Shown: positions 1-64,000 of the stretch, one piece after another | Layout: every line of letters begins with the position of its first letter | Position numbering within the stretch: position 1 is the stretch's first letter | Origin: an uncultured virus (IMG/VR IMGVR_UViG_3300022745_000033) | Lineage: Duplodnaviria > Heunggongvirae > Uroviricota > Caudoviricetes | DNA length: 64,000 bases | Strand: one strand, 5' to 3' | Virus record (IMG/VR): IMGVR_UViG_3300022745_000033 | Program-made: the position numbers and the translations under genes | Notes under the pieces: generated by a model | What the model was told of the DNA's origin: nothing | The model's input: the letters and a program-made list of their open reading frames with translations, nothing else | The model's database searches: none

Positions 1-1
1 A

Positions 2-193
2 ACCAAAGGCGGGTCGGGCGGCGGCGGCGGCGGCGCGTCGACCAACACAACTTTTGCTGCGGGTGATGGTGGCGCAGGGGGTCAGGGCGGCGGTGGCGGT
101 GGCGGTGGCGGCTGCGGTGGCGGCACCCCAGGCGGTCTTGGTGGTAACGGCGGGGTGGGAGGTTTCGGCTACGCAGTAGTTATCAGCTGGTAA
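2..193 (+). CDS. 3' end of a glycine-rich tail/fibre protein (partial)
   Basis: Frame 2 reads TKGGSGGGGGG...GGNGGVGGFGYAVVISW-stop; Gly-rich C-terminus typical of phage tail proteins; gene starts before the window. Confidence 0.7.
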   Translation, partial: TKGGSGGGGGGASTNTTFAAGDGGAGGQGGGGGGGGGCGGGTPGGLGGNGGVGGFGYAVVISW

Positions 194-198
194 GCTAA

Positions 199-2853
199 AT
201 GGCTCTGCTCGGGTCATTTGACGTCACGCTGCGCCCCGAAGGCTGGCTCGATGCCACTGCCGTAGCCGGGGGATGGTTCGACCCCGAGCTGGTCGACACT
301 GCGGGCGGGGCAGGGCAGAGCGCAAGCGTCGTCGAGGCTTCCTCGGCGGCTGAGTCATCGGGTGCGCAAGTTGTTTATGCAGCATCTTCGAGCGAGGCGG
401 CTGGTGGAGCAGACGCCGCCAGCGCCGCGAACATTTCTTCCACAACGTCCGCCGAGGCAGTAGTCGCCGGTGACTCCACCACTGGCTTGACGACTCAGAT
501 CGCGTCGACCTCCGAGGCTATCAGCTCAGCCGATGCGCTAACCGCCGCCTCAACGCTAGCGGGTGTTTCTGCCGAAGCAGCATCGGCCACCGATTCCACG
601 TCCACCCTGGCGGCGCTGGCGTCAACCGCATCGGAGCCAGCAAGCGCGACGGACGCTGGTGCCGCCACAAAGAACACTCAGGACTCCGTTTCAGAGGCCA
701 CCGCAGCTTCTGATTCGCCGTCAGCAAACACTCCTGGCGCAACGGCTTCAGCGGCGGAGTCCGGCGCTGCATCTGACGCGCAGTCTGCCGCTGCTGCGGT
801 TACTTCCGCTGTCTCTGAATCCGCAACAGCCAGTGAAGCCGCATCGACGTCGGCAGCGATCTTGTCAACTACCTCCGAGCCAGGATCGGCGGTCGATAGC
901 GCGTCGGCTTTGGGTGCCCTTGTCGGGGCGGCGTCGGAGCCTGTTTCGGCGCTGGACGCCGCGGCTGGCACGAACGTGACGGTGGCTGCGGCGACCGAGG
1001 TCGGCGCTGCGTCTGACGCCGGTTCGGCGTCCGGTGTGTTGGCTGCATCTGGTGCCGAACCTACGGCCGGGTCTGATGCGTCGTCAGCGACCTCGTTCAG
1101 CGGTGGTGCATCCGTCACCGAGTCTGGCGCGGCCGCTGATACGCTGTCTGCCGCGGCCACGTTGGCGGCTGTAGCGGCAGAGGCGGCGGCATCCATCGAC
1201 GCACTCCTTGCATCCGCGTCCGCTTCTGATGCAGCAGTCGAGACCGCTGCAGGCTCGGATTCTGCGAGTGTTGCTCGTGGTACCGTTGCAAACTCTTTTG
1301 AAGAACCATCACGCACCAACAGGATACCTAACAGCACCATGCAAGGGGTGGTGGCGGGCACACCCGGTACGTTACCAACAGGCTGGACGCCGGTGGCAGG
1401 GCTGGGCACCACCCGGTCGGTCGTCGCCACTGGTGTTGACGCAACCACCGGATACCCCTACGTTGATATCCGCTTCAGCGGCACCACAACAGGTGCTGGT
1501 GGGGTCAACATCTACCTGTGCGGAACGAATGATGTGCCGGCCAGCGCCGGGCAGGTCTGGTCTGGCAGCGCCTATGTCGCACTGGTTGCCGGTAGCCTGA
1601 CGAACATCACTAACGTCCGGGAAATTGCCGACTGGCGCACATCCAGTGCGTACATTTCCACAGCCGTCGGGGCTGACTTCAAGGCATCGCTGACGGCCAC
1701 GCCACAACGGTTCAGTGCGGCGTTTACAGCTGTAGCCAACACAAGCTTCGTACTGCCGGCAGTGCAGCTTGTGGTCAGCGGTGCGGTGGCGATTGACATT
1801 ACGCTGCGCGTCGTTGCGCCGCAGCTGGAATACGGGTCCGCCCCGACAGCCTTCATCCCCACCTACGGTACCGCGGCATCTGCTGGCACCGTAGACGCCA
1901 CAGACTCTACGCTCACTGCAGCAGCGTCCACCGCGGAGCCGGTGTCCTCCGCCGACCTCACCTCCGCACTTAGTGCGGTGACTGCAGTAGTAACGGAAGC
2001 TGGCGCCGGGGTCGACGCACTCCAAACTACCGCTACCCTGGTGGCCGCTGCGACTGAGACCAACACTGCCGACTCCCAGCAGACGACCGGTACCGTGTCG
2101 GCGGCTTTAACCTCAGAGAACAGTCCCGCAAGTGAAAGTTCGGTAAGTGGGGGTCTGCTGGCTGCGGCCACAGCTGAAGCTGTGACGGGTACAGAGCTGA
2201 CGGGCGCCCAACCTCTGCTCAACGCCGCACGGGTGGAAACAAACACTGCAAGCGAAATTTACTCAGCTGCAACCACTGCAAGCGGCGCCGTCGTTGAAGC
2301 GGTTTCTACGTCGGACGCCCCCAGTGCTTCCGCCGCCATGGTGTCTGCTTCATCGGAGGCGCTTGCTGCAACCGACTCTGCATCCACATCCGGGGCAAAC
2401 GCAGCCGGTGTCTCTGAGGCTTCTAGCGCTGGTGAATCCGGGGGAGGAGTAAAGACACAATTCGCGGGGAGTGTCGAGGCTGCTGCGGTAACTGACGGCC
2501 CAGCGGCAGTGCGGTCTATGCAGACAGCCGCCACTGAAGGACTTGCTGCAACCGACGTAAGCACGCTGGTCGCATATTTTGTTGGGCAGGCAACTGAAAC
2601 CGCAAACGCAGCAGAGATATTCCTGGCATCGTTGACCACCTTGGCTTACACCCAGGAGATCGGTTATGCCGCCGATTCTCACTTGGCGGTGGTATCCAGC
2701 TTCCTGCATCAAGACCCCCACCGTACCGTTGTCGTGGGAACTGACACGAGGGGGCTGGCGGTCGGCCCGGAACTCAGGCAAGTAACGGTCGACTATTCGC
2801 CCGGGAGGATCACTATCGCCTCTGACGCCAGAACACCTACTCTGCAGTCTTAG
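199..2853 (+). CDS. Ala/Ser/Thr-rich repetitive tail fibre/virion protein with an internal carbohydrate-binding-like domain
   Basis: 884 aa; ~20-aa E-x5-D repeats flank a globular insert ending in QLEYGSAPTAFIPT, a motif common in phage tail modules. Confidence 0.65.
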   Translation: MALLGSFDVTLRPEGWLDATAVAGGWFDPELVDTAGGAGQSASVVEASSAAESSGAQVVYAASSSEAAGGADAASAANISSTTSAEAVVAGDSTTGLTTQIASTSEAISSADALTAASTLAGVSAEAASATDSTSTLAALASTASEPASATDAGAATKNTQDSVSEATAASDSPSANTPGATASAAESGAASDAQSAAAAVTSAVSESATASEAASTSAAILSTTSEPGSAVDSASALGALVGAASEPVSALDAAAGTNVTVAAATEVGAASDAGSASGVLAASGAEPTAGSDASSATSFSGGASVTESGAAADTLSAAATLAAVAAEAAASIDALLASASASDAAVETAAGSDSASVARGTVANSFEEPSRTNRIPNSTMQGVVAGTPGTLPTGWTPVAGLGTTRSVVATGVDATTGYPYVDIRFSGTTTGAGGVNIYLCGTNDVPASAGQVWSGSAYVALVAGSLTNITNVREIADWRTSSAYISTAVGADFKASLTATPQRFSAAFTAVANTSFVLPAVQLVVSGAVAIDITLRVVAPQLEYGSAPTAFIPTYGTAASAGTVDATDSTLTAAASTAEPVSSADLTSALSAVTAVVTEAGAGVDALQTTATLVAAATETNTADSQQTTGTVSAALTSENSPASESSVSGGLLAAATAEAVTGTELTGAQPLLNAARVETNTASEIYSAATTASGAVVEAVSTSDAPSASAAMVSASSEALAATDSASTSGANAAGVSEASSAGESGGGVKTQFAGSVEAAAVTDGPAAVRSMQTAATEGLAATDVSTLVAYFVGQATETANAAEIFLASLTTLAYTQEIGYAADSHLAVVSSFLHQDPHRTVVVGTDTRGLAVGPELRQVTVDYSPGRITIASDARTPTLQS

Positions 2854-2896
2854 CAGTCATCTAAGTTAGAATGTCCCATGTTTCTAGGAGTCTCCC

Positions 2897-3307
2897 ATGG
2901 CCAACGCCCTCTATGCAAAAGGCAAGGAAAAGCTGCTCAGCTCCACCAACGCCATCTCCCTTGACACTGACACCATCAAGGTGGCGTTGGTCAAGAATGA
3001 CTATGCCCAGAACCTTGCGACTGACGAGTTCTACACGTCGATCAGCGCCAGCGTTGTGGGTACACCCCAGACTCTAATATCTAAGACGATAACGGGCGGA
3101 GTCTTCGATGCCACCGACGTGACGTTCTCGACTGTCGCGGCGGGCAGTACCTGTGAAGGCGTGGTGATCTACAAAGACACCGGCACTGCTGGCACCTCTG
3201 CGCTGCTCGCCTATATCGACACCATCACAGGCTTCCCGCTCGCCACCAACGGCGGTGACGTTGTGATCCAGTGGGACAACGGCGCTTACAAAATCTTCAG
3301 TCTGTAA
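2897..3307 (+). CDS. virion structural (tail-associated) protein
   Basis: 136 aa, AGGAG RBS; beta-rich sequence of a common phage structural type; position in tail module. Confidence 0.65.
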   Translation: MANALYAKGKEKLLSSTNAISLDTDTIKVALVKNDYAQNLATDEFYTSISASVVGTPQTLISKTITGGVFDATDVTFSTVAAGSTCEGVVIYKDTGTAGTSALLAYIDTITGFPLATNGGDVVIQWDNGAYKIFSL

Positions 3308-3316
3308 GGGTGAGCC

Positions 3317-4465
3317 ATGCCCGCCGTATTCCCCAATAACCTCTCGACGACTCTAGCTACGGGGTTGACCTCCGGGGGCTTCTCCATCACGGTTGCGAGT
3401 GGGGACGGCGCGAAGTTTGTGAATAACTACCCGATGGTCGTGAACCCTGATCGGGGTTGCTATATGTGGGCCACGCTCAGCAACCCGTCGGTCCGCCCAC
3501 AGACAGAGCAAGTGCGGGTTGTCAACGTGGTGGGGGACGTACTCTCGCTCGACAACCGATCTATCGCCGGGACGGATACAGAGTCGCGGGCATGGCCCGC
3601 AGGCACAGTCCTCGAAGTGCGCTTGTGCCAAGAGGCGTTGCGTGACGTACTGGTCAACCAGGCATCCAACCAAAGCAACAGCGTCCGGCTCACAGGGACT
3701 TACAACGGCCCGCCCAGCGGATTTACCACGCCCGACAGCAGCTTCTCGGTAGGCGATGGCATCGCCGCGACTCGTCCGCGCAGCTGGAACATCTTCGGCG
3801 TACCCATGCTGATGCGCGACGCATGGTATGGGTCAGTCGACATCACCAACAACGGTATGACTGCTTGTGAAGCCATCGTGTCGACCGGCATCATGGACCT
3901 TGGCAACCGCGTGCCTTGGGCGTCTGGTGGCAGCTACATTGACGGTGACGTGGTGCGCCCTACGACCGACGACGGTCGCCAGTACACCTTCTTCGACGGG
4001 CTCTACACGCCCAGTGCCACACCCAACGCCCGCACAGGTCAAGCGACTGAGCCGAACTGGTCCGCCTCGGGTGGCTTCGGCGGCGGCATCGCCGCCACAA
4101 CCGACAACAAACATTGGTGGGTGGACAACGGCGACTTGAACACGGGACTGGAGTATCGCTTTGGTGTGGATGACAACTTCCACTTCTACCCGTCCGAGAT
4201 GGGCTTCATCTGTCAGAAGTACAACGGTGTGACAGCCGCGCCGTTCATCTCTATCGGCAAGGACGCGGCCAACCCGACCTCCATCGTGAACAACGTGCAG
4301 CTGTCCACCATCACTGCCGCGAACATGCGTCAGCGCTTCACCAGCATGCCGGACATTGGCCTCACGCGGCTCAACATCAAGGTAAACACGAAGGCCACCG
4401 GCACCAACTCGCAGTTCATGGGGCGTTTCTACTTCAAGGGCATGTTCGTCCAGACACGGGGGTAA
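3317..4465 (+). CDS. tail protein / putative receptor-binding protein
   Basis: 382 aa; N-terminal NNLSTTLA..ITVASGDGAKF tail-type motif; W-x4-Y-x2-GD-x-V sugar-binding-like motif (PWASGGSYIDGDVVRP). Confidence 0.6.
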   Translation: MPAVFPNNLSTTLATGLTSGGFSITVASGDGAKFVNNYPMVVNPDRGCYMWATLSNPSVRPQTEQVRVVNVVGDVLSLDNRSIAGTDTESRAWPAGTVLEVRLCQEALRDVLVNQASNQSNSVRLTGTYNGPPSGFTTPDSSFSVGDGIAATRPRSWNIFGVPMLMRDAWYGSVDITNNGMTACEAIVSTGIMDLGNRVPWASGGSYIDGDVVRPTTDDGRQYTFFDGLYTPSATPNARTGQATEPNWSASGGFGGGIAATTDNKHWWVDNGDLNTGLEYRFGVDDNFHFYPSEMGFICQKYNGVTAAPFISIGKDAANPTSIVNNVQLSTITAANMRQRFTSMPDIGLTRLNIKVNTKATGTNSQFMGRFYFKGMFVQTRG

Positions 4466-4468
4466 GCC

Positions 4469-5890
4469 ATGCTGATCAATGGCTCTGCCGTCAATCAGGC
4501 CGCAGTCAATGGGGATCATGGTGCCCCGTGGAGCCCCCTCTATATCCCGACGGGATTCACCTCTGGTGGCTTCGGCACACCGTTTCGGCCAGCTACATAC
4601 TGCCAGGTCTCCAACGAGGTCCTCTACGCACCTCAACCAATCAATGCCCTGACAGCCACCTTTGCCAGCGCCGCAGTAACCAGCGACATCACCACGTCTA
4701 CTGGGTGGAGTGTTCTCTCGGGGGCTATTTCTGGTGGCGTGCTGGGCGACCCAACAGCGACTTCGTTCGGCGGGTGGCGTGAGGCACAACTTACTTTCGC
4801 TACCCCAATCACGCCTACGCTGCCGCTGACCATCACGGCAAACATGGTTGCCAAGAACCGCCCAGGCGGCTCTTCCCACGTTTTCACTGTGCAGCTCCAG
4901 CAGAGTACAGGTAATCTTGACATTACCGTCTCCAACGGCAGCTCGGGCACAAACAACCTTCAGTTCTCCACCCCTTGGGGTTATGTAGAGGAGACCGCTG
5001 CTGTCTGGACTGATGGGCAGGCGCTCACCATGCGGGCTGAGTTCACAGCAACCGACCTGAAGTTTTACCTCAACAACGTCCTCAAGATCATCAATTTCGG
5101 AGGGGCCTCGCCGAGCGGTCTCACAGGTGTGTATGTCAACGGGGGGTACGTAGACATCGACAACCTGACGTTCGTCGCCACTGGTTCGCCGGTCTACACG
5201 CCGAACTTCGACACGCCTGTGGCAAATCTGGGCACGCCGTTGCTCCCTTACACCGCGCTCCACACCGGTCCGATTGCAAAGGTGCCTGCGCCCTACCGCG
5301 TGTTCACCCAGACTGTGCAGCCCGCAGGGTTCAGCGCCACCCGCATCCCTGAGTATTTCTACGCTACCCCGGGCCTCCCTCCGTACGTCGTCAACGGCGT
5401 CTATGCACAGGAGACCTTCACGCCGGTCGTGTTCGGCACACCCGTCGCGCTGACCCCGGTGAGCGCTCCAGCCAGTGGGCTGGACTCCACCATCTTCGGC
5501 ACCCCAAACAACGCCCGCCGCATCCCTGCCGCAGGCTTCAGTGCCACCCACCTCGGCACGCCCTCGCTGGCAACGGGCCAGGGCGTCACGGGGTGGGTCG
5601 CCACAATGCTGGGCACACCCATCTCTGCCTACCGCCAGCCTGCTGCGAGCACCTACCGCGCCACGCGCTTTGGCCTGCCCACGTACACCCTGCCCAACAC
5701 ACGGAGCACCTACGGCTTCTGCCGCACGTGGTTTGGCCATCATCGCTCGGTTGTAGGCACGATGCGTACGGTCAGCGGCATCGCCGCGGGTCACTTTGGC
5801 ACACCGTCCACTTTCGCTCGCGCCAAGGCGCTGCACGTTCCTCCGGCCTGCCGCTTCGGTAAACCCCTCATGACCCGGGCACTGCCATGA
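4469..5890 (+). CDS. tail/virion protein with FGTP-type repeats
   Basis: 473 aa; recurring (F/L)GTP motifs around a beta-rich central domain; tail module context. Confidence 0.55.
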   Translation: MLINGSAVNQAAVNGDHGAPWSPLYIPTGFTSGGFGTPFRPATYCQVSNEVLYAPQPINALTATFASAAVTSDITTSTGWSVLSGAISGGVLGDPTATSFGGWREAQLTFATPITPTLPLTITANMVAKNRPGGSSHVFTVQLQQSTGNLDITVSNGSSGTNNLQFSTPWGYVEETAAVWTDGQALTMRAEFTATDLKFYLNNVLKIINFGGASPSGLTGVYVNGGYVDIDNLTFVATGSPVYTPNFDTPVANLGTPLLPYTALHTGPIAKVPAPYRVFTQTVQPAGFSATRIPEYFYATPGLPPYVVNGVYAQETFTPVVFGTPVALTPVSAPASGLDSTIFGTPNNARRIPAAGFSATHLGTPSLATGQGVTGWVATMLGTPISAYRQPAASTYRATRFGLPTYTLPNTRSTYGFCRTWFGHHRSVVGTMRTVSGIAAGHFGTPSTFARAKALHVPPACRFGKPLMTRALP

Positions 5891-7053
5891 TCACACTGAA
5901 CAAATTCCTCGGCATCAACAACGTCCTGCCTGAACACCGCATCAAAGATGCTGAACTGGCTGTCGCTACCGACGTGAACATCGGTCACTCTGGGGAACTG
6001 AGCCGCCGCGAAGGCTACACCAAGACCTCCAGCGTCAGTCACCGCTATCTGCACGAGGGTGCCGGATTCACACTGGCTGTGCGCGGCGGTGATCTGGTCA
6101 AGACTACGGGTGCAGTGCAGACCCTGTTGCAAGCGTCTGTGGGTGCTGGCCGCATGTGGTACTGCAACCTGCCTGATGGACGCACCACGTTCAGCAACGG
6201 CCTGATCCACGGCATCACTGACGGCTCCACCACAACCGGGTGGGGTATCCCTCTGCCGCCCAGCATCGGTGTCTTGACAGACGTGGCCGGTCAGCTCCAC
6301 CCTGGCGACTATCAGTACGCCATCACCTACGTGCGTATCTCCGACGGCCTCGAAGGTGGCCCTTCGTACTCCAACCCCCTTCCCGTACCGGACGGTGGCA
6401 TCCTGCTGACCGGCCTGCCCGTCGAGGCTGGCTACCGCATTAACGTCTACCTCTCCAGCGTGGACGGCGGGCAGATGTTCTATGCAGGCAACACGCTCAA
6501 CGACGCATTCAGCTACCTCGGCAAGAACGACGCCTTGACCATGCCCTGCCGCACGGATTTCCTGCACCCAATGCCTGTAGGCACGGTGACCGCCTACTGG
6601 CGCGGTCGCACTTTGGTGGCGCAAGGTGGCGTGCTGTGGGCCTCTGAACTGCACCGCCCTGAGCTGTGCAACATGCGTCGCAGCTTCAAGCAGTTCACCG
6701 CGCCGATCACACTGATCCAGCCGGTCGAGGACGGCATCTACATCGGCACCGAAGACGAGCTGGCGTTCCTGACCGGTGTGGAGTTCGAGACCCTGACCTA
6801 CGCCCAGAAGGTGCAGGGTCGTGTGGTGCTCGGCTCTGGCGTGGCTGTTGAAGGTGAGAAGATCAAGCGCGGCGACGGAGTAGGGCAGGGGCAAGCCATG
6901 ATCTGCATCGCCGATCACCTGCTCGTCGCCGGGTTCCATGGCGGAGAGGTGCTGCGCATGACCGAAAGCAGTTATTCGACAGCGGCTACGGAGGTCGCAG
7001 CTACCCTGCGCATGGTTGGCGAGATCCCGCAATACGTGGCGATCCCGCTATGA
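5887..7053 (+). CDS. virion structural protein (possible tail tube/nozzle component)
   Basis: 388 aa, ATGA overlap with upstream gene, phage-like codon usage. Confidence 0.5.
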   Translation: MITLNKFLGINNVLPEHRIKDAELAVATDVNIGHSGELSRREGYTKTSSVSHRYLHEGAGFTLAVRGGDLVKTTGAVQTLLQASVGAGRMWYCNLPDGRTTFSNGLIHGITDGSTTTGWGIPLPPSIGVLTDVAGQLHPGDYQYAITYVRISDGLEGGPSYSNPLPVPDGGILLTGLPVEAGYRINVYLSSVDGGQMFYAGNTLNDAFSYLGKNDALTMPCRTDFLHPMPVGTVTAYWRGRTLVAQGGVLWASELHRPELCNMRRSFKQFTAPITLIQPVEDGIYIGTEDELAFLTGVEFETLTYAQKVQGRVVLGSGVAVEGEKIKRGDGVGQGQAMICIADHLLVAGFHGGEVLRMTESSYSTAATEVAATLRMVGEIPQYVAIPL

Positions 7054-9434
7054 CGCTCTATAACGGCAACTGGATAGATGGGCAAGGCGACCCGATCACG
7101 GGTCGCACGCCTGCATCTATTGTTGTCGATGGCAACGGCGGCACACTGACCAGGGGGCAGCAGGGCGACCTGGCGCACCACTTCAAGCTGTTCTGCGATC
7201 AAGTGAGTGGCTCTGTATTCCCGGCTGGGCTCCACATCCGCCACGGTGAGCTGAGCGACGGGTCGCGGTACGTGATGCGCTCCATCAACAACTGCCAATC
7301 GGTCCAAGTGAAGGTGACCGGCGGCGAGAAGAAAGAGCTGTACCATGGTATTGGTATTGCATTTGAGGGAGTTGACGGCACCACTGTGCCACCGTGGGAG
7401 CGCCCCACATCCACCACGAACCCGACCCCGCAGCCGCAGCCCGTTGTGCTGATCCCGGACAACGTCGGCAACTGGCGCGTGAAACGTGTGAAGAAGCTGG
7501 TGGGTGGCACAAACATCTGGGTGAACAAAGCTCGCACGCAGTGGATCAGCACCCTCTACGGCTATTACTCTCCCACAGTAGACATGGTCAAGGGCGGTGG
7601 ACTCGCAAAGCCCTATGAGCCCTGGATGAAAGGGGACGCCGGGCGTATCAGCCAGTATTACCAAGGCACCGGGTACTCATTCGACAAAGGCCGCTATGTG
7701 ATGGCTCTCAACGAAACGTTGGGACTCACACCCGGCTTGATCCAGACCCAGGTGTTCTACGCAGCCGGGAAAATGGCCTACATCGAATGCACGGATACCA
7801 CGACCCTGACGCTTCACACGAGCAACCGAAAAGATGTGAAAGGTCTGGAGGTCAAGCCGGCGTCGAGCCTGTCTTCTGGCGACTACCTGGAGTCGGGCTT
7901 TACCGCCACAGTGAGCCCGCCGGCCGGGTACACCATCAATATGAGCTTCACTCACCCGACGGTTCATCCTGATGGTAAACGAGCCATTGTGATGTTGGCC
8001 CCGACGGGTAGCAGCTACCCCCCTGCATACGGCAAGATCGGGCTCAACATCCCTGCGGGTTCGGGCATGACGCCTAGCGTCAGTATGGCTCTGGCGTCCA
8101 TGAGCACGCCAGCAGACACATCGGCGCCGTTGACCACGATCAGTACGTGTACGGGCCTGATTACCTTGTCGCCCACTGTGGCGACGGTTGCCACGGAACC
8201 CTACCCCACAACCTGTAGTCCCACCGGGGACCACATGCCGACGGGACCGTACCTCACGACCACCGAACAGCCCGGTGTCATCGGGGTCAGCTCCCAGGCT
8301 CATTACCACCGCAAAAGCGGTGGTAGTGGTCGCAGTAGCTTCCCTGCAATGGCGTACTACGCCCTGAACGGCGACCTGGTAGAGACCTACCAGTATTCGG
8401 AGGCGACTTACGGGCATGAGTGGGTGGCAGACCAGACCTACTCAGGGTCGGCCACGTATGTGAGCGGTGTGAGCACGCTGGGGTATCTGGAAACACCGGG
8501 GAGTGGCACATCCAGCGCGACGATGACCTTCAGCGACTACTCGAACAGTGAGACGTACATTCACACACCCAAATCGCCAGTGAAGGGGGACAAGATCACT
8601 TATGCCGTGTCCATGACAGGCACGGCAACACAGACGGGTAATGCCACGGAGTCGGTCACTATCGACTACAACATGGTGAACAACCACGATATCTATGGCA
8701 CGTTGTTCCATGATCACATCAACGACATCGTCGTGCGTGTCGCAGACATACGCCGGGCTTCGGCAGCGGGCACGTTCACGGGTTCATTGACCGGCCTTGC
8801 CCTCTCCTCACCAACTGCGGATATTTCGCGGACGATCACACTTGAAGTGGTGCGTGCCGGTGTCGTGGAGAAATCCATCCCTATCGAGTGCCCCAACTCA
8901 AAAACGACCGCGACTGTGCGCCTCTCCAACAATGGCAACCTGTTCGGGTTGTTCCCCCTGGTGGGGAACTCTGGGAACCTGTCGACGACAGTCACGTACA
9001 ACCCCATCACAACCACTTACCACCCCGTAACTTACGCTGGTGAGTGCCGTGCCGATAACGGTGTGTTTACCGGGCGCACCTATGGCCCGAGTACGGCTGA
9101 ATTCACGGTGAATGAGTCGGCATGGTCCGGGTCCCCCATCACTGACCCACAACCGGGTCTGTCTGTAGCTGCCGTTGGCGTGATGAGTCTCTTTGAGACG
9201 CATGTAGCCCGCGACCCTCGCACACTCGCATCAGTGGTGCATGTCCTGTTCAAGAAAGATGACTGGGTTCCGGGGGCGACACGGCAAAGCTGGTTCTTCG
9301 CCATCGACTCCAAAAAGACGAAATCCTTGAACGAAATCCTCAATGCGGCAACCACCCCCACGAACGCCATCGACCTTGACCTGCCGCTGCGACCCTGGGC
9401 CGAGGCATCCCTCCATTCACTGGTGAGTATATGA
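7050..9434 (+). CDS. Thr/Ser-rich virion protein, hypothetical
   Basis: 794 aa, ATGA-coupled on both sides, within the structural operon. Confidence 0.55.
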   Translation: MTLYNGNWIDGQGDPITGRTPASIVVDGNGGTLTRGQQGDLAHHFKLFCDQVSGSVFPAGLHIRHGELSDGSRYVMRSINNCQSVQVKVTGGEKKELYHGIGIAFEGVDGTTVPPWERPTSTTNPTPQPQPVVLIPDNVGNWRVKRVKKLVGGTNIWVNKARTQWISTLYGYYSPTVDMVKGGGLAKPYEPWMKGDAGRISQYYQGTGYSFDKGRYVMALNETLGLTPGLIQTQVFYAAGKMAYIECTDTTTLTLHTSNRKDVKGLEVKPASSLSSGDYLESGFTATVSPPAGYTINMSFTHPTVHPDGKRAIVMLAPTGSSYPPAYGKIGLNIPAGSGMTPSVSMALASMSTPADTSAPLTTISTCTGLITLSPTVATVATEPYPTTCSPTGDHMPTGPYLTTTEQPGVIGVSSQAHYHRKSGGSGRSSFPAMAYYALNGDLVETYQYSEATYGHEWVADQTYSGSATYVSGVSTLGYLETPGSGTSSATMTFSDYSNSETYIHTPKSPVKGDKITYAVSMTGTATQTGNATESVTIDYNMVNNHDIYGTLFHDHINDIVVRVADIRRASAAGTFTGSLTGLALSSPTADISRTITLEVVRAGVVEKSIPIECPNSKTTATVRLSNNGNLFGLFPLVGNSGNLSTTVTYNPITTTYHPVTYAGECRADNGVFTGRTYGPSTAEFTVNESAWSGSPITDPQPGLSVAAVGVMSLFETHVARDPRTLASVVHVLFKKDDWVPGATRQSWFFAIDSKKTKSLNEILNAATTPTNAIDLDLPLRPWAEASLHSLVSI

Positions 9435-9871
9435 ACACAATCGTCATGAACACCCTCACGGGCGCGGTGTCTGAATACACCAATTTCACGTTTGACAGCA
9501 TCACACCCACGAAAGCGGGAAGCAGCGCTGGGTTGTTCACCTTCGGTGGCAATCTGGACGTTCTTGCGCCCATCGTCTCGGTAGTCCGCACTGGTAAAAA
9601 AATCTGGGGGACGACGATGATCAAGTACCTTGGAATGATCTTCTTTGCCATCAAGGGCAGTGGCGTCAGTACGTCGATTGTGGTAGGAGAAACAGCCTCA
9701 TACCAGTACAATTTCCCAATCGAACCGGGTGGTGAATCGCGCAGCAAGCCTGGGCGAGGAATCCGCGAAAGCTACCTCGCCTTCGGGTACAGCAATACCG
9801 ATGGCGCGGATTTCCAACTGGACCAGATTGAGGTCGAACTCGTCAAGTCCACCACTCGGAGGACTCAATAA
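9431..9871 (+). CDS. hypothetical virion protein
   Basis: 146 aa, translationally coupled to neighbours. Confidence 0.55.
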   Translation: MNTIVMNTLTGAVSEYTNFTFDSITPTKAGSSAGLFTFGGNLDVLAPIVSVVRTGKKIWGTTMIKYLGMIFFAIKGSGVSTSIVVGETASYQYNFPIEPGGESRSKPGRGIRESYLAFGYSNTDGADFQLDQIEVELVKSTTRRTQ

Positions 9872-11715
9872 TGGGTGCCGCAAAAGAAGTCACCAGCGCA
9901 TTTGCCCGTGCGCAGGACTACGTCACTTCTGCTACATCGCAGGCTAGTGCGTTCCTCTCGAACCTGAACGCGATTGACTGGTCTCTCCCGCCAATCTCAT
10001 ACAGTGCCGGGGCAATACCAGCACAGCCATCGGTCCCGAACCTCACTGCGCCGAACCTGACCAGTGTGATGTTCAACGCACCAGGGAGCCTGCCCAGTGC
10101 GCTGAGCCTTGACGCGCCCACGACCACAATCGACAACTTCACCGCCGCTGAGCCAACACTGTCGATGCCTGTTGCGCCGACGATCAGCTACGGCACCATC
10201 CCGACCATCCCGACCATCGACAGTGTGGCGGTGCCGGCCGCGCCAACGATCACCACCCCCTCACTGCCATCACTCTTGTCGCTGGGGGTCGTGGCCTTCG
10301 CGGGCGTGGATATCCATGCTGACTGGCTGACGCAGCTGGAGAACGTGCCCACGATGAACCTCGTGGCACCGACGCCGTACAGCTACGCTCGCGGCCCTGA
10401 GTACGCGTCGGCGCTCCTCTCACACTTGCAGACGCTGGTCAACAACCGCCTGAATGGTGGCACGGGTCTGGGCCCTGCGGTAGAGCAGGCCATCTGGGAT
10501 CGCAGCCGCGACCGCGAGACCAAGATTGCTCAGGCCAATGTTGACGAGGTGATGCGCAAGTCCGAGGCGCTAGGCTTCAAACTGCCCACGGGTGCTCTGA
10601 GCGCCCAACTGCGAGAAGCAGAGCAGGCCTACTATGACAAACTGTCTGAACTATCCCGTGACATCGCCATCAAGCAGGCTGACCTGGAACAGACTAATCT
10701 GAAGGAAACCATCACCGCTGGTATGCAGCTCGAAGCCACGCTGGTCGACCACTCCTACAAAATGGAGCAGCTGGCCTACGAGACTGCCAAGACCTACGCC
10801 GACAACGCCATCCAGGTCTACAACGCTCAGGTCGAAAATTTCCGTGTGTTGCTGCAGAGCTACTCGACCTATGCTGAGGCGTACAAGACGGTCATCCAAG
10901 CCGAGCTGGCCAAGGTGGAAGCCTACAAGGCACAGCTGCAAGGCGAGCAAGCCAAGGCTGACATCAACCGCAGTCTGGTCGAGCAGTACAAAGCTCAGAT
11001 CGAAGCCGGTATGGCTTCGGTCAAGATCTATGAAGCCCAGATCGGCGCGGCTCAGACACTGGTGCAGCTGGAGCAGGCCAAGATTGGCGCCGCCAGTGAA
11101 CAGATCAAAGCCTATGTGGCAGGCGTGAACGCCGAGACCTCCAAGGTGGAGGCATACAAGGCGAGCGTGCAGGCTGAGAGCACCAAGGTCGAGGTCTATC
11201 GCACGCAGGCCCAGGTGTTCAGCGCCAAGGTGGGTGCTCAGGCTGAAAAAGCCCGCACTGAACTGGCTCGTTACACAGCGCTGGTACAAGCCAAGGCCGC
11301 TGAGTGGGAAGGCTATAAGGCAGCGGTTGCCGCAGAGGGTGAGCGCGTCCGTTCCGTGATCGGCCAAAACTCCACCCTGGTGGACGCTTTCAAGGCCTCG
11401 GCGATGGCCGCTGAAGCCACTGCTGGCGCCCAGGCCCGTATCTGGGAAGCCGGTATCAAACAGTACGAAACCCAGCAAACCCTCACGCTGCAACAGAGCA
11501 AGATGAACAGCGACGTGCTGCTTGCCACAAAGCAGGCCCACGCCGACGCGGCCAAGACCGGTGCTCAGGTGTACGCCCAGATGATCTCGTCTGCATACAG
11601 CACCGTTCACGCAACTGCTGCGGAGTCTTTCTCCGAAGGCAACTCCGTGTCGTACAGCTACAGCAATGACACTGAGACCACCGCCCCGACAACCACCCTC
11701 GTCGGTATCGCGTAG
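9871..11715 (+). CDS. coiled-coil virion/ejection-type protein
   Basis: 614 aa; Pro-rich N-half, long Ala/Gln/Glu helical C-half with YKA-type repeats; GGAGG RBS. Confidence 0.55.
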   Translation: MGAAKEVTSAFARAQDYVTSATSQASAFLSNLNAIDWSLPPISYSAGAIPAQPSVPNLTAPNLTSVMFNAPGSLPSALSLDAPTTTIDNFTAAEPTLSMPVAPTISYGTIPTIPTIDSVAVPAAPTITTPSLPSLLSLGVVAFAGVDIHADWLTQLENVPTMNLVAPTPYSYARGPEYASALLSHLQTLVNNRLNGGTGLGPAVEQAIWDRSRDRETKIAQANVDEVMRKSEALGFKLPTGALSAQLREAEQAYYDKLSELSRDIAIKQADLEQTNLKETITAGMQLEATLVDHSYKMEQLAYETAKTYADNAIQVYNAQVENFRVLLQSYSTYAEAYKTVIQAELAKVEAYKAQLQGEQAKADINRSLVEQYKAQIEAGMASVKIYEAQIGAAQTLVQLEQAKIGAASEQIKAYVAGVNAETSKVEAYKASVQAESTKVEVYRTQAQVFSAKVGAQAEKARTELARYTALVQAKAAEWEGYKAAVAAEGERVRSVIGQNSTLVDAFKASAMAAEATAGAQARIWEAGIKQYETQQTLTLQQSKMNSDVLLATKQAHADAAKTGAQVYAQMISSAYSTVHATAAESFSEGNSVSYSYSNDTETTAPTTTLVGIA

Positions 11716-11800
11716 CCAAGCCCGCAGGGGTGGGCTAAAATGACACAAACCCCACCGGAGCTGCTGGCTATGAAGGTGCTTTCCTCTCTAGGAGCACCCC

Positions 11801-13846
11801 ATGGCCACCCCCGGACAAAACGCATTCGACAGCCTTCGCGGCTGGGTCACGCAAAACAGCCCGCCGCAGCCCAACGGCATCAGCCAGTTTGCGGACGACA
11901 TCCTGCGTAACCCGGTCAAGCCCATGCCGTCTCCTCCAGAGGCAGTTGCTGGCTACACGCCTCCGAAAGTAGACCCGGTCACTGGCAAGTACACTGGGGG
12001 GTCAACTCAAGGAGTGCAAAATGAAGTTCAAGCCGGACAACGTCCCGTGGTGGAAGGCCCTGCTGGCGCTGTGGATCGTGCTGGCGGTCTTCGGAGTACC
12101 GCAGTTCCTGCTGAAGCTGCTGGAGTAAAGCCATCTACGTGGGGCCGCATTAAAGGCGCGGTCGGCAACGGTGTCAAGAGCGTAGCCACCGGTAGCTTTC
12201 TCGACGCGGATGTAGGCGCAGTGGCAGGGAAGCTATTGCGCGGATCTCAGGGCCTAGTCAATGGCGTGGGGCGTATTGCCGCCCCCATCGCTGTGGGCAA
12301 TCTCGTTACCAAGGCGTTCGACACCCCTACTGAAGAATACGCTCGCCGTGGGAATATGACTTCCGGCGACTCCCTGCTTGGCGATATCGGGGTGCGTGCG
12401 GCAGGTGTCGCTGGTGATGCGGGCAACATGGTGACTATGGGCGGTCTCCGCTACCTCCACGACAAAACATTCGGCGAAGGTCACTGGGATGGTACCCAAC
12501 CCCAAAGCACTGCATCCTCCGCAGCTGCCCAACCCCGGCTCCGTGGTACCGGCGACGGCGTCCGTGGCGCTAGATTCGATGACCCGCGCCGTATGGACTT
12601 GGACCCCTCGCGTGCCTCGCTGGGTCCGTCCCGCGACTTCTCCAACGAGCTGAACAAAGTGCCTGCGAACCTGCCGTCTGACCTGCGCAGCGGTGTGGTG
12701 GTCAAGACCGTAGACCCCAAGACCGGCCGCGTCACCTACAGTGGTCGTAACGTTGCCCCTGGCGCCGACGGCAACACCCAGTTCGTGGACGGCATGGGCC
12801 GTAACATCAGCACCCGTGGCTCCGTCCAGTCCATCCCTGGCAGGGACCTACGCGACGGTGTGGACCCCTATCAGCCCGCTGGCCCCCAAGTGTCGGTGAT
12901 GCCAGACACAGGGGGTTATGGCCTTCTGGACAAGGGTTACCAAGCCCGCCGCGAAATGGCCATGAGCACCATGGGCTCTGGCGGTAAGCAGACCGGTGAG
13001 TCTCGCGCTGACTACGCCACCCGCATGCAGGCGCTGGCATCCGCACGTTCTGACATTACTCAAAACCGTGGCCAAGACCTGAACTACGGTGCGACGCTGC
13101 GCGGCCAGGACCTGAACTACGGGGCGACGACTCGCGGGCAAGACATGACCTATGGCTCCACCATCCGTGGTCAGGACATGGACCTGCGTGGGCGCATTGA
13201 GCCGAAGATGATGGAGATGGAGATGGCCGCTCGCATGCGTGGCTTGAACGCCCAAATCTTCAAACAGGCTGGTGGTGACCCGCGTCTGGCGGCTCAGATT
13301 GCTGCTGCCAACGGCATGGACCCGAAGACCTTCACCGAGATGGCCCAGGCCGGTCAGACCATGGACCACAACGCTGCGACCAATGCTGACAAACGCTTTG
13401 AGCACCTTGCGGTCGGCGTCGACAAAGACGGCAAGGGCTACGTCGACCCCGCCAAGATGGCCATCGTCCGCAACGTACGCGACAAAGTTGCTCCGGGTTT
13501 TTCCACCATGTCGGAGCAGGACCAAGCTGCGTCGATGCCCACCATCGCTGCTGGCACTCGGCTGGTCACTGGCATCAACAGCCGCCGCAACAACGGCTTT
13601 CTGCAATCCATCGGTTGGGACGACCCCACGCCGGAGTACACCACTCTGCCGAGTAACGACGCACTGCGCAAAGCAAAGGTCGGCCGAGTCGGCTTCTTTG
13701 AAGGCGCACTCAAAGGCGGTGATGTCTCGAAAGGCGACACCCGCATTGAGTTGCCCGACGGCACCGTGCATTACGCCCCAAGCGCCGAAGTGGGCCAGGA
13801 CGAACTCGAACTGCTCAAGAAATCTGGCGCGAAGCTCGGCAAATAA
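11801..13846 (+). CDS. putative internal virion (ejection) protein with RGQD repeats
   Basis: 681 aa; AGGAG RBS; four 11-aa RGQD units; immediately upstream of the giant virion gene. Confidence 0.6.
   Translation: MATPGQNAFDSLRGWVTQNSPPQPNGISQFADDILRNPVKPMPSPPEAVAGYTPPKVDPVTGKYTGGSTQGVQNEVQAGQRPVVEGPAGAVDRAGGLRSTAVPAEAAGVKPSTWGRIKGAVGNGVKSVATGSFLDADVGAVAGKLLRGSQGLVNGVGRIAAPIAVGNLVTKAFDTPTEEYARRGNMTSGDSLLGDIGVRAAGVAGDAGNMVTMGGLRYLHDKTFGEGHWDGTQPQSTASSAAAQPRLRGTGDGVRGARFDDPRRMDLDPSRASLGPSRDFSNELNKVPANLPSDLRSGVVVKTVDPKTGRVTYSGRNVAPGADGNTQFVDGMGRNISTRGSVQSIPGRDLRDGVDPYQPAGPQVSVMPDTGGYGLLDKGYQARREMAMSTMGSGGKQTGESRADYATRMQALASARSDITQNRGQDLNYGATLRGQDLNYGATTRGQDMTYGSTIRGQDMDLRGRIEPKMMEMEMAARMRGLNAQIFKQAGGDPRLAAQIAAANGMDPKTFTEMAQAGQTMDHNAATNADKRFEHLAVGVDKDGKGYVDPAKMAIVRNVRDKVAPGFSTMSEQDQAASMPTIAAGTRLVTGINSRRNNGFLQSIGWDDPTPEYTTLPSNDALRKAKVGRVGFFEGALKGGDVSKGDTRIELPDGTVHYAPSAEVGQDELELLKKSGAKLGK
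13067..13180 (+). repeat. 33-bp period coding tandem repeat (RGQDLNYGATL/RGQDLNYGATT/RGQDMTYGSTI/RGQDM)
   Basis: Units start at 13067, 13100, 13133, 13166. Confidence 0.9.
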
Positions 13847-13858
13847 CCGGAGACCCTG

Positions 13859-16800
13859 ATGGCAACCTTACGCACCCCGCTGTTCCGTCAACCCACTATC
13901 ACCGCTGACGACCTCGACGCACTCCGCGCAAGTGGCATGTCCAACCTGCGTCGCGGCTTCGAGTCCGGCCGCATCGGCAACGACATCACCGGCCTTGCAG
14001 CCGATGAAGCCAGCCTACGCGCCGACAACGACAACGTTCGCGCTGACGCCCTGCGCTCACAGATCAACGCACTGCAGCGCCGCCAGGGTTTTTACGCGCC
14101 AGACGTACAGGATGTCACCAAAGTCGGTAGTGTGGGCGACGCGGTGGACTGGGCGACTGGTGCGGTGGGGCAGGGCGTGGCATCCATGGCTGACCCCATG
14201 GCTGTCTCCACCGGCCTGAACGCTGCTGGTGGTCTGATCAGCATGGCACCCAACCCGCTGGCCAAGGCAGTGGGTACCAGCCTACGCTGGGCTGCACCGG
14301 TGGCCGCGTACGGCATCAACGCCCGTCACCTGAAGGGCGAGGTTTACAACGACATGATGGGAGACCCCACCATCATGGCCAACCACTCCGCACAGGAACT
14401 GAACCGCCAAGCCAACATCTACGGCGGCATCGCAGGTCTGGCCGACACAGCCTTCCCCGCTGTGGTGGGTCGTCAGCTCACAGGCGCAGGCTTCGGCAAG
14501 GGTCTGCTCAAGAACGGCGGCGCCCGTCTGGGTGCCGAGCTGCTGGGTGAAGGTGTTACCGAGGCGGGTCAGGGCTACGGCAGCGCGTACCTGCGCAACA
14601 CGCTGAACCCAAACGTCGAGCACAACGATTGGAACGAGCGCATCAACGACTTCGCTGGTGGCGTGGCCGGTGCCGGTCCGTTCGCTGTGGGCGGTCACTT
14701 CGCGGACCATGGCTTCCGCCGCATCGGCGATAGTGTGGAGCGGGTGACTGAGAAGGCCGGTCAGGTAAAAGACCTGCTGGACCAGAGTGGCGCGACTGGC
14801 GCTGTGAAGACTGGCGCTCAGAGCATCGTCGGCTTCGGCAAAGGTCTGCTTGGTCGCGGCAAGGACTCCGTGGTCGACCTGATGGGCGACGAGAACGGCA
14901 AGATCACTCCTGAATCCGTGAAGCAGTCGTTCCGCGACGCTACAGACGGCATCACCAAAGAGCAGGGCATCTCTCCCGAGGACCAGTCCATCCTGCGCGG
15001 CGATGTGCCTGTCGACCTGCGCGACAAGCTCGACTCGCCTGAGTTTGAATCATGGGCCACCCAACACCACGAGGAGCGCACGAACAAGGTGCTCGACCAT
15101 CTGGAAACCATGGCTGAAGGCGGCGACAAGCGTGCTGACGAGCTGTTCCTCAAGGTCAACGACGCGATGACCGTGCCCGAGCACACCGCCGCTGTGAACG
15201 AGGCGTCCAAGTACGTCCTCGACAACAATGAACTCCAGCGTGAGCTGTCCAACGCTGAAGCCTTCGGCAAGCTGGCCGGTATGGGCGGCAAGGCTGTGGG
15301 TAAAGGCGCTGTGGCGGCTGGCAAGATGGCTGCATCCTTCGGTAAATCCGTGTGGGATGGCATGAAGGAAGGTGCCAAGAAGAACATGCAGGGTTCGCTC
15401 GAAGGCTTCGACGACTTCGAGGGCGACCGCCAGTCCAAACTGGGCGGCAACTACATCCAGCAACAGGCTGCGATGAAGAAGAGCCGCGACCGTGCTGAGC
15501 TGATGGGCGAGTACCTCGCCGCTGTAACCAAGGCCGAAACGCCTCGCTTCTCCGCCCACAGGGCTGGAGCTGAGGCAGCACCCGCATACATGAAGTCTCT
15601 GGGCTTTGAGATCGCTGACCTCGCTGACAGCTGGGGTCTGGCCAACGAGAAGGGCACTGCCAAGGCAGCGATCCAACCGTCCGGCCCCGCCAGCACCATC
15701 CAGACGACTGAGGACAAGAGGGGTCAGCAATTCGACGGCTTGAAGCTGAATCTGAACCGCGTGGTGAACAGCCTGCGCGTCATGATGGGTCAGGACAAAG
15801 CAGCCGAAGCACTGAACCAGATGCAGTCGCTGTACCAGGGCGACAAGCGTATTGCCCCGTTGTTCGACTTCATGCGCGACGAGCTGGCTACGCAAGCCTC
15901 GCCCCAAGGCCGCGAACACACCGCCCAAATCCGTGACGAAGCTGCTCAGGCCATCCTGGACAAGCTGCCGCAGGAGAAAGAGCTGGAGCTGATGAAAAAC
16001 GGCATCTCCATGCGCACGCCCGAGGGCCGCAAGCAGCTGCTGAGCATGGTGGAGCAAATCTCTGCCAACCGTGCGCCGCGTGAAGCCCGGGTAGCTTTGG
16101 CCAAATTGGTCGGTAGTCAGAACCTGAACGAGATGCTGGGTGTGGTGAACGCCAACCTCGAAAAGTCCGGGCTGTCTGAGGTGACGGTAGATGACCGCGG
16201 ACAGACCGAAGACTATGACGGCAGTTACGCCATGGACGACAACGGTGATTTCATAGCCGCCCAGTCTGCCAACGACGTAGACAAGAGTCATGCAGAGCGT
16301 CTGGTTGCGAAGGGCAGCGGCCCAAAAATCTACGGCTACGACTACGGCTCTGGCATGCGTCACAGCACCGGCAAGACCGACCCGTTCGCATCGACTGACC
16401 GTGTGTCCAAGAAAGAGCTGGCTGCGTGGGCCAAAGAAAATGCTGACCGCGCTACGCTCGGTGAAGAGCTTCTGCCAGACCCACGTACTGACTGGCAAAA
16501 AGCCTCTGCCGGCCGTCCCAATCTGTTCATGCGCGGCCGCAAACTAGCTGACGGCACTGACGCCGTACAAAAGAAGATCACCGACATGGGCAAGCTGCTG
16601 GGTGTGGACCGCACACCTGAGAACGCTGTGCGCCTGCTGCGTGAGGAAAATAACGAAAAGGCTGCTGCAAATCTCGAAGCTCTAATTAAGAAATCAAACG
16701 AAGGTGACGAGGCTGCGAGGCAGCGGATCGACGACAACCTCGACGACTTCTATGAGACCCGCGCTGGCTCGTGGGACTTCAAGGCCAAGCCTGCATCCGA

Positions 16801-19800
16801 GGTGATGAAGGACCACAACTACTCGCTGGGGCAGAAGCTGGCTGCATTCCGCGACTACCTCTACGGCGACAAAGAACCTGTGAAGGCCCGTGCTGTGGCA
16901 GACATGCTGCTCGACATGATTGACATCCAGCGCAAGGGCGAACCTAACAAGCAGAACCAGACCCGCACGACTCCCAAGCTGCGCAAGCAGATCATGGCCG
17001 CGATGGACAAATACTTCAAAGAGCGCGACGTGGTGGTGGGTGAGCAGCTGTCCAACCGCGACAACACGCAGATGACTGCGCCGGAGCTGTTGGAGATGGC
17101 GACCCAAGGCCGCAAGGTGATGGACCTCGCACGCAAGCCCGAGAACGCCGACAAAGCAGCGGGCATGATCGACCGCGCCAACATCCTGACGTTCAAGTCC
17201 AAACTGTCCACCTCCAAGGACGGCCTGCTGCACATCCCGGCTGGTGCGCTGGTGTACTGGGTGAAGTCGCAGAAGGGTATGACCCAAGCGTCGAACATCG
17301 AAGACACCACCGACATGGGCAACAAGAACAAGAACCGCGAGTACCTGAGTGCGCTGCTGGAGGGCGTGTACCAGATCGCTGCCAGCGGCATGGCCGATGG
17401 TCTGCCCTACAAGCTCAATGCTCGTGGCGAGAAGGAATACTTTGCGGACAGCAAGAGCAACAAGCTGGGTGTCCCGCCCAGCTTGCGCCTTGCTACCGGC
17501 AAGGCTGAGCACGTGTCCCTCGACGCGTGGAAGGGTGAGGGCGAAAGCCCGGGCCAGTACAGCGACGAGTACGTCTTCGGTAAGGCCAACCCTGAGCTGT
17601 CCAAGGACGAAGTGGAGGCCATGATCGCCCAGATCAAGCAAGAGAAGGGCACCAAAGGATTTCAGATCGCGCTCAACCGTGCTGCCCGCAAGGCCAAGCT
17701 GGACCTGACCGACTCCAAGAAAGCCTTCAAGGTGGCTGTGGATCAGGCCCGCGGTGAAGACCCGTTCACCGCTGAGCCGCTGGAAGTGGTGGACCCCAAG
17801 CTGGAGAACCCCGACTACTTCTCGCCTGAGTCCAAGAAGGGTCAGGCCCAGCGTCTGGCCGAGCGCCGCAAGGGTGGCGTCAAGGCTGACCGCCGTGGCG
17901 AAGAGACCACCACGAGCAATCTGGGCTACCGCGTGAACCGCTCCGGCAAGATGGTGGCCGAGGCGCTGACCACCGACGGCCATGCCACGCCGCTGGACTT
18001 CTTCGGTAAGCTGCCCGACGGCGCCCAGCGTGATGAGTTCGCTGACGTGCTGGGTCGCACCAAAGAAGGCGGCGAGAGCGTCTACAGCATGCGCAACGTT
18101 GACCTGGGCCGCGAAGACGCGACCGATGCCTTGGAGAAGGCCAGCGACCGCAGCGAGAGCATCGTGGAGAAACTGGTAAGCAACCCGAACGAAGGTCTGT
18201 CCGATCTGGCATCGCGCCTGCGTACTGCCCTGCGCCCGGGCTTCGTGGAAGCTGCCAAGACCGAAAACCGCGTCCAGTACCAGCGCAACATCGAAGCAGC
18301 CAGGAAGCAGCCTGTCGGTGGCAAGCAGTACCTGTTCCCTGCGGCAGCAGCCCTGTCGCCCGAGAACCTCCAGCACGTGCTGGCCTCTGCGGACGTGGGT
18401 CCCGAGGAAGCCGTGGCGCTGAAGAACCAGCTGTTCGGCATGCGCAAGGCAGCGGCCGGCATCGCAGCCAGCTTGGACCTGACGCCCAAGCAGCGTGTGG
18501 CTGTGGCCCGCATGCTGGCGACTGCCGACAAGCGCGACAAGATCACGCTGGCAAATGCTCAGGAATACCTGATGAAGCTGGGTGAGAACGGAGCCGATAT
18601 CGACCCCGAGGACACCGCAAGCAAAGGTGGCCCTGACCTGAGCCGACAGTACCAACTGGGCAAGACCCCACTCAAACCCACGACCCGCCCGAAAGGCGGG
18701 CCGGGTGGCAACGTGCTACAGGGGCCGTTGTTTGACGGTTTGAACGGACCTCTGGGCGGTGGACGCACGGGTGAGGATGCTATGGGCGCTGCGGCCGAGG
18801 CCGCGATCCAACGCCTCGCTGATAAGGCCCGTAAAGGAGGTGCCGCCGCGCCCTTGGGAAAGTCCCAGCGAAATGGGGGCAAAGCTGATTGGTCTGAGGG
18901 TGGGCGTAAACTCAACGCTCAGTCCACGGCCATCCATGAAGAACTTGGCCGGGAGGGGTTCGCCGCCACGCATGACAGCCCGCACATTTTTGACGGGAAA
19001 TTCGACTGGCGCCGCAACACCGGCCGCGGTGAAGGGCGCCGCGATGCGGGCGTCGACGAGAACGACCAGAGCAACGTGGCACAGGCCCGTGGCGCTGGTA
19101 CCTACCTGAGCACTGCGGACGGAGTGCATGAGTTCTACAAGAACAACTTCACAGCGTTTTATCGCGGCGAGGACATAGACAGTTTGCAACGCCAGCTGAA
19201 GTCACGCAATGCCGAGGACGCCGCGCTTCGGTACGCTGCGGATGCGAAGAACTGGGAAAAGTACGACTACGCACTTGGGCACGGCATGTCGCTAAAAGGC
19301 GATGCTTCCGGTGATTATGGCTCGTTCGTCCGTGAGCATGACATACAGTCTGGCGACGAGCAATGGCGCACGCCGTGGTCGGAGCGTGACGACGGCGTGT
19401 ACTCCAGCTTCGCCGAAGCACATGAGGCTGAATATGGAGGGTCATTAAGGCGCCACGAAGAAGAGATCATCAGGCTCAAGAAAGCGATCTCCGAATACAA
19501 GGAAAAGCGCTGGGACAAGTCGCCGACCTATCAGGTCTCTGTAAACATCCCACATGAACATCTGCTCGATTGGGATAAACCAATGGCCGAGCAGAGCGCA
19601 CACGTGAGGGAGGCCCTCAAAGATGTCGCAAGGTCGCGGGTCGCGGGTGTGGAGGCCAATCTGAAGCGCAACGGGTATAGAGATGGGGACGTCGTACATG
19701 GTTCCGACGGCAAGAACTACACCGTGTTCGACGACGGGTCCACTGGTTCGTTTGACTTCGTTGACAGTAACAACCGCATCGTGCCGGAAGCGCGTGCAGC

Positions 19801-22681
19801 TGAGATTCTCAAATCAGTGCTTGGTGACAAATGGGTCGACAAGATTCTCATACATGAGACTGGTGGACAGCTCTACCAGCGCCTGTCTGGCGAACTCGGT
19901 AGTAATCGTAAAGCCTCCGACTTCATGCAAGAGCGTGGGGTGCTTGGCAACGTGCATAACTCAATGGGGAGCAAAAACTCCGAGTACCGCAACTACGTGA
20001 TCTACGATGACAGCAAGATAACCACGAACTACGTCCACTTCAACGCCCAAGACGGTAAAGGCAACGGCATGCCCTCCACCGAGGCTCAGCGTCAAGAGGC
20101 GCGTGCCTATGTGGAGAAGGTGCTAGGCAAGGACGTGCGTGTGGCCTTCGAGGAAGCTATGGGTCACTCCGGCGAGTGGGTGGACGTAGACAACCTGATC
20201 AAAATCTCGACCACGTCCGCTGCCGGGGCGCTGGAGACCGCCTACCACGAGGCGCTGCATGCGTTCTTCAGCAAGTACGTGAAGAACAACCCCCAGGTAT
20301 TTGAGGCGCTGAAGACCATCGCCGAGGACCCCAAGATCGTGGAGCGTCTGCATGCCCTGCTGGATGGTCACCCGGCCGCGCAGGCTCAGCTGGCCCACGG
20401 CGAGGAGCGTCTGGCCTACGCTTACCAGTTCTGGGCGGCAGGCAAACTGGACCTACCCTCCATGAAGGCCAGGAACTGGTTCCAGAAGCTGCGTAATCTG
20501 TTCAAGCGTGTGTTGGGTATGGTCAAGGACTCAGAACGCGCCACAGCTCTTTTTGAGGCTTTCCACGAAGGTAAGCTGTCTGAGCCCTCCGCTGCGGGCA
20601 AGGTGATTGCCGCAGAACTGGCAAAAGGCACCTTCACCAAGGCCCAGTTACGCAAAATTGATACCCTGGTGCAGTGGGTGGCTGGCAAGACCATGCCGTC
20701 CGAGGCTGTGCTGGCCACCAGTGTGAGCGCCCGGGCGCAGGCTCTGGCCCGCGAGCTGTACACGAACCCGGCTGACCCCGAGGGTGCGAAGGAGGAGGGC
20801 TACAGCAACGCCAAGAGCCGCCACGCCAAGCAGTACAGCAACCTGTTCAAGGACATCGTGAACGGCCTGTCAGACCGCGATCTGCACGATGTGGAGACCC
20901 ACTTGCAGAAGCAGACCGAGCTGACCGACATCCCGTACACCCCCGTGCGCAAGGCGGTCATGGACACCCGCAAACTCAACCAGCGCTTTTACCGCTACAT
21001 GACCGAGGAGCGCGGCATGAAGCTGGGCTACCTTGGTCCGAAATACTACCCCCGCGTGTGGAGCAAGAGCGCCATGCTGACCCGTGGCTTTGAGTTCGTG
21101 GAAATGCTCAAGGAACATTACCCTGATGTTCTGGCCGAAGGTGTGAAGGCCAGCAAGGGCAAGCTCTCGGGTGAGGACGTGGCGTGGCGCATCCACAGCG
21201 GTATCGTGAACGCTGGTGAGTTCATGCAGAAGCGTGGCCCGCAGCGTGATGACGGCGTGCTGGCGCCGTACTTCATGAGTAATCGCGTGCGCGACTTAGC
21301 ATGGCTGCAGACCGAGCATAGCGAGCCGTTCCAGGAAAAAAACCTGATCAAGACCATGACCAGCTATTACCACGACGGTGCACGCGCCGCTGAGTACACC
21401 AGCCGGTTCGGTCAGGACGGTGCGCTGCTGGATAGTGCAATTACCGAAATCCACAACGAGTTGAACGAGCACAGCCTCAACGAGCTGACCAAAGGTCGCT
21501 TCAAGGACGAAGCCCAGCGTGCCAAGTGGGTGAAGAGTCAGATGCGTGATGTGCGTGCAGCTGTGGCAGCGCAGGAGGGCACGTTGGGTAAGGACATCCC
21601 CCCAGCGTGGCGCAAGTTCAACAGTTGGGTGGTGGCCTACCAGAACGTGCGCCTGCTGCCCATGATGCTGTTCAGCTCCATGGTTGACCCCATGGCGATG
21701 GTGGCTCGTGGCGCCCCGATGCGCGAAGCATACGATGCCTATGTACGCGGCATGACCGAAGTGTTCCGCAACTGGGGCGATATGTTCCGCGACCAACCCA
21801 AAGAACGCCAAAAGGACAAGTGGGAGAAATTGGCAGAAGCATCCGGCATCGTGGATGCTGCACTGTTCAACACCCACGTGTCAGACGAGTACGCCTCGAT
21901 TTACATGGATGGCAAGGCCAAGAAGATCAACGACGCTCTTTTCAAGCTCAATGGTATGGAAGCGTGGGACCGTGGCATGCGCGTGGCGGCTACTCGCTCC
22001 GCTGCCATGTTCATTGCCCGTCACAAGGGACTGCCGGATGCTACCCACAGCGAGCGCTGGTTGTCTGAGCTGGGTCTCACACCCAAAGATATTGAGTTGG
22101 ATGATCGTGGTGAATTGATCACTGACAAGCACGACCTGATGGACAAGCTAGGGATCACTCAGGAAGAAGCCGAACGCCGCACGGACAAAATGAACTACGC
22201 GCTCTCGCGCTGGGTACAAGGCGCAGTGTTGTCGCCGAACGCCGCCCACCGCCCTGCATGGGGGAGTGACCCGCACTACAGCATGTTCTTCCACCTCAAG
22301 CAGTTCACCTACAGCTTTCACCAGACAGTGATCAAGAACGCGGTGCACGAGATGAATTACGGCAACATGATCCCATTGGGCACGTTCGCTTGGTATATCC
22401 CCGTCATGATTGCATCCGACATTACTAAAGGCCTGATTCAAGGCGGTGGTGAATTACCGGGTCACATGAAAGGTATGGACCTCGGTGCGTGGGTGGCGCA
22501 TGGTGCTGAGCGTGCCGGCATGCTGGGGTTGGGCAACATTGCGGTCGACGCAAATAAAGATATTTTTTCTACAGCTGGTCCCATGGTTGAACAGATCATG
22601 GATGCGTGGGGTGCGCCAGCTCGCAATACTGCGTTGAATGCGCTCCCACTGCATGGGCTTTATGCGGAGGCGATGAAATGA
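13859..22681 (+). CDS. giant polyvalent internal virion protein (ART-like module and zincin HExxH domain)
   Basis: 2940 aa at the end of the structural operon; THDSPHIFDGKFD..TGRGEG..GAGTYL and RNYVIYDD resemble polyvalent-protein ADP-ribosyltransferase-like domains; YHEALH metallopeptidase motif at 20243-20260. Confidence 0.7.
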   Translation: MATLRTPLFRQPTITADDLDALRASGMSNLRRGFESGRIGNDITGLAADEASLRADNDNVRADALRSQINALQRRQGFYAPDVQDVTKVGSVGDAVDWATGAVGQGVASMADPMAVSTGLNAAGGLISMAPNPLAKAVGTSLRWAAPVAAYGINARHLKGEVYNDMMGDPTIMANHSAQELNRQANIYGGIAGLADTAFPAVVGRQLTGAGFGKGLLKNGGARLGAELLGEGVTEAGQGYGSAYLRNTLNPNVEHNDWNERINDFAGGVAGAGPFAVGGHFADHGFRRIGDSVERVTEKAGQVKDLLDQSGATGAVKTGAQSIVGFGKGLLGRGKDSVVDLMGDENGKITPESVKQSFRDATDGITKEQGISPEDQSILRGDVPVDLRDKLDSPEFESWATQHHEERTNKVLDHLETMAEGGDKRADELFLKVNDAMTVPEHTAAVNEASKYVLDNNELQRELSNAEAFGKLAGMGGKAVGKGAVAAGKMAASFGKSVWDGMKEGAKKNMQGSLEGFDDFEGDRQSKLGGNYIQQQAAMKKSRDRAELMGEYLAAVTKAETPRFSAHRAGAEAAPAYMKSLGFEIADLADSWGLANEKGTAKAAIQPSGPASTIQTTEDKRGQQFDGLKLNLNRVVNSLRVMMGQDKAAEALNQMQSLYQGDKRIAPLFDFMRDELATQASPQGREHTAQIRDEAAQAILDKLPQEKELELMKNGISMRTPEGRKQLLSMVEQISANRAPREARVALAKLVGSQNLNEMLGVVNANLEKSGLSEVTVDDRGQTEDYDGSYAMDDNGDFIAAQSANDVDKSHAERLVAKGSGPKIYGYDYGSGMRHSTGKTDPFASTDRVSKKELAAWAKENADRATLGEELLPDPRTDWQKASAGRPNLFMRGRKLADGTDAVQKKITDMGKLLGVDRTPENAVRLLREENNEKAAANLEALIKKSNEGDEAARQRIDDNLDDFYETRAGSWDFKAKPASEVMKDHNYSLGQKLAAFRDYLYGDKEPVKARAVADMLLDMIDIQRKGEPNKQNQTRTTPKLRKQIMAAMDKYFKERDVVVGEQLSNRDNTQMTAPELLEMATQGRKVMDLARKPENADKAAGMIDRANILTFKSKLSTSKDGLLHIPAGALVYWVKSQKGMTQASNIEDTTDMGNKNKNREYLSALLEGVYQIAASGMADGLPYKLNARGEKEYFADSKSNKLGVPPSLRLATGKAEHVSLDAWKGEGESPGQYSDEYVFGKANPELSKDEVEAMIAQIKQEKGTKGFQIALNRAARKAKLDLTDSKKAFKVAVDQARGEDPFTAEPLEVVDPKLENPDYFSPESKKGQAQRLAERRKGGVKADRRGEETTTSNLGYRVNRSGKMVAEALTTDGHATPLDFFGKLPDGAQRDEFADVLGRTKEGGESVYSMRNVDLGREDATDALEKASDRSESIVEKLVSNPNEGLSDLASRLRTALRPGFVEAAKTENRVQYQRNIEAARKQPVGGKQYLFPAAAALSPENLQHVLASADVGPEEAVALKNQLFGMRKAAAGIAASLDLTPKQRVAVARMLATADKRDKITLANAQEYLMKLGENGADIDPEDTASKGGPDLSRQYQLGKTPLKPTTRPKGGPGGNVLQGPLFDGLNGPLGGGRTGEDAMGAAAEAAIQRLADKARKGGAAAPLGKSQRNGGKADWSEGGRKLNAQSTAIHEELGREGFAATHDSPHIFDGKFDWRRNTGRGEGRRDAGVDENDQSNVAQARGAGTYLSTADGVHEFYKNNFTAFYRGEDIDSLQRQLKSRNAEDAALRYAADAKNWEKYDYALGHGMSLKGDASGDYGSFVREHDIQSGDEQWRTPWSERDDGVYSSFAEAHEAEYGGSLRRHEEEIIRLKKAISEYKEKRWDKSPTYQVSVNIPHEHLLDWDKPMAEQSAHVREALKDVARSRVAGVEANLKRNGYRDGDVVHGSDGKNYTVFDDGSTGSFDFVDSNNRIVPEARAAEILKSVLGDKWVDKILIHETGGQLYQRLSGELGSNRKASDFMQERGVLGNVHNSMGSKNSEYRNYVIYDDSKITTNYVHFNAQDGKGNGMPSTEAQRQEARAYVEKVLGKDVRVAFEEAMGHSGEWVDVDNLIKISTTSAAGALETAYHEALHAFFSKYVKNNPQVFEALKTIAEDPKIVERLHALLDGHPAAQAQLAHGEERLAYAYQFWAAGKLDLPSMKARNWFQKLRNLFKRVLGMVKDSERATALFEAFHEGKLSEPSAAGKVIAAELAKGTFTKAQLRKIDTLVQWVAGKTMPSEAVLATSVSARAQALARELYTNPADPEGAKEEGYSNAKSRHAKQYSNLFKDIVNGLSDRDLHDVETHLQKQTELTDIPYTPVRKAVMDTRKLNQRFYRYMTEERGMKLGYLGPKYYPRVWSKSAMLTRGFEFVEMLKEHYPDVLAEGVKASKGKLSGEDVAWRIHSGIVNAGEFMQKRGPQRDDGVLAPYFMSNRVRDLAWLQTEHSEPFQEKNLIKTMTSYYHDGARAAEYTSRFGQDGALLDSAITEIHNELNEHSLNELTKGRFKDEAQRAKWVKSQMRDVRAAVAAQEGTLGKDIPPAWRKFNSWVVAYQNVRLLPMMLFSSMVDPMAMVARGAPMREAYDAYVRGMTEVFRNWGDMFRDQPKERQKDKWEKLAEASGIVDAALFNTHVSDEYASIYMDGKAKKINDALFKLNGMEAWDRGMRVAATRSAAMFIARHKGLPDATHSERWLSELGLTPKDIELDDRGELITDKHDLMDKLGITQEEAERRTDKMNYALSRWVQGAVLSPNAAHRPAWGSDPHYSMFFHLKQFTYSFHQTVIKNAVHEMNYGNMIPLGTFAWYIPVMIASDITKGLIQGGGELPGHMKGMDLGAWVAHGAERAGMLGLGNIAVDANKDIFSTAGPMVEQIMDAWGAPARNTALNALPLHGLYAEAMK

Positions 22682-22685
22682 TCAA

Positions 22686-22702
22686 GCCCGAATAATTCGG
22701 GC
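22686..22702 (+). terminator. hairpin after giant gene (possible terminator)
   Basis: GCCCGAA-TAA-TTCGGGC; weak U tract. Confidence 0.4.
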
Positions 22703-22746
22703 CTCTTCGGGGCGTTCTGAACGCGGTGAGGTATCTCTTCTACCTA

Positions 22747-22847
22747 CTATATATCTACTTATATTCTTATACTTATAAAACTAAACTATTAGTTTGAAAA
22801 ATAGATTAGTAAATAGATACTGAATAGAAATACCTATATAGAGATGG
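22747..22847. repeat. AT-rich element, copy 1
   Basis: Shares CTATATATCTA, TCTTATACTTATAA, TTTGAAA and TAGATACTGAWTAGAAAWACCTATATAGAGATGG with 50922-51027. Confidence 0.85.
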
Positions 22848-22924
22848 TTTGAACTTTGTAGGTCCAAGATTGAAAGGTCGGTATTTCTAGTCGTATTTGT
22901 CGGGCGCTGGCATAATACGTTCTA

Positions 22925-23380
22925 ATGTCTAAACTAGATCGGAATAAGATCATGACGTCTAACCCACACTCACACTCACACATGTACGAGCGCCGCGCAG
23001 GCGACAGTAAGCGACAAGATATCGAAGCAATGATTGCAGAAGAAAACGACCCGAAGCAACGGGCGTTTTTGATTATCTTGAACAGCATCAACCAATCCTT
23101 GGTGGCGAACACTGTAGCCACTGCATCTCTGTCAGAAAAATTTGACAACCATCTGACAGCGTTTGAGGAGAAAGTTCAGACAGACGCAGAACTTCTCAAC
23201 CAGGGTAAGGGTATGTGGAAAGCCATAGCGTGGGTCATGGGCGCCGCTCAAGCAATAGGCCTGAGTCTGGCAGCGTATGTAGTCCGCGACCTGTCTGATA
23301 TCCACCGTGACCTCCAGGCGTCCAGGCAGGCCGAGACCCGCCTCGAACTCCGCATCGACGCGTTGGAGAAACATAAATGA
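22925..23380 (+). CDS. membrane protein at the head of the lysis cassette (holin/antiholin candidate)
   Basis: One hydrophobic segment (AIAWVMGAAQAIGLSLAAYVV); start could be 22952 or later. Confidence 0.55.
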   Translation: MSKLDRNKIMTSNPHSHSHMYERRAGDSKRQDIEAMIAEENDPKQRAFLIILNSINQSLVANTVATASLSEKFDNHLTAFEEKVQTDAELLNQGKGMWKAIAWVMGAAQAIGLSLAAYVVRDLSDIHRDLQASRQAETRLELRIDALEKHK

Positions 23381-23790
23381 ACATCACCGTGGTACGCACC
23401 ATCTGCGGAGCAAACTGCACCATCGGTCAGCTGTTTGTGGACGGTGAGCATGAGTGCTACACCCTCGAAGACATTGTTCGCCCGGTTGGCGCTGCAAAGG
23501 TCTATGGCGAGACGGCTATCCCTTACGGGACCTACGAGGTCGTCATTACTTTCAGCAATCGCTTTCAGCGTGAGCTGCCGTTGCTGGTTGGCGTCCCGGG
23601 TTTTGACGGGATTCGTATCCACCCGGGCAATCAAGTTGAAGACACCCTCGGTTGCATTCTCGTCGGGGCATCACACACCTCCAACTCTGTGATCAATTCC
23701 CGCCTTGCGTTTAACGCGCTCTTCCCAAAAATCCAGGCATCTATCGCTAAAGGCGAGAAAGTGTCGCTCAGTATTGAAGGTAGTGTATGA
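23377..23790 (+). CDS. DUF5675-like protein, probable endolysin
   Basis: GIRIHPGN..DTLGCILVG motif; sits between membrane genes and spanins. Confidence 0.7.
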   Translation: MNITVVRTICGANCTIGQLFVDGEHECYTLEDIVRPVGAAKVYGETAIPYGTYEVVITFSNRFQRELPLLVGVPGFDGIRIHPGNQVEDTLGCILVGASHTSNSVINSRLAFNALFPKIQASIAKGEKVSLSIEGSV

Positions 23791-24053
23791 ACTGGTTCAA
23801 CAAACCCGGCCGTAAATGGAACCTGCGTGATCTGTTTGTAAATCACCAGACCGGTAGATTGCGTGAGACCGCACTCTGGTCAAACATCGGCAAAGCCGTG
23901 ATGACATGGGCGTTCATCTACTCCGTGATGCACGAACACTTCAACGAGACGCTGTGGGTGGCCTACGGTAGCGTCATCCTGGCCCATGAAGCTTACTCCC
24001 GCTTCATGAACCAGCGTCAGCAGGTACTGGACAAGGAGAAACCCCATGACTGA
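23787..24053 (+). CDS. putative holin (DUF2644-like)
   Basis: 88 aa, two hydrophobic helices, basic N-terminus, lysis cassette position. Confidence 0.6.
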   Translation: MNWFNKPGRKWNLRDLFVNHQTGRLRETALWSNIGKAVMTWAFIYSVMHEHFNETLWVAYGSVILAHEAYSRFMNQRQQVLDKEKPHD

Positions 24054-24210
24054 GATCGAACAGCTCCGTAAGGAGGTCAACGAACTGCGTGAGCGGGTAG
24101 CGGTGCTTGAGAGACAAACCCTCCAGCGCCAACCCATAGCGCCTAACGGTTTCTGGCCGCGCAGAAACGAGATCACGTGTGTCTCCCGCACAGAAAGCGG
24201 ACTGCTATGA
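24046..24210 (+). CDS. small coiled-coil hypothetical protein (not in ORF track)
   Basis: AAGGAG RBS; MTEIEQLRKEVNELRERVAVLE...GLL-stop, 54 aa; ATGA overlap with the i-spanin gene. Confidence 0.55.
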   Translation: MTEIEQLRKEVNELRERVAVLERQTLQRQPIAPNGFWPRRNEITCVSRTESGLL

Positions 24211-24554
24211 ACCCCTACCTCATTCTCGTAGTCATGCTGGGCTTCTGCGGCGTCAGTGTTGGCGGCTTCAAGCTCGGCATGGACCACCAGAAAGCCGCCG
24301 AGGCGGACAAGAAAGAGCTGATCGCTGAAGCTGTGGACGCGGCCAATGCCACAAGTGCACAAGCAATTTCCAAACTCAAGATCAAGAACACAACCATCAC
24401 GAATGAGGTGCAGCATGAAGTTCGCACGAATACTATTTATGGCGATTGCCACAATACTCCTAGCAGCCTGCAGTCAATTAACGCCGCGCTCGACCCTTCC
24501 TCTACCTACTCCCCTGATGAAGGCAAGCTGCCCAAGGTTGACGCCATTAAGTGA
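24207..24554 (+). CDS. Rz: inner-membrane spanin (Rz-like)
   Basis: N-terminal TM (MNPYLILVVMLGFCGV), then helical periplasmic domain; overlapped by a lipoprotein ORF. Confidence 0.75.
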   Translation: MNPYLILVVMLGFCGVSVGGFKLGMDHQKAAEADKKELIAEAVDAANATSAQAISKLKIKNTTITNEVQHEVRTNTIYGDCHNTPSSLQSINAALDPSSTYSPDEGKLPKVDAIK

Positions 24555-24642
24555 CGACACCTTTGGGGCTACCGTCCAAAAGCTAGTAGAGGTATCAGGC
24601 ATTTACTACGAATGCCGTGCGGCCGCAGGCGTTCAAGACTGA
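24415..24642 (+). CDS. Rz1: outer-membrane spanin lipoprotein (Rz1-like)
   Basis: MKFARILFMAIATILLAAC lipobox, Pro-rich mature part with Cys; overlaps Rz in another frame; GAGGTG RBS. Confidence 0.8.
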   Translation: MKFARILFMAIATILLAACSQLTPRSTLPLPTPLMKASCPRLTPLSDDTFGATVQKLVEVSGIYYECRAAAGVQD

Positions 24643-24646
24643 CATC

Positions 24647-24671
24647 AACGGGCTTCGGCCCGTTTATTTTT
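24647..24671 (+). terminator. intrinsic terminator at end of late operon
   Basis: AACGGGC-TTCG-GCCCGTT followed by TATTTTT. Confidence 0.8.
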
Positions 24672-24775
24672 GACCCATCTGATAGCCCCATGGGTCACGA
24701 TCATGATACCTACTAATGCACGAAGCGCTTTGTAGGCAGCTCGCACGGCGCGAGCGACCAGGAAAAACAGCGCCA

Positions 24776-25054
24776 TTATTTCTCTCCTTCTATCTTCACA
24801 GTAGTGGTTTCCCAGTCCTCGTCAGTGATGACAAGAACGTAGCCTTCACCCAAATTCGTCGGGTCTATCGGATACCGTGAAAGTATCTGACCGACATACT
24901 TCATTGAGTGCGTGTTAGCGCGCCTTTCTGTTGGCGATACGTGCCCGTATTCGTTGATCGCGTGCCGTGCGACCAAGTCAAAGGGCATGCGTTTCAGCTT
25001 CATCTGAACAGCTTCAGAAATGCAGAGCCTGCCTAATAGAAAGTTACTGTGCAT
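24776..25054 (-). CDS. hypothetical protein (plasmid/phage-type)
   Basis: 92 aa ORF directly downstream of 25056-25295. Confidence 0.55.
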   Translation of the reverse strand: MHSNFLLGRLCISEAVQMKLKRMPFDLVARHAINEYGHVSPTERRANTHSMKYVGQILSRYPIDPTNLGEGYVLVITDEDWETTTVKIEGEK

Positions 25055-25055
25055 A

Positions 25056-25295
25056 TTATTTATTGAACCCCTTCACGATCCACCAGAGTACGCCGATGAC
25101 GGCGTAGGTGATGACGACCGCTACGGGCCCACCCATATTGAAAACGGCAGTTGTGAAGAGAAGCACCATCAGGCCGACTATCGCGGTACGTAGTCGCTTC
25201 ACACCCTCAGAGTTACTGTTGAACAACCACAAAAAGAAGTTCCAGATTAAGACTCCCCCTAAGATCAGAACAAACAGCCCTACTGCGCCAGCCAT
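25056..25295 (-). CDS. small three-TM membrane protein (moron-like)
   Basis: Start MAGAVG after AGGGAG RBS; three hydrophobic segments; adjacent to attP. Confidence 0.65.
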   Translation of the reverse strand: MAGAVGLFVLILGGVLIWNFFLWLFNSNSEGVKRLRTAIVGLMVLLFTTAVFNMGGPVAVVITYAVIGVLWWIVKGFNK

Positions 25296-25337
25296 GTTTT
25301 TCTCCCTAAAAATAAATTCGAACTTTATCAAATCTGC

Positions 25338-25360
25338 CAGGTCATAGTGGGCTGTCATAA
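25338..25360. repeat. left integrase arm-type sites
   Basis: CAGGTCATAG and CTGTCATAA match the GGTCATA core of the right-hand repeats. Confidence 0.6.
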
Positions 25361-25406
25361 CGACGCGTAAACTCGCGCCACCATTGACTTTGTTCTAGGT
25401 CGGAAA

Positions 25407-25455
25407 CACCTTGACATGGTGGGGGTCGTTGGTTCGAGTCCAATCGCGCCTACCA
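25407..25455 (+). mobile_element. attP core: 3' part of tRNA-Val(GAC)
   Basis: CACC-TTGACAT-GGTGG anticodon arm, GTTGG-TTCGAGT-CCAAT T arm, CGCGCCT-ACCA; 5' half absent; ~210 bp from the integrase stop. Confidence 0.9.
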
Positions 25456-25458
25456 AAT

Positions 25459-25502
25459 AAAAGCCCTGGAACCCAGCATTCATGCGGGTTCCAGGGCTTT
25501 TT
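25459..25502 (+). terminator. bidirectional-type terminator after attP core
   Basis: AAAAGCCCTGGAACCC...GGGTTCCAGGGCTTTTT. Confidence 0.85.
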
Positions 25503-25577
25503 GGTTTGTAACGATATCGACTTTAGAACAGGTCTAAACCGTTAGAACCAGCCTAAAAAAGCCTGAAAAAGCCTAGC

Positions 25578-25636
25578 CAGGTCATACTCCAGGTCATACT
25601 CCGGGTCGTTCTCAGGTCATACTCCGGGTCATAGCC
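25578..25636. repeat. right integrase arm-type tandem repeats (5 x ~12 bp)
   Basis: CAGGTCATACTC, CAGGTCATACTC, CGGGTCGTTCT, CAGGTCATACTC, CGGGTCATAGCC. Confidence 0.8.
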
Positions 25637-25665
25637 TTGAGTAACCTGACGTGGGTAAAACGCCA

Positions 25666-26652
25666 TCATTTCTTCTTCACGTTGTTGGCAAACGTAGCGA
25701 CGTATCCAGGCGTGTGGTGGGCGTAACGAAGCACCATGCGGAGGTCGCTCCACCCACCAAGCACCCTAAGCACTTCTAGCGGGGTACCGTTTTGGATGTG
25801 CCATGTCGCCCAGGTATGGCGGAAACCATGCCAAGTGAACCCCTCGTAGCCGTCCTCTGTGGTGTAACCTACGCCAGCGCGAACGCACGCAGCTTGAAAC
25901 GCCGTTTTCGGACTCTGAATCGGCCGGCCGCGGTACGTGAAGACCCACACCTCGTGTTGACCTTCTTGGCCTTTGAGGACTGCGACGGCATCATCATTGA
26001 GCGGGACTGCTATAGCTTCATCGCTTTTAGCGTCTTCCGCCTCGACCCAAACCAACTTCCTCTCAAGGTCGACACGCTTCCATTGAAGCCCAAAGACATT
26101 AGACTGTCTCAGTCCTGTACTGATCGCAAAGAGAGCCATGGGCTGAAGATGCTTTGGGAGTTCAGCGTAGAGTTTGTTCCATTGATCGTGCGCGATCCAA
26201 GCACGGGGTTTAGTTTTCTTGTCAGTTTTTGTTGCGAGCTTGGGTAGCTCGCGTAGCCAACCTTCATCTTTCGCCACATTCAGGATTGCCATGATCATGG
26301 TTCGGTAGCGGGTGTACGTACCGGCCGTCTTGCAGAAAGAAAGAGCGCTGTCGATGTTCTCCCGCGTGACAGATGTCAGCAACCGATCTGGATAGTTGCG
26401 CCCAAACTTCGCCAAACTCAGTAGTTCACTCTCACTGCGGGCCTCTTTGTTGACCCACTTCATCACAGCCATGCTCCAGGTTTTGCCCTTTAGCTTCGGG
26501 GTGGTCTTCCATAAATCTGCTTTGATCTCGTCATGGATTCGTTGCGCTTCTTTTTTATCAGCTGTTCCAGTTGTGCAACGTATCCGTGGGGCACCTGGGA
26601 TGGTGATGCTGACCCACCAGGGGCCGTCTGTTTTTTGTTGGTAGATAGACAT
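25666..26652 (-). CDS. int: tyrosine integrase
   Basis: TGLRQSN, WHGFRHTWATW, LGGWSDLRMVLRYAH catalytic motifs; start taken at MSIYQQK after GGAG. Confidence 0.95.
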   Translation of the reverse strand: MSIYQQKTDGPWWVSITIPGAPRIRCTTGTADKKEAQRIHDEIKADLWKTTPKLKGKTWSMAVMKWVNKEARSESELLSLAKFGRNYPDRLLTSVTRENIDSALSFCKTAGTYTRYRTMIMAILNVAKDEGWLRELPKLATKTDKKTKPRAWIAHDQWNKLYAELPKHLQPMALFAISTGLRQSNVFGLQWKRVDLERKLVWVEAEDAKSDEAIAVPLNDDAVAVLKGQEGQHEVWVFTYRGRPIQSPKTAFQAACVRAGVGYTTEDGYEGFTWHGFRHTWATWHIQNGTPLEVLRVLGGWSDLRMVLRYAHHTPGYVATFANNVKKK

Positions 26653-26825
26653 GATGCGTTCTCCAGATAGGAGCTGCGCATGAAGGCGATCAGATCGTCC
26701 TCCAGGAACGCCCAACTCCTACCTATCTTTGAACCAGGGATCAAGCCATCTCGCGCACGCTGCTGCAACGTATTCGGATGAATACGGAGCAAAGCAGCAG
26801 CATCAGCGAGACCGAGAGATTTCAT
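26490..26825 (-). CDS. xis: excisionase-like HTH protein
   Basis: LADAAALLRIHPNTLQQRARDGLIPGSKIGRSWAF is a MerR/Xis-type HTH; directly upstream of and overlapping int. Confidence 0.8.
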   Translation of the reverse strand: MKSLGLADAAALLRIHPNTLQQRARDGLIPGSKIGRSWAFLEDDLIAFMRSSYLENASCLSTNKKQTAPGGSASPSQVPHGYVAQLEQLIKKKRNESMTRSKQIYGRPPRS

Positions 26826-27466
26826 CCGAGATGCGCGTAGCTTTCTTCGAGCAGTTCATTCAGACGATCAACGCTTGCATCAGGGTGCTTGCTCATCAAG
26901 GCTTCCAGCACTTCGTTATCTTCGGCGCCACCCCATATTTTTTTATAGGTACCGCCTTTGTAGCCGTGAGATTGCCGAAACAAGTTCAGCAAGTTTTTCC
27001 CGACATACATTGAGTACAACTGCTCCCATGTAAGCCCGAAGCTCTTCATCAGTATGTTGAATGCGGGGCCGTTGAGCTGACGCTGAATTGCGGCACTTCC
27101 AGCCAAGAGATCAAACATCTGTTCAAGCTGAACGTTGGTGATCTCGCCAAAGGCGTCTGGGTCTGCCTCCAACGCCGCAAAATAATCCGTCACCACATTG
27201 GCCGTCCTGTCAACGTCACCGTCATGGTTGGCCAGTAGCAGGCTCAGAGCAAAGTGCCAGATGTCAACCAATTCCAGCTGAATCTGCCCAGGGCTGTAAA
27301 CTTGTTGGTCTTTCCACCATTTCCAACCGTAGTGGTCTAGCGCTTCCACAGCTTCGACATAGATCGCACGGTGCCATGGATAGTTAGCGGTAATCCAGTC
27401 AGGGTTGATAACGCAGTTGAGCTTGTCTTGCATTTGCAGCATGTCAACAATGTGTTGTCGGTTCAT
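26822..27466 (-). CDS. dimeric (all-alpha) dUTPase
   Basis: WKWWK, ELVDIWHF, YVGKNLLNLFRQ..GY motifs. Confidence 0.9.
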   Translation of the reverse strand: MNRQHIVDMLQMQDKLNCVINPDWITANYPWHRAIYVEAVEALDHYGWKWWKDQQVYSPGQIQLELVDIWHFALSLLLANHDGDVDRTANVVTDYFAALEADPDAFGEITNVQLEQMFDLLAGSAAIQRQLNGPAFNILMKSFGLTWEQLYSMYVGKNLLNLFRQSHGYKGGTYKKIWGGAEDNEVLEALMSKHPDASVDRLNELLEESYAHLG

Positions 27467-28140
27467 AAATTTCCTAATATGTGTTTACGTAGAGCTGCCA
27501 CCGTGATGGGGGCGATGGGTTCGACGAGTTCCAACATGGCCTGCGCATACACACGGATCTCGTACTGGCTGTGCGAGTGCAGGCGCAGCTTTAGAAAATG
27601 TGCCAAGTTGTGCAAATCCACCGTAGCGAACATGTGGCTGAACGTGTTCATAGGAAGAACACCGCGTGCCAGTTCGCGGGGCACACCTTCTTTGATGAGG
27701 CGCTTATAAGTGTGGACCGACTGCACGCACTGGGTGTAGATCAGGTTCTGCATCTGACGGGCCTCGGCATGCGGCTCATCCGTGCGCATCTGCTTGTTTG
27801 AGGTGCTCTGGGTGGTGATCTGCTCAAGTGCAGGCAGATAAAACTCTGCAGGCAGTTCAGCGTATCGAGCCGACACTTCATTGAACGACCAAGTGCGGTG
27901 GCGATGCCACTGACGCAATACAAAGATCGGTGCTTTCACATCGAACGTGAATTGCACTGACTCCAAAGGACTTGTGTGATGGTTTCGGACAAGGTAGTCG
28001 ATGAGCTTGGCGTCTTTACCTTCGTCTTCCCCACTACGCCACTGCGCGTCGTAAGACACACGGGCGTTGCGCACAATGCTTAAATCGGAACCCATCGACT
28101 CAACAAGTCGGACGTGACCGTGGTTCAGTACCTCGATCAC
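27463..28140 (-). CDS. thyX: FAD-dependent thymidylate synthase
   Basis: RHRTWSFNEVSARY ThyX signature; H-x-SPLE; ARGVLP. Confidence 0.95.
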   Translation of the reverse strand: MIEVLNHGHVRLVESMGSDLSIVRNARVSYDAQWRSGEDEGKDAKLIDYLVRNHHTSPLESVQFTFDVKAPIFVLRQWHRHRTWSFNEVSARYAELPAEFYLPALEQITTQSTSNKQMRTDEPHAEARQMQNLIYTQCVQSVHTYKRLIKEGVPRELARGVLPMNTFSHMFATVDLHNLAHFLKLRLHSHSQYEIRVYAQAMLELVEPIAPITVAALRKHILGNL

Positions 28141-28349
28141 AGTATCACCTTTTGCATGTTCAGGTAGGCCAACAGACCTTGCTTGTCGGTGGGAACATCG
28201 ACCTCGACTTCGGTGACTTCTTTGCGGGCAAAGCCGCCGTCGTAGAGTTTCTTGCGCTCAACGACGGCTTCAGCCTTGGAGCCGACGTAGATGGTTTTGG
28301 TGAGCGAGTCGCCACCGTTGCTTTGTGCCTTGATCTTGTAGAGCCTCAT
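28137..28349 (-). CDS. hypothetical protein
   Basis: 70 aa, coupled to thyX. Confidence 0.6.
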   Translation of the reverse strand: MRLYKIKAQSNGGDSLTKTIYVGSKAEAVVERKKLYDGGFARKEVTEVEVDVPTDKQGLLAYLNMQKVIL

Positions 28350-28357
28350 GATGTTCC

Positions 28358-28618
28358 CTATATGTGTGATTGCTTAATGCGCTGGATAGCGCGACGGTCC
28401 CATTCAGCTTGGACAAGCGTTTCCAAGCTGCTGAGTTCTTGAATGGAGAGATGCGGCAGACGCGCAGTCACCCCCAATGTGATCTGGGATGCAGTGAGAG
28501 ACCTCACGACGGTCTGCTCCAACTCATATCTGTCGATATATGTCTTGATGACATTTGGTCCGCCTTTGCGGCTGACATAAATCACCATGACCTCGCCGAT
28601 GCTTTCGTGAGCGATCAC
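28358..28618 (-). CDS. hypothetical protein
   Basis: 86 aa, ATGA overlap with ligase. Confidence 0.5.
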   Translation of the reverse strand: MIAHESIGEVMVIYVSRKGGPNVIKTYIDRYELEQTVVRSLTASQITLGVTARLPHLSIQELSSLETLVQAEWDRRAIQRIKQSHI

Positions 28619-29499
28619 GATATGTCCCTCGCATCACGCAGGCCGAGGTACACAGGGTGGCGCGGCTTGTTCTTCACGCCGATGGGGAATGACTTGTACT
28701 TGACCATGATCCCCGGGCGACCCTTGACCCACCACCACGCTTTGTCGCTGTCATCGAAGCCAGTACCGATCTGGAACTCCACCTGAGTCTCAATATCACG
28801 TACCAGCAAAGCGCCCATGCGGCCCTTGCCGGTCTTGTTCTCTTGGTGGCTGCTGCGTTTGGTGCGGCCCAACTCGTTGGTCTGGGCCTCGTTGCCGTTG
28901 TGCATCTCTTCGATCACATCCAGCACCACGGCCTCGCTGTCCACGAAGCGCTTCACCTTGAGCAGGTAGCCCTCACGTGCAGTGCTGCGACCGAACTTGT
29001 AGGGCGAGTCAGGGTGACGCAGGATTACACCCTCATGGCCTTCCTCCAACGCCTTGGCTTCGAACGCATTTAGAGCTTCGATGTCGTGAACAAGCGTTTG
29101 CGGTAGCAGCGCAAGACGTTTCCCTAAACCGTCAATACCGTTTTGCAGAACCTCCATGCGAAACCGGAAAGTAGCATCACTGTGAGTGAAGTCATCAAAC
29201 ACGTAAAACTTCCAGTCTGGCGAGGTGTCCTCCGACATGACACCCGACACGGTGTCGCGGTAGCACGTCGGTGAATTCACTGGGCCGACAATCAACTCAC
29301 CGTCCAGGCCCTCGAACGCGGGCTTACTTAACGCTGCAGCAATCCCGACGTTTGGGATGTGCTTGAGTGAACGGCTGAGCAATACGCCCTCACGTACCAC
29401 AGCACGAATACCGTCAAGCTTGACGCTTGCATACATTGGCCATCGCACATGTTCGAGTTCCATGGGGGAGGCCAGCATAGGTTTGAAGGGCTTACTCAT
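28615..29499 (-). CDS. ATP-dependent DNA ligase
   Basis: KLDGIR, LDGEL, EGVILR, LLKVK motifs and C-terminal OB fold; start at MSKPFKPMLA. Confidence 0.95.
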   Translation of the reverse strand: MSKPFKPMLASPMELEHVRWPMYASVKLDGIRAVVREGVLLSRSLKHIPNVGIAAALSKPAFEGLDGELIVGPVNSPTCYRDTVSGVMSEDTSPDWKFYVFDDFTHSDATFRFRMEVLQNGIDGLGKRLALLPQTLVHDIEALNAFEAKALEEGHEGVILRHPDSPYKFGRSTAREGYLLKVKRFVDSEAVVLDVIEEMHNGNEAQTNELGRTKRSSHQENKTGKGRMGALLVRDIETQVEFQIGTGFDDSDKAWWWVKGRPGIMVKYKSFPIGVKNKPRHPVYLGLRDARDIS

Positions 29500-29735
29500 T
29501 TCTCGGGTCCTGCATTGAATTGAGCCATCAGGCGCAGCGCCTTGATGCTCAACGAGTGGTTGAATTTGGCTTGGGCTATGACTTGGTTCAGTGCATCGCC
29601 GGCACGACACCCGTCGATCAGTGGTGTCGGCAGTACCGTACGTATCCAGCGCTGCTTGTCTGCGTCAAAAACGTGGAACAACCCCCAGTTTTGCCTGGCA
29701 GCTTCAGCTCGCTCCTCTTTTGTTAGATCGTCCAT
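29496..29735 (-). CDS. hypothetical protein
   Basis: Start at MDDLTKEER; ATGA overlap with ligase. Confidence 0.55.
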   Translation of the reverse strand: MDDLTKEERAEAARQNWGLFHVFDADKQRWIRTVLPTPLIDGCRAGDALNQVIAQAKFNHSLSIKALRLMAQFNAGPEK

Positions 29736-29775
29736 AGAGTTTAGATTTAAGGACACGCCCGTAGGCGCGATAGTC

Positions 29776-30150
29776 CTATGTTTTGGTCTGTCTGATCGAC
29801 ACAACCAAGTTAGGTAAGGTGATGTGTATGGTGGTCCCATCCTCCGTAATCACGAGGTTGGGGCGGTCGGCAATCAGTCTGGGAGCGTATTCGACACCAA
29901 CGCCAGGAAGGGCAGAAGCCTTCCACTGATACATCCACCGAGCCCTTGAATTGCTGTCTTTTGGCGCCGGAAGGCGTGTTACTAGGCCTTTACGCCACAA
30001 CCCTCCAAGATAATCCGAAACCCGATTAGCAGTGGCCGCATACTCACGAACCTCCGGTTCGTCGAACAATTGGTTACAATCCATCGGTTCCCCGGTGGCG
30101 CGTAGTATTTTCTCCAGGGCATGAAATAACCCCTTCTCAGAATTGCGCAT
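29776..30150 (-). CDS. putative winged-helix DNA-binding protein
   Basis: AGGAG RBS before MRNSEK; helix pattern then RVSDYLGGLWRKGLVTR..RWMYQW wing-like segment. Confidence 0.5.
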   Translation of the reverse strand: MRNSEKGLFHALEKILRATGEPMDCNQLFDEPEVREYAATANRVSDYLGGLWRKGLVTRLPAPKDSNSRARWMYQWKASALPGVGVEYAPRLIADRPNLVITEDGTTIHITLPNLVVSIRQTKT

Positions 30151-30185
30151 GACATCTCCTAAACGGTCGTAGATTCTATTCCGTT

Positions 30186-30596
30186 CTAACTCACCCACCC
30201 TTGGATGACTCTCGCCAGTGCTGCCCTGTTAACGAGCTGACGGCGGAACTCAGTTGCCGTGTAAACGGTATTCCAGCTTACGCCCTGGAACCACACCCCC
30301 CCTTCCTTACACCCGACAAGAACCCCGACATTACGTCCTTCGGCATGGCGATCTTTGAGCCATGCCTGTTGAAGAGTGCTGATACTAGGATTCTTGCCGT
30401 TGATCAAGTCGATCACTGTGTCACCACGTTTTGGGAGCACAATAAACTTGTACTCTACCCAGAGATCTTTCTTGGAGCTGTACCACACGTCCGCAATCCC
30501 GCTGTTGTACGGGTTGTTGTTTTTCATGTGGTACAGGTCATCCGGCAAGTGCTTATGCACACTGCGGATGAATGTCGTCTCCGGTTTGGAACTCAT
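30186..30596 (-). CDS. VRR-NUC/PD-(D/E)xK nuclease (resolvase-like)
   Basis: PETTF..SGIADV..WVEYK..STLQQAWL pattern. Confidence 0.75.
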   Translation of the reverse strand: MSSKPETTFIRSVHKHLPDDLYHMKNNNPYNSGIADVWYSSKKDLWVEYKFIVLPKRGDTVIDLINGKNPSISTLQQAWLKDRHAEGRNVGVLVGCKEGGVWFQGVSWNTVYTATEFRRQLVNRAALARVIQGWVS

Positions 30597-30898
30597 GCCT
30601 TCTTCTTGAGAGGCGTGACCTTCTTCGCGGCTTCTTCGGCTTCGATGAGTCGAGCCTCAACCAGTCGTGTGTAACCGATGATGTCGGTCCACGAGTCGAT
30701 GTAGTCCGGGTCACCGTTGAGGATACGGCCGATCTTATGGGCCACCATCTCCAAGGCTTCCTTTTGATCTTTGTGCAGAGTCACCCAATTAAGGGTGTTG
30801 TGCATCGTGGTCTTCAGGTCCTGTGTGATCTGGGCATGTTGAGCAAACACACCGTAGCGGTCGCCGCGCTCCTGCAGGGTTTTGTCTATGGTACTCAT
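30593..30898 (-). CDS. DUF6378-like protein
   Basis: LQERGDRYG..KIGRILNGDP...DSWTDIIGY motif. Confidence 0.7.
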   Translation of the reverse strand: MSTIDKTLQERGDRYGVFAQHAQITQDLKTTMHNTLNWVTLHKDQKEALEMVAHKIGRILNGDPDYIDSWTDIIGYTRLVEARLIEAEEAAKKVTPLKKKA

Positions 30899-31263
30899 GC
30901 GAACAACTCCTGCATTGCGGCCTTGAACTCCTCGACCTCACCCGGCTCGGTCAGGGTCAGCCGACAGACTTGAGCCTCGTCTTTGTCAAACTGCTTGCCC
31001 ATCTTGAACAGCACCTGCATCTCGGGCGTGCCGTTACGGTTCGTGCCCTCGCGCATGCTGATCTCCGTGGTGTTACCACTGAAGACGCGGCCACGCACAG
31101 CATTGCCAGAGCATTCCATGCAGTCGCACTGTTCTTTCTCCGCAGCCTTCTTGGCGGTGGCAGCATTCTTCATCGCCTCAATGAACAGGTCATTGAGGTT
31201 CTTCGGGTTGCTGGGCTTGGCCTGCTCACAGGTGCCCTTCGGTATATTGTCTTTTTCCATCAT
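30895..31263 (-). CDS. hypothetical protein
   Basis: 122 aa, coupled on both sides, CDCMEC motif. Confidence 0.55.
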   Translation of the reverse strand: MMEKDNIPKGTCEQAKPSNPKNLNDLFIEAMKNAATAKKAAEKEQCDCMECSGNAVRGRVFSGNTTEISMREGTNRNGTPEMQVLFKMGKQFDKDEAQVCRLTLTEPGEVEEFKAAMQELFA

Positions 31264-31823
31264 GATTTAGCCTTTTTGGGAGCTTCAAAGGGGATGTTGA
31301 GAAACAGCTGGCGGTGGATTGCCGCCGCTGTCTGTGCCTGCTGATACGCGTCAGATAACGCGTTGTGCTTGACCCCCAAGGCGGGGACACGAATGTCCCT
31401 AGCGCCGGGCAAGTTCTTGTAGGTACGGAAACATTTGGCGTTCCAGAATTTCCACGGCACCTCCATACCTAGCTGTGTGTACGCATGGGCCAGCATCGGG
31501 ATGTCAAAGTCTGCACCGTTGGACCAGATCATGTAGTCACTGGTTCCGAGCCAATCACTAAATTCAGCAAGGGCAGTCTGGAGCGTTTCTTTGCTCTCGT
31601 GAAAAACCTGCTGCGCAGATACGTCCTGCCTGAGCCACCAGATCAGCGTGTCTTCACTAATGCGGCGTTTCATCTCAAGATTCGACTCGATAGAGATCGA
31701 ACGGTAGAAACCATCATTGTCGATCTCACCCGTGGCCAAATCAAACTTCACTGCCCCTATGGACAGAATCACCGCATCGGCGGTAGTCGCCAGAGTCTCG
31801 TTGTCAACCATTACGTGCTTCAT
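31260..31823 (-). CDS. DEDDh 3'-5' exonuclease
   Basis: VMVDNET, WSNGADFD, HNALSDA motifs. Confidence 0.9.
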   Translation of the reverse strand: MKHVMVDNETLATTADAVILSIGAVKFDLATGEIDNDGFYRSISIESNLEMKRRISEDTLIWWLRQDVSAQQVFHESKETLQTALAEFSDWLGTSDYMIWSNGADFDIPMLAHAYTQLGMEVPWKFWNAKCFRTYKNLPGARDIRVPALGVKHNALSDAYQQAQTAAAIHRQLFLNIPFEAPKKAKS

Positions 31824-31938
31824 GCACTGCCCCTCATTTACGATTGATATTGTTGATTTACGATCTAAAATTCGATCTTAGATCGAGGTGCGAATGATAG
31901 GCGGATTTAACCCACCTAACACTCGCAGTTGGTAAATA

Positions 31939-32232
31939 TCAGACCGCTGCAGAAGGTTCGAGTGCAGCCAACTTCGCGTTGATCTTCTCAACGCCTTTGG
32001 CAGCTGCAGCCGCCGCTTTGTCGGCTTTAGCTGTAGCCAGGGCATGAGCTTTCTGGGCGAGGGCGACAGCCTTGTCAGCTTCTTTCTTGGCAGCAGCCAA
32101 AGATTTTTCGGCAGCTTTGACCGCATCGGTGTGGGGTTTCAGCGCTTCTTGCTGAGCCTTCAACAGAGATTGCAGGTCTTTCTTCTGAGCTTTGATGTCA
32201 GCTTGGGTGAGGGCGGGTTTTTTAGTTGCCAT
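31939..32232 (-). CDS. Lys/Ala-rich coiled-coil (histone-like) protein
   Basis: AAGGAG RBS before MATKKP; very high K/A content. Confidence 0.7.
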   Translation of the reverse strand: MATKKPALTQADIKAQKKDLQSLLKAQQEALKPHTDAVKAAEKSLAAAKKEADKAVALAQKAHALATAKADKAAAAAAKGVEKINAKLAALEPSAAV

Positions 32233-32440
32233 GGTATTTCTCCTTGAGTTGGCTTGCATACTTGATTTCATTGAGCCTGACGGCTCGGCTTATGAGCCGG
32301 TTGAGTACCGACTCCCTTCTCTGTGAGCCTGCCTCCAAGTGGAGACAGGCCAGCACTTCTTCCTCAGTCAGCTTATCCAACACACGCACCAGCGCACTGT
32401 AGGAACTAAGCGCCTCGGCGATCTTGTATTTGCTGACCAT
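32222..32440 (-). CDS. hypothetical protein
   Basis: 72 aa between coupled genes. Confidence 0.55.
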   Translation of the reverse strand: MVSKYKIAEALSSYSALVRVLDKLTEEEVLACLHLEAGSQRRESVLNRLISRAVRLNEIKYASQLKEKYHGN

Positions 32441-32448
32441 GGCTCACC

Positions 32449-33216
32449 TTAACGACGAGCAGGTACTGAGCGACCCTTGACTTGCTTAGGCTTCGGAGCC
32501 TCATAGCCGGACACATCGGGTTCCTGATTCAGCAGAGTGCGGGCTTCGTCCTGGCGGGCGAAGTGAGCTTCCAGCTCCTCGTTGGGTTTGGCGTCGCTGA
32601 ACACGAGTTTGGGGTAGTCTTCGTTGTCGTCGAACGCGACAGTGACGACCACACCCACAGGCGGCAGCTGGAACGTGCGCGATGTGCTCTGCACGAAACC
32701 ATCGAAGGACTTCAAGCCCATTGCCGAGACCTTGAGCGTGTACATCGGCGCGTCTTCCACACCGGGTTCCACCACAGCCAGCAGGCGTGTGTTGGAGCAG
32801 GCCTTACCCTTGCCCTTGGAGCCAAAAGCATTCATGGGGCACGAAGCACAATCGTCAGACTGCTTCTGCGGGCTGTTGTCAGACGCCACCAGCTTGGTGG
32901 GGATGGTGCCGATGGCGAAGCATGCAGGCGGGACGATGTTGTCCTTGTCGAAGTCGCCTTCATAGAACTCGTTTTTGGCCACGAAGTCCACCACGACGAC
33001 CTCAATGGGGCCGTCGCTCTTGCGTCCGTCGGGGAAGCTGAACTTCTTGCCGGCAGTGCGAATACTGATCCCGGTAGCAGGAGCAGTGCGCTCGTTCATG
33101 GCTGCAGCCTGAGCTTGCAGCTGAGCACGGATATCGACAACAGCGCCGCTAGTCTTTTTTAGAGCTACGACGGTCCCAGTTTTTGCTGCTGGGGCAGCTT
33201 TCTTTACGGTGGCCAT
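32449..33216 (-). CDS. putative ssDNA-binding/recombination protein
   Basis: 255 aa; PPAC..CASCPMN..GKAC zinc-like motif typical of replication-module proteins; AAGGAG RBS. Confidence 0.5.
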   Translation of the reverse strand: MATVKKAAPAAKTGTVVALKKTSGAVVDIRAQLQAQAAAMNERTAPATGISIRTAGKKFSFPDGRKSDGPIEVVVVDFVAKNEFYEGDFDKDNIVPPACFAIGTIPTKLVASDNSPQKQSDDCASCPMNAFGSKGKGKACSNTRLLAVVEPGVEDAPMYTLKVSAMGLKSFDGFVQSTSRTFQLPPVGVVVTVAFDDNEDYPKLVFSDAKPNEELEAHFARQDEARTLLNQEPDVSGYEAPKPKQVKGRSVPARR

Positions 33217-33228
33217 GTGTGGCGCTCC

Positions 33229-33630
33229 TTAGTTGGTGGTACGAAGATTGATGCGCTTCTTGGTGAAGGGGAGCACACCGGGAACTTTCTTCCCCTGCTC
33301 CCACAACTCGCGGACGCCGGGATCGGATGCACGCTTCTGTACGAGGTGCCAGAACTTGTTTTTGCCGATGTAGGCAAAGAACGAATCCCAATCCTGTACG
33401 TCAGCAGTGATAGAGGAGGTGATAGAGACGGACGCCTTGGTACCCGTGGCTTTCTCCAAACCTTCTTCACCAAGACGCTCCATCAGTTGCTCTTCGATGT
33501 CTTTGATCTTGAGTTCGACCTCTTTCAGATCGGACTCCAGCTTGCGCTTCTCCTCGCGGTGCGCCCAGAGCTGGTCGATGACTGCACCGACGGACGGTGC
33601 GCGGACTTTCACGGGTGTGGCTGTTGCCAT
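33229..33630 (-). CDS. coiled-coil replication-module protein
   Basis: 133 aa, AAGGAG RBS, N-terminal coiled coil, DVQDWDSFFAYI motif. Confidence 0.6.
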   Translation of the reverse strand: MATATPVKVRAPSVGAVIDQLWAHREEKRKLESDLKEVELKIKDIEEQLMERLGEEGLEKATGTKASVSITSSITADVQDWDSFFAYIGKNKFWHLVQKRASDPGVRELWEQGKKVPGVLPFTKKRINLRTTN

Positions 33631-33689
33631 CTACGTTCTCCTTTGGTGGATGAAATATAACACAATCTAAAATAGATCGCAATAATAGC

Positions 33690-34445
33690 TTAGATGTACA
33701 TGCAACCGGCACGACCTTGGTACCGGTTGTGGGGCGCTTTCAGACCGATGCCCTCGGCGGTCTTCACAGCGCCACTGATGAGGTAGGCGTTAGGCAGCAG
33801 GATGTCATCGTCGTAGGCTGGCAGGTACTTCAGCAGCTCACGGACAATGCTGTCGTCCAGTGCTTTGAACATCAGGGCGTCATGAAGCAGCTGGCACATA
33901 GCCCTCTCGCTGCGCAGCTCTGCGTTGTGACGGCCTCCACGGATATGCAGCAGAGCGTCGCGGTGGTCACGCAGCGGCTGGAGTTTCTTACGCACGTGGG
34001 CTGCGAGCTTGCGGTCAAGGATGTAGGTGGTGGTCTCGGCAGCAGTGCTCTCGTCCAACACCCACTCGCCTTTCTTCAGACGAAACTCCAGCTGGCCGTG
34101 CTTGGGCTTGAGCCACAGATCTTTATAGAGGATATACATCACGCCACCATGTGAGGTTGCGACTATGCCTCTTGGGAGGAACCGGTTTGAGAAGGTGATG
34201 GAGCTACTGCTGTCGTACGTCCTGACACACAGCAGATCACGCCACCACTCCACCATGGCGGTGCTGTAGTAGGTGAACTGATACACACCGTCTTGGTTGG
34301 TGATGGTCTTGGAGGTGTCACGCTTGTTGGCCAAGCCACGTGTGTTCGGCCCGAAGCGGTCGTGTTCGTGGGACTTCGCCCAGACCTCTTGTGCTTTCTC
34401 ATAGGTGTTGACGTACGGCAAGTCGCGCCCGCTGATGGCAAACAT
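33690..34445 (-). CDS. hypothetical protein
   Basis: Start MFAISG after AAAGGAG; upstream extension in ORF track rejected. Confidence 0.7.
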   Translation of the reverse strand: MFAISGRDLPYVNTYEKAQEVWAKSHEHDRFGPNTRGLANKRDTSKTITNQDGVYQFTYYSTAMVEWWRDLLCVRTYDSSSSITFSNRFLPRGIVATSHGGVMYILYKDLWLKPKHGQLEFRLKKGEWVLDESTAAETTTYILDRKLAAHVRKKLQPLRDHRDALLHIRGGRHNAELRSERAMCQLLHDALMFKALDDSIVRELLKYLPAYDDDILLPNAYLISGAVKTAEGIGLKAPHNRYQGRAGCMYI

Positions 34446-34462
34446 CAGTTTCTCCTTTAGGT

Positions 34463-34543
34463 TGGTGGACGCTCCAATTTTTGGAGTCGGGCCTACTTGT
34501 CCGTATTCTTTCAACGGTGAGCCGATAGCTCTTAGGAGCGTCC
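34463..34543 (-). ncRNA. putative tRNA-like small RNA B (81 nt, 3'-ACCA)
   Basis: GGACGCTCC/GGAGCGTCC 9-bp terminal stem plus ACCA; internal hairpins GAGC/GCTC and CCGT/ACGG; TTTAC leader. Confidence 0.6.
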
Positions 34544-34548
34544 GTAAA

Positions 34549-34624
34549 TGGTGGAGACCCTGTTACTGCGACGCGAGAGACAGAGGGGGACCTATCTCTC
34601 GCCGCTGGCCAAGCCAGGGTCTCC
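34549..34624 (-). ncRNA. putative rod-like small RNA A (76 nt, 3'-ACCA)
   Basis: GGAGACCCTG/CAGGGTCTCC 10-bp terminal stem plus ACCA; inner GCGAGAGA/TCTCTCGC stem; TTTAC leader. Confidence 0.6.
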
Positions 34625-34631
34625 GTAAAAC

Positions 34632-35156
34632 TTACTTCTTAGATCGACCACCGCGTCCATGGTTCTTACCAAACGAAGTCTGTTTGCCTCGGGAGGCATT
34701 GTGTTTGCGCAACACTTTAGATACAACAGTTTGGGAAACGCCCATGCACTCGGCTACTTCCACTTGAGTTAGTGCTGATCCGAGACGAACAATCGCTCGC
34801 TCGTCAACGTCCAACTTCGGTCCGCTGCGGTGCCTACCCTTCGCTACCATGTCCCGCATATTGTCTTGGGTGGTACCTAAGAACAAATGGCTGGGGCGGT
34901 GACAGCGAGGGTTGTCGCACTTATGCAGCACGTTCAACCCCGCAGGGATTGGTTCAAGGTAGGTTTCGTAGGCGAGCCGATGAACCATAATTTTGCGACC
35001 GTCAATCTTGATCTGAGGGTACTTATGTCCGAGATCCAATGAAGTTTCCCAACATTCGTCATTCATGACCCGGTACTTGTTGAGTCGTTCTGCACTCGAC
35101 AGCCCTACTTGGCGTTTTGACTTATTTGGAATATCGAACATCGAACCCTCCTTCAC
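34632..35156 (-). CDS. HNH homing endonuclease with C-terminal HTH
   Basis: VHRLAY..VLHKCDNPRCHRPSHLFLGTTQDNMRDMVAKGR; LTQVEVAECMGVSQTVVSKV HTH; start may be 35141. Confidence 0.9.
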   Translation of the reverse strand: MKEGSMFDIPNKSKRQVGLSSAERLNKYRVMNDECWETSLDLGHKYPQIKIDGRKIMVHRLAYETYLEPIPAGLNVLHKCDNPRCHRPSHLFLGTTQDNMRDMVAKGRHRSGPKLDVDERAIVRLGSALTQVEVAECMGVSQTVVSKVLRKHNASRGKQTSFGKNHGRGGRSKK

Positions 35157-37212
35157 AGTTCAGCGGAATGTCTGGGCACCACGACGGCGGTGTGCTCATG
35201 GTCTTGGTCATGAGTTTGAAGCAGAACTCCGCTTCCCGCGTCTTGGGTAGCGCCACAGCTTCGTCGTGTGTGGTCATCACGACACGGAACTTCTTGTTGA
35301 TCTGAAGCATCTGCCATGCAACCACGATCCGCGCCAACGCTTGGACCAAGTTCTCGCACAGCAAGCCGCCATAAATCTTCTTGCGCATGTCGCCGGACTT
35401 GTAACTCCACTCGTCCCAGCCCTTGTCGCCCATGACTTTGCGAAGCTCGGGGTACTTGAGCGACATGCCGTTGGGGAGCCAGATGGTCTCCTTCTCCCAA
35501 CTGATCGGGCCGTGGCGTCCGTGGCGTCCAGCTGCCATGTCTTCGATGATCTTGGCGCAGATGTCCCAGCCCTGCTTGATCCTGAAGTTCGCACGGCGAT
35601 AGGTGTCCACGATCTTCTTGCAGTGATCCAGCTCGAAAAAGATCGGAGGACCGCCGAGGGCACCTTTGGCCAGCGTCATCTGGAACTTGGCAGCGCCCAT
35701 CTGGTAGCCCAGACCCAGAACACAGACCTTGCCGACGAAGCGTTCGGTCTTGTCTTCCTTGGTGATCTGACGGCCATAGATCAGCGAGGCGAAGTTGCAG
35801 TAGGCGTCTGACCCTGTGCCACTGTCGGCTGCACGGAACGCGTCCATGAGGTCGTTTTGACCCCACAGCCAGCCATTCACGCGGGCCTCGATCTGGCCGC
35901 TGTCCACCACGCACATCTGGTAACCCTTGGGCGCCAGGATGGACAGGCGCAGCTCACCACCGCGGGTGAGGTTCTGCATGTTCATCTTGTTGTTACCACC
36001 CCAGCGACCGGTGTGCGCACGGTAGTAGGCGTAGCCCACCGGTAGGTTCATACCATCGGCACCAGCCTTCAGGAACCGTTCGGCGCGTGTGATGTTGGTC
36101 GTGCTCTTCGTGGCCAACCGCGCCTCGACAAGTGCCTTGACGCGGTCTTGCTTTTCCGAGATAAGAGGGATGTCTTTCTTCTTATTGGGATCAAGCGAAC
36201 CACGCCAGAGGTCGATGTTGTCCGGTAGCGAGGTGAACTCCAGATCGTCCTTGGCGAACGCGTACGACCACTTATCAGTCTCATCCTCGCGCTCCTCTTT
36301 GCTGCGCTTCATCCACGCGGGGCTGATCTTCACAGGTGGCTCAATCCCTTCGGCACGCAGCAAGTCAGCGAACTTCTCGTTGGAGCCGAGGATGCGCTTG
36401 ATGATCAGCACGTCACGCTCTTCACCAACCAGCGCACGCTCGGCTTTGGTCTTGAGAATCGTCTTGTCGTTGTAGAACGGCACAGGGTCGATCACGGCGT
36501 AGAACTTGGCCTTGCGCTCGGCGACCTCGCGCTCGTACTCCTTCTGCACACGCGGGATATCCACCTTCAGCACAGGATCGCAGAACATGCGCAGGGTCAT
36601 GTCCACGAGGTCCAGCTCGTCGGACGGGAACTTGCCGTGCATCTCCTTGAAGATGGCATACGTCAAGTCCACGTCTTGGGCGCAGTAGGGCGTCACCGCC
36701 TTGACCAGTTGAGCGTCCCAGTTCTCCACGCCTTTGGTCGTCTCCAGCACGCCATCGAGCTTGGAGCCTTTGCCGTAGAACTGTGCCACTTCGTCCAGGC
36801 TGGCACCGATCTCGTTGCTGTGCAGGCCACGGGCCATGGACAGCGTGTCGTAGTAGCGCACTGGCTTGATCTTGTAGATGTGCGACAGGATGAAGCCGTC
36901 AAACGCAGTGTTGTGGCACAGCAGGCTGTGAGTGGCCCAGTTGATCGCTTGCAGCGCGGCCATGATGCGCAGGCGTCCGGTGTACACCTTGGTGGGTTTG
37001 TTGCCGATCTTGATGCCCACCATCTGCGCCTTGAAGCGCTTGTCACGCACGTACTCGCTGGTGCTCAGCTTGGACAGGGTGTAGTCGGTGTCGTAGAACG
37101 TCTCAAAGTCCACCGTCACCACACGGTTCCAGTCCACCACGCCGGGGGTGATCTCTGGGCGGTTGATGATGACTTGCGCCTTGGCGCGAATTTGTGCTCC
37201 CCATCCGCTCAT
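35122..37212 (-). CDS. polA: family A DNA polymerase with 3'-5' exonuclease domain
   Basis: VDFET, HNTAFD, YCAQDV exo motifs; DSGQIEAR (A), RFVGKVCVLGLGYQMG (B), THDE (C). Confidence 0.95.
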   Translation of the reverse strand: MSGWGAQIRAKAQVIINRPEITPGVVDWNRVVTVDFETFYDTDYTLSKLSTSEYVRDKRFKAQMVGIKIGNKPTKVYTGRLRIMAALQAINWATHSLLCHNTAFDGFILSHIYKIKPVRYYDTLSMARGLHSNEIGASLDEVAQFYGKGSKLDGVLETTKGVENWDAQLVKAVTPYCAQDVDLTYAIFKEMHGKFPSDELDLVDMTLRMFCDPVLKVDIPRVQKEYEREVAERKAKFYAVIDPVPFYNDKTILKTKAERALVGEERDVLIIKRILGSNEKFADLLRAEGIEPPVKISPAWMKRSKEEREDETDKWSYAFAKDDLEFTSLPDNIDLWRGSLDPNKKKDIPLISEKQDRVKALVEARLATKSTTNITRAERFLKAGADGMNLPVGYAYYRAHTGRWGGNNKMNMQNLTRGGELRLSILAPKGYQMCVVDSGQIEARVNGWLWGQNDLMDAFRAADSGTGSDAYCNFASLIYGRQITKEDKTERFVGKVCVLGLGYQMGAAKFQMTLAKGALGGPPIFFELDHCKKIVDTYRRANFRIKQGWDICAKIIEDMAAGRHGRHGPISWEKETIWLPNGMSLKYPELRKVMGDKGWDEWSYKSGDMRKKIYGGLLCENLVQALARIVVAWQMLQINKKFRVVMTTHDEAVALPKTREAEFCFKLMTKTMSTPPSWCPDIPLNCEGGFDVRYSK

Positions 37213-37598
37213 GGCTGCATCCTTGACCAGGCAGAGTTGATTGACTCGGGCTTGATTTTTGCTGCCAGACTTAGCGCTTTATCAAGACCTTGCGTGATCG
37301 CCGTTGTTTGCGCAGGGTCGTAGCTATCCACGAGCATGACCTGTAAGCAGGCATTTAACCCGCCTTTCAGGATTGATACATCAGGGCCGTCTATATGGTC
37401 CAGGTAAGCTGCGTTCAGGACGACCGCCATCGTTGCAGAGAGGCCTGAAAGAAGTTCAGCACAGGGTTCACCTGACGCAAGCAAATAAATTGCAAGTTTC
37501 TGATCCACTATGGCTCTCTTCAGGGTTTCCCGGGCTACTGCGCGGGCCACTGGGTTTAACCCGGCCTGTTTACTTACCTTGGTTATGGGTACCTTCAT
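37209..37598 (-). CDS. hypothetical protein
   Basis: Start MKVPITK after AAGGAC; ATGA overlap with polymerase. Confidence 0.6.
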   Translation of the reverse strand: MKVPITKVSKQAGLNPVARAVARETLKRAIVDQKLAIYLLASGEPCAELLSGLSATMAVVLNAAYLDHIDGPDVSILKGGLNACLQVMLVDSYDPAQTTAITQGLDKALSLAAKIKPESINSAWSRMQP

Positions 37599-37800
37599 GT
37601 CGTGTCCTTGGTAGAGGCGCCCAGTGGGTCCAGAAATCCTTTTTGCCGTTCCATTGGCCGTAAGCTGCGACGCCACCGGCACCTAGCATCTGAATCTTGA
37701 CGCCGCGGGGGGTGTTTTCGTCGATGGGTTGCCAGTAGTAATCGACGGCAACCGCGACGGATTTATCCTTGTTGAGTTTGAATGTCATCGGGCAGTCCAT
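37570..37800 (-). CDS. small phage protein (DUF551-like)
   Basis: WQPIDENTP...WTHWAPLP motif. Confidence 0.6.
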   Translation of the reverse strand: MDCPMTFKLNKDKSVAVAVDYYWQPIDENTPRGVKIQMLGAGGVAAYGQWNGKKDFWTHWAPLPRTRHEGTHNQGK

Positions 37801-37926
37801 TCATACGTAGCTCTTCGATAAAGGCCCGGTAGTCATACTCCTGTTCCCAGGAATCCACTCTCACGACTTCCCGTTGCTCACGTCCGACATACCTGGCGAT
37901 ATGCTGACCTTGGATCAATAGAAGAC

Positions 37927-38166
37927 TCATGACTCCACCTTGTAAAACTTGCTGTTAGTCGTGATGACGTAGAACCTGCCTGGCTCATGTTCGATAACGA
38001 TGCGCTTATGTACCGTCGGCTTTTTAAGCTTTTCATACTGGCTGTCGCCTTCACGTACGCCGAGATACTTTTCCAGCTGCTCATCAGTTGGTGTACCGTT
38101 ACCAGCAATAGTCTCGATATGCGTGCCTTCGAACGTGCGGCCACAGCGGAGATCGGTGATCTTCAT
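37927..38166 (-). CDS. hypothetical protein
   Basis: 79 aa, AAGGAAG RBS. Confidence 0.55.
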   Translation of the reverse strand: MKITDLRCGRTFEGTHIETIAGNGTPTDEQLEKYLGVREGDSQYEKLKKPTVHKRIVIEHEPGRFYVITTNSKFYKVES

Positions 38167-38177
38167 TTCTATCTTCC

Positions 38178-39698
38178 TTAGAGCGTAGAGAAAAGGTCCA
38201 GCAAGTTCGTCATGCGGGTGTCCTTGTCACAGAGAATTTTGTAGACCTTCTCCTCCACCGTGTCGTTTGCCGTTACGACGATGGTCTCGGTCTTCTTGGT
38301 CTGACCCATGCGATGCTGACGCTTGGAACCTTGCTTGAACAGCTCCAGGTCGTACGTCGGCGAGGGCCAGATGGTGGTTGTACCTTTGGTCAGGGTCAGG
38401 CCATGTGCTGCGCTCTTGGGGTGAGCGAAGATAGTTTGGTACGCACCTCGCTGGTAGCGAGCCACGATATCGTTGCGCTCGTTGTCGGGCACGCTACCGT
38501 CGATCACAGCAAATGTGATGCCGCGCTTGTCAGCCTCGGCGCACAGCAGATCGCGCTGGTGCTTCCAGTAGAAGAAGCACAGGCTATGCTGGCGCTCTTC
38601 GATGAGGTCGAGGATCATCTCGTAGCGGCCTGTGTCGAGCATGTGGTACTTGCCAGAAGTCTCGTACACAGCTCCAGATGCGATCTGCAAGAGTTTCTGG
38701 GCCAGCGCACCAGCATGCACCGCAGAGATCACGACAGGAGCGACCTTGGTGGTCTTGGACTTCATCTGCTGCACAGTCGTGCCGCGCATACGAGCCAGCG
38801 CACGGTCTTCCATGGTGCCGTGAATCTCCAGCATGCACTGCTCCATCATCTTGTCATAGTGCTTGCGGTGCGACGAGCCAAGGTCGTATGGGATGCTGTA
38901 CTGGTGGTTGGCTGGAATGTCTACACAGTCTTCAAACTTGTGGCGGATCACAATGTCGCTGAGCAGGCCGAACACGGCTTCCTCGGCACCGATCTTGTCA
39001 GTCCACTGGATAGCGTTGGCGTTGGCACCGACCTGCTTGGCTTCGCACACGGAGTTGCGAAAGGCGTAGAAGCTTGGGCCAAGACGCTTGCCACCGTCCA
39101 GCAGATAAATCTGGTGCCAGATGTCGGTAATACTGCGACCGTTGGGCGTGCCGGTCATGCAGCAGCGATACTTGAAGAACTTGCTGATCTTGGCTGCAGC
39201 ACGCGAGCGCTGGGATGAGTGGTGCTTGTAGGCGGTGGACTCGTCAATGACCAGCTCGGTGAAGCGCTCGAAGAACTTCTTGTTCTGCTTGGCCAGCCAC
39301 TTCACCGCGTCGATATTGGTGACATAGACATCAGCATCCTGGTCGAACACCTCTTCGTGTTTGCCAGCCGTGCTTACTGCCACCGTGAGAGAGGGGGCGA
39401 ACTTCTTGATGTCGTTCAACCACACGGAACGTAGCAAGCTCTTTGGCGCAAGTACGAGCATACATTGCGTCGTACGTCCACCAGACTTCTTCACCCTCGC
39501 TTCGAACGCCTTGATTCGCACAAACGTCTTCCCAGTCCCGGGGTCCGAACAGTCGTAAACGATTTCGGTCTTCTCGTTGTGCTGCAGACTTTTGGCCTGA
39601 TGCGCGAAGGGCTTGTTGACGGTTGGCGATGCCTTGGATTTTTTGCTCTGTTTCGAGGTACCGCGCAATTTCGTATGGGGTTCGGCGATAGCTGCCAT
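38178..39698 (-). CDS. SNF2-family helicase
   Basis: DPGTGKT, VIDES, MTGTP, AAHGLTL, QGSKRQHRMGQ motifs. Confidence 0.92.
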   Translation of the reverse strand: MAAIAEPHTKLRGTSKQSKKSKASPTVNKPFAHQAKSLQHNEKTEIVYDCSDPGTGKTFVRIKAFEARVKKSGGRTTQCMLVLAPKSLLRSVWLNDIKKFAPSLTVAVSTAGKHEEVFDQDADVYVTNIDAVKWLAKQNKKFFERFTELVIDESTAYKHHSSQRSRAAAKISKFFKYRCCMTGTPNGRSITDIWHQIYLLDGGKRLGPSFYAFRNSVCEAKQVGANANAIQWTDKIGAEEAVFGLLSDIVIRHKFEDCVDIPANHQYSIPYDLGSSHRKHYDKMMEQCMLEIHGTMEDRALARMRGTTVQQMKSKTTKVAPVVISAVHAGALAQKLLQIASGAVYETSGKYHMLDTGRYEMILDLIEERQHSLCFFYWKHQRDLLCAEADKRGITFAVIDGSVPDNERNDIVARYQRGAYQTIFAHPKSAAHGLTLTKGTTTIWPSPTYDLELFKQGSKRQHRMGQTKKTETIVVTANDTVEEKVYKILCDKDTRMTNLLDLFSTL

Positions 39699-39869
39699 GG
39701 ACTCGTTCCTTAAATAAAATCTTGAGGACTTGGGCGTCCCATTTTTTTAAGAGGTACTTCTCGTGCTTACGGCGTTGTGACGCATTCATCTGGTCTCCTT
39801 CGGAGGTCCCGGCATGTGCATTCCTTGGCCGGGGCAAGGTAGCATCAGAAGCAGGTGTTCCAACAGCGT

Positions 39870-39945
39870 TGGTGTGAGGCACCTACCTCTCCCACTCCCT
39901 TTAGGTATGCACCCCGGGGGAGTGAGTCGGTATGACCCTCACACC
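39870..39945 (-). ncRNA. putative rod-like structured RNA C (76 nt, ends ACCA)
   Basis: GGTGTGAGG/CCTCACACC, TACC/GGTA and CTCACTCCC/GGGAGTGGG stems; mostly intergenic. Confidence 0.45.
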
Positions 39946-40634
39946 CCGACTGTGCAGTGCTCGGTGTTCTTGTATGGGCACCACTGACAACTGTATTTGT
40001 TCGGATTTGGTGGGAACACCTCGCAGCTAGTTGCCGCGATACCGCGTTTATCAAACCCCTGACGAAAACGCAGGCCCTGGTTACGAGTAAAAGTTTGAGA
40101 TGTCACTTCGTTCTGGTCGAAGTACCACAATTCAGCGGTGACCTTCTCCAGTTTCGGGTAACGTAAGAAGGTGCAGAGCTGATAAAGCTGAAGCTGCTCT
40201 GCATGCTTGACCTCGTTGCCGTACTTGCGCCCGGTCTTGTAGTCAATCACGATGGCGTGTGTCGGGTCGATCATCACCATCGCGTCGAGCTTCAGGCGCA
40301 ACCACGCTTTTTTCCACTCCGTCGGCTCCCAATCCTTATCGTGGCCCCACTCGCCTTCGAGCGAGACGATGCCATCTTGGTACATGGTGCGCAGCAGATC
40401 GAGCTTGATGCCGAAGTGCTTCTCAGCCTCGGGAGCCAGGGCGTCGTGCTCACCCCGTACATAGCCCTCGCAGTTGTCGTGGACACGCGTGCCACGGTCA
40501 TTCGCAAACTCGGTCTGGCCGGGTTTGAGAGTGCGCTCGGGTTCGGGGATTTTCTGGTCATGCTTGAGCCAGAACATGTGCTTGCATTTATCGAAGTCAG
40601 TAAGCTTCGAGTGGCTCCATGAGGGTACGCTCAT
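39939..40634 (-). CDS. PD-(D/E)xK exonuclease (RecB/Cas4-like)
   Basis: WSHSKL..C, RGTRVH, KLDAM..VIDYKTG, QLQLY, C-terminal CQWCPY..C. Confidence 0.88.
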   Translation of the reverse strand: MSVPSWSHSKLTDFDKCKHMFWLKHDQKIPEPERTLKPGQTEFANDRGTRVHDNCEGYVRGEHDALAPEAEKHFGIKLDLLRTMYQDGIVSLEGEWGHDKDWEPTEWKKAWLRLKLDAMVMIDPTHAIVIDYKTGRKYGNEVKHAEQLQLYQLCTFLRYPKLEKVTAELWYFDQNEVTSQTFTRNQGLRFRQGFDKRGIAATSCEVFPPNPNKYSCQWCPYKNTEHCTVGV

Positions 40635-40652
40635 TTCTTTATCCGATCTAAG

Positions 40653-41078
40653 TTAGAGCTTCGATCTTACATCGTTCTCATGGTCCACGCGATCATCGCA
40701 ATAAATCGAGCGTTCGATGCCGAGGTTGATTTCATAGCAGTTCTCGCCAAAGGCACGGTTCTCGTTATCTTCTTCGTCCTCGCCGATCCGGCAGAACCGG
40801 CCAATAAGGCAGTTCGCCGTGCTGCTTCGGTCTTCGAAGAAAGTCCACAGTCTCTCCAGTCGGTCCACGTCGGTGTAGCCCGCATACCACTTCCATTGCT
40901 CGGCCTTGAACACGATAGCGGCGTACAAGCCACTTGTGGTTATGGACATGTGCTCGATGCACGGGTCTTTGATGCTGCTATTGGTGAACGGGTTCTTGAA
41001 TCGGAACTCTGCCCATGCGGTCAGAACTTCCTCTTCAGTCCCTTTGATGACGAACATCACGTCGCTTCTATAGCCCAT
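40653..41078 (-). CDS. hypothetical phage protein
   Basis: 141 aa, MGYRSDV start, WKWY..Y and RIGED motifs. Confidence 0.65.
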   Translation of the reverse strand: MGYRSDVMFVIKGTEEEVLTAWAEFRFKNPFTNSSIKDPCIEHMSITTSGLYAAIVFKAEQWKWYAGYTDVDRLERLWTFFEDRSSTANCLIGRFCRIGEDEEDNENRAFGENCYEINLGIERSIYCDDRVDHENDVRSKL

Positions 41079-41080
41079 TG

Positions 41081-41446
41081 TTAAAGCCCCTCATCAGCAA
41101 GTGCTTCGCTCAGGATGAGCAGGAACAGGGAGCGGTGGAGTTCGCTGGCGTATTCACGGTACAGGCACCAGTCGTCATAGCCTACAGAAGAAAGCCCCCA
41201 ATAGTGATTGACAGCAAGAAGTTCAGCACCGCTGGTATCTTTTGCACTCTTACGCAACGCCGTACTGATCGGCCCGTATTGCAGGCGCTCATCGTCGGGA
41301 TGGATGCGCCACCACAAATCGAGTTCGCTGTCGTCTGTCTCGGCTTTTGTCGGGCGTATGCGGGTGACCGCAAAGGGCGTTCCGATATCTAAGCACCGGT
41401 ACTCCAACCGCGCACCACGCGCTGCTGCGAAAAGTAGGCGGCTCAT
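41081..41446 (-). CDS. hypothetical protein
   Basis: 121 aa, ATGA-coupled. Confidence 0.55.
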   Translation of the reverse strand: MSRLLFAAARGARLEYRCLDIGTPFAVTRIRPTKAETDDSELDLWWRIHPDDERLQYGPISTALRKSAKDTSGAELLAVNHYWGLSSVGYDDWCLYREYASELHRSLFLLILSEALADEGL

Positions 41447-41781
41447 ACCAGCCCCTCCGGTACTTCCACTTCATCACCCAGCTTGCTTGCCACAAAGCAG
41501 CGCATGGCTGCGATCAGTGGGGTGGGGCCATATTGTTCAGCGCGAGGAGTTGCCTTGTTTTCTCTCGCAACAAACGCAGTAGCTTGGTCACCCCCCCAGT
41601 TTGTTGGGGCCGGAAAAATCTGTTCCCGCTCAATGATCGGGCCACCTTGCGCCCAGTTGGTGGAGTAGTCGCCTTTGCTCTGCGGCTTACCGTCGATAAA
41701 TATCGGAAACGGCTTGCTCATTTCCACAAAGTGAGCCACCGCCCAGTCAAGGGCAGCGCCTGTCAGTTCTGCGGTTTTCAT
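41443..41781 (-). CDS. DUF2591/NinX-like protein
   Basis: LTGAALDWAVA, YSTNWAQGGPIIERE, GPTPLIAAMRC motifs. Confidence 0.75.
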   Translation of the reverse strand: MKTAELTGAALDWAVAHFVEMSKPFPIFIDGKPQSKGDYSTNWAQGGPIIEREQIFPAPTNWGGDQATAFVARENKATPRAEQYGPTPLIAAMRCFVASKLGDEVEVPEGLV

Positions 41782-42905
41782 ATCTTGATCCTTACGTGCT
41801 CCCCCCAGGGCGGCACGACGTTCGTTGTCATGCACCACAGCACCGGGTAGTCCGGCTGCTCTGTTGGAAACGGGCCATAGCCGTCAGTCAGGTAGATGAA
41901 TGCGGCGGGTTTGATACCACGCTCCTCCAGCCACCGAAACGGCGGGCGAAAGTCCGTGCCACCGCCGCCGTGAGCCTCGAACGGCGGTAGCTCAGAGCCT
42001 TGCTCGATCTCGTCCACGTGAGCAATGTCTGCGTCGCAGTAGATGTTGATCAACTTCTCAGGATGCACCGCGTTGTAAGCGGCAGTGATCTCGGCACCGA
42101 AGGCGGTGAGCGTCGGCGTGTCGATAGAGCCAGAGGTGTCGATGCCGTCGGCCAGGACGCCCATGTTTTCGCTATACAGGCTAGGCATGATGAACCCGTG
42201 CGGGATCATGCGCTTGCTGGGGCGCTGCCACGAGTAATCGTTGCGGCTCACCTCGGTGACGAAGCGTTGCAACACAGCCTGCCACGGCACTTGGGGCTCT
42301 TCCAGCTCGCCCAAGAAGCGCTCCAGAGACTTGGGCATCTTGCCATACTCTTTAGCCATTTGAGCCGCAGCCTGCACGTTGACTTGCCACTCCAGAGCGG
42401 CTTCGGCAGCTTCGCCGGCAGAATGGGCGCCATCACGAACCTCGTCGAACGCAGGCTTACCAGCTCCACCAGCTCCACCGTCTTCAGATTCCAGTAGATC
42501 GTAGATGTGCTCAGTGGACATGTCGCGGTACTTCTCGTCGTAGAGCCAGTCAGCGCCCAGTTTGAACTTAGCGTCTCGGATGATGATGTTGATCACATAA
42601 TCACCGGCGCGATTCCAACGACCGGGCTCACGCCCACCACGGCGCAGCATGTGCTCACACACACAGTGCATGATCTCGTGGATCAAGGCAGAGCGTTGGA
42701 GTTCGGGTGACATGCTGAGCACGAAGTCAGGGTTGTAGAAGATGTGCTTGCCATCCACCGCGAGGGTCGGGACGGTCGTATCTTCTACAAACTGAAGGTG
42801 CATGGCCAGACGGCCGAAAAAGTAATGATCAAGCAGCAGCGTTATGCGGGCTGCAATCAGCTGATCCAGTGCTTTCTGATTCGTCACTTTCTTCACCATC
42901 TTCAT
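41778..42905 (-). CDS. metallopeptidase-vWA protein (DUF2201-like)
   Basis: HEIMH zincin motif; DTSGS MIDAS, GGGGTDF and YLTDG vWA motifs. Confidence 0.88.
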   Translation of the reverse strand: MKMVKKVTNQKALDQLIAARITLLLDHYFFGRLAMHLQFVEDTTVPTLAVDGKHIFYNPDFVLSMSPELQRSALIHEIMHCVCEHMLRRGGREPGRWNRAGDYVINIIIRDAKFKLGADWLYDEKYRDMSTEHIYDLLESEDGGAGGAGKPAFDEVRDGAHSAGEAAEAALEWQVNVQAAAQMAKEYGKMPKSLERFLGELEEPQVPWQAVLQRFVTEVSRNDYSWQRPSKRMIPHGFIMPSLYSENMGVLADGIDTSGSIDTPTLTAFGAEITAAYNAVHPEKLINIYCDADIAHVDEIEQGSELPPFEAHGGGGTDFRPPFRWLEERGIKPAAFIYLTDGYGPFPTEQPDYPVLWCMTTNVVPPWGEHVRIKI

Positions 42906-43545
42906 ACTCCGTAAGTTTTTCTTCCAACATGTCGTTGGAGATGAGGGTTTCGAGAACGGTTTCGTCCTCTGTCAAGAAGTCGTACTCTTTTCCGAGCTTG
43001 CGATATAGGTCATCGGCGTGGCCCTGAATCTCTTCGCTCAAGTCCTCGAAGAAACTCTCCATCTTTTCAGAGAACTCGGTTTGGATTTGCTCTTGTGCAG
43101 CTCTACGCAGAGCGTTGTCGCTATCGACATCGGGTAGGTCGTAGTCGTAGTCGAAAGTCATGAGATTTGAGCGATGGAACGAGATGTTCCACCGGATAAA
43201 GCAGTCGAGGTCTGACTTGTACCGGTTGTACATCTCCTGCATCCCGTCTTCCTTCTCCATACGAGGCAGCAAGTCTTTGCAGTACATGGAGCCTGCAAAC
43301 CCAGCGCCATCGCCCTGGGACCAGAAGCCGGAAAACACAATGTCAGGCTCCTCGTACGATTTGCCCGACGCGGTGCGAACGGTACGGGTGTCGACCGTGA
43401 TGCCCAGAGCCTGCATGTCCATCACGAAGTCTGAATAAATGTAGTCCCACCAGTCGTAGTCCACGTTGATGTCGCGGTTGGCGTCCAATATCTCTTGCTG
43501 GGCGCGCTTATCCAGCTTGTTCCAGCGTTCACGTATGTTGTCCAC
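42829..43545 (-). CDS. acidic hypothetical phage protein
   Basis: 238 aa, D/E-rich, FSGFWSQGDGA motif; AAGGAGG RBS. Confidence 0.65.
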   Translation of the reverse strand: MDNIRERWNKLDKRAQQEILDANRDINVDYDWWDYIYSDFVMDMQALGITVDTRTVRTASGKSYEEPDIVFSGFWSQGDGAGFAGSMYCKDLLPRMEKEDGMQEMYNRYKSDLDCFIRWNISFHRSNLMTFDYDYDLPDVDSDNALRRAAQEQIQTEFSEKMESFFEDLSEEIQGHADDLYRKLGKEYDFLTEDETVLETLISNDMLEEKLTEYEDGEESDESESTGSADCSPHNAAA

Positions 43546-43765
43546 GGAGCCTCCTTAGTGCGACCTGCTCTTCGACCCACTGTTTAGCCTGGTGCGGAGT
43601 GTCGAAAAACAACACGGTTTCGCCCATATACATCGACCTGTGAGTAGTCGTTTGGTAACGGTCGCCATTGAGTGTTGAGTTGACTTGCCCCACACAGTTT
43701 CCACAGCTGTCGTATGCGTACCAGTGACCAGAGCCGAAAAGGCTTTTCCACGTTATGCCGGACAT
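43529..43765 (-). CDS. small hypothetical protein ending ALRRLRG
   Basis: 78 aa, overlapping neighbours in operon. Confidence 0.55.
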   Translation of the reverse strand: MSGITWKSLFGSGHWYAYDSCGNCVGQVNSTLNGDRYQTTTHRSMYMGETVLFFDTPHQAKQWVEEQVALRRLRGQHT

Positions 43766-44583
43766 AGTTCCAGAATCGCTTGGGCCTCAGCACAGACCTT
43801 GGAGCGCAACATGGCGCTCTTGCGCAGCCGGTCGGGGTCGACGATCAGCCCATGAGCGATGCGGTCGCAGACACGATCCATGTCGGGGTCTTCGTTGATG
43901 TTGAGGCCTGGTAACACCTTGACAAGTTCTTCGAGGTTCTCTGTAAGAGAATCAAAAATTCTTGCTTTTGGTTGTGATAAGCAGGTGGCAACCCGAGTAA
44001 CTGCCTCGCGAACTCGTACCCATGCGGATCGGATAGCCGCAGCTTGCCGTTTTGCCACGCGTTCAGAAATATCTTGAGCGATGCTGGCGCGTTCTGCATC
44101 ACTGACTGCCACACGAAAATCAGCCCCGTCAGGTACGGGCATGATGTCCAACTCCACGTCGAATTTGCCGTACAGCTCGGAAGCCTCGGGATAGTCGGCA
44201 GGGTCAAACATCGTGCCCAGGCGCTGACGGGCCTCCTGGACCAGCGTGGGGTAGGTCTGAGCGAAATTGCTCACCAGTGTGGCGTATTCCTGCTTCATCT
44301 TGCGCATCTCGGCGCTGTACTCTTGGAACAGTTTGGAGGGCAGCAGCCGTGCACCGTTGTCCATCCAAGGCAGGGTCATCTTGTAGTGGTACGAACGAAT
44401 AGCGCTTGCATGGCTGGTCAGCTTCTCAAGGTACTCCTTGCTGATCAGGTCCTTGTTGAAGCGCCCAGCATTCTTGGCGTTGTGCGCGGCCTCTACCTCG
44501 GCAGAGACCTTCTTGTCCTGCTTACGCGCTGTCCAGCAAGATACGGACAGCGTGATCAGCATTGCTTTGTCTTGTAAGCTCAT
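43753..44583 (-). CDS. DUF3150-like protein
   Basis: 276 aa helical protein with TLPW..NGARLLP and FDPADYP motifs; co-located with AAA and vWA genes. Confidence 0.65.
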   Translation of the reverse strand: MSLQDKAMLITLSVSCWTARKQDKKVSAEVEAAHNAKNAGRFNKDLISKEYLEKLTSHASAIRSYHYKMTLPWMDNGARLLPSKLFQEYSAEMRKMKQEYATLVSNFAQTYPTLVQEARQRLGTMFDPADYPEASELYGKFDVELDIMPVPDGADFRVAVSDAERASIAQDISERVAKRQAAAIRSAWVRVREAVTRVATCLSQPKARIFDSLTENLEELVKVLPGLNINEDPDMDRVCDRIAHGLIVDPDRLRKSAMLRSKVCAEAQAILELCPA

Positions 44584-44795
44584 TTGGTTCCTCTTAGTCT
44601 TGCTAGTGCAAAAGCCCCATGCAGCTCGTCGACGTGACGCTGCTGTGGTGGGTCGAATTCAGTGGCGTATCGCAGCCACTGGGCGTACCACCCCAACGCC
44701 AGCGTATAGTTACGATCCACAGGCTGGGCACCTAGTTGCTCAAGAATGATCTTGATGTGCCAGTCTTGCAATTCATCGGGTTTGAGGTACTTCAC
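44580..44795 (-). CDS. small hypothetical protein ending ALARLRG
   Basis: 71 aa, coupled. Confidence 0.55.
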   Translation of the reverse strand: MKYLKPDELQDWHIKIILEQLGAQPVDRNYTLALGWYAQWLRYATEFDPPQQRHVDELHGAFALARLRGTK

Positions 44796-44997
44796 CGCGA
44801 ATCCTTGCCAGAGCCGCTGCGTCCATTAGCCACTCCATACGCGCCACACTGATGCGGTTTCCCCTCAGTGCGGCGATGTAGTGGAGACGGTAGCTATCGG
44901 ACCCTGCGTTGTAGTGCTTGCGGTACAGCAGGTGCTGCCAAGCCACCATGTCCTGTGGCTTGATCCAGTCTGCCCTCGCACGGTCACGAAGGCTCAT
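44773..44997 (-). CDS. small hypothetical protein ending ALARIRG
   Basis: 74 aa, directly after the AAA gene. Confidence 0.55.
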   Translation of the reverse strand: MSLRDRARADWIKPQDMVAWQHLLYRKHYNAGSDSYRLHYIAALRGNRISVARMEWLMDAAALARIRGEVPQTR

Positions 44998-45000
44998 GGG

Positions 45001-46014
45001 TTACACCAGCAGCGTGCGGTTTTCACGAATCCACTCCGTGAAGGCTTTTGTCTCGCATATTTCCGGGTCACGGCGATCTGCAGCGGTGACGAACACCACT
45101 TCAAAATCCTTGCTCATGCGTTTGACGTACTTCAGAAGGTTCTGAAAGTTGTCTTTGTTCACTCGGGGCTCCAGACCAGCCAAGATGGCGTAACGTGTCG
45201 AGGGGCTTTCGGGCACCTGTACTTCGTCTGGGTGAGTTGCGATACGGTCAAGGTCAGGCATATTTTTGCGGTCACGTGCAAAGCCCATAAGCTTCGTGGC
45301 CACACCCTCGCCGATAGTGCCTTGCAGGATCGGCAGCATGACCTCTGTACGCAAGTTGCTATTGATTACACGGTCTGCAAACGCCCACGTACGTGGTGTA
45401 TTGAATGCACGAGCACCGGGTTCGACTTTTTCGACGCAGAGGTCGTTGGGCTGCATACGGAGGTAGCCACGTGTGGTGTCACTGACACCGTGTGGAATTG
45501 CCCAATCCACCCAATCTTCGAGGTTGACTGTGTAGTCGAGGTGAATGAAGCGATTGCATAGTGGGGCAGGCATGGCGTGGACAACACCGCGATCTGTCGC
45601 TCGGTTCCCTGCGGCCATGACGGTCCATCCTGGCGGTAGTTCGTAGTCACCTATCCGTCGGTCGAGCGTAAGCTGGTATGCCCCTGCCTGCACGGATGGT
45701 GGCGCGCCATTGATCTCATCAAGGAATATCACACCGTGACCATCCGTCGGTAAGCTCTTCATCGGGAAGAACATCATGGTCTTGTCAGACTGGTCAGGCA
45801 TAGGGAAGCCCTTGAGGTCTGTTGGATCGCAGTTAGAGAGACGAATGTCAACCAGCCGAAGGTGGTTCTTTTTAACTTTGATCCTGGAGTTGATGCGCTC
45901 GACAGCAGCACGCATCACATCAGATTTACCTACACCTGGAGGACCCCAGATCATGGTTGGTTGCTTCAGGCCAATGAGAAATTCAATGGCTTCGATCATC
46001 AGGGAAGGCTTCAT
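45001..46014 (-). CDS. MoxR-like AAA+ ATPase
   Basis: GPPGVGKS Walker A, IFLDE Walker B, AAGN sensor, PLCNRF arginine finger, TPRTW. Confidence 0.92.
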   Translation of the reverse strand: MKPSLMIEAIEFLIGLKQPTMIWGPPGVGKSDVMRAAVERINSRIKVKKNHLRLVDIRLSNCDPTDLKGFPMPDQSDKTMMFFPMKSLPTDGHGVIFLDEINGAPPSVQAGAYQLTLDRRIGDYELPPGWTVMAAGNRATDRGVVHAMPAPLCNRFIHLDYTVNLEDWVDWAIPHGVSDTTRGYLRMQPNDLCVEKVEPGARAFNTPRTWAFADRVINSNLRTEVMLPILQGTIGEGVATKLMGFARDRKNMPDLDRIATHPDEVQVPESPSTRYAILAGLEPRVNKDNFQNLLKYVKRMSKDFEVVFVTAADRRDPEICETKAFTEWIRENRTLLV

Positions 46015-46044
46015 GGTTCCACCTATTTGAAGTTAGATTAAAGA

Positions 46045-46212
46045 CTAGCCACGGTAAGCGTGGTGATCGGGTCCGTAAGTGACGCAATAGAGACTTTTAT
46101 CTCCGTTGAGTTCATCACGTTTGAGTTTCGCCTCGGTCTTGGAAGCGAAGAAAGTGTTGGGGAGGATGCGACCAGTCTGGGTGTCGCGCAATGCAAAGAG
46201 ACGAAGTTTCAT
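46045..46212 (-). CDS. small hypothetical protein (not in ORF track)
   Basis: MKLRLFALRDTQTG...YCVTYGPDHHAYRG-stop, 55 aa. Confidence 0.55.
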   Translation of the reverse strand: MKLRLFALRDTQTGRILPNTFFASKTEAKLKRDELNGDKSLYCVTYGPDHHAYRG

Positions 46213-46453
46213 GTTTCCACTTCTTAGAAGTTTTGTTTAATCTAATTACGATTATAGATTACGAGACGAAGATGATGTCCTCCTTGTTGAACACTTGGTA
46301 CAAATTCCTGCCGTTGTGCGGGATGGCTACTTCTACTTGAGTTCTGCCGATCTCGCGGATCACACGCCCGGAGCACCATGCCAGAGGTACTTTACGCATC
46401 GGAACTAAGACATTTTTCATGATCAGATCTAAATGTGTGTACGTTTTATTTCT

Positions 46454-46702
46454 TCAGCATCGCACACCTTTAGACAAGATATGTTTGTTGCCGTCATTGC
46501 GGTAATAAACCTGCTCTTCACCAGGCTCGTACTTCCCACTGAACTTGTTAACCGTTTGCGCGGGCGTAAGACGAGTGCTGTGTGGTTTGTTGTGACCGTA
46601 TGTACACCCTAAACACTTGTACTGTGTTTTATCGGATGTACTTTTGTTGTGGAAGAACTCACAAAATGGTTTTTCTTCCTTGCAGGCTGGACAAGTTCTC
46701 AT
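46454..46702 (-). CDS. zinc-finger protein
   Basis: MRTCPACKEEKP..F..YKCLGC; ATGA overlap with upstream gene. Confidence 0.6.
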   Translation of the reverse strand: MRTCPACKEEKPFCEFFHNKSTSDKTQYKCLGCTYGHNKPHSTRLTPAQTVNKFSGKYEPGEEQVYYRNDGNKHILSKGVRC

Positions 46703-46932
46703 GGCGTAGAAGATGTTGTGGCTGACTCGACCCAGTCGAAAGGCTCGGCGTCCGGCACCATATTGGCGACAGTGGTCCGGTATTCGGCAATGCTTTGATA
46801 CATGCAATCTATGAACGCAGCATCACGTTGTGTGAAGGTGCCGTGAGCTTTAAGAGTCTCGACGGCGCCAATCAGACGGGCGCATTCGATGGCTTTATCG
46901 AATGAGTTTTTAAGAAACATGCGTTGGTTCAT
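46699..46932 (-). CDS. hypothetical protein
   Basis: 77 aa, AGGAG RBS. Confidence 0.6.
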   Translation of the reverse strand: MNQRMFLKNSFDKAIECARLIGAVETLKAHGTFTQRDAAFIDCMYQSIAEYRTTVANMVPDAEPFDWVESATTSSTP

Positions 46933-46974
46933 TTATTTGCTCCTATACCGACCAGCGCAATGCCGCACTGTTCA

Positions 46975-47166
46975 TCATGTTTGTTCTTCCTTTACATGCT
47001 GCGCAGTCGGCTGCTGATCCTGTAATCTGCTAATTGCCCAAGTCAGGGCAGCGATTTCAGCTTTGTCGAACGATGTGTTATGGGTAGCATTTGCCACACG
47101 CTCGTGCAGCCACCTCACACGACGCTGGAGGAAACGCAGATGCCTGGAAGGGTCGCTGCTAGTCAT
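46975..47166 (-). CDS. hypothetical protein
   Basis: 63 aa in early operon. Confidence 0.5.
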   Translation of the reverse strand: MTSSDPSRHLRFLQRRVRWLHERVANATHNTSFDKAEIAALTWAISRLQDQQPTAQHVKEEQT

Positions 47167-47313
47167 GTGATCTCAACAACAGTTCGAGAGACATGATCAC
47201 CGCGCCGACACTGGTAGCAATCTGGGCGTAGTGTGAAGGCGGCGTGTCCATGCAAGCGTTGACAACGCTTTCAACAAGCAGAGCAGTCCAGAGAAGGGTA
47301 AGGGTAAATCGAG

Positions 47314-47832
47314 TCATGCGGGTGCTCCTTCCTTTGTCTTGGGCCAGCCTGCCTTGACGAAGTCTGCGATCACGTTCTGCACCACAGGCAACGTGCGCAC
47401 GGCCTTGGCCTCGTCTTGAGGCAGGTACTTCTCGAACTCAGGCAGAGCGTCGGCAAGAGCCTTGCGTGTGGTCACGCTCATAGTCACACCACGAATCTGC
47501 TCTTCCAGCTTGGCACGCTGGATGTTTTGCTCACGGTGCCGCACATCCAGTGCTTTCAGGGTCTCCCACAACTCGGGTAAGTTACGTTCAACGAAGTTAT
47601 AGTGAGAAGAGTAGGTGTACACAGAGAGCAGATGCCCAGGCAATTGGACACTCTGGAGATTCACCCAATTTCCTTGTCCAAGCTCGGCTATTTCGACGCC
47701 AAACGTCTCCTTGAAGTAGGAGGCAATGGCATTGATGACCAGCTTGCTTGCTGCTTCGTTGTAGTCGACGAAGGGTACGTCGTTCATGACAGAGCGTACG
47801 AATGCGTCACGGATGGTGTTAGTGAGTCTCAT
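47314..47832 (-). CDS. Nmad5-like (nucleotide-modification-associated) protein
   Basis: MRLTNTIRDAF start; SVTTRKALADALPEFEKYLP..LPV C-terminal pattern. Confidence 0.7.
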   Translation of the reverse strand: MRLTNTIRDAFVRSVMNDVPFVDYNEAASKLVINAIASYFKETFGVEIAELGQGNWVNLQSVQLPGHLLSVYTYSSHYNFVERNLPELWETLKALDVRHREQNIQRAKLEEQIRGVTMSVTTRKALADALPEFEKYLPQDEAKAVRTLPVVQNVIADFVKAGWPKTKEGAPA

Positions 47833-47961
47833 TGTTCAAACTTTCGGAAGGTTACGCGGTGCATGAATTCGCGGCCTCGGTCATAGGCCAGCTTCAGGTG
47901 GTAGGAGGTGTAGTACATCGTGAAGGACGAACGAAACTCGATCATCCCCATCACGAACGCT

Positions 47962-48183
47962 TCAATTTTTTCCATAGGTTCCTCTCAGTCGAGCTAGCGC
48001 TGCTTTCTCTTCGGTTAAATAAATGAATTCGTACTGCTTTCCTTGTGGAGAGCAGTTACGGCTTCTGGAGTCAGGGTGGTGACATGCCCCGACGAACACA
48101 CCTGATTCAGGCGAGTGATAGTGGCAGTCCCTACACCCATGTTTGCGAGGGACGATGACTTTGGTGATGGTGCGGTCGGTCAT
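47962..48183 (-). CDS. small Cys/His-rich protein ending ALARLRG
   Basis: 73 aa, CRDC..C..C. Confidence 0.55.
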   Translation of the reverse strand: MTDRTITKVIVPRKHGCRDCHYHSPESGVFVGACHHPDSRSRNCSPQGKQYEFIYLTEEKAALARLRGTYGKN

Positions 48184-48401
48184 TGAATCCTCCCACGTAG
48201 ACGTGCCTTAATGGCGTCGTCTATGCGCATCCAGATAATGTTTTTGCAGTCAGGAAGCGCTCCATATCCGTTTATACCGGTCTGACATCTCGGAAGGCGA
48301 TAACCAACACATTGGGTACATGAGGGGCCAACTTCGGTTCCGTCTGTGACGGCAACAATTTCGTCGCCGTCCCATAACTTGGTTTCAAGTAATGTGATCA
48401 T
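48180..48401 (-). CDS. small Cys-rich protein ending KARLRG
   Basis: 73 aa, CTQC..C..C. Confidence 0.55.
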   Translation of the reverse strand: MITLLETKLWDGDEIVAVTDGTEVGPSCTQCVGYRLPRCQTGINGYGALPDCKNIIWMRIDDAIKARLRGRIQ

Positions 48402-48448
48402 CTAAAGTTTCTTTCTGCCTTCATGGACCGGGGTCTCCATCAGCCTGA

Positions 48449-50830
48449 TCATTTCGTCTTCGCCTTGGCTCCCTTCGTTGCGAAGTGATCGGCGATGTAC
48501 TTGCTGAAGTTCTTGGTGTCCTGCCATTGCACGGACAACCCATTCACGCTCTTGTTGTTCACCCACACGACCTTGGTATGGACGCGGTGGTGCTTGAGCA
48601 GGCTCGTGAATTTGTTGGGCGATACAGGGATGTTGCCCACCACGTACTCCAGCATGGCGCGCAGCTCATCGCGGGCGATGTTGCATTTGCCATCTGGTGC
48701 TGTGCGGCCCAGCAGGGCAGCGAGCACTTCACGGTAGTCCTCGACTTTGCCGTTGAGCATTGCATTGCGCTGGTAGGACAGGTCGGTAGGCAGCTGGTCG
48801 ATGAAGAAGCCGAAGTTCCCTTCCAGCAGAGCCGACGCCACGGTGTCGATAGACGACTCCGAGATAGAGATCATGGTGTCGCGGTCTGTGGTGTGGATCA
48901 CTTCGCCTGCCTTCTGTTCATCCAGTGGGTAGGACAGAAGGAAGTCATGAAACGATTGCAACTCTTTCTCAAGGTCGGCCAGCTCCTTGTCGCTGATGAC
49001 CAGCTTGTCGGGCTGGTAGCGACCAACGTTGAAACGGCGGTCGTTCTTGTCGATCAGCACTGGGTCTGTCATGTTGGACATGAGAATCCAGTTGGTGTAA
49101 TTGCGGGCTTCCTGTGCGTTGCTGTACATGGCACGCATGGGCACAAACTCCTCAGTGATGAAGTTTTTAAGTTTGGCCATGACGCCCTTCTCGTTTTGGA
49201 GCGCCTTGATCTGCACCTCGTCCACAAACACGAGCAACGAGTTCTCCATGAACTGGTTGTACTTGTCTGCCAGCTCCTCCATCCGACGGCTAGCTACATG
49301 AGCAGCACCGAAGATCGGACGCAGGATGTTGTTAGTCAGGATGCCTTTTCCTGTCCCTTGGGTGCCATGCAGCACCCAGGCTGTTTTGGCGCGATCACGG
49401 CGTTGCAGTACGAATGCAGTCCAGTTCAGGAAGTGCTCAGTCACATCCACATCCATACCCAGTGCGTGGTGCAGGACTTTGAAAATGGTGGGCGGGCACT
49501 TGGTGACCTTCTTGGCCTGGGTCTTCATGTACGGGCTAGGCACGAACTTGTTGATGACTTTGTTGGCTACGTCCACACGCACGTTGTCCATGGGATCAAA
49601 CACCAGGTCCCACTCAGGGATGTAGTCGCTCAGCGGCACACCGTACTGGAGGGCAAAGTGACGAAGTTGGGTTTCGTTCTTGGCGGGTGTGATATCCAGA
49701 AGGTCAGAAGTGTTGTCGTAAGTGCCACGGTAATAGATGCCAGACTTGCGGTCACAGAAAGCCAGGTACGTAATGCCTGAGCTTGACGTGCGTAGATTTC
49801 CTGAGCTGGTGATCTGGAGCCAGTATTCGGGCAGCAGCTCTTTGGTGAGGTAGCTCGGCTCACCCTTGAAGTTGTGGATGTAGTCAGGTTTGTCCTCCGG
49901 GTGGTAGTAAGCCCAGCTGTCACCACCATTCAGGTTGAAGTACACGAAACCGCGTTCGACCTTCATCTCGGTGATGGTGGCCTCGTCCGGCTTGAGCAGG
50001 ACGTGGGCTTGACCGGCTACCTTGTAGGTGAACTTGCGCTTGGGCAATCCGAGCGAGTCACGCAGTTCGTTCACACGCTCGTGTGTGAGTTTGGTGTTCT
50101 TCTCGGTGGTGTTGATAGCACTAGCCAACGAGAGCACGTCGTACTTGCGCTTCTCCAGCTTGATGCGTGGGTTCTTGCCCATCGGGTCCTTGATGCCCTT
50201 GAGGATGGGAGGCGCAATGTAGATGAGCTTGTCGTTCTGGCATGCGCTGATGTCCAGTGGCCAGGAGATGGAGTTGCCAGTTTTGGTCAGACCCATGGAG
50301 TCACGCAGCATGGGGACTTCGTGGTTCTTCTGGATTAGCCATTGCTTGAGCAGAGGTGCTGCGTACGAACGGTCGAGCATCATGAAAACGTGGGCACGAA
50401 TCTTTTTATCGGACACGCCATAGGAAGCTGACCACTGCACCACATAGGAGATGTCTTGCAACCCCATCTCACCGAGGAACAAGTCGATGGTGAGCGGTTG
50501 TGAAACAGTCTGACCACCAGGTGTCTGGATGGTGATGTGTTCGGGTAGTCCATCTAGGTCTAGCACCAACCATTCTGTGGTGTCGTTGGTTGAAGTGCTG
50601 CCTGCACGAGACTCTTTCACCAGGTCACGAGAGATGACACCTTTGAGCACACAGTTGCCTTTTGCTGCGTGTTTATTCAGAAGTGACTCGAACTGGGACA
50701 GGTTGTTGACAGACTCTTGGTGGGAGGTGAACTCCCACACAAAGGGGTAGGGAGTCTTTATGAGATCACCGTTGACTTTCGTATATTGCTTGGTCAAAGG
50801 CTCACTTGCTTGGAGGAAGTAGACGTTCAT
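48449..50830 (-). CDS. primase-helicase (primase domain plus SF3/DUF5906-type NTPase)
   Basis: LVLDLDG and RAH primase-type motifs; GTQGTGKG Walker A, FVDE, DRRF; start at MNVYFL after AAGGAC. Confidence 0.85.
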   Translation of the reverse strand: MNVYFLQASEPLTKQYTKVNGDLIKTPYPFVWEFTSHQESVNNLSQFESLLNKHAAKGNCVLKGVISRDLVKESRAGSTSTNDTTEWLVLDLDGLPEHITIQTPGGQTVSQPLTIDLFLGEMGLQDISYVVQWSASYGVSDKKIRAHVFMMLDRSYAAPLLKQWLIQKNHEVPMLRDSMGLTKTGNSISWPLDISACQNDKLIYIAPPILKGIKDPMGKNPRIKLEKRKYDVLSLASAINTTEKNTKLTHERVNELRDSLGLPKRKFTYKVAGQAHVLLKPDEATITEMKVERGFVYFNLNGGDSWAYYHPEDKPDYIHNFKGEPSYLTKELLPEYWLQITSSGNLRTSSSGITYLAFCDRKSGIYYRGTYDNTSDLLDITPAKNETQLRHFALQYGVPLSDYIPEWDLVFDPMDNVRVDVANKVINKFVPSPYMKTQAKKVTKCPPTIFKVLHHALGMDVDVTEHFLNWTAFVLQRRDRAKTAWVLHGTQGTGKGILTNNILRPIFGAAHVASRRMEELADKYNQFMENSLLVFVDEVQIKALQNEKGVMAKLKNFITEEFVPMRAMYSNAQEARNYTNWILMSNMTDPVLIDKNDRRFNVGRYQPDKLVISDKELADLEKELQSFHDFLLSYPLDEQKAGEVIHTTDRDTMISISESSIDTVASALLEGNFGFFIDQLPTDLSYQRNAMLNGKVEDYREVLAALLGRTAPDGKCNIARDELRAMLEYVVGNIPVSPNKFTSLLKHHRVHTKVVWVNNKSVNGLSVQWQDTKNFSKYIADHFATKGAKAKTK

Positions 50831-50921
50831 GAAAGTCCTTTCAGAGAGGGAGAGTGTATTCGATCTAAAACAGAGCTTAGAACCATAAACCATAATAGGT
50901 GTTCATAAGCCTGTTTTCCCT

Positions 50922-51027
50922 CTATATATCTATATACCTTATACTCTTATACTTATAATCTTATCTTATTATTTTGAAATAAAGATTAGATATTAGATAC
51001 TGATTAGAAAAACCTATATAGAGATGG
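50922..51027. repeat. AT-rich element, copy 2 (candidate origin)
   Basis: Homologous to 22747-22847; terminal inverted CTATATA/TATATAG; directly upstream of primase-helicase. Confidence 0.85.
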
Positions 51028-51075
51028 GGCGGCAGTTCATAACGAAAGACCATATTCCCATCGACCAAGATCGAA

Positions 51076-51113
51076 GAAGTAGGCGGTAGAGGCATAGCCC
51101 TACCACCTACTTC
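51076..51113 (-). other. long hairpin after 51123 gene (terminator or processing site)
   Basis: GAAGTAGG-T-GGTAG-GGC / GCC-T-CTACC-G-CCTACTTC on the minus strand. Confidence 0.6.
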
Positions 51114-51122
51114 ACTCAGTCC

Positions 51123-52013
51123 TTAACCGACATTCGCTTCAGACGCTTCAGCAACACGCTGAGCAGTACGGAACTTAGGTGACGCGAGTACACGCTTGAT
51201 GTCACGTTCTACGTTGAACGCACCATCATCAATATCCTCAGCTTCACGGTCAGAGAGCGAGCGATCATCTTCAGCCCACTCAGCCACATTGTTCGCAGCG
51301 CGTTGCGCGTTGTCCAGCAGAACTCGTTGTAGCTCGATCGGTAGTGCCGAGAATTCTTTGCTACGTTCAGCTGCACTGCTTTCATCAGACCTCAGTGCGA
51401 ATTCCATCATCATGACTGCAGCACCGGTCATAGCGTCAACGTTCTCTTTGACTTGCACTAGCTTGTCTTCTTTCTTAGCCAGCTTGGACTCGAAGCGACG
51501 TTGGGTGGTCTCGGTATCCCAGTCGTATGCTTTGGCACGACGTTGGATGTTCATCTTCATCCGACGCTGAGTGTCTTGACCTACCCGGTAAGGTTTGTCA
51601 CTAGAGAACGCAGTTTCAATGTCAGGGATTTCGTAGACACGTGCATTGCCATTCCAGTCCCAGGTCATCTCAACAAGTTGCTTAGCCAGGTCGTGCCATT
51701 GGTCACGTTGCGAGTTCAATGCACGGATGCTTTCACATGCGGTCTCGTTACTAGAGCCCTGTTCACGGAAAGATTCTTCAGCGAAGTCTTTTTCGTGCAA
51801 CGCAGTGGTGAGTTCAGCCATTGAATCCACACCACCGTTAGCGTGGAAGATTTCTTGGCGGATGTTCTTGAAGATGCCACGCGAAGTCGTAGCGATAAGC
51901 TGGTCGATCTTCCACGCGGTAGACGCAGCCATTTGTGCAGCGATCCGAACTTCAGGCACTTTGACGACGTAGTCATACAGGTTGAAGTAGTGGTGGGTGG
52001 TGTTAGCAGACAT
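51123..52013 (-). CDS. early hypothetical protein (helical, charged)
   Basis: Start MSANTT after AAAGGA; ~296 aa. Confidence 0.75.
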   Translation of the reverse strand: MSANTTHHYFNLYDYVVKVPEVRIAAQMAASTAWKIDQLIATTSRGIFKNIRQEIFHANGGVDSMAELTTALHEKDFAEESFREQGSSNETACESIRALNSQRDQWHDLAKQLVEMTWDWNGNARVYEIPDIETAFSSDKPYRVGQDTQRRMKMNIQRRAKAYDWDTETTQRRFESKLAKKEDKLVQVKENVDAMTGAAVMMMEFALRSDESSAAERSKEFSALPIELQRVLLDNAQRAANNVAEWAEDDRSLSDREAEDIDDGAFNVERDIKRVLASPKFRTAQRVAEASEANVG

Positions 52014-52076
52014 GATGATTCCTTTAATAAAGAGTTGATTGAGTGGGATGCAGTCACTCACTGCCTGGGGAACGGT

Positions 52077-52268
52077 TTAACGCAGCGGTGTGGCGCAGAT
52101 ACGGCCAAGCACGATTTGCTGTGCTTCTTCTTCAGAGACATCGAGCACCTCAGCAATTTGCTGGATCTTTGCCCACATCACTGCGTAGGGGTCTAGCTCT
52201 TCAACAGCCTCGTCTTCGATGAATTCGAGAGAGATGAACAGAGCGGGTGGTTGTTTTCGGATAGCCAT
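52077..52268 (-). CDS. early hypothetical protein
   Basis: AAGGAC RBS, start MAIRKQ, downstream of a repeat copy. Confidence 0.6.
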   Translation of the reverse strand: MAIRKQPPALFISLEFIEDEAVEELDPYAVMWAKIQQIAEVLDVSEEEAQQIVLGRICATPLR

Positions 52269-52343
52269 GAATGAGTCCTTTTGTATGTGCGAAATGCACA
52301 CGCCAAAAAGGCCCGAACGCATGTGCGCTCGGTATTTCTGGCT

Positions 52344-52580
52344 CTATGTGTTGTATTTGAAGAGCAGTCGTTCGTACTCTGCTTCGAGTAATTCGTCGTC
52401 GCCTTTAGCGAACGCTATTGCCTGCGCGTATAGGCGATCACGTAAGTGCGCACGCGGTGGTGTGATGACGACGTGACTTTTCAGTGGCGTTCTGATGTAG
52501 CCATTGAGTGGGTCAGTCAGCACTGGTTGGTTCATGCAAAGAGCGATGTATTTAGTCTCTTCGTCGCGCGTACGTCTCAT
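52344..52580 (-). CDS. early hypothetical protein
   Basis: AAGGAG RBS inside 69-bp repeat; start MRRTRD. Confidence 0.65.
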   Translation of the reverse strand: MRRTRDEETKYIALCMNQPVLTDPLNGYIRTPLKSHVVITPPRAHLRDRLYAQAIAFAKGDDELLEAEYERLLFKYNT

Positions 52581-52652
52581 GTGTTTACTCCTTGGGGTTA
52601 GATACACATGCGAAAAAGGCCCGAGCGCTTCAGCGCTCGGAACTTGGCTGAC

Positions 52653-52871
52653 TCAGTGAGCCATCTTGTGGCTGGGCTGGCGTGCAACGAATGCGTCGCG
52701 TGCAGCCTCGGTGTGGAAGAAGTGGATGCGTTCTGAGCCAGTACGTTCGTCAAACGTGTAGGCCTCGAACTCAGGCTCTTCGAAGTGAAGGTCCTGATGG
52801 TGAGAGCACGCATCCATGTGTGTGCCTTGGTTTGGGCAGGACAGGAAGTTGCAGCTACGGCAAGTGGTCAT
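52653..52871 (-). CDS. early hypothetical protein
   Basis: AAGGAG RBS inside 69-bp repeat; start MTTCRSC. Confidence 0.6.
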   Translation of the reverse strand: MTTCRSCNFLSCPNQGTHMDACSHHQDLHFEEPEFEAYTFDERTGSERIHFFHTEAARDAFVARQPSHKMAH

Positions 52872-52942
52872 GTGTTTACTCCTTGGGGTTAGATACACAT
52901 GCGAAAAAGGCCCGAGCGCTTCAGCGCTCGGAACTTCTCAGG

Positions 52943-53152
52943 CTAAGTACAGAGTGGTCGGAAGCACGGTGTGTTCATGTCAATGGTGTAGACATAGTCA
53001 CCGCGACGTACTTCGATGACCTGGACTGGGTATCCAACCAGATGGTTGTCGATCTTGTCCATTGCTTCTTCGAGCGTGTCGAATGTTGCGCAGAACTTCC
53101 AGTTAGGGTCGCCCTCTGCGTAGAGCGTTCCGCAAAACACGTTGTACTTCAT
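52943..53152 (-). CDS. early hypothetical protein
   Basis: Start MKYNVF, ATGA overlap with a 29-aa hydrophobic ORF (53149-53238). Confidence 0.55.
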   Translation of the reverse strand: MKYNVFCGTLYAEGDPNWKFCATFDTLEEAMDKIDNHLVGYPVQVIEVRRGDYVYTIDMNTPCFRPLCT

Positions 53153-53234
53153 GGCAGCACCATGAGCAGAGCGCAAAGAAAAATAGCTGCAGCGATGCAG
53201 CTATTGACGATGATCTCGCCGTGAGTGTCGAAAT

Positions 53235-53543
53235 TCATTTGAGTTCTCCTACTGAATACTTGATCCAACCGACGTGGTAATACCGGCCCTGTTCGAGGTA
53301 GCCGTAGAAACTGCGAGCCATGGACACGGTGACCATGGAGCAGATAAACGATGCAATGCCGGACATGGTTCCTATCAGCGTGCCCCAGTGAATCAATAGA
53401 TTTAAACTAAGAACAAACACGTGTAATAGGTTTCTTCTATCGCTGCCGAGCACCCGTAACCGAGTCCTCGGATTCAGCATGCTCAGCAGCACGAACTCGA
53501 ACAACACATTAAGTGCACCGAAGACAAAAACGGCTTCAATCAT
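53235..53543 (-). CDS. early membrane protein
   Basis: 102 aa, three hydrophobic segments. Confidence 0.65.
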   Translation of the reverse strand: MIEAVFVFGALNVLFEFVLLSMLNPRTRLRVLGSDRRNLLHVFVLSLNLLIHWGTLIGTMSGIASFICSMVTVSMARSFYGYLEQGRYYHVGWIKYSVGELK

Positions 53544-53721
53544 GGTTGCGCCCCTTCTCTAAATGTGCGAGAAGCGCGGTTTGAAGTTCCACGGCCACGT
53601 CGATGAGGCGCTCGACGCTTACCTCTACGTTGTAGTTATCGACGCTGTAGTCCAGCACCGTGTACCCTTCGTTGTCGATGATCTTGGCCTGCGCTTGTCC
53701 CAGTTTGATGATGATCTGCAT
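53536..53721 (-). CDS. early hypothetical protein
   Basis: 61 aa, AAGGAA RBS, downstream of a repeat copy. Confidence 0.6.
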   Translation of the reverse strand: MQIIIKLGQAQAKIIDNEGYTVLDYSVDNYNVEVSVERLIDVAVELQTALLAHLEKGRNHD

Positions 53722-53803
53722 ACCTGTTCCTTAGTTGATGGCATCAGCCCAGTGCTGATACACACGCCGAAAAGGACCGAGCGCCGAAGCGCCCGGTATT
53801 CAC

Positions 53804-54103
53804 TCACGCTGCCACCTGACGGATGACTGCCTGATTGCTGCCCTTCCATTGGTGGCGTTCCCAGACGGAGCCATCCGCCTTGGTGAAGCGCTTGACCGTG
53901 TGCGCAGGCTTCACAGCCTTGACCACGGGTGTGGGAGTTGCGATGCAGCCACGAGTGGCCAGCAGCGCGTCTTGCTCTGCAAGCTTTGCACGTTGCGCAC
54001 GGAACACCTCGGTTGCAAGTGCAAGCCGAGCTTCCAGTACAGTGACTTTGGCTTCCAGCTCTTTGTTGGCGGCGATGAGGGCGGGGCGGGTGATAGTTGC
54101 CAT
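53804..54103 (-). CDS. early coiled-coil hypothetical protein
   Basis: AAGGAG RBS, start MATITRP. Confidence 0.65.
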   Translation of the reverse strand: MATITRPALIAANKELEAKVTVLEARLALATEVFRAQRAKLAEQDALLATRGCIATPTPVVKAVKPAHTVKRFTKADGSVWERHQWKGSNQAVIRQVAA

Positions 54104-54223
54104 GGTGTTACTCCTTTGTTGGCGGGTTGGTTCACACGCCAAAAAGGCCCGAGCGCTTCAGCGCTCGGTTCCCCATTCCCCATAGTCCTCAAACAGAGGA
54201 GTAGGGCCGTAGCCCTACCTACC

Positions 54224-54457
54224 TCAGACTGCCTCAGCCTTCAGCTTCAGCTTGCGCTGACGCTGAGCGGGCACAACTTGGACAGCAGCGTCACGGCGTG
54301 CCGCCAGCTCTGCCGACTTGATCGTGTACTGCTCACTAGCAGACGAGACAACCTCTGCACCAAAACGCCCTGTAGCGTTAACAGAGACAACAGCACCATG
54401 TACTGCATACGCAGCGGTGTTAGCGACGAACTTACCAATAGCGGAACCTGCGGACAT
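54224..54457 (-). CDS. first early gene, hypothetical
   Basis: AAGGAG RBS, 77 aa. Confidence 0.65.
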   Translation of the reverse strand: MSAGSAIGKFVANTAAYAVHGAVVSVNATGRFGAEVVSSASEQYTIKSAELAARRDAAVQVVPAQRQRKLKLKAEAV

Positions 54458-54712
54458 ATCGAACTCCTTAATGAGATAACAGAGCGAACTTGCTCACACA
54501 ACTACCAAGACCCGAGCGCTTCAGCGCTCGGCTACACCGGTAGGGACTCCTACCCCCGAGCACAAACACGAACCCGAAGTGGGGGCTTCGTAAGCGCTAG
54601 GGGGAGGAGAGACTCACGAGTCGGTGTGGTTCTAAAAAATTTCTAAAAAATTTTCCTGCCCAGAAATTAAGCACCTCACCCTCCAATCCAAGTTCGATCT
54701 AAAATCGCGCCC

Positions 54713-55312
54713 ATGACTACCATGCGAAACACGGCGCAGATAAAACGTAAAGAGCGCACCAAAGCCTCTGACATCGCCAAACTGCGTAGCAAGGAAACCA
54801 CGACCATGGCCGCTGCGGCACGGGTCAGCCCAGACAAGCCCCTGACGGAGCAACAGCGCCTGTTTGTCCAGTTCTGGGCAGAAGGCGACTCCCTGCCAAA
54901 CGCCTACCAGCGTGCCGGCTACTCCACCGAGCAGGTCTCCTATGCGTACCGCATGACCAAGATGCCCAACATCCTGAAGCAGTACAACTTGGTGAAGGAA
55001 GAGTTCCGCAAGGCGGCTCAGATGACCCGCGAAGAGGTGATGCTGGGCCTCAAAGACGCCATTGACATGGCCAAGCTCATGTCTGAACCGGCCACCATGA
55101 TTGCTGGCTACCGTGAGATCGGTAAGCTGTGCGGCTACTACGAGCCGAAGAAAGTGGACATCAACGTGAATGTCAATGGAAGCGTCGCCATTGAGCGCAT
55201 GAACAAGATGACCGACGCGGAACTCCTCAAAATCATTGAAGAAGCGTCCCTAACCGGCGTGGATCAGGCCTTGATTGGCGTGGACCACGACGATGGCGAC
55301 GAAACCAACTGA
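54713..55312 (+). CDS. terS: terminase small subunit
   Basis: LTEQQRLFV..NAYQRAGYS HTH pattern, MTREEV and EIGKLCG motifs; upstream of TerL. Confidence 0.85.
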   Translation: MTTMRNTAQIKRKERTKASDIAKLRSKETTTMAAAARVSPDKPLTEQQRLFVQFWAEGDSLPNAYQRAGYSTEQVSYAYRMTKMPNILKQYNLVKEEFRKAAQMTREEVMLGLKDAIDMAKLMSEPATMIAGYREIGKLCGYYEPKKVDINVNVNGSVAIERMNKMTDAELLKIIEEASLTGVDQALIGVDHDDGDETN

Positions 55313-55712
55313 TCCCTCCCTGCGCGAGCAGCTCTTCGGCAACATCGGCCCTTACTGGTCGGCGCAAAATGCGGAGTTCGAAGCCTCGAACCCCTCGTTC
55401 GCCCAACGCGTCGGTCGCCAGTTGAACCCTATGACTGGGTTTGGTTCGAACCTGGGCCAGCTGCATGACGCACTGGGGCAAGGAAACTTCGGAGATGCCG
55501 CCGCAGCCGCCGCGCTGTCACTCCCGGGCTTCGCAGCCGTTCGCAGCGTAGCTACCCCCGCTGCCGGGGTGGTGAAGTCGGCAGTTCAGAGCCTGCCCTC
55601 ACTGCGCGGCACCCTCGCCCCCATGGTTGGAACCGCTATCGCGGGTGCTGCGTACGACGAGGCCAACGCCGAGCCGCTGCCCAAGCGCCCGACCATTACA
55701 GGACCCCGCTGA
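55293..55712 (+). CDS. hypothetical protein inserted between terS and terL
   Basis: 139 aa starting MATKP like TerL; stop overlaps TerL start. Confidence 0.6.
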   Translation: MATKPTDPSLREQLFGNIGPYWSAQNAEFEASNPSFAQRVGRQLNPMTGFGSNLGQLHDALGQGNFGDAAAAAALSLPGFAAVRSVATPAAGVVKSAVQSLPSLRGTLAPMVGTAIAGAAYDEANAEPLPKRPTITGPR

Positions 55713-57307
55713 TGGCGACGAAACCGCTTAAGGACCCCACCCCAAACCCTGTTCTGCTCAAAGCGCAGGCCGAACTGGCCCAGCGCGTGCTCTCCAAGCG
55801 TCTGCTGCTGCCGTTCGTGCAGCGCTTCAACCCGAAGTACAAGGACGGATGGGTTCATCGTGACATCTGCCGCCGCCTGGAACGATTCTCCAAGGACGTT
55901 GCGGCTGGGAAGTCGCCCCGGCTGATGCTTCTGATGCCTCCACGGCACGGGAAGAGCGAGCTGGTCTCCCGTAACTTCCCCGCATGGCACCTCGGCCAGC
56001 ACCCTGACCATGAATTCATTGCGTGTTCTTACAACGTGTCTCTGGCTATGGACTTTTCCCGCAAGGTCAAGCAGATCATTGCGGACCCGCTTTACGAGAA
56101 CATCTTTGACACCCGCTTGGACCCTAACAACCAGTCCACAGAGTCGTGGGGCGTGAAAGACAGCCGGGGTGGGTACGTCGCCGCAGGTATTGGCGGCGCC
56201 ATCACCGGTAAAGGTGCGCACTGTCTGGTGATTGACGACCCGATCAAGAACGCCGAAGAGGCTGACAGCGCGGACACGCGGGAGAAAATCTGGGAGTGGT
56301 ACCTCTCCACCGCCTACAGCCGCCTGGCCCCGGGCGGGGGCGTGCTGATCATCCAGACGTGGTGGCACGACGACGACTTGGCTGGGCGTCTCCAGACCAT
56401 GATGAAGGAGGGCAGCGACGACGAGTTCGTGGACAAGTTCGAGGTCATCAAGTACCCCGCCGTGGCGGAGGACGACGAATACCTGAACCAGAGCACGGAC
56501 CTGATTGAGTACGGCGAGCCCCCAGAGAACGACCCATACACCCTCTTGCGCCATAAAGGCGACGCCCTGCACCCTGATCGGTATGACCTCGACAAGCTCA
56601 TGCGGATCAAGGCCCAGAACAAAGGCGGCCGGTGGTGGAGCGCCCTGTACCAGCAGAACCCTGTGCCGGCTGACGGGTCGTACTTCACCAAGGACCAGTT
56701 CCGTCGCGGCCAGCCGCCGCACCTCCAGAAGTCGTACGTCTACATGGCGTGGGACTTCGCCATCAGCGAGAAAAAGCAGAGCGACTACACCGTGGGCACC
56801 GTGGGCTTGCAGGATGAGAACGACGTGCTGCACGTGGTCGACCAGCTGCGTTTTAAGAGTGGAAACGCGTTTTTCATCGTTGAGTCTATTCTGAATCTAG
56901 CTTCGAAATGGTATAGTCCGACCCTAGTAATCGGCTTCGAGGACGGTCAGATTTGGCGGGCAATCGAAGCTCTATTGAAGAAAAGAATGCGAGAGCGGAA
57001 GTTCTACCCCTCCATCGTGGTCCTGAAGCCCATCACCGACAAGATGGCCCGCGCCCGCCCACTGCAAGGGCGGATGCAGCAGGGGATGGTCAGCTTCAAC
57101 ACGAACGGGGAGTGGTTCGACTCGCTCAAGGCAGAGATGTTGCGATTTCCGGCTGGCGCTCACGATGACCAAGTGGACTCACTGGCCTGGATGACGCAGT
57201 TAGTGATAGGGCGCGAAGCGCCGCGTAAATCAGAGGCGAAACCCATGAAATCCTGGCGCGACAAGCTCAAGCTCTCCAACTCTACTGGCTCTGCGATGGC
57301 CGCGTAA
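55712..57307 (+). CDS. terL: terminase large subunit
   Basis: MPPRHGKS Walker A, VIDDP Walker B, WDFA..SDYT and FPAGAHDDQVD nuclease motifs. Confidence 0.95.
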   Translation: MATKPLKDPTPNPVLLKAQAELAQRVLSKRLLLPFVQRFNPKYKDGWVHRDICRRLERFSKDVAAGKSPRLMLLMPPRHGKSELVSRNFPAWHLGQHPDHEFIACSYNVSLAMDFSRKVKQIIADPLYENIFDTRLDPNNQSTESWGVKDSRGGYVAAGIGGAITGKGAHCLVIDDPIKNAEEADSADTREKIWEWYLSTAYSRLAPGGGVLIIQTWWHDDDLAGRLQTMMKEGSDDEFVDKFEVIKYPAVAEDDEYLNQSTDLIEYGEPPENDPYTLLRHKGDALHPDRYDLDKLMRIKAQNKGGRWWSALYQQNPVPADGSYFTKDQFRRGQPPHLQKSYVYMAWDFAISEKKQSDYTVGTVGLQDENDVLHVVDQLRFKSGNAFFIVESILNLASKWYSPTLVIGFEDGQIWRAIEALLKKRMRERKFYPSIVVLKPITDKMARARPLQGRMQQGMVSFNTNGEWFDSLKAEMLRFPAGAHDDQVDSLAWMTQLVIGREAPRKSEAKPMKSWRDKLKLSNSTGSAMAA

Positions 57308-57310
57308 CCT

Positions 57311-57676
57311 ATGGCCTACACCGACACCTGCCCCACCTTCATCGCTGAGTGTTTTGCCTTGCGTACGGCGATTCACTTTGCCCATCTATCGAGCAAGTCT
57401 TACGCCGAGCACATCGCTCTGGATGAGTTCTACACCAGCCTGCTCGAACTCACCGACAAGTACGCCGAGGTCTACATGGGGCTGACCAAGCAGGTCACGT
57501 CGTGGCCCACCGTCGAGCTGCCTGCAGGCACGCCGGTCGAGCTGCTGGAAGAGTTTTTGGAAGACATCACAGAAGAAGAGAGCGAGGACGCCGACAGTCA
57601 GTCGCTCCTGAACATCCTGGCCGAGATGGAAGGTTTGACAGCCTTGACCCTCTACAAGCTGCGGAATTTGAAGTGA
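57311..57676 (+). CDS. ferritin/Dps-like four-helix protein
   Basis: IHFAHL..SYAEHIALDEFY..TDKYAE metal-ligand pattern. Confidence 0.7.
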   Translation: MAYTDTCPTFIAECFALRTAIHFAHLSSKSYAEHIALDEFYTSLLELTDKYAEVYMGLTKQVTSWPTVELPAGTPVELLEEFLEDITEEESEDADSQSLLNILAEMEGLTALTLYKLRNLK

Positions 57677-57748
57677 TCTTTAACTTCCACCCCCAAAGGA
57701 TGAAGAGCGCATCGCTCGGACTTTGTGTTTACACAAGCCGAGCGCACC

Positions 57749-59905
57749 ATGCCAATCAACACCGAACTCGCTAAGAAGATCTGGACCCGTTACGCGTGGG
57801 CTCGTGACAACGGGCACGCCAAGTACGTCGAGAAGGCAGAGAAGTGCGACCGCTTCTTCATGGGCGACCAGTGGGACCCTACCGACCGCGCCCGTCTGGA
57901 ATTGGTGCGCCGCCCAGCGCTGACGATCAACAAAATCCTGCCCACGGTGTCCAACATCATGGGCGAACAGATTCAGGCTCGCGCCGAGACCAGCTTTCGC
58001 CCTCGTGCCGGAGCACCCAGTGAGACCGCCGACGTCCTGAACAAGGTCTACAGGCAGATCATGGACAACAACCAGATGGCCTGGAAGCGCTCGGACATGT
58101 TCGCTGACGGGATCATCACCAGCCGTGGCTTCCTGGACGTTCGTATCGACTACAACGACAGCATGGAGGGTGAGGTCGCCATTGACAACATGAACCCGAA
58201 GAATGTTGTCATCGACCCTGACGGTGAGGATTACGACCCGGACACATGGAGCGAGGTGTTCACCACGAAGTGGGTGACCGCCGACGATATCGCGGTGCTG
58301 TACAGCGAGGAGGATGCCAATTTGCTGCGCAACCGCGAGCAGAGCTACTTCCCCTACGGTTACGACTCCATACAGGCGTTCCGCGACCGCTTCGGCGACC
58401 GCTTCAACCCGATGTACACGGGCGACTACGACAACAGCAACGTGATGCGCAACATCCGCATCATCGACCGCCAGTACCGCATGCTGGATCGCCAGAAACA
58501 CTTCGTTTCTCAAGATGGTGACATGCGCCCCATCCCGCAGGAGTTCGACCGCAACCGGATTGCCACGTTCGTGGAGAAATTCGGCTTCAGTGTCACCACG
58601 AAGCTGGTGCGCCGCATCCGCTGGACAGTGATTGCAGACAACGTGCTGCTGCACGACGACTGGTCGCCCTACAAACACTACACCATCGTGCCGTTTTTCC
58701 CCCACTTTCGCCGGGGGAGCACCGTCGGCCTTGTGGAGAACCTCATCGGCTCCCAGGAGCTGCTCAACAAGGTCACCAGCCAAGAGCTGCACGTGGTGAA
58801 CACCACCGCGAACTCAGGCTACAAGGTCAAGGCCGGTGCCCTGAGCAACATGACAGTCGAGGAGCTGGAAGAGAAGGGCGCTCAGACCGGCATCGTGATC
58901 GAGGTGAACGGGGACCCGGACAAAGATGTCCAGAAAATTGCGCCGAATCAGGTACCCCAAGGACTGGATCGAATCTCCTACAAGGCGGAAGAGCACGTCA
59001 AGACCATCAGCGGAGTCTCAGACTCCATGCAGGGGATGGACCGTGCCGACGTTGCCGCTAAAGCCATCCAGCAAAAGCGTCAGGCGGGTTCTACGAATCT
59101 GGTCAAGCCGCTGGACAACCTGACCCGTACCGACTACATCCTGGCCCGCAACGTGCTGGACCTCGTGCAAGAGTTCTACACCGAGCAGCGGATCATGACG
59201 ATCACGCACGACCAGACTACCGGCGCCACCGAGCAGTTCACGATCAACCAGACCACGCCCACAGGCGAAGTGGTAAACGACCTGACCCTTGGTGAGTACG
59301 ACATCGTCATCACCTCCGTCCCGGCCCGCGAGAGCCTGGAAGACAGCCAGTTCGAGCAGGCCATCGCCATGCGCGAAGCCGGTATCCAGCTGCCTGACAG
59401 CGTGATGATCGACGCCAGCCGCCTGATGAACAAGAAAGACATCATCAAGCAGATGCAGGGCGACCAAGAAAGCCCCGAGGCACAGCAACAGAAGCAGCTT
59501 CAGATGCGTGCGCAAGCCGCAGAGGTATCCAAGGCTGAGGGTGAGGCGGCGCAAAAGCACGCCGACGCCGGTCTGAAGCAGGCGAAAACCCAGCAGACAG
59601 CCGTCGAGACCCAGATCGCCGCTCAGGGCGAGCCGGACGACGGCAGTGCGCAGGCCAAGATGGCCGAGGCACAAGTGAAGGCCGGGCAGGCTCAGCACGA
59701 CATGGACTTGAAAGAGCGCCAGTTCGAGCATGAGCGCCAGATGGACTTCATGGACATGGGACTGCGTCGTGAGCAGAGCCAGAGCGACATGGCCCTCAAG
59801 GCGCAGGACATGGCGGAGAAACGCGATATGCAGCGCGTGGAGCAAGCACGTATGGCAGCGGCAGCTGTCGAGCGCCCCACGGCGCAAACTGGAGCACCAA
59901 AATGA
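57749..59905 (+). CDS. portal protein (P22-like, long helical C-terminus)
   Basis: FFMGDQW..RPALTINKI N-terminal portal pattern; follows TerL; Gln-rich C-terminal barrel-like region. Confidence 0.88.
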   Translation: MPINTELAKKIWTRYAWARDNGHAKYVEKAEKCDRFFMGDQWDPTDRARLELVRRPALTINKILPTVSNIMGEQIQARAETSFRPRAGAPSETADVLNKVYRQIMDNNQMAWKRSDMFADGIITSRGFLDVRIDYNDSMEGEVAIDNMNPKNVVIDPDGEDYDPDTWSEVFTTKWVTADDIAVLYSEEDANLLRNREQSYFPYGYDSIQAFRDRFGDRFNPMYTGDYDNSNVMRNIRIIDRQYRMLDRQKHFVSQDGDMRPIPQEFDRNRIATFVEKFGFSVTTKLVRRIRWTVIADNVLLHDDWSPYKHYTIVPFFPHFRRGSTVGLVENLIGSQELLNKVTSQELHVVNTTANSGYKVKAGALSNMTVEELEEKGAQTGIVIEVNGDPDKDVQKIAPNQVPQGLDRISYKAEEHVKTISGVSDSMQGMDRADVAAKAIQQKRQAGSTNLVKPLDNLTRTDYILARNVLDLVQEFYTEQRIMTITHDQTTGATEQFTINQTTPTGEVVNDLTLGEYDIVITSVPARESLEDSQFEQAIAMREAGIQLPDSVMIDASRLMNKKDIIKQMQGDQESPEAQQQKQLQMRAQAAEVSKAEGEAAQKHADAGLKQAKTQQTAVETQIAAQGEPDDGSAQAKMAEAQVKAGQAQHDMDLKERQFEHERQMDFMDMGLRREQSQSDMALKAQDMAEKRDMQRVEQARMAAAAVERPTAQTGAPK

Positions 59906-60915
59906 GTATTCTCTTAAAGCACCTTCTCTCCCCCTACATGGCCCCGGCCGGTGATGCCGATGGCGGCGGCGGCATAACCGATCGCGGTGACGACTTTACC
60001 CCCACGGGTGATGACGCGCAGGATGACACTAGCGCAAAAAAGGACTCCGAACCCGCAGCGGACGCTGGCGATGACGACGACCTGGACCCTGAAGACCCTG
60101 ACGCAGAGGTCACCGACGAGGCCAAGGACGGCGACAAACCCAAGAAAAAAGACTCCCGCATCCCTTTGAGCCGCCACAAGGACATCCTGGCACGTGAGCG
60201 TGCGCAGCGTGAGGCCGCTGAGGAGCGTTTGGCCCAGTACGAGAAGGGTCAGAAGGTCGCCACGATCAACGACGACCTGACCAAGCTGGAGACAAACGTC
60301 CTGGCACTGGAGAAGGAGTACACGAAGCTCCTGGCCGACGGTGAGATCGACAAGGCGACCGACAAGATGCGCGAAATCCGCACTGTTGAGCGTCAGATCA
60401 ACGACGCCAAGACAGAGTACCGCACGCAGGTCGCCATTGCACAGGCGACCGAACAGGCTCGTTACGACGTCGCACTGGAGCGTATCGAAGAGGCGTACCC
60501 ATCTCTGAACCCAGACCACGACGAATTCGACAAGTCTCAGTTGGGCGAGGTCGTGGAGTGGAAGATTTTCTACGAGAAACAGCGCAACCTGACCCCCACG
60601 AAGGCGCTCCAAGCAGCTGTGAAGAAGGTCGTCGGCTCTGAGACCAAGGCACAGGCCAAGGCCACCACTGTGGCTCCGAAGGTGGACGCTGAAGAAGTGG
60701 CGAAGGACGTGGCCAAGGAGCGCAAAAAGGCCGCTGTGTCTAAAAACGTGGACGCCGCGAGCAAGACACCGGCCAGCACCGCGAAGGTGGGCATGGACAG
60801 CGACAAGGCCGGCGGCTCCCTGACCGCGAAGGACGTGATGAAGATGTCCCAGGACGACTTCCGCAAGTTGCCGGACGACGTGCTTGCACACATGCGCGGC
60901 GACACATTCGTTTAA
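59902..60915 (+). CDS. scaffolding protein
   Basis: Acidic N-terminus, RIPLSR, coiled coil, C-terminal MSQDDFRKLPDDVLAHMRGD; between portal and capsid genes. Confidence 0.8.
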   Translation: MSILLKHLLSPYMAPAGDADGGGGITDRGDDFTPTGDDAQDDTSAKKDSEPAADAGDDDDLDPEDPDAEVTDEAKDGDKPKKKDSRIPLSRHKDILARERAQREAAEERLAQYEKGQKVATINDDLTKLETNVLALEKEYTKLLADGEIDKATDKMREIRTVERQINDAKTEYRTQVAIAQATEQARYDVALERIEEAYPSLNPDHDEFDKSQLGEVVEWKIFYEKQRNLTPTKALQAAVKKVVGSETKAQAKATTVAPKVDAEEVAKDVAKERKKAAVSKNVDAASKTPASTAKVGMDSDKAGGSLTAKDVMKMSQDDFRKLPDDVLAHMRGDTFV

Positions 60916-60926
60916 GGAGTCACAAC

Positions 60927-61304
60927 ATGAACCACATCACATCACCCCGCACTGACGACGACGCCGTCGAGCAGGAAATCAAGGCCAAGGGCTTGGTCGC
61001 GCCCCGCGTCACGCCTGCTGACATCACTGCGAACATCATCGACGTGCTGTACTTCACAGCCTATGAGGCCTCTGTAGGTCAGGAACTCGCCCCCGCAGAT
61101 CGCCCCTACACGGCCAGTCAGGCGCACCGCCTCCTGACATTCTGTGTACTGACCCTGCGCAACGGCTTCATGGTGACCGGCGAGAGCGCCTGCGCATCGC
61201 CCGAAAACTTCGACGCCGAGATCGGCCGCAAGATCGCCCTTGAGAACGCCAAGCAGAAAGTCTGGCCTCTCATGGGCTACGCACTGAAGGAGAAGCTGGC
61301 ATGA
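60927..61304 (+). CDS. N4 Gp49/Sf6 gp66-like protein
   Basis: LTFCVLTLRNGFMVTGESACASPENFDAEIGRKIA..VWPLMGY signature. Confidence 0.8.
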   Translation: MNHITSPRTDDDAVEQEIKAKGLVAPRVTPADITANIIDVLYFTAYEASVGQELAPADRPYTASQAHRLLTFCVLTLRNGFMVTGESACASPENFDAEIGRKIALENAKQKVWPLMGYALKEKLA

Positions 61305-61660
61305 AATCCATGGCCCACTCCATCGCCCGCGTCTGCCACGAGGTGAACGCGGCCTACTGCGCTGCCATTGGCGACAAGTCCCAGCCTCTGTGGGAGGACG
61401 CACCCCAGTGGCAGAAGGACAGCGCCATCGCAGGCGTTGAACTGCACCTCTCCAACCCGAATCTCGGCGTCGACGCCAGCCACCAAGCGTGGTTGGAGCA
61501 CAAACGCGCTGACGGCTGGACCTACGGGCCGATCAAGGACCCAGTCAAGAAGGAGCATCCGTGTTTTGTGCCTTACGCCGACCTGCCGCAAGAGCAGAAG
61601 GTGAAGGACTTCCTGTTTCGCGGTGTCGTACACGCCATCGCACGCGAGATGGCACGCTGA
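61301..61660 (+). CDS. RyR-domain protein
   Basis: SHQAWLEHKRADGWTYGPIKDPVKKEHPCFVPYADLPQEQKVKD signature. Confidence 0.85.
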   Translation: MKSMAHSIARVCHEVNAAYCAAIGDKSQPLWEDAPQWQKDSAIAGVELHLSNPNLGVDASHQAWLEHKRADGWTYGPIKDPVKKEHPCFVPYADLPQEQKVKDFLFRGVVHAIAREMAR

Positions 61661-61702
61661 GAGCCATGTAGTTGTCTCCCTGCATGGTGTGCCATGTTTG
61701 AA

Positions 61703-61735
61703 ACCCGGCCGCTCACGAGGTGGCCGGGTCTTTTT
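61703..61735 (+). terminator. intrinsic terminator
   Basis: ACCCGGCCGC...GTGGCCGGGT-CTTTTT. Confidence 0.8.
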
Positions 61736-61888
61736 ACATCTAAACTCTAAAATAGATTACACTCCGATCTATTCGATTTAGGCAGGTTCTCGATAGCAAC
61801 CTCCACCCTCGTTGGTCGAGACGACACATCGGCAAGAAGCAGCGGAAACGCAATTTTTGTTTGATCTCATCTCTAAAGGAGAGCCACT

Positions 61889-63007
61889 ATGGCTTTAACT
61901 AATTTTGGCTTGCTGACAAGCGAGCAAAAGACCGTCTGGTCTATGGACCTGTGGAAGCAGGCACGAAACATGTCTTTCGTGAACAAGTTCCTGGGCAAAG
62001 GCCCGAACTCCATGGTTCAGCACATCACTGAGCTGAAGAAGACCGAGAAGGGCGCACGCGCCGTGATCACCCTGCTGGCCGATCTGACCGGTGACGGTGT
62101 GGCCGGTGACCGTACGCTGGAAGGCAACGAAGAAGGCATGCAAACCTTCGACCAAGTGATTCGCATCGACCAACTGCGTCATGCGAACCGTCACGAAGGT
62201 CGTATGGCCGACCAGAAGTCTGTCGTTGAGTTCCGGGGCAACAGCCGCGACGTTCTGGCCTACTGGCTGGCTGACCGTATCGACCAGATGGCGTTCCTGA
62301 CGCTGGCTGGCCGTAGCTACGCCTACAAGAACAACGGCGCTGCCCGCGTCGGTTCTGACCTCCAGTTCCTGGAATTCGCTGCTGATGTGACCGCCCCCTC
62401 CAATGCACGTCGTCTGCGCTGGGATGGCACTTCCGCCACCAAGACGCTGGTTGCTTCCGCTGCTTCCTCTGGCGTGGCCGCTACGGACACCCCCTCCTGG
62501 AACATGTTTGTCCAACTCAAGGCATACGCCAAAGACCGCTACATCCGTGGCGTGACTGGCGAGGGCGGTGAGGAGACCTACCACGCGTTCCTGACGCCCC
62601 AGGCCATGGCGAAGCTGAAGATGGACCCTGATTACATGGCCAACTTGCGTTACAGCCAGTCGTCCAGTGTGAACGACAACCTCTTCAGTGGCTCCACCGT
62701 GAAGATCGACGGTATCTACCTGCACGAGTTCCGCCACGTACCCAACACCACTGGCGCTGCCTCTGGTTCCAAGTACGGTTCGGGTGGCACCGTCGATGGA
62801 TGCCAAGTGTTGTTCTGCGGTGCCCAGGCGCTGGGTATGGCCGATATCGGTGCCCCTGAGTGGAACGAAAAGGGCTTCGACTACGACAACCAGCAGGGTA
62901 TCTCTGTTGGCAAGATCGCCGGTTTCCTGAAGCCCAAGTTCGGAAACATCTACGAGAACGGTGCCGTCGAGGACTTCGGCGTGCTGTCTTGCTACGTCGC
63001 TCAATAA
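61889..63007 (+). CDS. major capsid protein (N4-gp56/DUF4043-like)
   Basis: 372 aa, AAAGGAG RBS, GDRTLEGNEE..IRIDQLRHA pattern, biased codon usage, follows scaffold. Confidence 0.9.
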   Translation: MALTNFGLLTSEQKTVWSMDLWKQARNMSFVNKFLGKGPNSMVQHITELKKTEKGARAVITLLADLTGDGVAGDRTLEGNEEGMQTFDQVIRIDQLRHANRHEGRMADQKSVVEFRGNSRDVLAYWLADRIDQMAFLTLAGRSYAYKNNGAARVGSDLQFLEFAADVTAPSNARRLRWDGTSATKTLVASAASSGVAATDTPSWNMFVQLKAYAKDRYIRGVTGEGGEETYHAFLTPQAMAKLKMDPDYMANLRYSQSSSVNDNLFSGSTVKIDGIYLHEFRHVPNTTGAASGSKYGSGGTVDGCQVLFCGAQALGMADIGAPEWNEKGFDYDNQQGISVGKIAGFLKPKFGNIYENGAVEDFGVLSCYVAQ

Positions 63008-63021
63008 GGAGGTAACACACC

Positions 63022-63528
63022 ATGAGCAAACTCCTCGCCGCACGTACTGTGCAACGCAACCTGGTTGCCGAGTTCGCCTTCAACTACAACGACTGGGCCA
63101 TCGACTCTGTCTCGCAAGTGAAGACCACTTTCGGCTCCACAGCTGCCGTGGCCGACCCTTCGTCCGCTGTATCTGGTCTGACCGCTGGCACCGGCATCAC
63201 CTTTGACTGCATCCCGATGCCTATCGGCGCTGTGATCACCGGTGGGGCTCTCATTGTTGAGACCGCATTCGTCGGCATCGGCGCAGCGGCCGTACTGAAT
63301 CTGGGTATCGCAGGCAACACCAGCGCCCTGATCAGCGCTTTTGACCTGGATGCAGCTGCAGCTGGCTCGCGTACGGCTCTGACCCTGACTGCACCTCTGC
63401 TGTGCAACGCGGGTCAGAACATCCGTCTGACGACCTCCGGTCTGACCGCCACTGCCACCGCTGGCAAGGTTCGCGTTCGCGTGGACTACACCATTGACGG
63501 CAAGGCCGACGAGACCGTCATCGCTTAA
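63022..63528 (+). CDS. virion structural protein (capsid decoration/cement candidate)
   Basis: 168 aa beta-rich, AAGGAGG RBS, immediately after MCP. Confidence 0.65.
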   Translation: MSKLLAARTVQRNLVAEFAFNYNDWAIDSVSQVKTTFGSTAAVADPSSAVSGLTAGTGITFDCIPMPIGAVITGGALIVETAFVGIGAAAVLNLGIAGNTSALISAFDLDAAAAGSRTALTLTAPLLCNAGQNIRLTTSGLTATATAGKVRVRVDYTIDGKADETVIA

Positions 63529-63538
63529 ATGACGAAGT

Positions 63539-63564
63539 GAGCGGGGCTTCGGCCCCGTTCTTTT
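63539..63564 (+). terminator. intrinsic terminator after capsid genes
   Basis: GAGCGGGGC-TTCG-GCCCCGTTC-TTTT. Confidence 0.85.
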
Positions 63565-63586
63565 ATCAACCCACGGAGAACCAAAA

Positions 63587-63961
63587 ATGAAATTTGTAAT
63601 GCACCGCAATCGCACTATCGTGTCCACCAGCGGGCACGCCATCGAATTCGTGAAGGGTGAGCTGACCCACGTGCCTCCCTCCATGTACGAGGAGGTTATG
63701 GCCGCAGGCGCTGTACCTGAAGAAGAGCTGGACTTGGACCCCAAGACCAACCCCGAGATCGTTGAGCCGACAGACCCCTCCGTGCGTCAACAAGCCATCA
63801 TGGAAGCCATGGAGACGGTCACCCTGCGCGGCAAACGCGAGGACTTCACCGCCGCTGGTGCTCCTCACGCCAAGGTCCTGTCCACCATCGTCGGCTGGAC
63901 GGTTCATAACAAAGAGCGCGACACCGCTTGGGTCGCATTCAAGACCAAGGAAGTTGACTAA
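63587..63961 (+). CDS. hypothetical head-completion-region protein
   Basis: 124 aa, GGAG RBS. Confidence 0.65.
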   Translation: MKFVMHRNRTIVSTSGHAIEFVKGELTHVPPSMYEEVMAAGAVPEEELDLDPKTNPEIVEPTDPSVRQQAIMEAMETVTLRGKREDFTAAGAPHAKVLSTIVGWTVHNKERDTAWVAFKTKEVD

Positions 63962-63963
63962 TC

Positions 63964-64000
63964 ATGAACACGACAGAACTGCTCAGCGTCTTCCGTGAGG
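63964..64000 (+). CDS. 5' end of next structural gene (partial)
   Basis: MNTTELLSVFRE after AAGGAAG; runs off the window. Confidence 0.5.
   Translation, partial: MNTTELLSVFRE

Follow-up and report, generated by a model that had tools for sequence, protein, structure and literature searches.

A widespread, conserved phage RNA core within a tandem pair of candidate tRNA-ended small RNAs in an uncultured Caudoviricetes virus

Two tandem elements, designated A and B, were located on the minus strand of a 64,000-nucleotide stretch of DNA from an uncultured Caudoviricetes virus (the window), and comparison with other phage sequences indicates that the core of element B belongs to a phage RNA family, absent from Rfam 15, which is both widespread and strongly conserved. 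This new RNA family, along with a cassette-like, tRNA-ended frame for expression, is the chief outcome of the analysis. The explanation proposed here, to which a probability of roughly 0.55 is attached, is that A and B are stable small RNAs released by the host tRNA-maturation enzymes and that the core of B is a trans-acting module. The sequence anatomy of the elements, the family membership of B, its covariation and its genomic contexts are observations; from these we infer transcription as one unit, maturation by RNase P to a CCA end and action in trans.

Read along the minus strand, the locus has the order TAA-G-TTTTAC-GGAGACCCTG...CAGGGTCTCC-ACCA-TTTAC-GGACGCTCC...GGAGCGTCC-ACCA-ACCTAAAGGAGAAACTG-ATG, in which TAA is the stop codon of an HNH endonuclease gene. 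The tandem layout given in the preliminary description, with a leader, a G-started stem and ACCA in each element, was confirmed, as were the extents of both elements (Table 1). They form part of a minus-strand replication module in which a family A polymerase gene, the HNH gene, A, B and a gene for a 251-aa protein follow one another. The HNH gene is context and not part of the RNAs. Other genes in the window encode a terminase, a portal protein, a 2,940-aa virion protein, a primase and a tyrosine integrase. The genome of the source phage is approximately 64 to 68 kb with a G+C content of 57 %, and near-identical DNA is present in freshwater metagenome runs; comparison with the nearest virus record (G001) gave no match. 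The 251-aa protein belongs to no Pfam or PHROG family and is assigned only to unnamed viral clusters in the Atlas, and a related-locus search with this protein returned no relatives. No sigma-70-like promoter or terminator was found by a simple scan of the minus strand from the polymerase gene to the 251-aa gene, and no T-run is present 3' of A or B. Metatranscriptome contigs from one library cover positions 34146-34688, which records the presence of the sequence only and not its strand, ends or transcription; one of these contigs (34499-34688) crosses the HNH stop, the whole of A and the A/B junction, and therefore represents either unprocessed RNA or contaminating DNA.

Table 1 Coordinates of elements A and B, their predicted parts and neighboring genes in the window
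Feature	Positions	Strand	Basis or remark
5' leader of A, TTTTAC	34625-34630	minus	directly 3' of the HNH stop codon (34632-34634)
Element A, candidate rod-like hairpin RNA, 76 nt including ACCA	34549-34624	minus	fold and one homologue
Closing stem of A, perfect 10 bp, GGAGACCCTG with CAGGGTCTCC	34615-34624 : 34553-34562	minus	
3' ACCA of A	34549-34552	minus	
A/B spacer, 5' leader of B, TTTAC	34544-34548	minus	sequence
Element B, candidate hairpin RNA, 81 nt	34463-34543	minus	sequence, fold, rarity count
Closing stem of B (P1), perfect 9 bp, GGACGCTCC with GGAGCGTCC	34535-34543 : 34467-34475	minus	
3' ACCA of B	34463-34466	minus	
Conserved core of B	34484-34531	minus	blastn, covariation, RNAalifold, model R1
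P2 of core	34529-34531 : 34484-34486	minus	
P3 of core, one bulged C	34520-34525 : 34487-34493	minus	
P4 of core	34514-34517 : 34501-34504	minus	
Apical 9-nt loop of core, UGAAAGAAU	34505-34513	minus	
Ribosome-binding site AAGGAG of the 251-aa gene	34452-34457	minus	start ATG 34443-34445
Downstream 251-aa gene, function unassigned	33690-34445	minus	homologues follow the RNA slot in relatives
HNH endonuclease gene, between polymerase gene and RNA slot	34632-35156	minus	Pfam HNH_3 2.4e-12, phrog_59 2.7e-27
Family A DNA polymerase gene, upstream of slot	35122-37212	minus	context
Tyrosine integrase gene	25666-26715		8 kb from A/B

With their ends paired, A folds with an MFE of -43.8 kcal/mol (z -5.6) and B with an MFE of -28.3 kcal/mol (z -4.4), and for each element none of 200 shuffles folded as well. 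A loose signature, defined as a G start and a 7-bp stem with at most one G-U pair followed by NCCA, is not unusual, being found 35 times in the window against a mean of 29 in 20 shuffled sequences. The strict signature, defined as a G start and at least 9 Watson-Crick pairs followed by ACCA, was counted on both strands of the 64 kb and occurs only twice, namely at A and B. In 200 dinucleotide-preserving shuffles its mean was 0.13 and two or more occurrences were reached in 2 of the 200, a count that ignores the adjacency of A and B, their location on the same strand and their common leader. TTTACGG also occurs on the minus strand at 23816 and 18835, and no similar hairpin was seen at 23816. 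Both elements carry the features of an RNase P substrate, namely a helix starting at G+1, a single-stranded 5' leader and a 3' RCCA (ACCA). A point against RNase P maturation is the base at position -1, which is C in A and in B; the E. coli enzyme prefers U at -1. RNase P RNA pairs with the RCCA end of its substrates, and the non-tRNA substrates named in PMC11143913 include 4.5S RNA, tmRNA, phage M3 RNA, C4 antisense RNA and operon mRNAs.

The likeness of A and B to tRNAs lies in their lengths of 76 and 81 nt, in closing stems of 10 and 9 bp that begin at G+1 and are followed by an unpaired discriminator A and CCA, and in the occurrence of relatives of B in tRNA operons, but neither element has a cloverleaf. 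Identity as tRNAs was rejected on this ground, on the absence of a match to Rfam RF00005, and on the covariation of B, which is that of a single hairpin. ARAGORN identified no tRNA or tmRNA genes in the whole 64 kb. Searches with Rfam 15 gave no match at gathering scores in the window, none at E ≤ 10 in 34300-34800 and none at E ≤ 1 in eight related loci, with C4-type models included. No known family was matched in these checks, in keeping with the view in the preliminary description that the elements are not tRNAs: tmRNA was returned by neither ARAGORN nor Rfam, and Y RNA or YrlA-type RNA and C4-type antisense RNA likewise had no Rfam match.

The interiors of A and B are unrelated, as previously described, and that of B additionally belongs to a widespread conserved family. 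When the region was compared by blastn with 50,697 phage records, only 40 to 55 nt inside B matched, at 89 to 94 % identity in 54 records; the matches reach an E value of 6e-14, and the Stenotrophomonas phages show approximately 71 % identity. The 54 records are distributed over Aeromonas (33), Enterobacter (5), Acinetobacter (5), Stenotrophomonas (4), Salmonella (3), Serratia (2), Pseudomonas (1) and Halorubrum (1), the last being counted without inspection, and the host genera number about seven. A longer blastn query of the same region matched 49 records. No annotated feature lies under the core match in any of the 40 matches listed. Exact-pattern scans of IMG/VR yielded 42 and then 46 loci, one of which (L075) was a false match, and a scan in which P4 was left free yielded 59 loci, comprising 41 that were already known, one new member (L199) and 17 non-members. 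Of the 63 loci returned by the metagenome scan, 53 proved to be members, with 38 different core sequences among them. Among bacterial and archaeal genomes, scanned at one genome per species, the core is present in 3 of 185,579 (a Burkholderiaceae MAG, Rhodoferax and Polynucleobacter), which makes the element essentially phage-specific, and B had no blastn match in 5,426 E. coli genomes.

Model R1 scores the window core at 81.3 bits, a sequence that was in its seed. Applied with filters off to the 6-kb tRNA region of phage T4, R1 gave a best score of 6.6 bits (E 0.98), and homology with T4 rnaC and rnaD was rejected; on the E. coli rrn operon its best score was 7.7 bits (E 0.32, in the 23S rRNA), which is noise, and rRNA mimicry was likewise rejected. 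No description of the core was found in the literature searched. A published collection of 10,006 candidate RNAs from viruses (PMC10690425) may include the core of B; the core string is absent from the six of its supplements that were searched.

The alignment of the core is free of gaps and consists of P2 (3 bp), P3 (6 bp and a bulged C), P4 (4 bp) and the 9-nt loop, and it supports folding as one irregular hairpin with conserved internal loops. In alignment A2 (41 distinct rows), which was chosen with P4 fixed, 97.7 % of cells are paired, and in alignment A3 (42 rows, mainly from the metagenome scan), which was filtered for P4 beginning with CC, 98.2 % are paired; the two alignments have contigs in common and are not independent. 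RNAalifold predicts P3 and P4 unaided. Compensatory change is present in 7 of the 13 pairs of A3, the observed values were reached by none of 500 shuffles, and registers slid along the alignment pair in only 19 to 36 % of cells. The pair 13:46 is AU in 23 rows, GC in 10, GU in 5, UA in 3 and CG in 1, with none unpaired, and further changes are seen at 12:48 (CG 36, UA 6), 11:49 (UA 41, CG 1) and, in P4, 21:33 (GC 38, AU 2, CG 1, GU 1); the two outer pairs of P4 and three pairs of P3 are invariant. All 13 pairs are formed by the window row, whose P2 is GAG/CTC where most members have CAG/CTG, a compensatory change. The G-U pairs indicate selection on the RNA of the motif strand, which is also the strand of the tRNAs. 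An outer stem, P1, whose sequence is unrelated among loci, encloses the core; in 31 of the 42 loci it is formed by 7 or more uninterrupted pairs. The Stenotrophomonas phages carry an extra hairpin within the 9-nt loop, in the form TGA-[stem]-AAGAAT, so that the loop behaves as a junction. Structural conservation in relatives, which the preliminary description had left to be established, is therefore present in the core of B, which covaries in both alignments; the multi-arm fold with a degenerate T-loop that had been drawn for B came from a single-sequence MFE structure only, and it is contradicted by the long-range pairing of P3 in what covaries as a single irregular hairpin.

That A and B have no function as RNA is very unlikely. 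On that view they would be palindromes that arose by chance, sites for RNase III, terminators, or elements acting at the DNA level, such as the target of a homing endonuclease or a piece of a tRNA gene serving as attP. In its favor, loose stem-plus-NCCA patterns are common by chance, the HNH gene adjoins A and, in locus L050, homing endonuclease genes flank the core. Against a lack of RNA function stand the rarity of the strict pattern, the strand-specific compensatory changes, including those to G-U, and the absence of T-runs already noted. Moreover, A and B are without a tRNA T-arm, the integrase gene is 8 kb away, and relatives in which the RNA slot is retained lack the HNH gene.

The genomic habit of the core was assessed in 43 distinct loci, comprising 42 from IMG/VR and the window. 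In 18 of these, tRNAs lie within 3.5 kb of the core, and all 218 such tRNAs are on the motif strand. A tRNA is present within 120 nt on both sides of the core in 11 loci and on at least one side in 15, with gaps as small as 8 to 22 nt. In all four phage records examined for this purpose the core occupies a gap in a cluster of tRNA genes, these being Pseudomonas phage Astolliot, Aeromonas phage Aeh1, Salmonella phage As2 and Acinetobacter phage YMC13/03/R2096. In Stenotrophomonas phage Summit it is found between two protein genes approximately 470 nt upstream of a tRNA cluster. The remaining 25 loci are in early or replication-type neighborhoods, where neighboring genes include those for helicase, Erf, SSB, MazG, exonuclease, rIIA, homing endonucleases, one RNA ligase and one RtcB-type ligase. 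No protein family consistently adjoins the core: clustering of the flanking ORFs produced only spurious ORFs overlapping the motif and lineage synteny, and most flanking genes are of the replication or early type. In L052, L058, L077 and L084 a terminator-like hairpin and T-run, read by eye, are present 3' of the core hairpin. In L051, L052, L053 and L063 a larger conserved scaffold, GGGG-AAAGCGGATGCTGG ... CAGACG-N-AGCGAGTA-CCCC, bears the core at its tip and has the tails ACCT, ACCC, GCCT or GCCC. Most family members lack an NCCA tail; apart from the window, the Salmonella-phage type (L003/L073) was the only one in which such a tail was seen. tRNA-like ends are thus not a trait of the family, and the variety of contexts indicates that the core is expressed by several routes.

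Residence in phage tRNA clusters, near-confinement to phages and high conservation across phages of different host genera, which suggests a conserved target, could also be accounted for if B, and perhaps A, were a decoy in the tRNA pathway that occupies a host tRNA-directed enzyme and so protects phage translation. Candidate enzymes would be an anticodon nuclease, another tRNA-cleaving defence enzyme, or a modification or repair enzyme, and a decoy of this kind would be a special case of the trans-acting model. In two locus types the core has an RNA ligase gene (L049) or an RtcB-type ligase gene (L077) as a neighbor; however, these amount to only 2 of the 38 flanking proteins scanned, and the core is itself not tRNA-like, since ARAGORN and Rfam returned nothing and its covariation describes a hairpin and not a cloverleaf. 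A decoy function, which had also been put forward in the preliminary description, is regarded as improbable.

The polymerase gene of the window has relatives in 78 IMG/VR loci, and in none of these is the core found within 3 kb of the polymerase gene. The closest relatives carry other hairpin RNAs in the same slot, ahead of a homologue of the 251-aa gene and without an HNH gene. In L139, L100, L119 (= L142), L096 and L101, one or two differing hairpins lie after the polymerase stop and ahead of the same downstream gene, and in L100 and L139 the RNA element directly follows the polymerase stop, the HNH gene being absent. Leaders of the slot elements are (T)TTAC, TTAT or ATAC, and each is followed by a G-started closing stem and ACCA; the leader (G)TTTAC stands before the homologue of A in L139, and further slot elements of L096, L101, L119 and L142 also have it. 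The homologue of A (L139:1004-1088) keeps the first 26 nt, with one difference, and the last 22 nt and ACCA, and differs in the apical hairpin. No homologues of A were found in IMG/VR besides L139/L300, and with one homologue the structure of A is almost without comparative support.

The other slot elements differ from A in their interiors. L100 contains GGGTCGGC...GCCGACCC-ACCA followed by a mini hairpin, GGCC-GAAAGTG...CGAGTA-GGCC-ACCA; L119 (= L142) contains GGGGCCAG...CTGGCCCC-ACCA; and L096 contains TTTAC-GGAC-GAAAGTG...GAGTA-GTCC-ACCA. L101 contains a tandem pair, GTTAC-GGAC-GAAAGCG-GATGCTAG...AGCGAGTA-GTCC-ACCA-TTAT-GGGGC...GTCCC-ACCA, and the interior of the first of these elements resembles in sequence the scaffold around the core of L051 and L053. 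A likeness of the GAAAGCG...GAGTA scaffold to RNase P RNA was considered and rejected, Rfam having given nothing at E ≤ 1 in eight loci. The outer GGAC...GTCC-ACCA frame and the next ribosome-binding region are common to B, L096 and L101, and the interiors differ, which indicates that the frame is conserved and the cargo exchanged. The distance from the end of the last slot element to the ribosome-binding site, which belongs to the same gene family throughout, is 5 to 12 nt in the window and in all relatives examined (L096, L100, L101, L119/L142, L139 and L113/L117, the last with an ACCT tail).

This constant spacing, together with the free exchange of interiors and the reported cleavage of operon mRNAs by RNase P (PMC11143913), would also fit a punctuation of the mRNA in cis, in which RNase P cleavage signals split the polymerase/HNH message from the downstream message and the excised RNAs are functionless, or in which the elements are 5' or 3' stabilizers or exert translational control of the 251-aa gene. 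Such a role is possible but unlikely. A pure cleavage signal needs no cargo of the kind found in B, where the core is strongly conserved and covaries. In the 11 loci where the core is flanked by tRNAs on both sides there is no mRNA for it to regulate, and terminator-like hairpins and T-runs follow it in the four loci named above. Because the core also lies between tRNAs, the family cannot have a role that is purely cis-regulatory.

An antisense immunity role of the P1 C4 or P4 CI type, in which A and B would pair with phage targets for the control of lysogeny or superinfection, was part of the preliminary description. The tyrosine integrase indicates that the phage may be temperate, and A has the same ends but another apex in L139 than in the window, which is how a specificity determinant could behave. 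Against this, no stretch elsewhere in the window is complementary to A or B over more than 12 nt, a length within the range of 10 to 14 nt given by shuffled sequences, in a search of the 64 kb that make up most and perhaps all of the genome. The C4-type models gave no Rfam match, and the core is common to virulent T4-like phages, inside their tRNA clusters. The maturation of P4 CI RNA uses RNase P. The C4 RNA of P1/P7 is likewise a phage small RNA and an RNase P substrate (PMC11143913), as is proposed for A and B; however, C4 and P4 CI belong to immunity regions and not to a replication module or tRNA cluster as here, and neither a match in sequence or structure nor any target was found. An antisense function is therefore extremely improbable, and of the processed antisense RNAs originally envisaged, what comparison upholds is a pair of non-tRNA RNA genes with acceptor-like ends and probable RNase P and 3' processing.

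In the proposed explanation, by which A and B are stable RNAs released by tRNA-maturation enzymes, they would be two tandem small stable RNA genes within the transcript of the minus-strand replication module. The G-started helix and the 3' ACCA would direct RNase P to cut between the C of the leader and G+1, and the 3' end would be trimmed to the encoded CCA to give RNAs of 76 and 81 nt. The leader, the acceptor-like stem and ACCA would then constitute a scaffold for expression and maturation, and the interior an exchangeable cargo, with A as a lineage-restricted one. Elsewhere the same core would be made within tRNA operons by the same enzymes acting on both of its flanks. Since the leader, the G-started helix and ACCA, which are the determinants of RNase P, survive the exchange of cargo, and since the core occurs in tRNA operons, A and B are probably matured by RNase P and 3' trimming. 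In the least certain step, the core would function in trans, either as a platform to which a conserved factor of host or phage binds or as a decoy for such a factor, and it is possibly tied to tRNA or RNA-repair biology. Its conservation across hosts and near-absence from bacterial genomes suggest that it has a conserved partner. A bolder version, which is doubtful at present, would regard the locus behind the polymerase gene as a hypervariable set of small-RNA cassettes kept by this phage lineage, whose fixed tRNA-like frame delivers any inserted cargo to the tRNA-processing enzymes of the host, and the core of B as a new, widely exchanged effector that binds a conserved component of the host, such as an enzyme of tRNA-directed defence or repair; such binding would explain the retention of the core in the tRNA operons of unrelated phages.

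The closest analogues of RNAs of the A/B type are rnaC and rnaD of phage T4 (species 1 and 2), which likewise are stable non-tRNA RNAs in a phage tRNA operon (NC_000866), and the rnaD sequence also ends in ...CACCA. They are not homologous to the core, however, and have lengths of 119 and 139 nt, whereas the core is approximately 48 nt and occurs in many phage groups. Pre-4.5S RNA, tmRNA, phage M3 RNA and operon mRNAs have, according to PMC11143913, a helix at the cleavage site and a 3' RCCA, as do A and B; these RNase P substrates are a functional class and not a family, whereas here at least two candidate substrates are arranged in tandem as exchangeable cassettes.

Annotations of phage tRNA clusters usually show tRNAs with nothing in the gaps between them, and one of the elements that fill these gaps is a sharply conserved, structured RNA. 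It is common to T4-like phages of Aeromonas, Enterobacter and Serratia and to phages of Acinetobacter, Salmonella, Pseudomonas and Stenotrophomonas, and is also present in many uncultured freshwater and soil phages. Several of the carriers, among them Aeromonas phage Aeh1 and Enterobacter phage vB_EclM_CIP9, are cultured, so that the role of non-tRNA RNAs in phage tRNA operons, a question dating from the species 1 and 2 RNAs of T4, is directly testable. In the phage represented by the window, which has no tRNA genes, the core is provided with an acceptor-like stem and an ACCA of its own, and relatives of this phage exchange other cargos in the same frame. Engineered tRNA scaffolds are used for expressing RNAs, and the cassette frame would be their natural counterpart.

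Columns 24 and 29 of the core alignments A2 and A3 (window positions 34512 and 34507) lie in the apical loop of the core, the conserved irregular hairpin of element B, and the changes from G to T (column 24) and from A to G (column 29) were invariably coupled. The coupled variant, TTTAAAGGAT, was present in L056, L070, L072, L235, L261 and L268 (L-numbers denote contig loci with the core, or polymerase-gene relatives of the window phage), and the coupling hints at an interaction inside the apical loop. A small hairpin, CCC(C/A)GGAAAGAC(G/T)GGG, is located directly 5' of the outer stem of the core in three loci (L234, L236 and L272), and contains a compensatory C-G to A-T change. Depending on the contig, the segment CAGTCCTCAGCCGTGTTGG was found either 3' of one core copy or 5' of a core copy (sets compared: L074, L078, L079 and L080 versus L061, L062, L067, L076 and L092), and its occurrence on either side of core copies suggests tandem core-bearing RNAs or a common larger scaffold.

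A recurrent scaffold was observed both around the core and in polymerase-slot relatives, consisting of a closing stem next to which the 5' strand reads GAAAG(C/T)G and the 3' strand (A/C)(G/T)GAGTA, an arrangement that resembles a loop-E or bulged-G internal loop. The B core is present at the scaffold tip in some occurrences and absent in others. The slot itself, the site behind the family A DNA polymerase gene that holds exchangeable hairpin RNAs, contains a further conserved RNA in L100 and L113/L117, in the first ~100 nt past the polymerase stop. The interior GACTGGCC.CGATCAGTGCCAGA.AAAAG...GGATACGGA.ATGCTCTGCGCC is common to L100 and L113/L117, the closing stems are unlike with complementarity kept (GGGTCGGC/GCCGACCC versus GGGCGGG/CCCGTCC), and the RNA terminates with ACCA in L100, with ACCT in L113/L117.

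Coordinates of RNA elements and of other window genes
Feature	Locus	Position	Strand
Further slot RNA	L100	1339-1437	
Scaffold, polymerase slot	L096	~5160-5235	
Scaffold, polymerase slot	L101	~5092-5185	
Scaffold, polymerase slot	L100	1441-1476	
Scaffold, around core	L051, L052, L053, L063, L068, L090		
Hammerhead-like element	L050	3431-3484	minus
Virion protein, 2,940 aa	window	13859-22681	plus
Tyrosine integrase	window	25666-26715	minus
Second HNH endonuclease (phrog_1314)	window	41778-42905	minus

A hammerhead-like core (CTGATGAG-stem-CGAAAC) follows the core hairpin by ~10 nt in L050, and likewise in L088. The L050 element scored 27.7 bits (E 0.0011) against Rfam Hammerhead_3, below the gathering score of 48.5, and its locus is a tRNA cluster flanked on either side by genes for HNH and homing endonucleases. 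The polymerase match spans ~2.95 kb, rather than ~2.1 kb, in L098, L128, L106, L119, L140, L141 and L143. Possible identities of the extra DNA of roughly 0.9 kb within this span are an endonuclease gene insertion, an intron and an intein. An HNH-like ORF is located past the polymerase in L098, L128 and L173.

Record 10 of X5, another freshwater sequencing run, is a 151-nt contig whose match is limited to window positions 34487-34526, corresponding to the core, and whose flanks are unrelated. This contig is an additional member of the core family and belongs to another phage, in a habitat of the same type.

Follow-up and report, generated by a model that had tools for sequence, protein, structure and literature searches.

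Hairpin-led early gene cassettes in a podophage and its relatives: a clade-wide, structure-conserved leader element and its putative role as a composite transcription joint

The 64,000-nucleotide stretch of DNA analysed here (the window) belongs to a podophage, the major capsid protein of which is 64% identical to those of the Pseudomonas phages KPP25 and phiR18 (genus Kochitakasuvirus). Genes for a tyrosine integrase and an excisionase are present. The gene for the terminase small subunit (terS; 54713..55312, plus strand; PF03592) diverges from an early arm of small open reading frames (ORFs) that runs leftwards, and this arm contains a short repeated element. Relatives were collected as loci with terL, and those compared were 80 of 216 viral loci, 80 of 221 metagenome loci and 14 loci among genome contigs, the last including several betaproteobacterial records (e.g. 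Herminiimonas and Janthinobacterium).

Six copies of the element lie on the minus strand of the window, with start-to-start distances of 308, 291, 865, 372 and 363 nt, which bears out the preliminary description of this DNA. With up to three mismatches allowed, a 20-nt hairpin pattern yields 9 strand-matches at 5 sites, the corresponding figure in 100 shuffles being 0.00; the copy at 52313 diverges more from this pattern than the others. In minus-strand order, each copy consists of a GC-rich 8-bp stem with a 4-nt loop, 11–12 nt of spacer, TGTG, a leader, a ribosome-binding site (RBS) and an ATG. The TGTG starts 13 nt after the stem in five of the six copies and 12 nt after it in the sixth, and the distance from stem to start codon is 41–55 nt. 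In four of the five internal copies the hairpin starts 7–12 nt past a stop codon. Lower-stem extensions beyond the 8-bp core are predicted in four of the six.

Unit 6, the first in the arm (54457..54531; hairpin 54531-54512, loop TGAA), has no gene upstream; its TGTG lies at +12, a second hairpin starts at +17, and RBS and ATG (54457) follow. Its tail has no T-run (GTCTTGGTAGTTGTGTG), and the T-run stretch that had been ascribed to every copy is thus missing from this one. Unit 5 (54103..54168; hairpin 54168-54149) carries a GCCTTTTTGGCGTGTG tail ahead of its RBS and ATG (54103). Unit 4 (53721..53796; hairpin 53796-53777) has a C(UUCG)G loop, one G.U pair, a second hairpin from +15, an RBS and an ATG at 53721. 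Unit 3 (52871..52931; hairpin 52931-52912) and unit 2 (52580..52640; hairpin 52640-52621) are identical over 69 nt (52868-52936 and 52577-52645), and unit 1 (52268..52332; hairpin 52332-52313) has an ACAT loop and one G.U pair. The minus-strand wobbles in units 1 and 4 and the UUCG tetraloop had all been described correctly. A T-A to A-T swap had also been listed among the changes that preserve pairing; it really concerns the outermost two bases of the 4-nt loop (TGAA to ACAT), not a stem pair, and none of the eight stem pairs is altered on both sides among the window copies. A separate minus-strand hairpin with a C(UACG)G loop and a weak U-run (54200..54219), located after the 77-aa gene and 31 nt before unit 5, is probably a 3′ protector or a terminator.

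Units lead only six of the nine early ORFs examined, and the view that each early gene is unit-led fails for the other three. All of the following ORFs are read from the minus strand, with tblastn matches counted among 186 loci. The 77-aa ORF (family F3; 54224..54457) has matches in 26 loci, and the 99-aa ORF (family F1; 53804..54103) has no family match. The 61-aa ORF (53536..53721) is matched in 0 loci and the hydrophobic 102-aa ORF (family F0; 53235..53543), the window copy of which has no leading unit, in 83. Matches for the 69-aa ORF (52943..53152) and for the 72-aa ORF (52653..52871), which lies between the identical units 3 and 2, number 5 and 3, respectively. The arm continues with the 78-aa ORF (52344..52580) and the 63-aa ORF (family F5; 52077..52268; 15 loci). 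Family searches of the nine ORFs returned nothing beyond phrog_29412 (E 0.001) for the 102-aa ORF.

Gene content between the repeats varies, as had been anticipated. With ^ denoting a unit, the order is ^F3 ^F1 ^61aa F0 69aa ^72aa ^78aa ^F5 in the window, and in its two closest relatives ^F3 ^F1 F0 78aa ^F5 (L016) and ^F3 ^F1 ^F0 ^other 78aa ^other ^F5 (L019). The number of units is therefore six, three and six, respectively; the 61-, 69- and 72-aa genes are absent from both relatives, and the orthologues of the 78-aa ORF there are without a leading unit. The proposal that units are homology joints for gene shuffling accords with the position of the 72-aa gene between identical 69-nt copies, but a 568-nt difference between the window and L016 has an ATG as its left boundary, with no unit there, so that units are not the sole joints. 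Singletons make up 24% of 112 unit-led genes and 42% of 188 unled genes under crude ORF calling. This ATG boundary and the lower share of singletons among unit-led genes speak against a simple socket model. Among DNA contigs, some runs break at the 69-nt repeat and there is no joint skipping 291 nt; a single 619-nt joint, with 21 letters on one side, was disregarded.

The units are real, clade-wide and structure-conserved leaders of early gene cassettes. A blind rule asked for a hairpin in an intergenic stretch with 7 or more of 8 pairs formed, RBS-ATG 34–64 nt later, and a position within the first 3 kb downstream of the head element described below. Of 81 non-redundant relatives for which 1 kb or more of sequence was available, 75 have such hairpin-leader units, 185 in all; this set includes some terminators and a second hairpin family. 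A curated set of 115 units from 42 genomes was hand-picked as within-genome families. Survey counts take related genomes as they come, without tree correction. In the curated set the inner stem is perfect in 88 of 115 units and covaries, with all four Watson-Crick pair types at seven of the eight stem positions and three at the eighth. Stems are mostly 8–12 bp, and loops are 3–9 nt long (3 nt in 20 and 4 nt in 75 of 132). Loops and tails are genome-specific: in the curated set the same loop is found in 42 of 137 within-genome pairs, compared with 266 of 6418 between-genome pairs. In a separate count the loop is retained in 14 of the 78 within-genome pairs with stems differing at two or more base pairs, and clustering on the tail alone recovers families in 23 of 49 first-round genomes and 14 of 32 new genomes. 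In phiR18, GGA-loop hairpins stand ahead of the first two early genes.

The sequence downstream of the stem follows a regular layout in the curated set. The 16 nt past the stem base are 10% A and 67% pyrimidine, a TG motif peaks at +13..16, and a small second hairpin starts at +12..19 in 35 of 115 units (19 genomes; shuffles 5.4 ± 2.2, maximum 13), its first base being G in 20 of the 35. From stem base to ATG the median distance is 45 nt (range 34–64, n = 106). This fixed anatomy points to a boundary near +14–17, which may be the 5′ end of an RNA, whether it arises by initiation or by cleavage. A further hairpin lies upstream of 24 of 73 later units, in some cases with a UUCG, UACG or UAAC loop, and several of these 24 fall in coding sequence and may be chance occurrences.

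Upstream of unit 6 lies a conserved head element (54543..54615, minus strand; GAGTCTC ... CCCCACTTCGGGTTCG at 54584-54569 ... GAGTCCC), adjoined by an A/T tract at about 54636–54655. Its layout across the clade is an A/T tract, a GAGTCTC-type palindrome, CCCCACTTCGGATTCG and a second palindrome. Altogether 88 distinct versions were collected; the strict core matches 59 of the 80 viral loci (80 of 216), a few of these matches being off-site, and the element is also present in the cultured relatives phiR18 and KPP25. The record of Aeromonas phage phiA008 stops about 80 nt past an A/T tract of this kind, and 27 of 80 viral loci (80 of 216) have a contig end in the 2.5 kb upstream of terL, compared with 14 of 80 downstream. 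On account of this conservation, record end and enrichment of contig ends, the head element is probably a packaging or genome-end site, and the early arm, which reads away from it, would be expected to enter the cell early. As DNA runs X2 and X3 span the head element of the window, a genome end at this site is proposed with due caution. Reads from six runs, one of them an RNA run, were available as contigs. The RNA run covers 14 of 30 bins at a depth of 0.4–5, and it shows neither ends nor strand, its uncovered parts being uninformative; one contig from this library (53704-53867, depth 3.9) bridges unit 4 and may be DNA.

Searches beyond the clade yielded little. In a blastn search of the region against 50,697 phage records, 5 records were returned, with only the terS piece meaningful. 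A 20-mer of the hairpin was found in one IMG/VR contig, which is 99.9% identical to the window and hence not independent evidence. Rfam gave nothing at the gathering score, the best value over a unit being 22.9 bits, with 37 needed (Acido-Lenti-1). The suggestion that the units are a possible target of an RNA termed RNA B found no support: exact matches between a copy and other parts of the window reach no more than 11–12 nt (RNA B itself was not located). No published account of the hairpin-leader element was found in the literature searched, mostly open-access main texts, and the terms 'promoter' and 'RNA polymerase' occur 0 times each in the Kochitakasuvirus papers PMC13730344, PMC13340246 and PMC12870095.

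The units have no sigma-70 boxes. A sigma-70 scan of the early arm gave 3 sites compared with 2.8 in shuffles, none of them in a unit; in the curated set TAnnnT occurs in 11 tails and 7 upstream stretches, out of 115 each; and weak early-direction sigma-70 matches, scattered and almost all within the A/T tract, were seen in 22 of 88 head regions. Compared by eye, the sigma 54, 32, 28 and ECF consensus did not fit in spacing or boxes, and neither did rrn boxB-boxA-boxC, lambda-type nut, integron attC or REP elements. The ORFs scanned (23, 20, 46 and 18 proteins, in overlapping sets) included none recognisable as an RNA polymerase or a sigma factor. A giant virion protein of 2940 aa has 47 relatives at E ≤ 0.001, and DxDxD is not conserved across 40 long ones. 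Structure models cover two parts of it, of 281 and 701 aa. The C-terminal 701 aa resemble T7 gp16-type and PhiM1 ejection proteins (gp16-type match: Z 9.4–9.6, rmsd 4.9–6.0, about 290–300 aligned). For the model of the conserved 281-aa middle domain (pLDDT 84), Foldseek gave no match at E ≤ 0.001 and the best Z was 4.7, which does not show absence of a polymerase; the Atlas is blank for aa 800–1690 of the virion protein and for the 296-aa early protein.

Evidence on whether the hairpin acts as RNA or as DNA is split, with G.U wobbles favouring RNA and the chemistry of the loops in relatives favouring template DNA. Variation had been said to preserve minus-strand RNA pairing. This is the case in the window, where both variant copies fold better on the sense strand, and in the blind set, where the ratio of G.U to A.C on the sense strand is 21:7 compared with 85:82 in a coding control (p = 0.02); but it does not carry over to the curated set, with stem events of 8 G.U, 6 A.C, 8 C/T and 1 purine pair, nor to the loops of relatives. 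The same ratio is 48:10 in terminator-like hairpins and 8:1 in tail-defined families, and folding energies show no bias by strand in the curated set. C/T stem mismatches, which read G.A on the template, number 19 in the blind set, compared with 1 reading G.A on the sense strand. Both the G.U and the C/T excess could also arise from biased mutation of the non-template strand. Tandem G.A pairs are stable, and YNMG is a class of RNA loop. Loops of DNA-stable classes (as given in part of PMC3201870) account for 19 of 37 distinct short loops in the curated set, 6.5 being expected, and RNA-stable classes for 5 of 37, 1.9 being expected. DNA-stable loops occur in 26 of 52 hairpins, a far higher share than in coding hairpins (27 of 198) but no significant excess over other intergenic hairpins (27 of 76; p = 0.14). 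Closure of the loop by G..A has a template:sense ratio of 23:15 in the blind set, compared with 10:21 in other intergenic hairpins (p = 0.03). Loops that read GA..GA on the template are present in 5 genomes (11 units), whereas no genome has such loops on the sense strand; the template loops are GAGGTACGA, GAGGAACGA, GACGAAGGA or GAGGA, and the 9-nt GA..GA loops contain a GNA triloop enclosed by an inner pair that is either G-C or C-G. Loops rich in A/C on the sense strand are rich in G/T on the template.

Since the strand evidence is split, a dual role is proposed, in which the unit would be a composite joint, capping the RNA that arrives from upstream and, in the form of a DNA hairpin, setting off the next transcript. 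We put this forward tentatively, as a putative reading that falls somewhat short of an even chance. The GC-rich inverted repeat would extrude as a DNA hairpin or cruciform, with its shape and not its stem sequence being what counts; transcription would start about 14–17 nt downstream, at or just past the TGTG box, the A-poor spacer being the stretch that opens; and the small second hairpin would cap the 5′ end of the new mRNA. When an upstream transcript runs into the unit, the same repeat would fold as RNA and lead to a pause, an end or protection, and copies shared between units could supply homology for gene gain and loss. The two-part signal, a strong hairpin with a likely RNA start some 13 bases on, is shared by a large group of phages, most of them uncultured; it matches neither an ordinary terminator nor an ordinary host promoter and may be an undescribed, shape-based start signal. 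A start-signal role was absent from the readings offered in the preliminary description. In favour of the start-signal joint we count the lack of a conserved sigma-70 promoter, the fixed geometry, the template-type loops and mismatches, a first unit without a gene to terminate, and the further upstream hairpins; against it count the lack of a recognised polymerase and of any route known to us by which the host enzyme could use a promoter of this kind, the sense-strand G.U excess, the absence of a folding-energy bias and the contig bridging unit 4. The putative reader would be host RNA polymerase, perhaps with an injected factor. A more specific version holds that, in a clade without a polymerase of its own, the host enzyme reads, in place of −35/−10 boxes, a sequence-variable cruciform that precedes a TG start box by about 13 nt, possibly by way of the conserved 280-aa domain of the injected 2940-aa protein; this we regard as rather unlikely.

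A boundary at the same position could also be made by cleavage. Under this reading the units are RNA processing or stabilisation joints in a single transcript made from the head element: the single-stranded linker would be cut by a ribonuclease of the host or the phage, with the large hairpin guarding the 3′ end of the RNA upstream and the small hairpin the 5′ end of the RNA downstream, much as T7 early RNA is cut before genes (PMC5371410, PMC3643576, in the parts concerned). The hairpin-linker-hairpin anatomy, the placing of hairpins 7–12 nt after a stop codon in the window and the sense-strand bias of 21:7 are all in keeping with this; the RNA contig across unit 4 adds weak support, and no new polymerase is needed. 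The promoter that should stand upstream was, however, not found in scans of the early arm and 88 head regions, and the stems, mostly 8–12 bp before any predicted lower-stem extension, are at or below the 22-nt minimum RNase III target given in part of PMC5371410. Loops are without RNA-stable motifs, and several are sensible on the template strand only. The linker, with its 10% A, is unlike typical RNase E sites. Processing joints are, in our view, somewhat unlikely.

The same placing after stop codons and the same G.U bias would also suit a series of leaky intrinsic terminators, attenuators or hairpin-stabilised pauses by which expression is graded along a single early operon, as had been proposed. 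In the window the fit is superficially good, with a lenient terminator scan flagging four of the six copies, but three bases lie between the stem and the T-run, and the U-run is lineage-specific in the clade: TTTT within 12 nt of the stem is found in 21 of 115 units (9 of 42 genomes), at least 5 T in the 8 nt after the stem in 27 of 115 and at least 6 T in 9 of 115 curated units, and L028 has CCTAAAG in place of the T-run. UNCG loops are found in 1 of 149 genome-loop combinations, compared with 13 of 154 for other intergenic hairpins at the same loci (p = 0.001), the first unit has no upstream gene, and the TGTG box and second hairpin would be left unexplained. The case for units as intrinsic terminators is weak, and a graded operon of this kind appears quite improbable. 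Finally, the units could be mainly recombination joints, i.e. a translation leader with a generic protective hairpin that spreads by duplication or gene conversion and holds no specific signal. Units 2 and 3, identical around a patchily distributed gene, and the greater sharing of loops within than between genomes are what this would produce, but it is at odds with covariation at all eight stem positions and with the 88 perfect inner stems, with loops kept as stems change, with a constant geometry across 75 genomes and with the indel boundary at an ATG, and we consider it very unlikely.

The units work like the promoter-early stem-loop (PeSL) cassettes of T4-type phages or the hairpin promoters of phage N4, and are members of neither group. 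As described in parts of PMC2839356 and PMC4122927, PeSLs are repeated intergenic stem-loops followed by RBS and ATG before small variable early genes, they bound indels and likely have a dual stop/start role, and they carry sigma-70 −35/−10 boxes with an AT-rich upstream element. Gene gain and loss of PeSL type is seen between window copies in the 72-aa gene, with not every boundary at a unit. In contrast to PeSLs, window units lack the sigma-70 boxes and the AT-rich upstream element, and they have a stem at a fixed distance from a TGTG box and genome-specific loops. N4 early hairpin promoters, in the part of PMC4496689 concerned, are used by a virion RNA polymerase and have a 3-nt loop centred at −11, with four A's before the start; as here, several copies lie near the end inferred to enter first, and stem bases are free provided that they pair. 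The window template reads CC-AAAA(A)-GG before the stem, and relatives have DNA-stable loops such as GNA, including the GGA triloops of phiR18. The units differ from N4 promoters in their stems of 8–12 bp, loops of 3–9 nt and spacer of about 13–16 nt, and in that no T7-like virion polymerase is recognised, the giant virion protein ending in a gp16-like domain.

Two other systems are partly alike. Like the RNase III sites of T7 (PMC5371410, PMC3643576, in part), the units are structured sites ahead of the early-arm genes of a podophage; here the stems are shorter and GC-rich, and upstream host promoters were not found. The Frpo/ssi single-strand promoters in the leading regions of plasmids, in which folds present −35/−10 boxes on single-stranded DNA, likewise repeat a structure-dependent signal before the first-expressed small genes, with host polymerase as reader (PMC11541004, in part), whereas the hairpins here are short and without such boxes and the phage DNA is double-stranded.

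Neither a sigma-70 promoter nor a phage polymerase is evident that would account for expression of the first genes in these phages. Even as processing joints, the units mark sockets for swapping candidate host-takeover genes. A shape-defined promoter read by a host enzyme, if true, would be new transcription biology and a compact tool; a cruciform start read by host polymerase would join N4 hairpins and Frpo as a third kind of structure-defined promoter, and early transcription driven in this way could also help to pull the genome in. The units provide exact predicted start or cut positions together with natural compensatory variants in dozens of genomes. Direct testing is possible in culture, as phiR18 and KPP25 share the head element and phiR18 has its GGA-loop hairpins.

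The interval between terS and the leftward early arm, in which most of the small genes are preceded by hairpin leader units, is occupied by a strongly conserved head element on the minus strand (window 54543-54655). This element consists of an A/T tract and GAGTCTC-type palindromes on both sides of CCCCACTTCGGATTCG, and is present in 88 distinct versions in the related loci, including the terL-bearing relative L001 (about 11510-11530). The window copy is predicted to fold (folding z -4.2), and under half of the relatives' versions do so (z below -2 in 43%). The head element is probably a pac/cos or terminal-repeat site; alternatively, it could represent the missing early promoter.

Further along the early arm, ATGGGG-like tandem repeats are found immediately 5′ of the second unit (window 54170-54182, minus strand), an arrangement seen in several genomes (window, L016, L019, L028 and L084). 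In the relative L011, early genes are preceded by runs of ACGAAGCA-like 8-nt repeats (4065-4129 and 5608-5672) in place of clear hairpin units. The last early gene, encoding roughly 300 aa, is preceded by a member of a second hairpin family (window 52050-52064, minus strand), which in relatives (L059, L084, L089 and L091, at offsets of 3444, 1351, 2793 and 1882 from the head motif, respectively) has CNNG-type loops and a conserved T.G pair, followed by a small ATCC-loop hairpin. In L086 (offsets 821 and 1138) and L088 (offsets 970 and 1931), near-identical stems bear oppositely oriented loops (CTTG/CAAG and GTCA/TGAC), a pattern that would fit inversion of the loop.

Beyond the early arm, two very AT-rich elements of roughly 100 nt each, 81% identical to one another, lie 5′ of the primase-like gene (window 50922-51027) and 3′ of the giant virion gene (22747-22847); they may represent an origin or a promoter. 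In the region covering 25417-25500 and 25666-26828, a stretch resembling a tRNA 3′ half, judged by eye and ending in ACCA, together with a terminator, adjoins the integrase and excisionase and is probably attP. Nearby, short GGTCATACTCC-like tandem repeats, also identified by eye (25586-25632), are possibly integrase arm sites. Of the ORFs scanned, none was recognisable as a cI-like repressor.

The giant virion gene (13859-22681, plus strand) encodes a protein of 2940 aa, with a conserved HExxH motif near aa 2130 and a T7 gp16-like C-terminal domain. A conserved 280-aa domain (near aa 940-1220) gave no fold match. The protein also contains a variable insert, spanning approximately aa 1690-2060, which appears to be an ADP-ribosyltransferase-type module.
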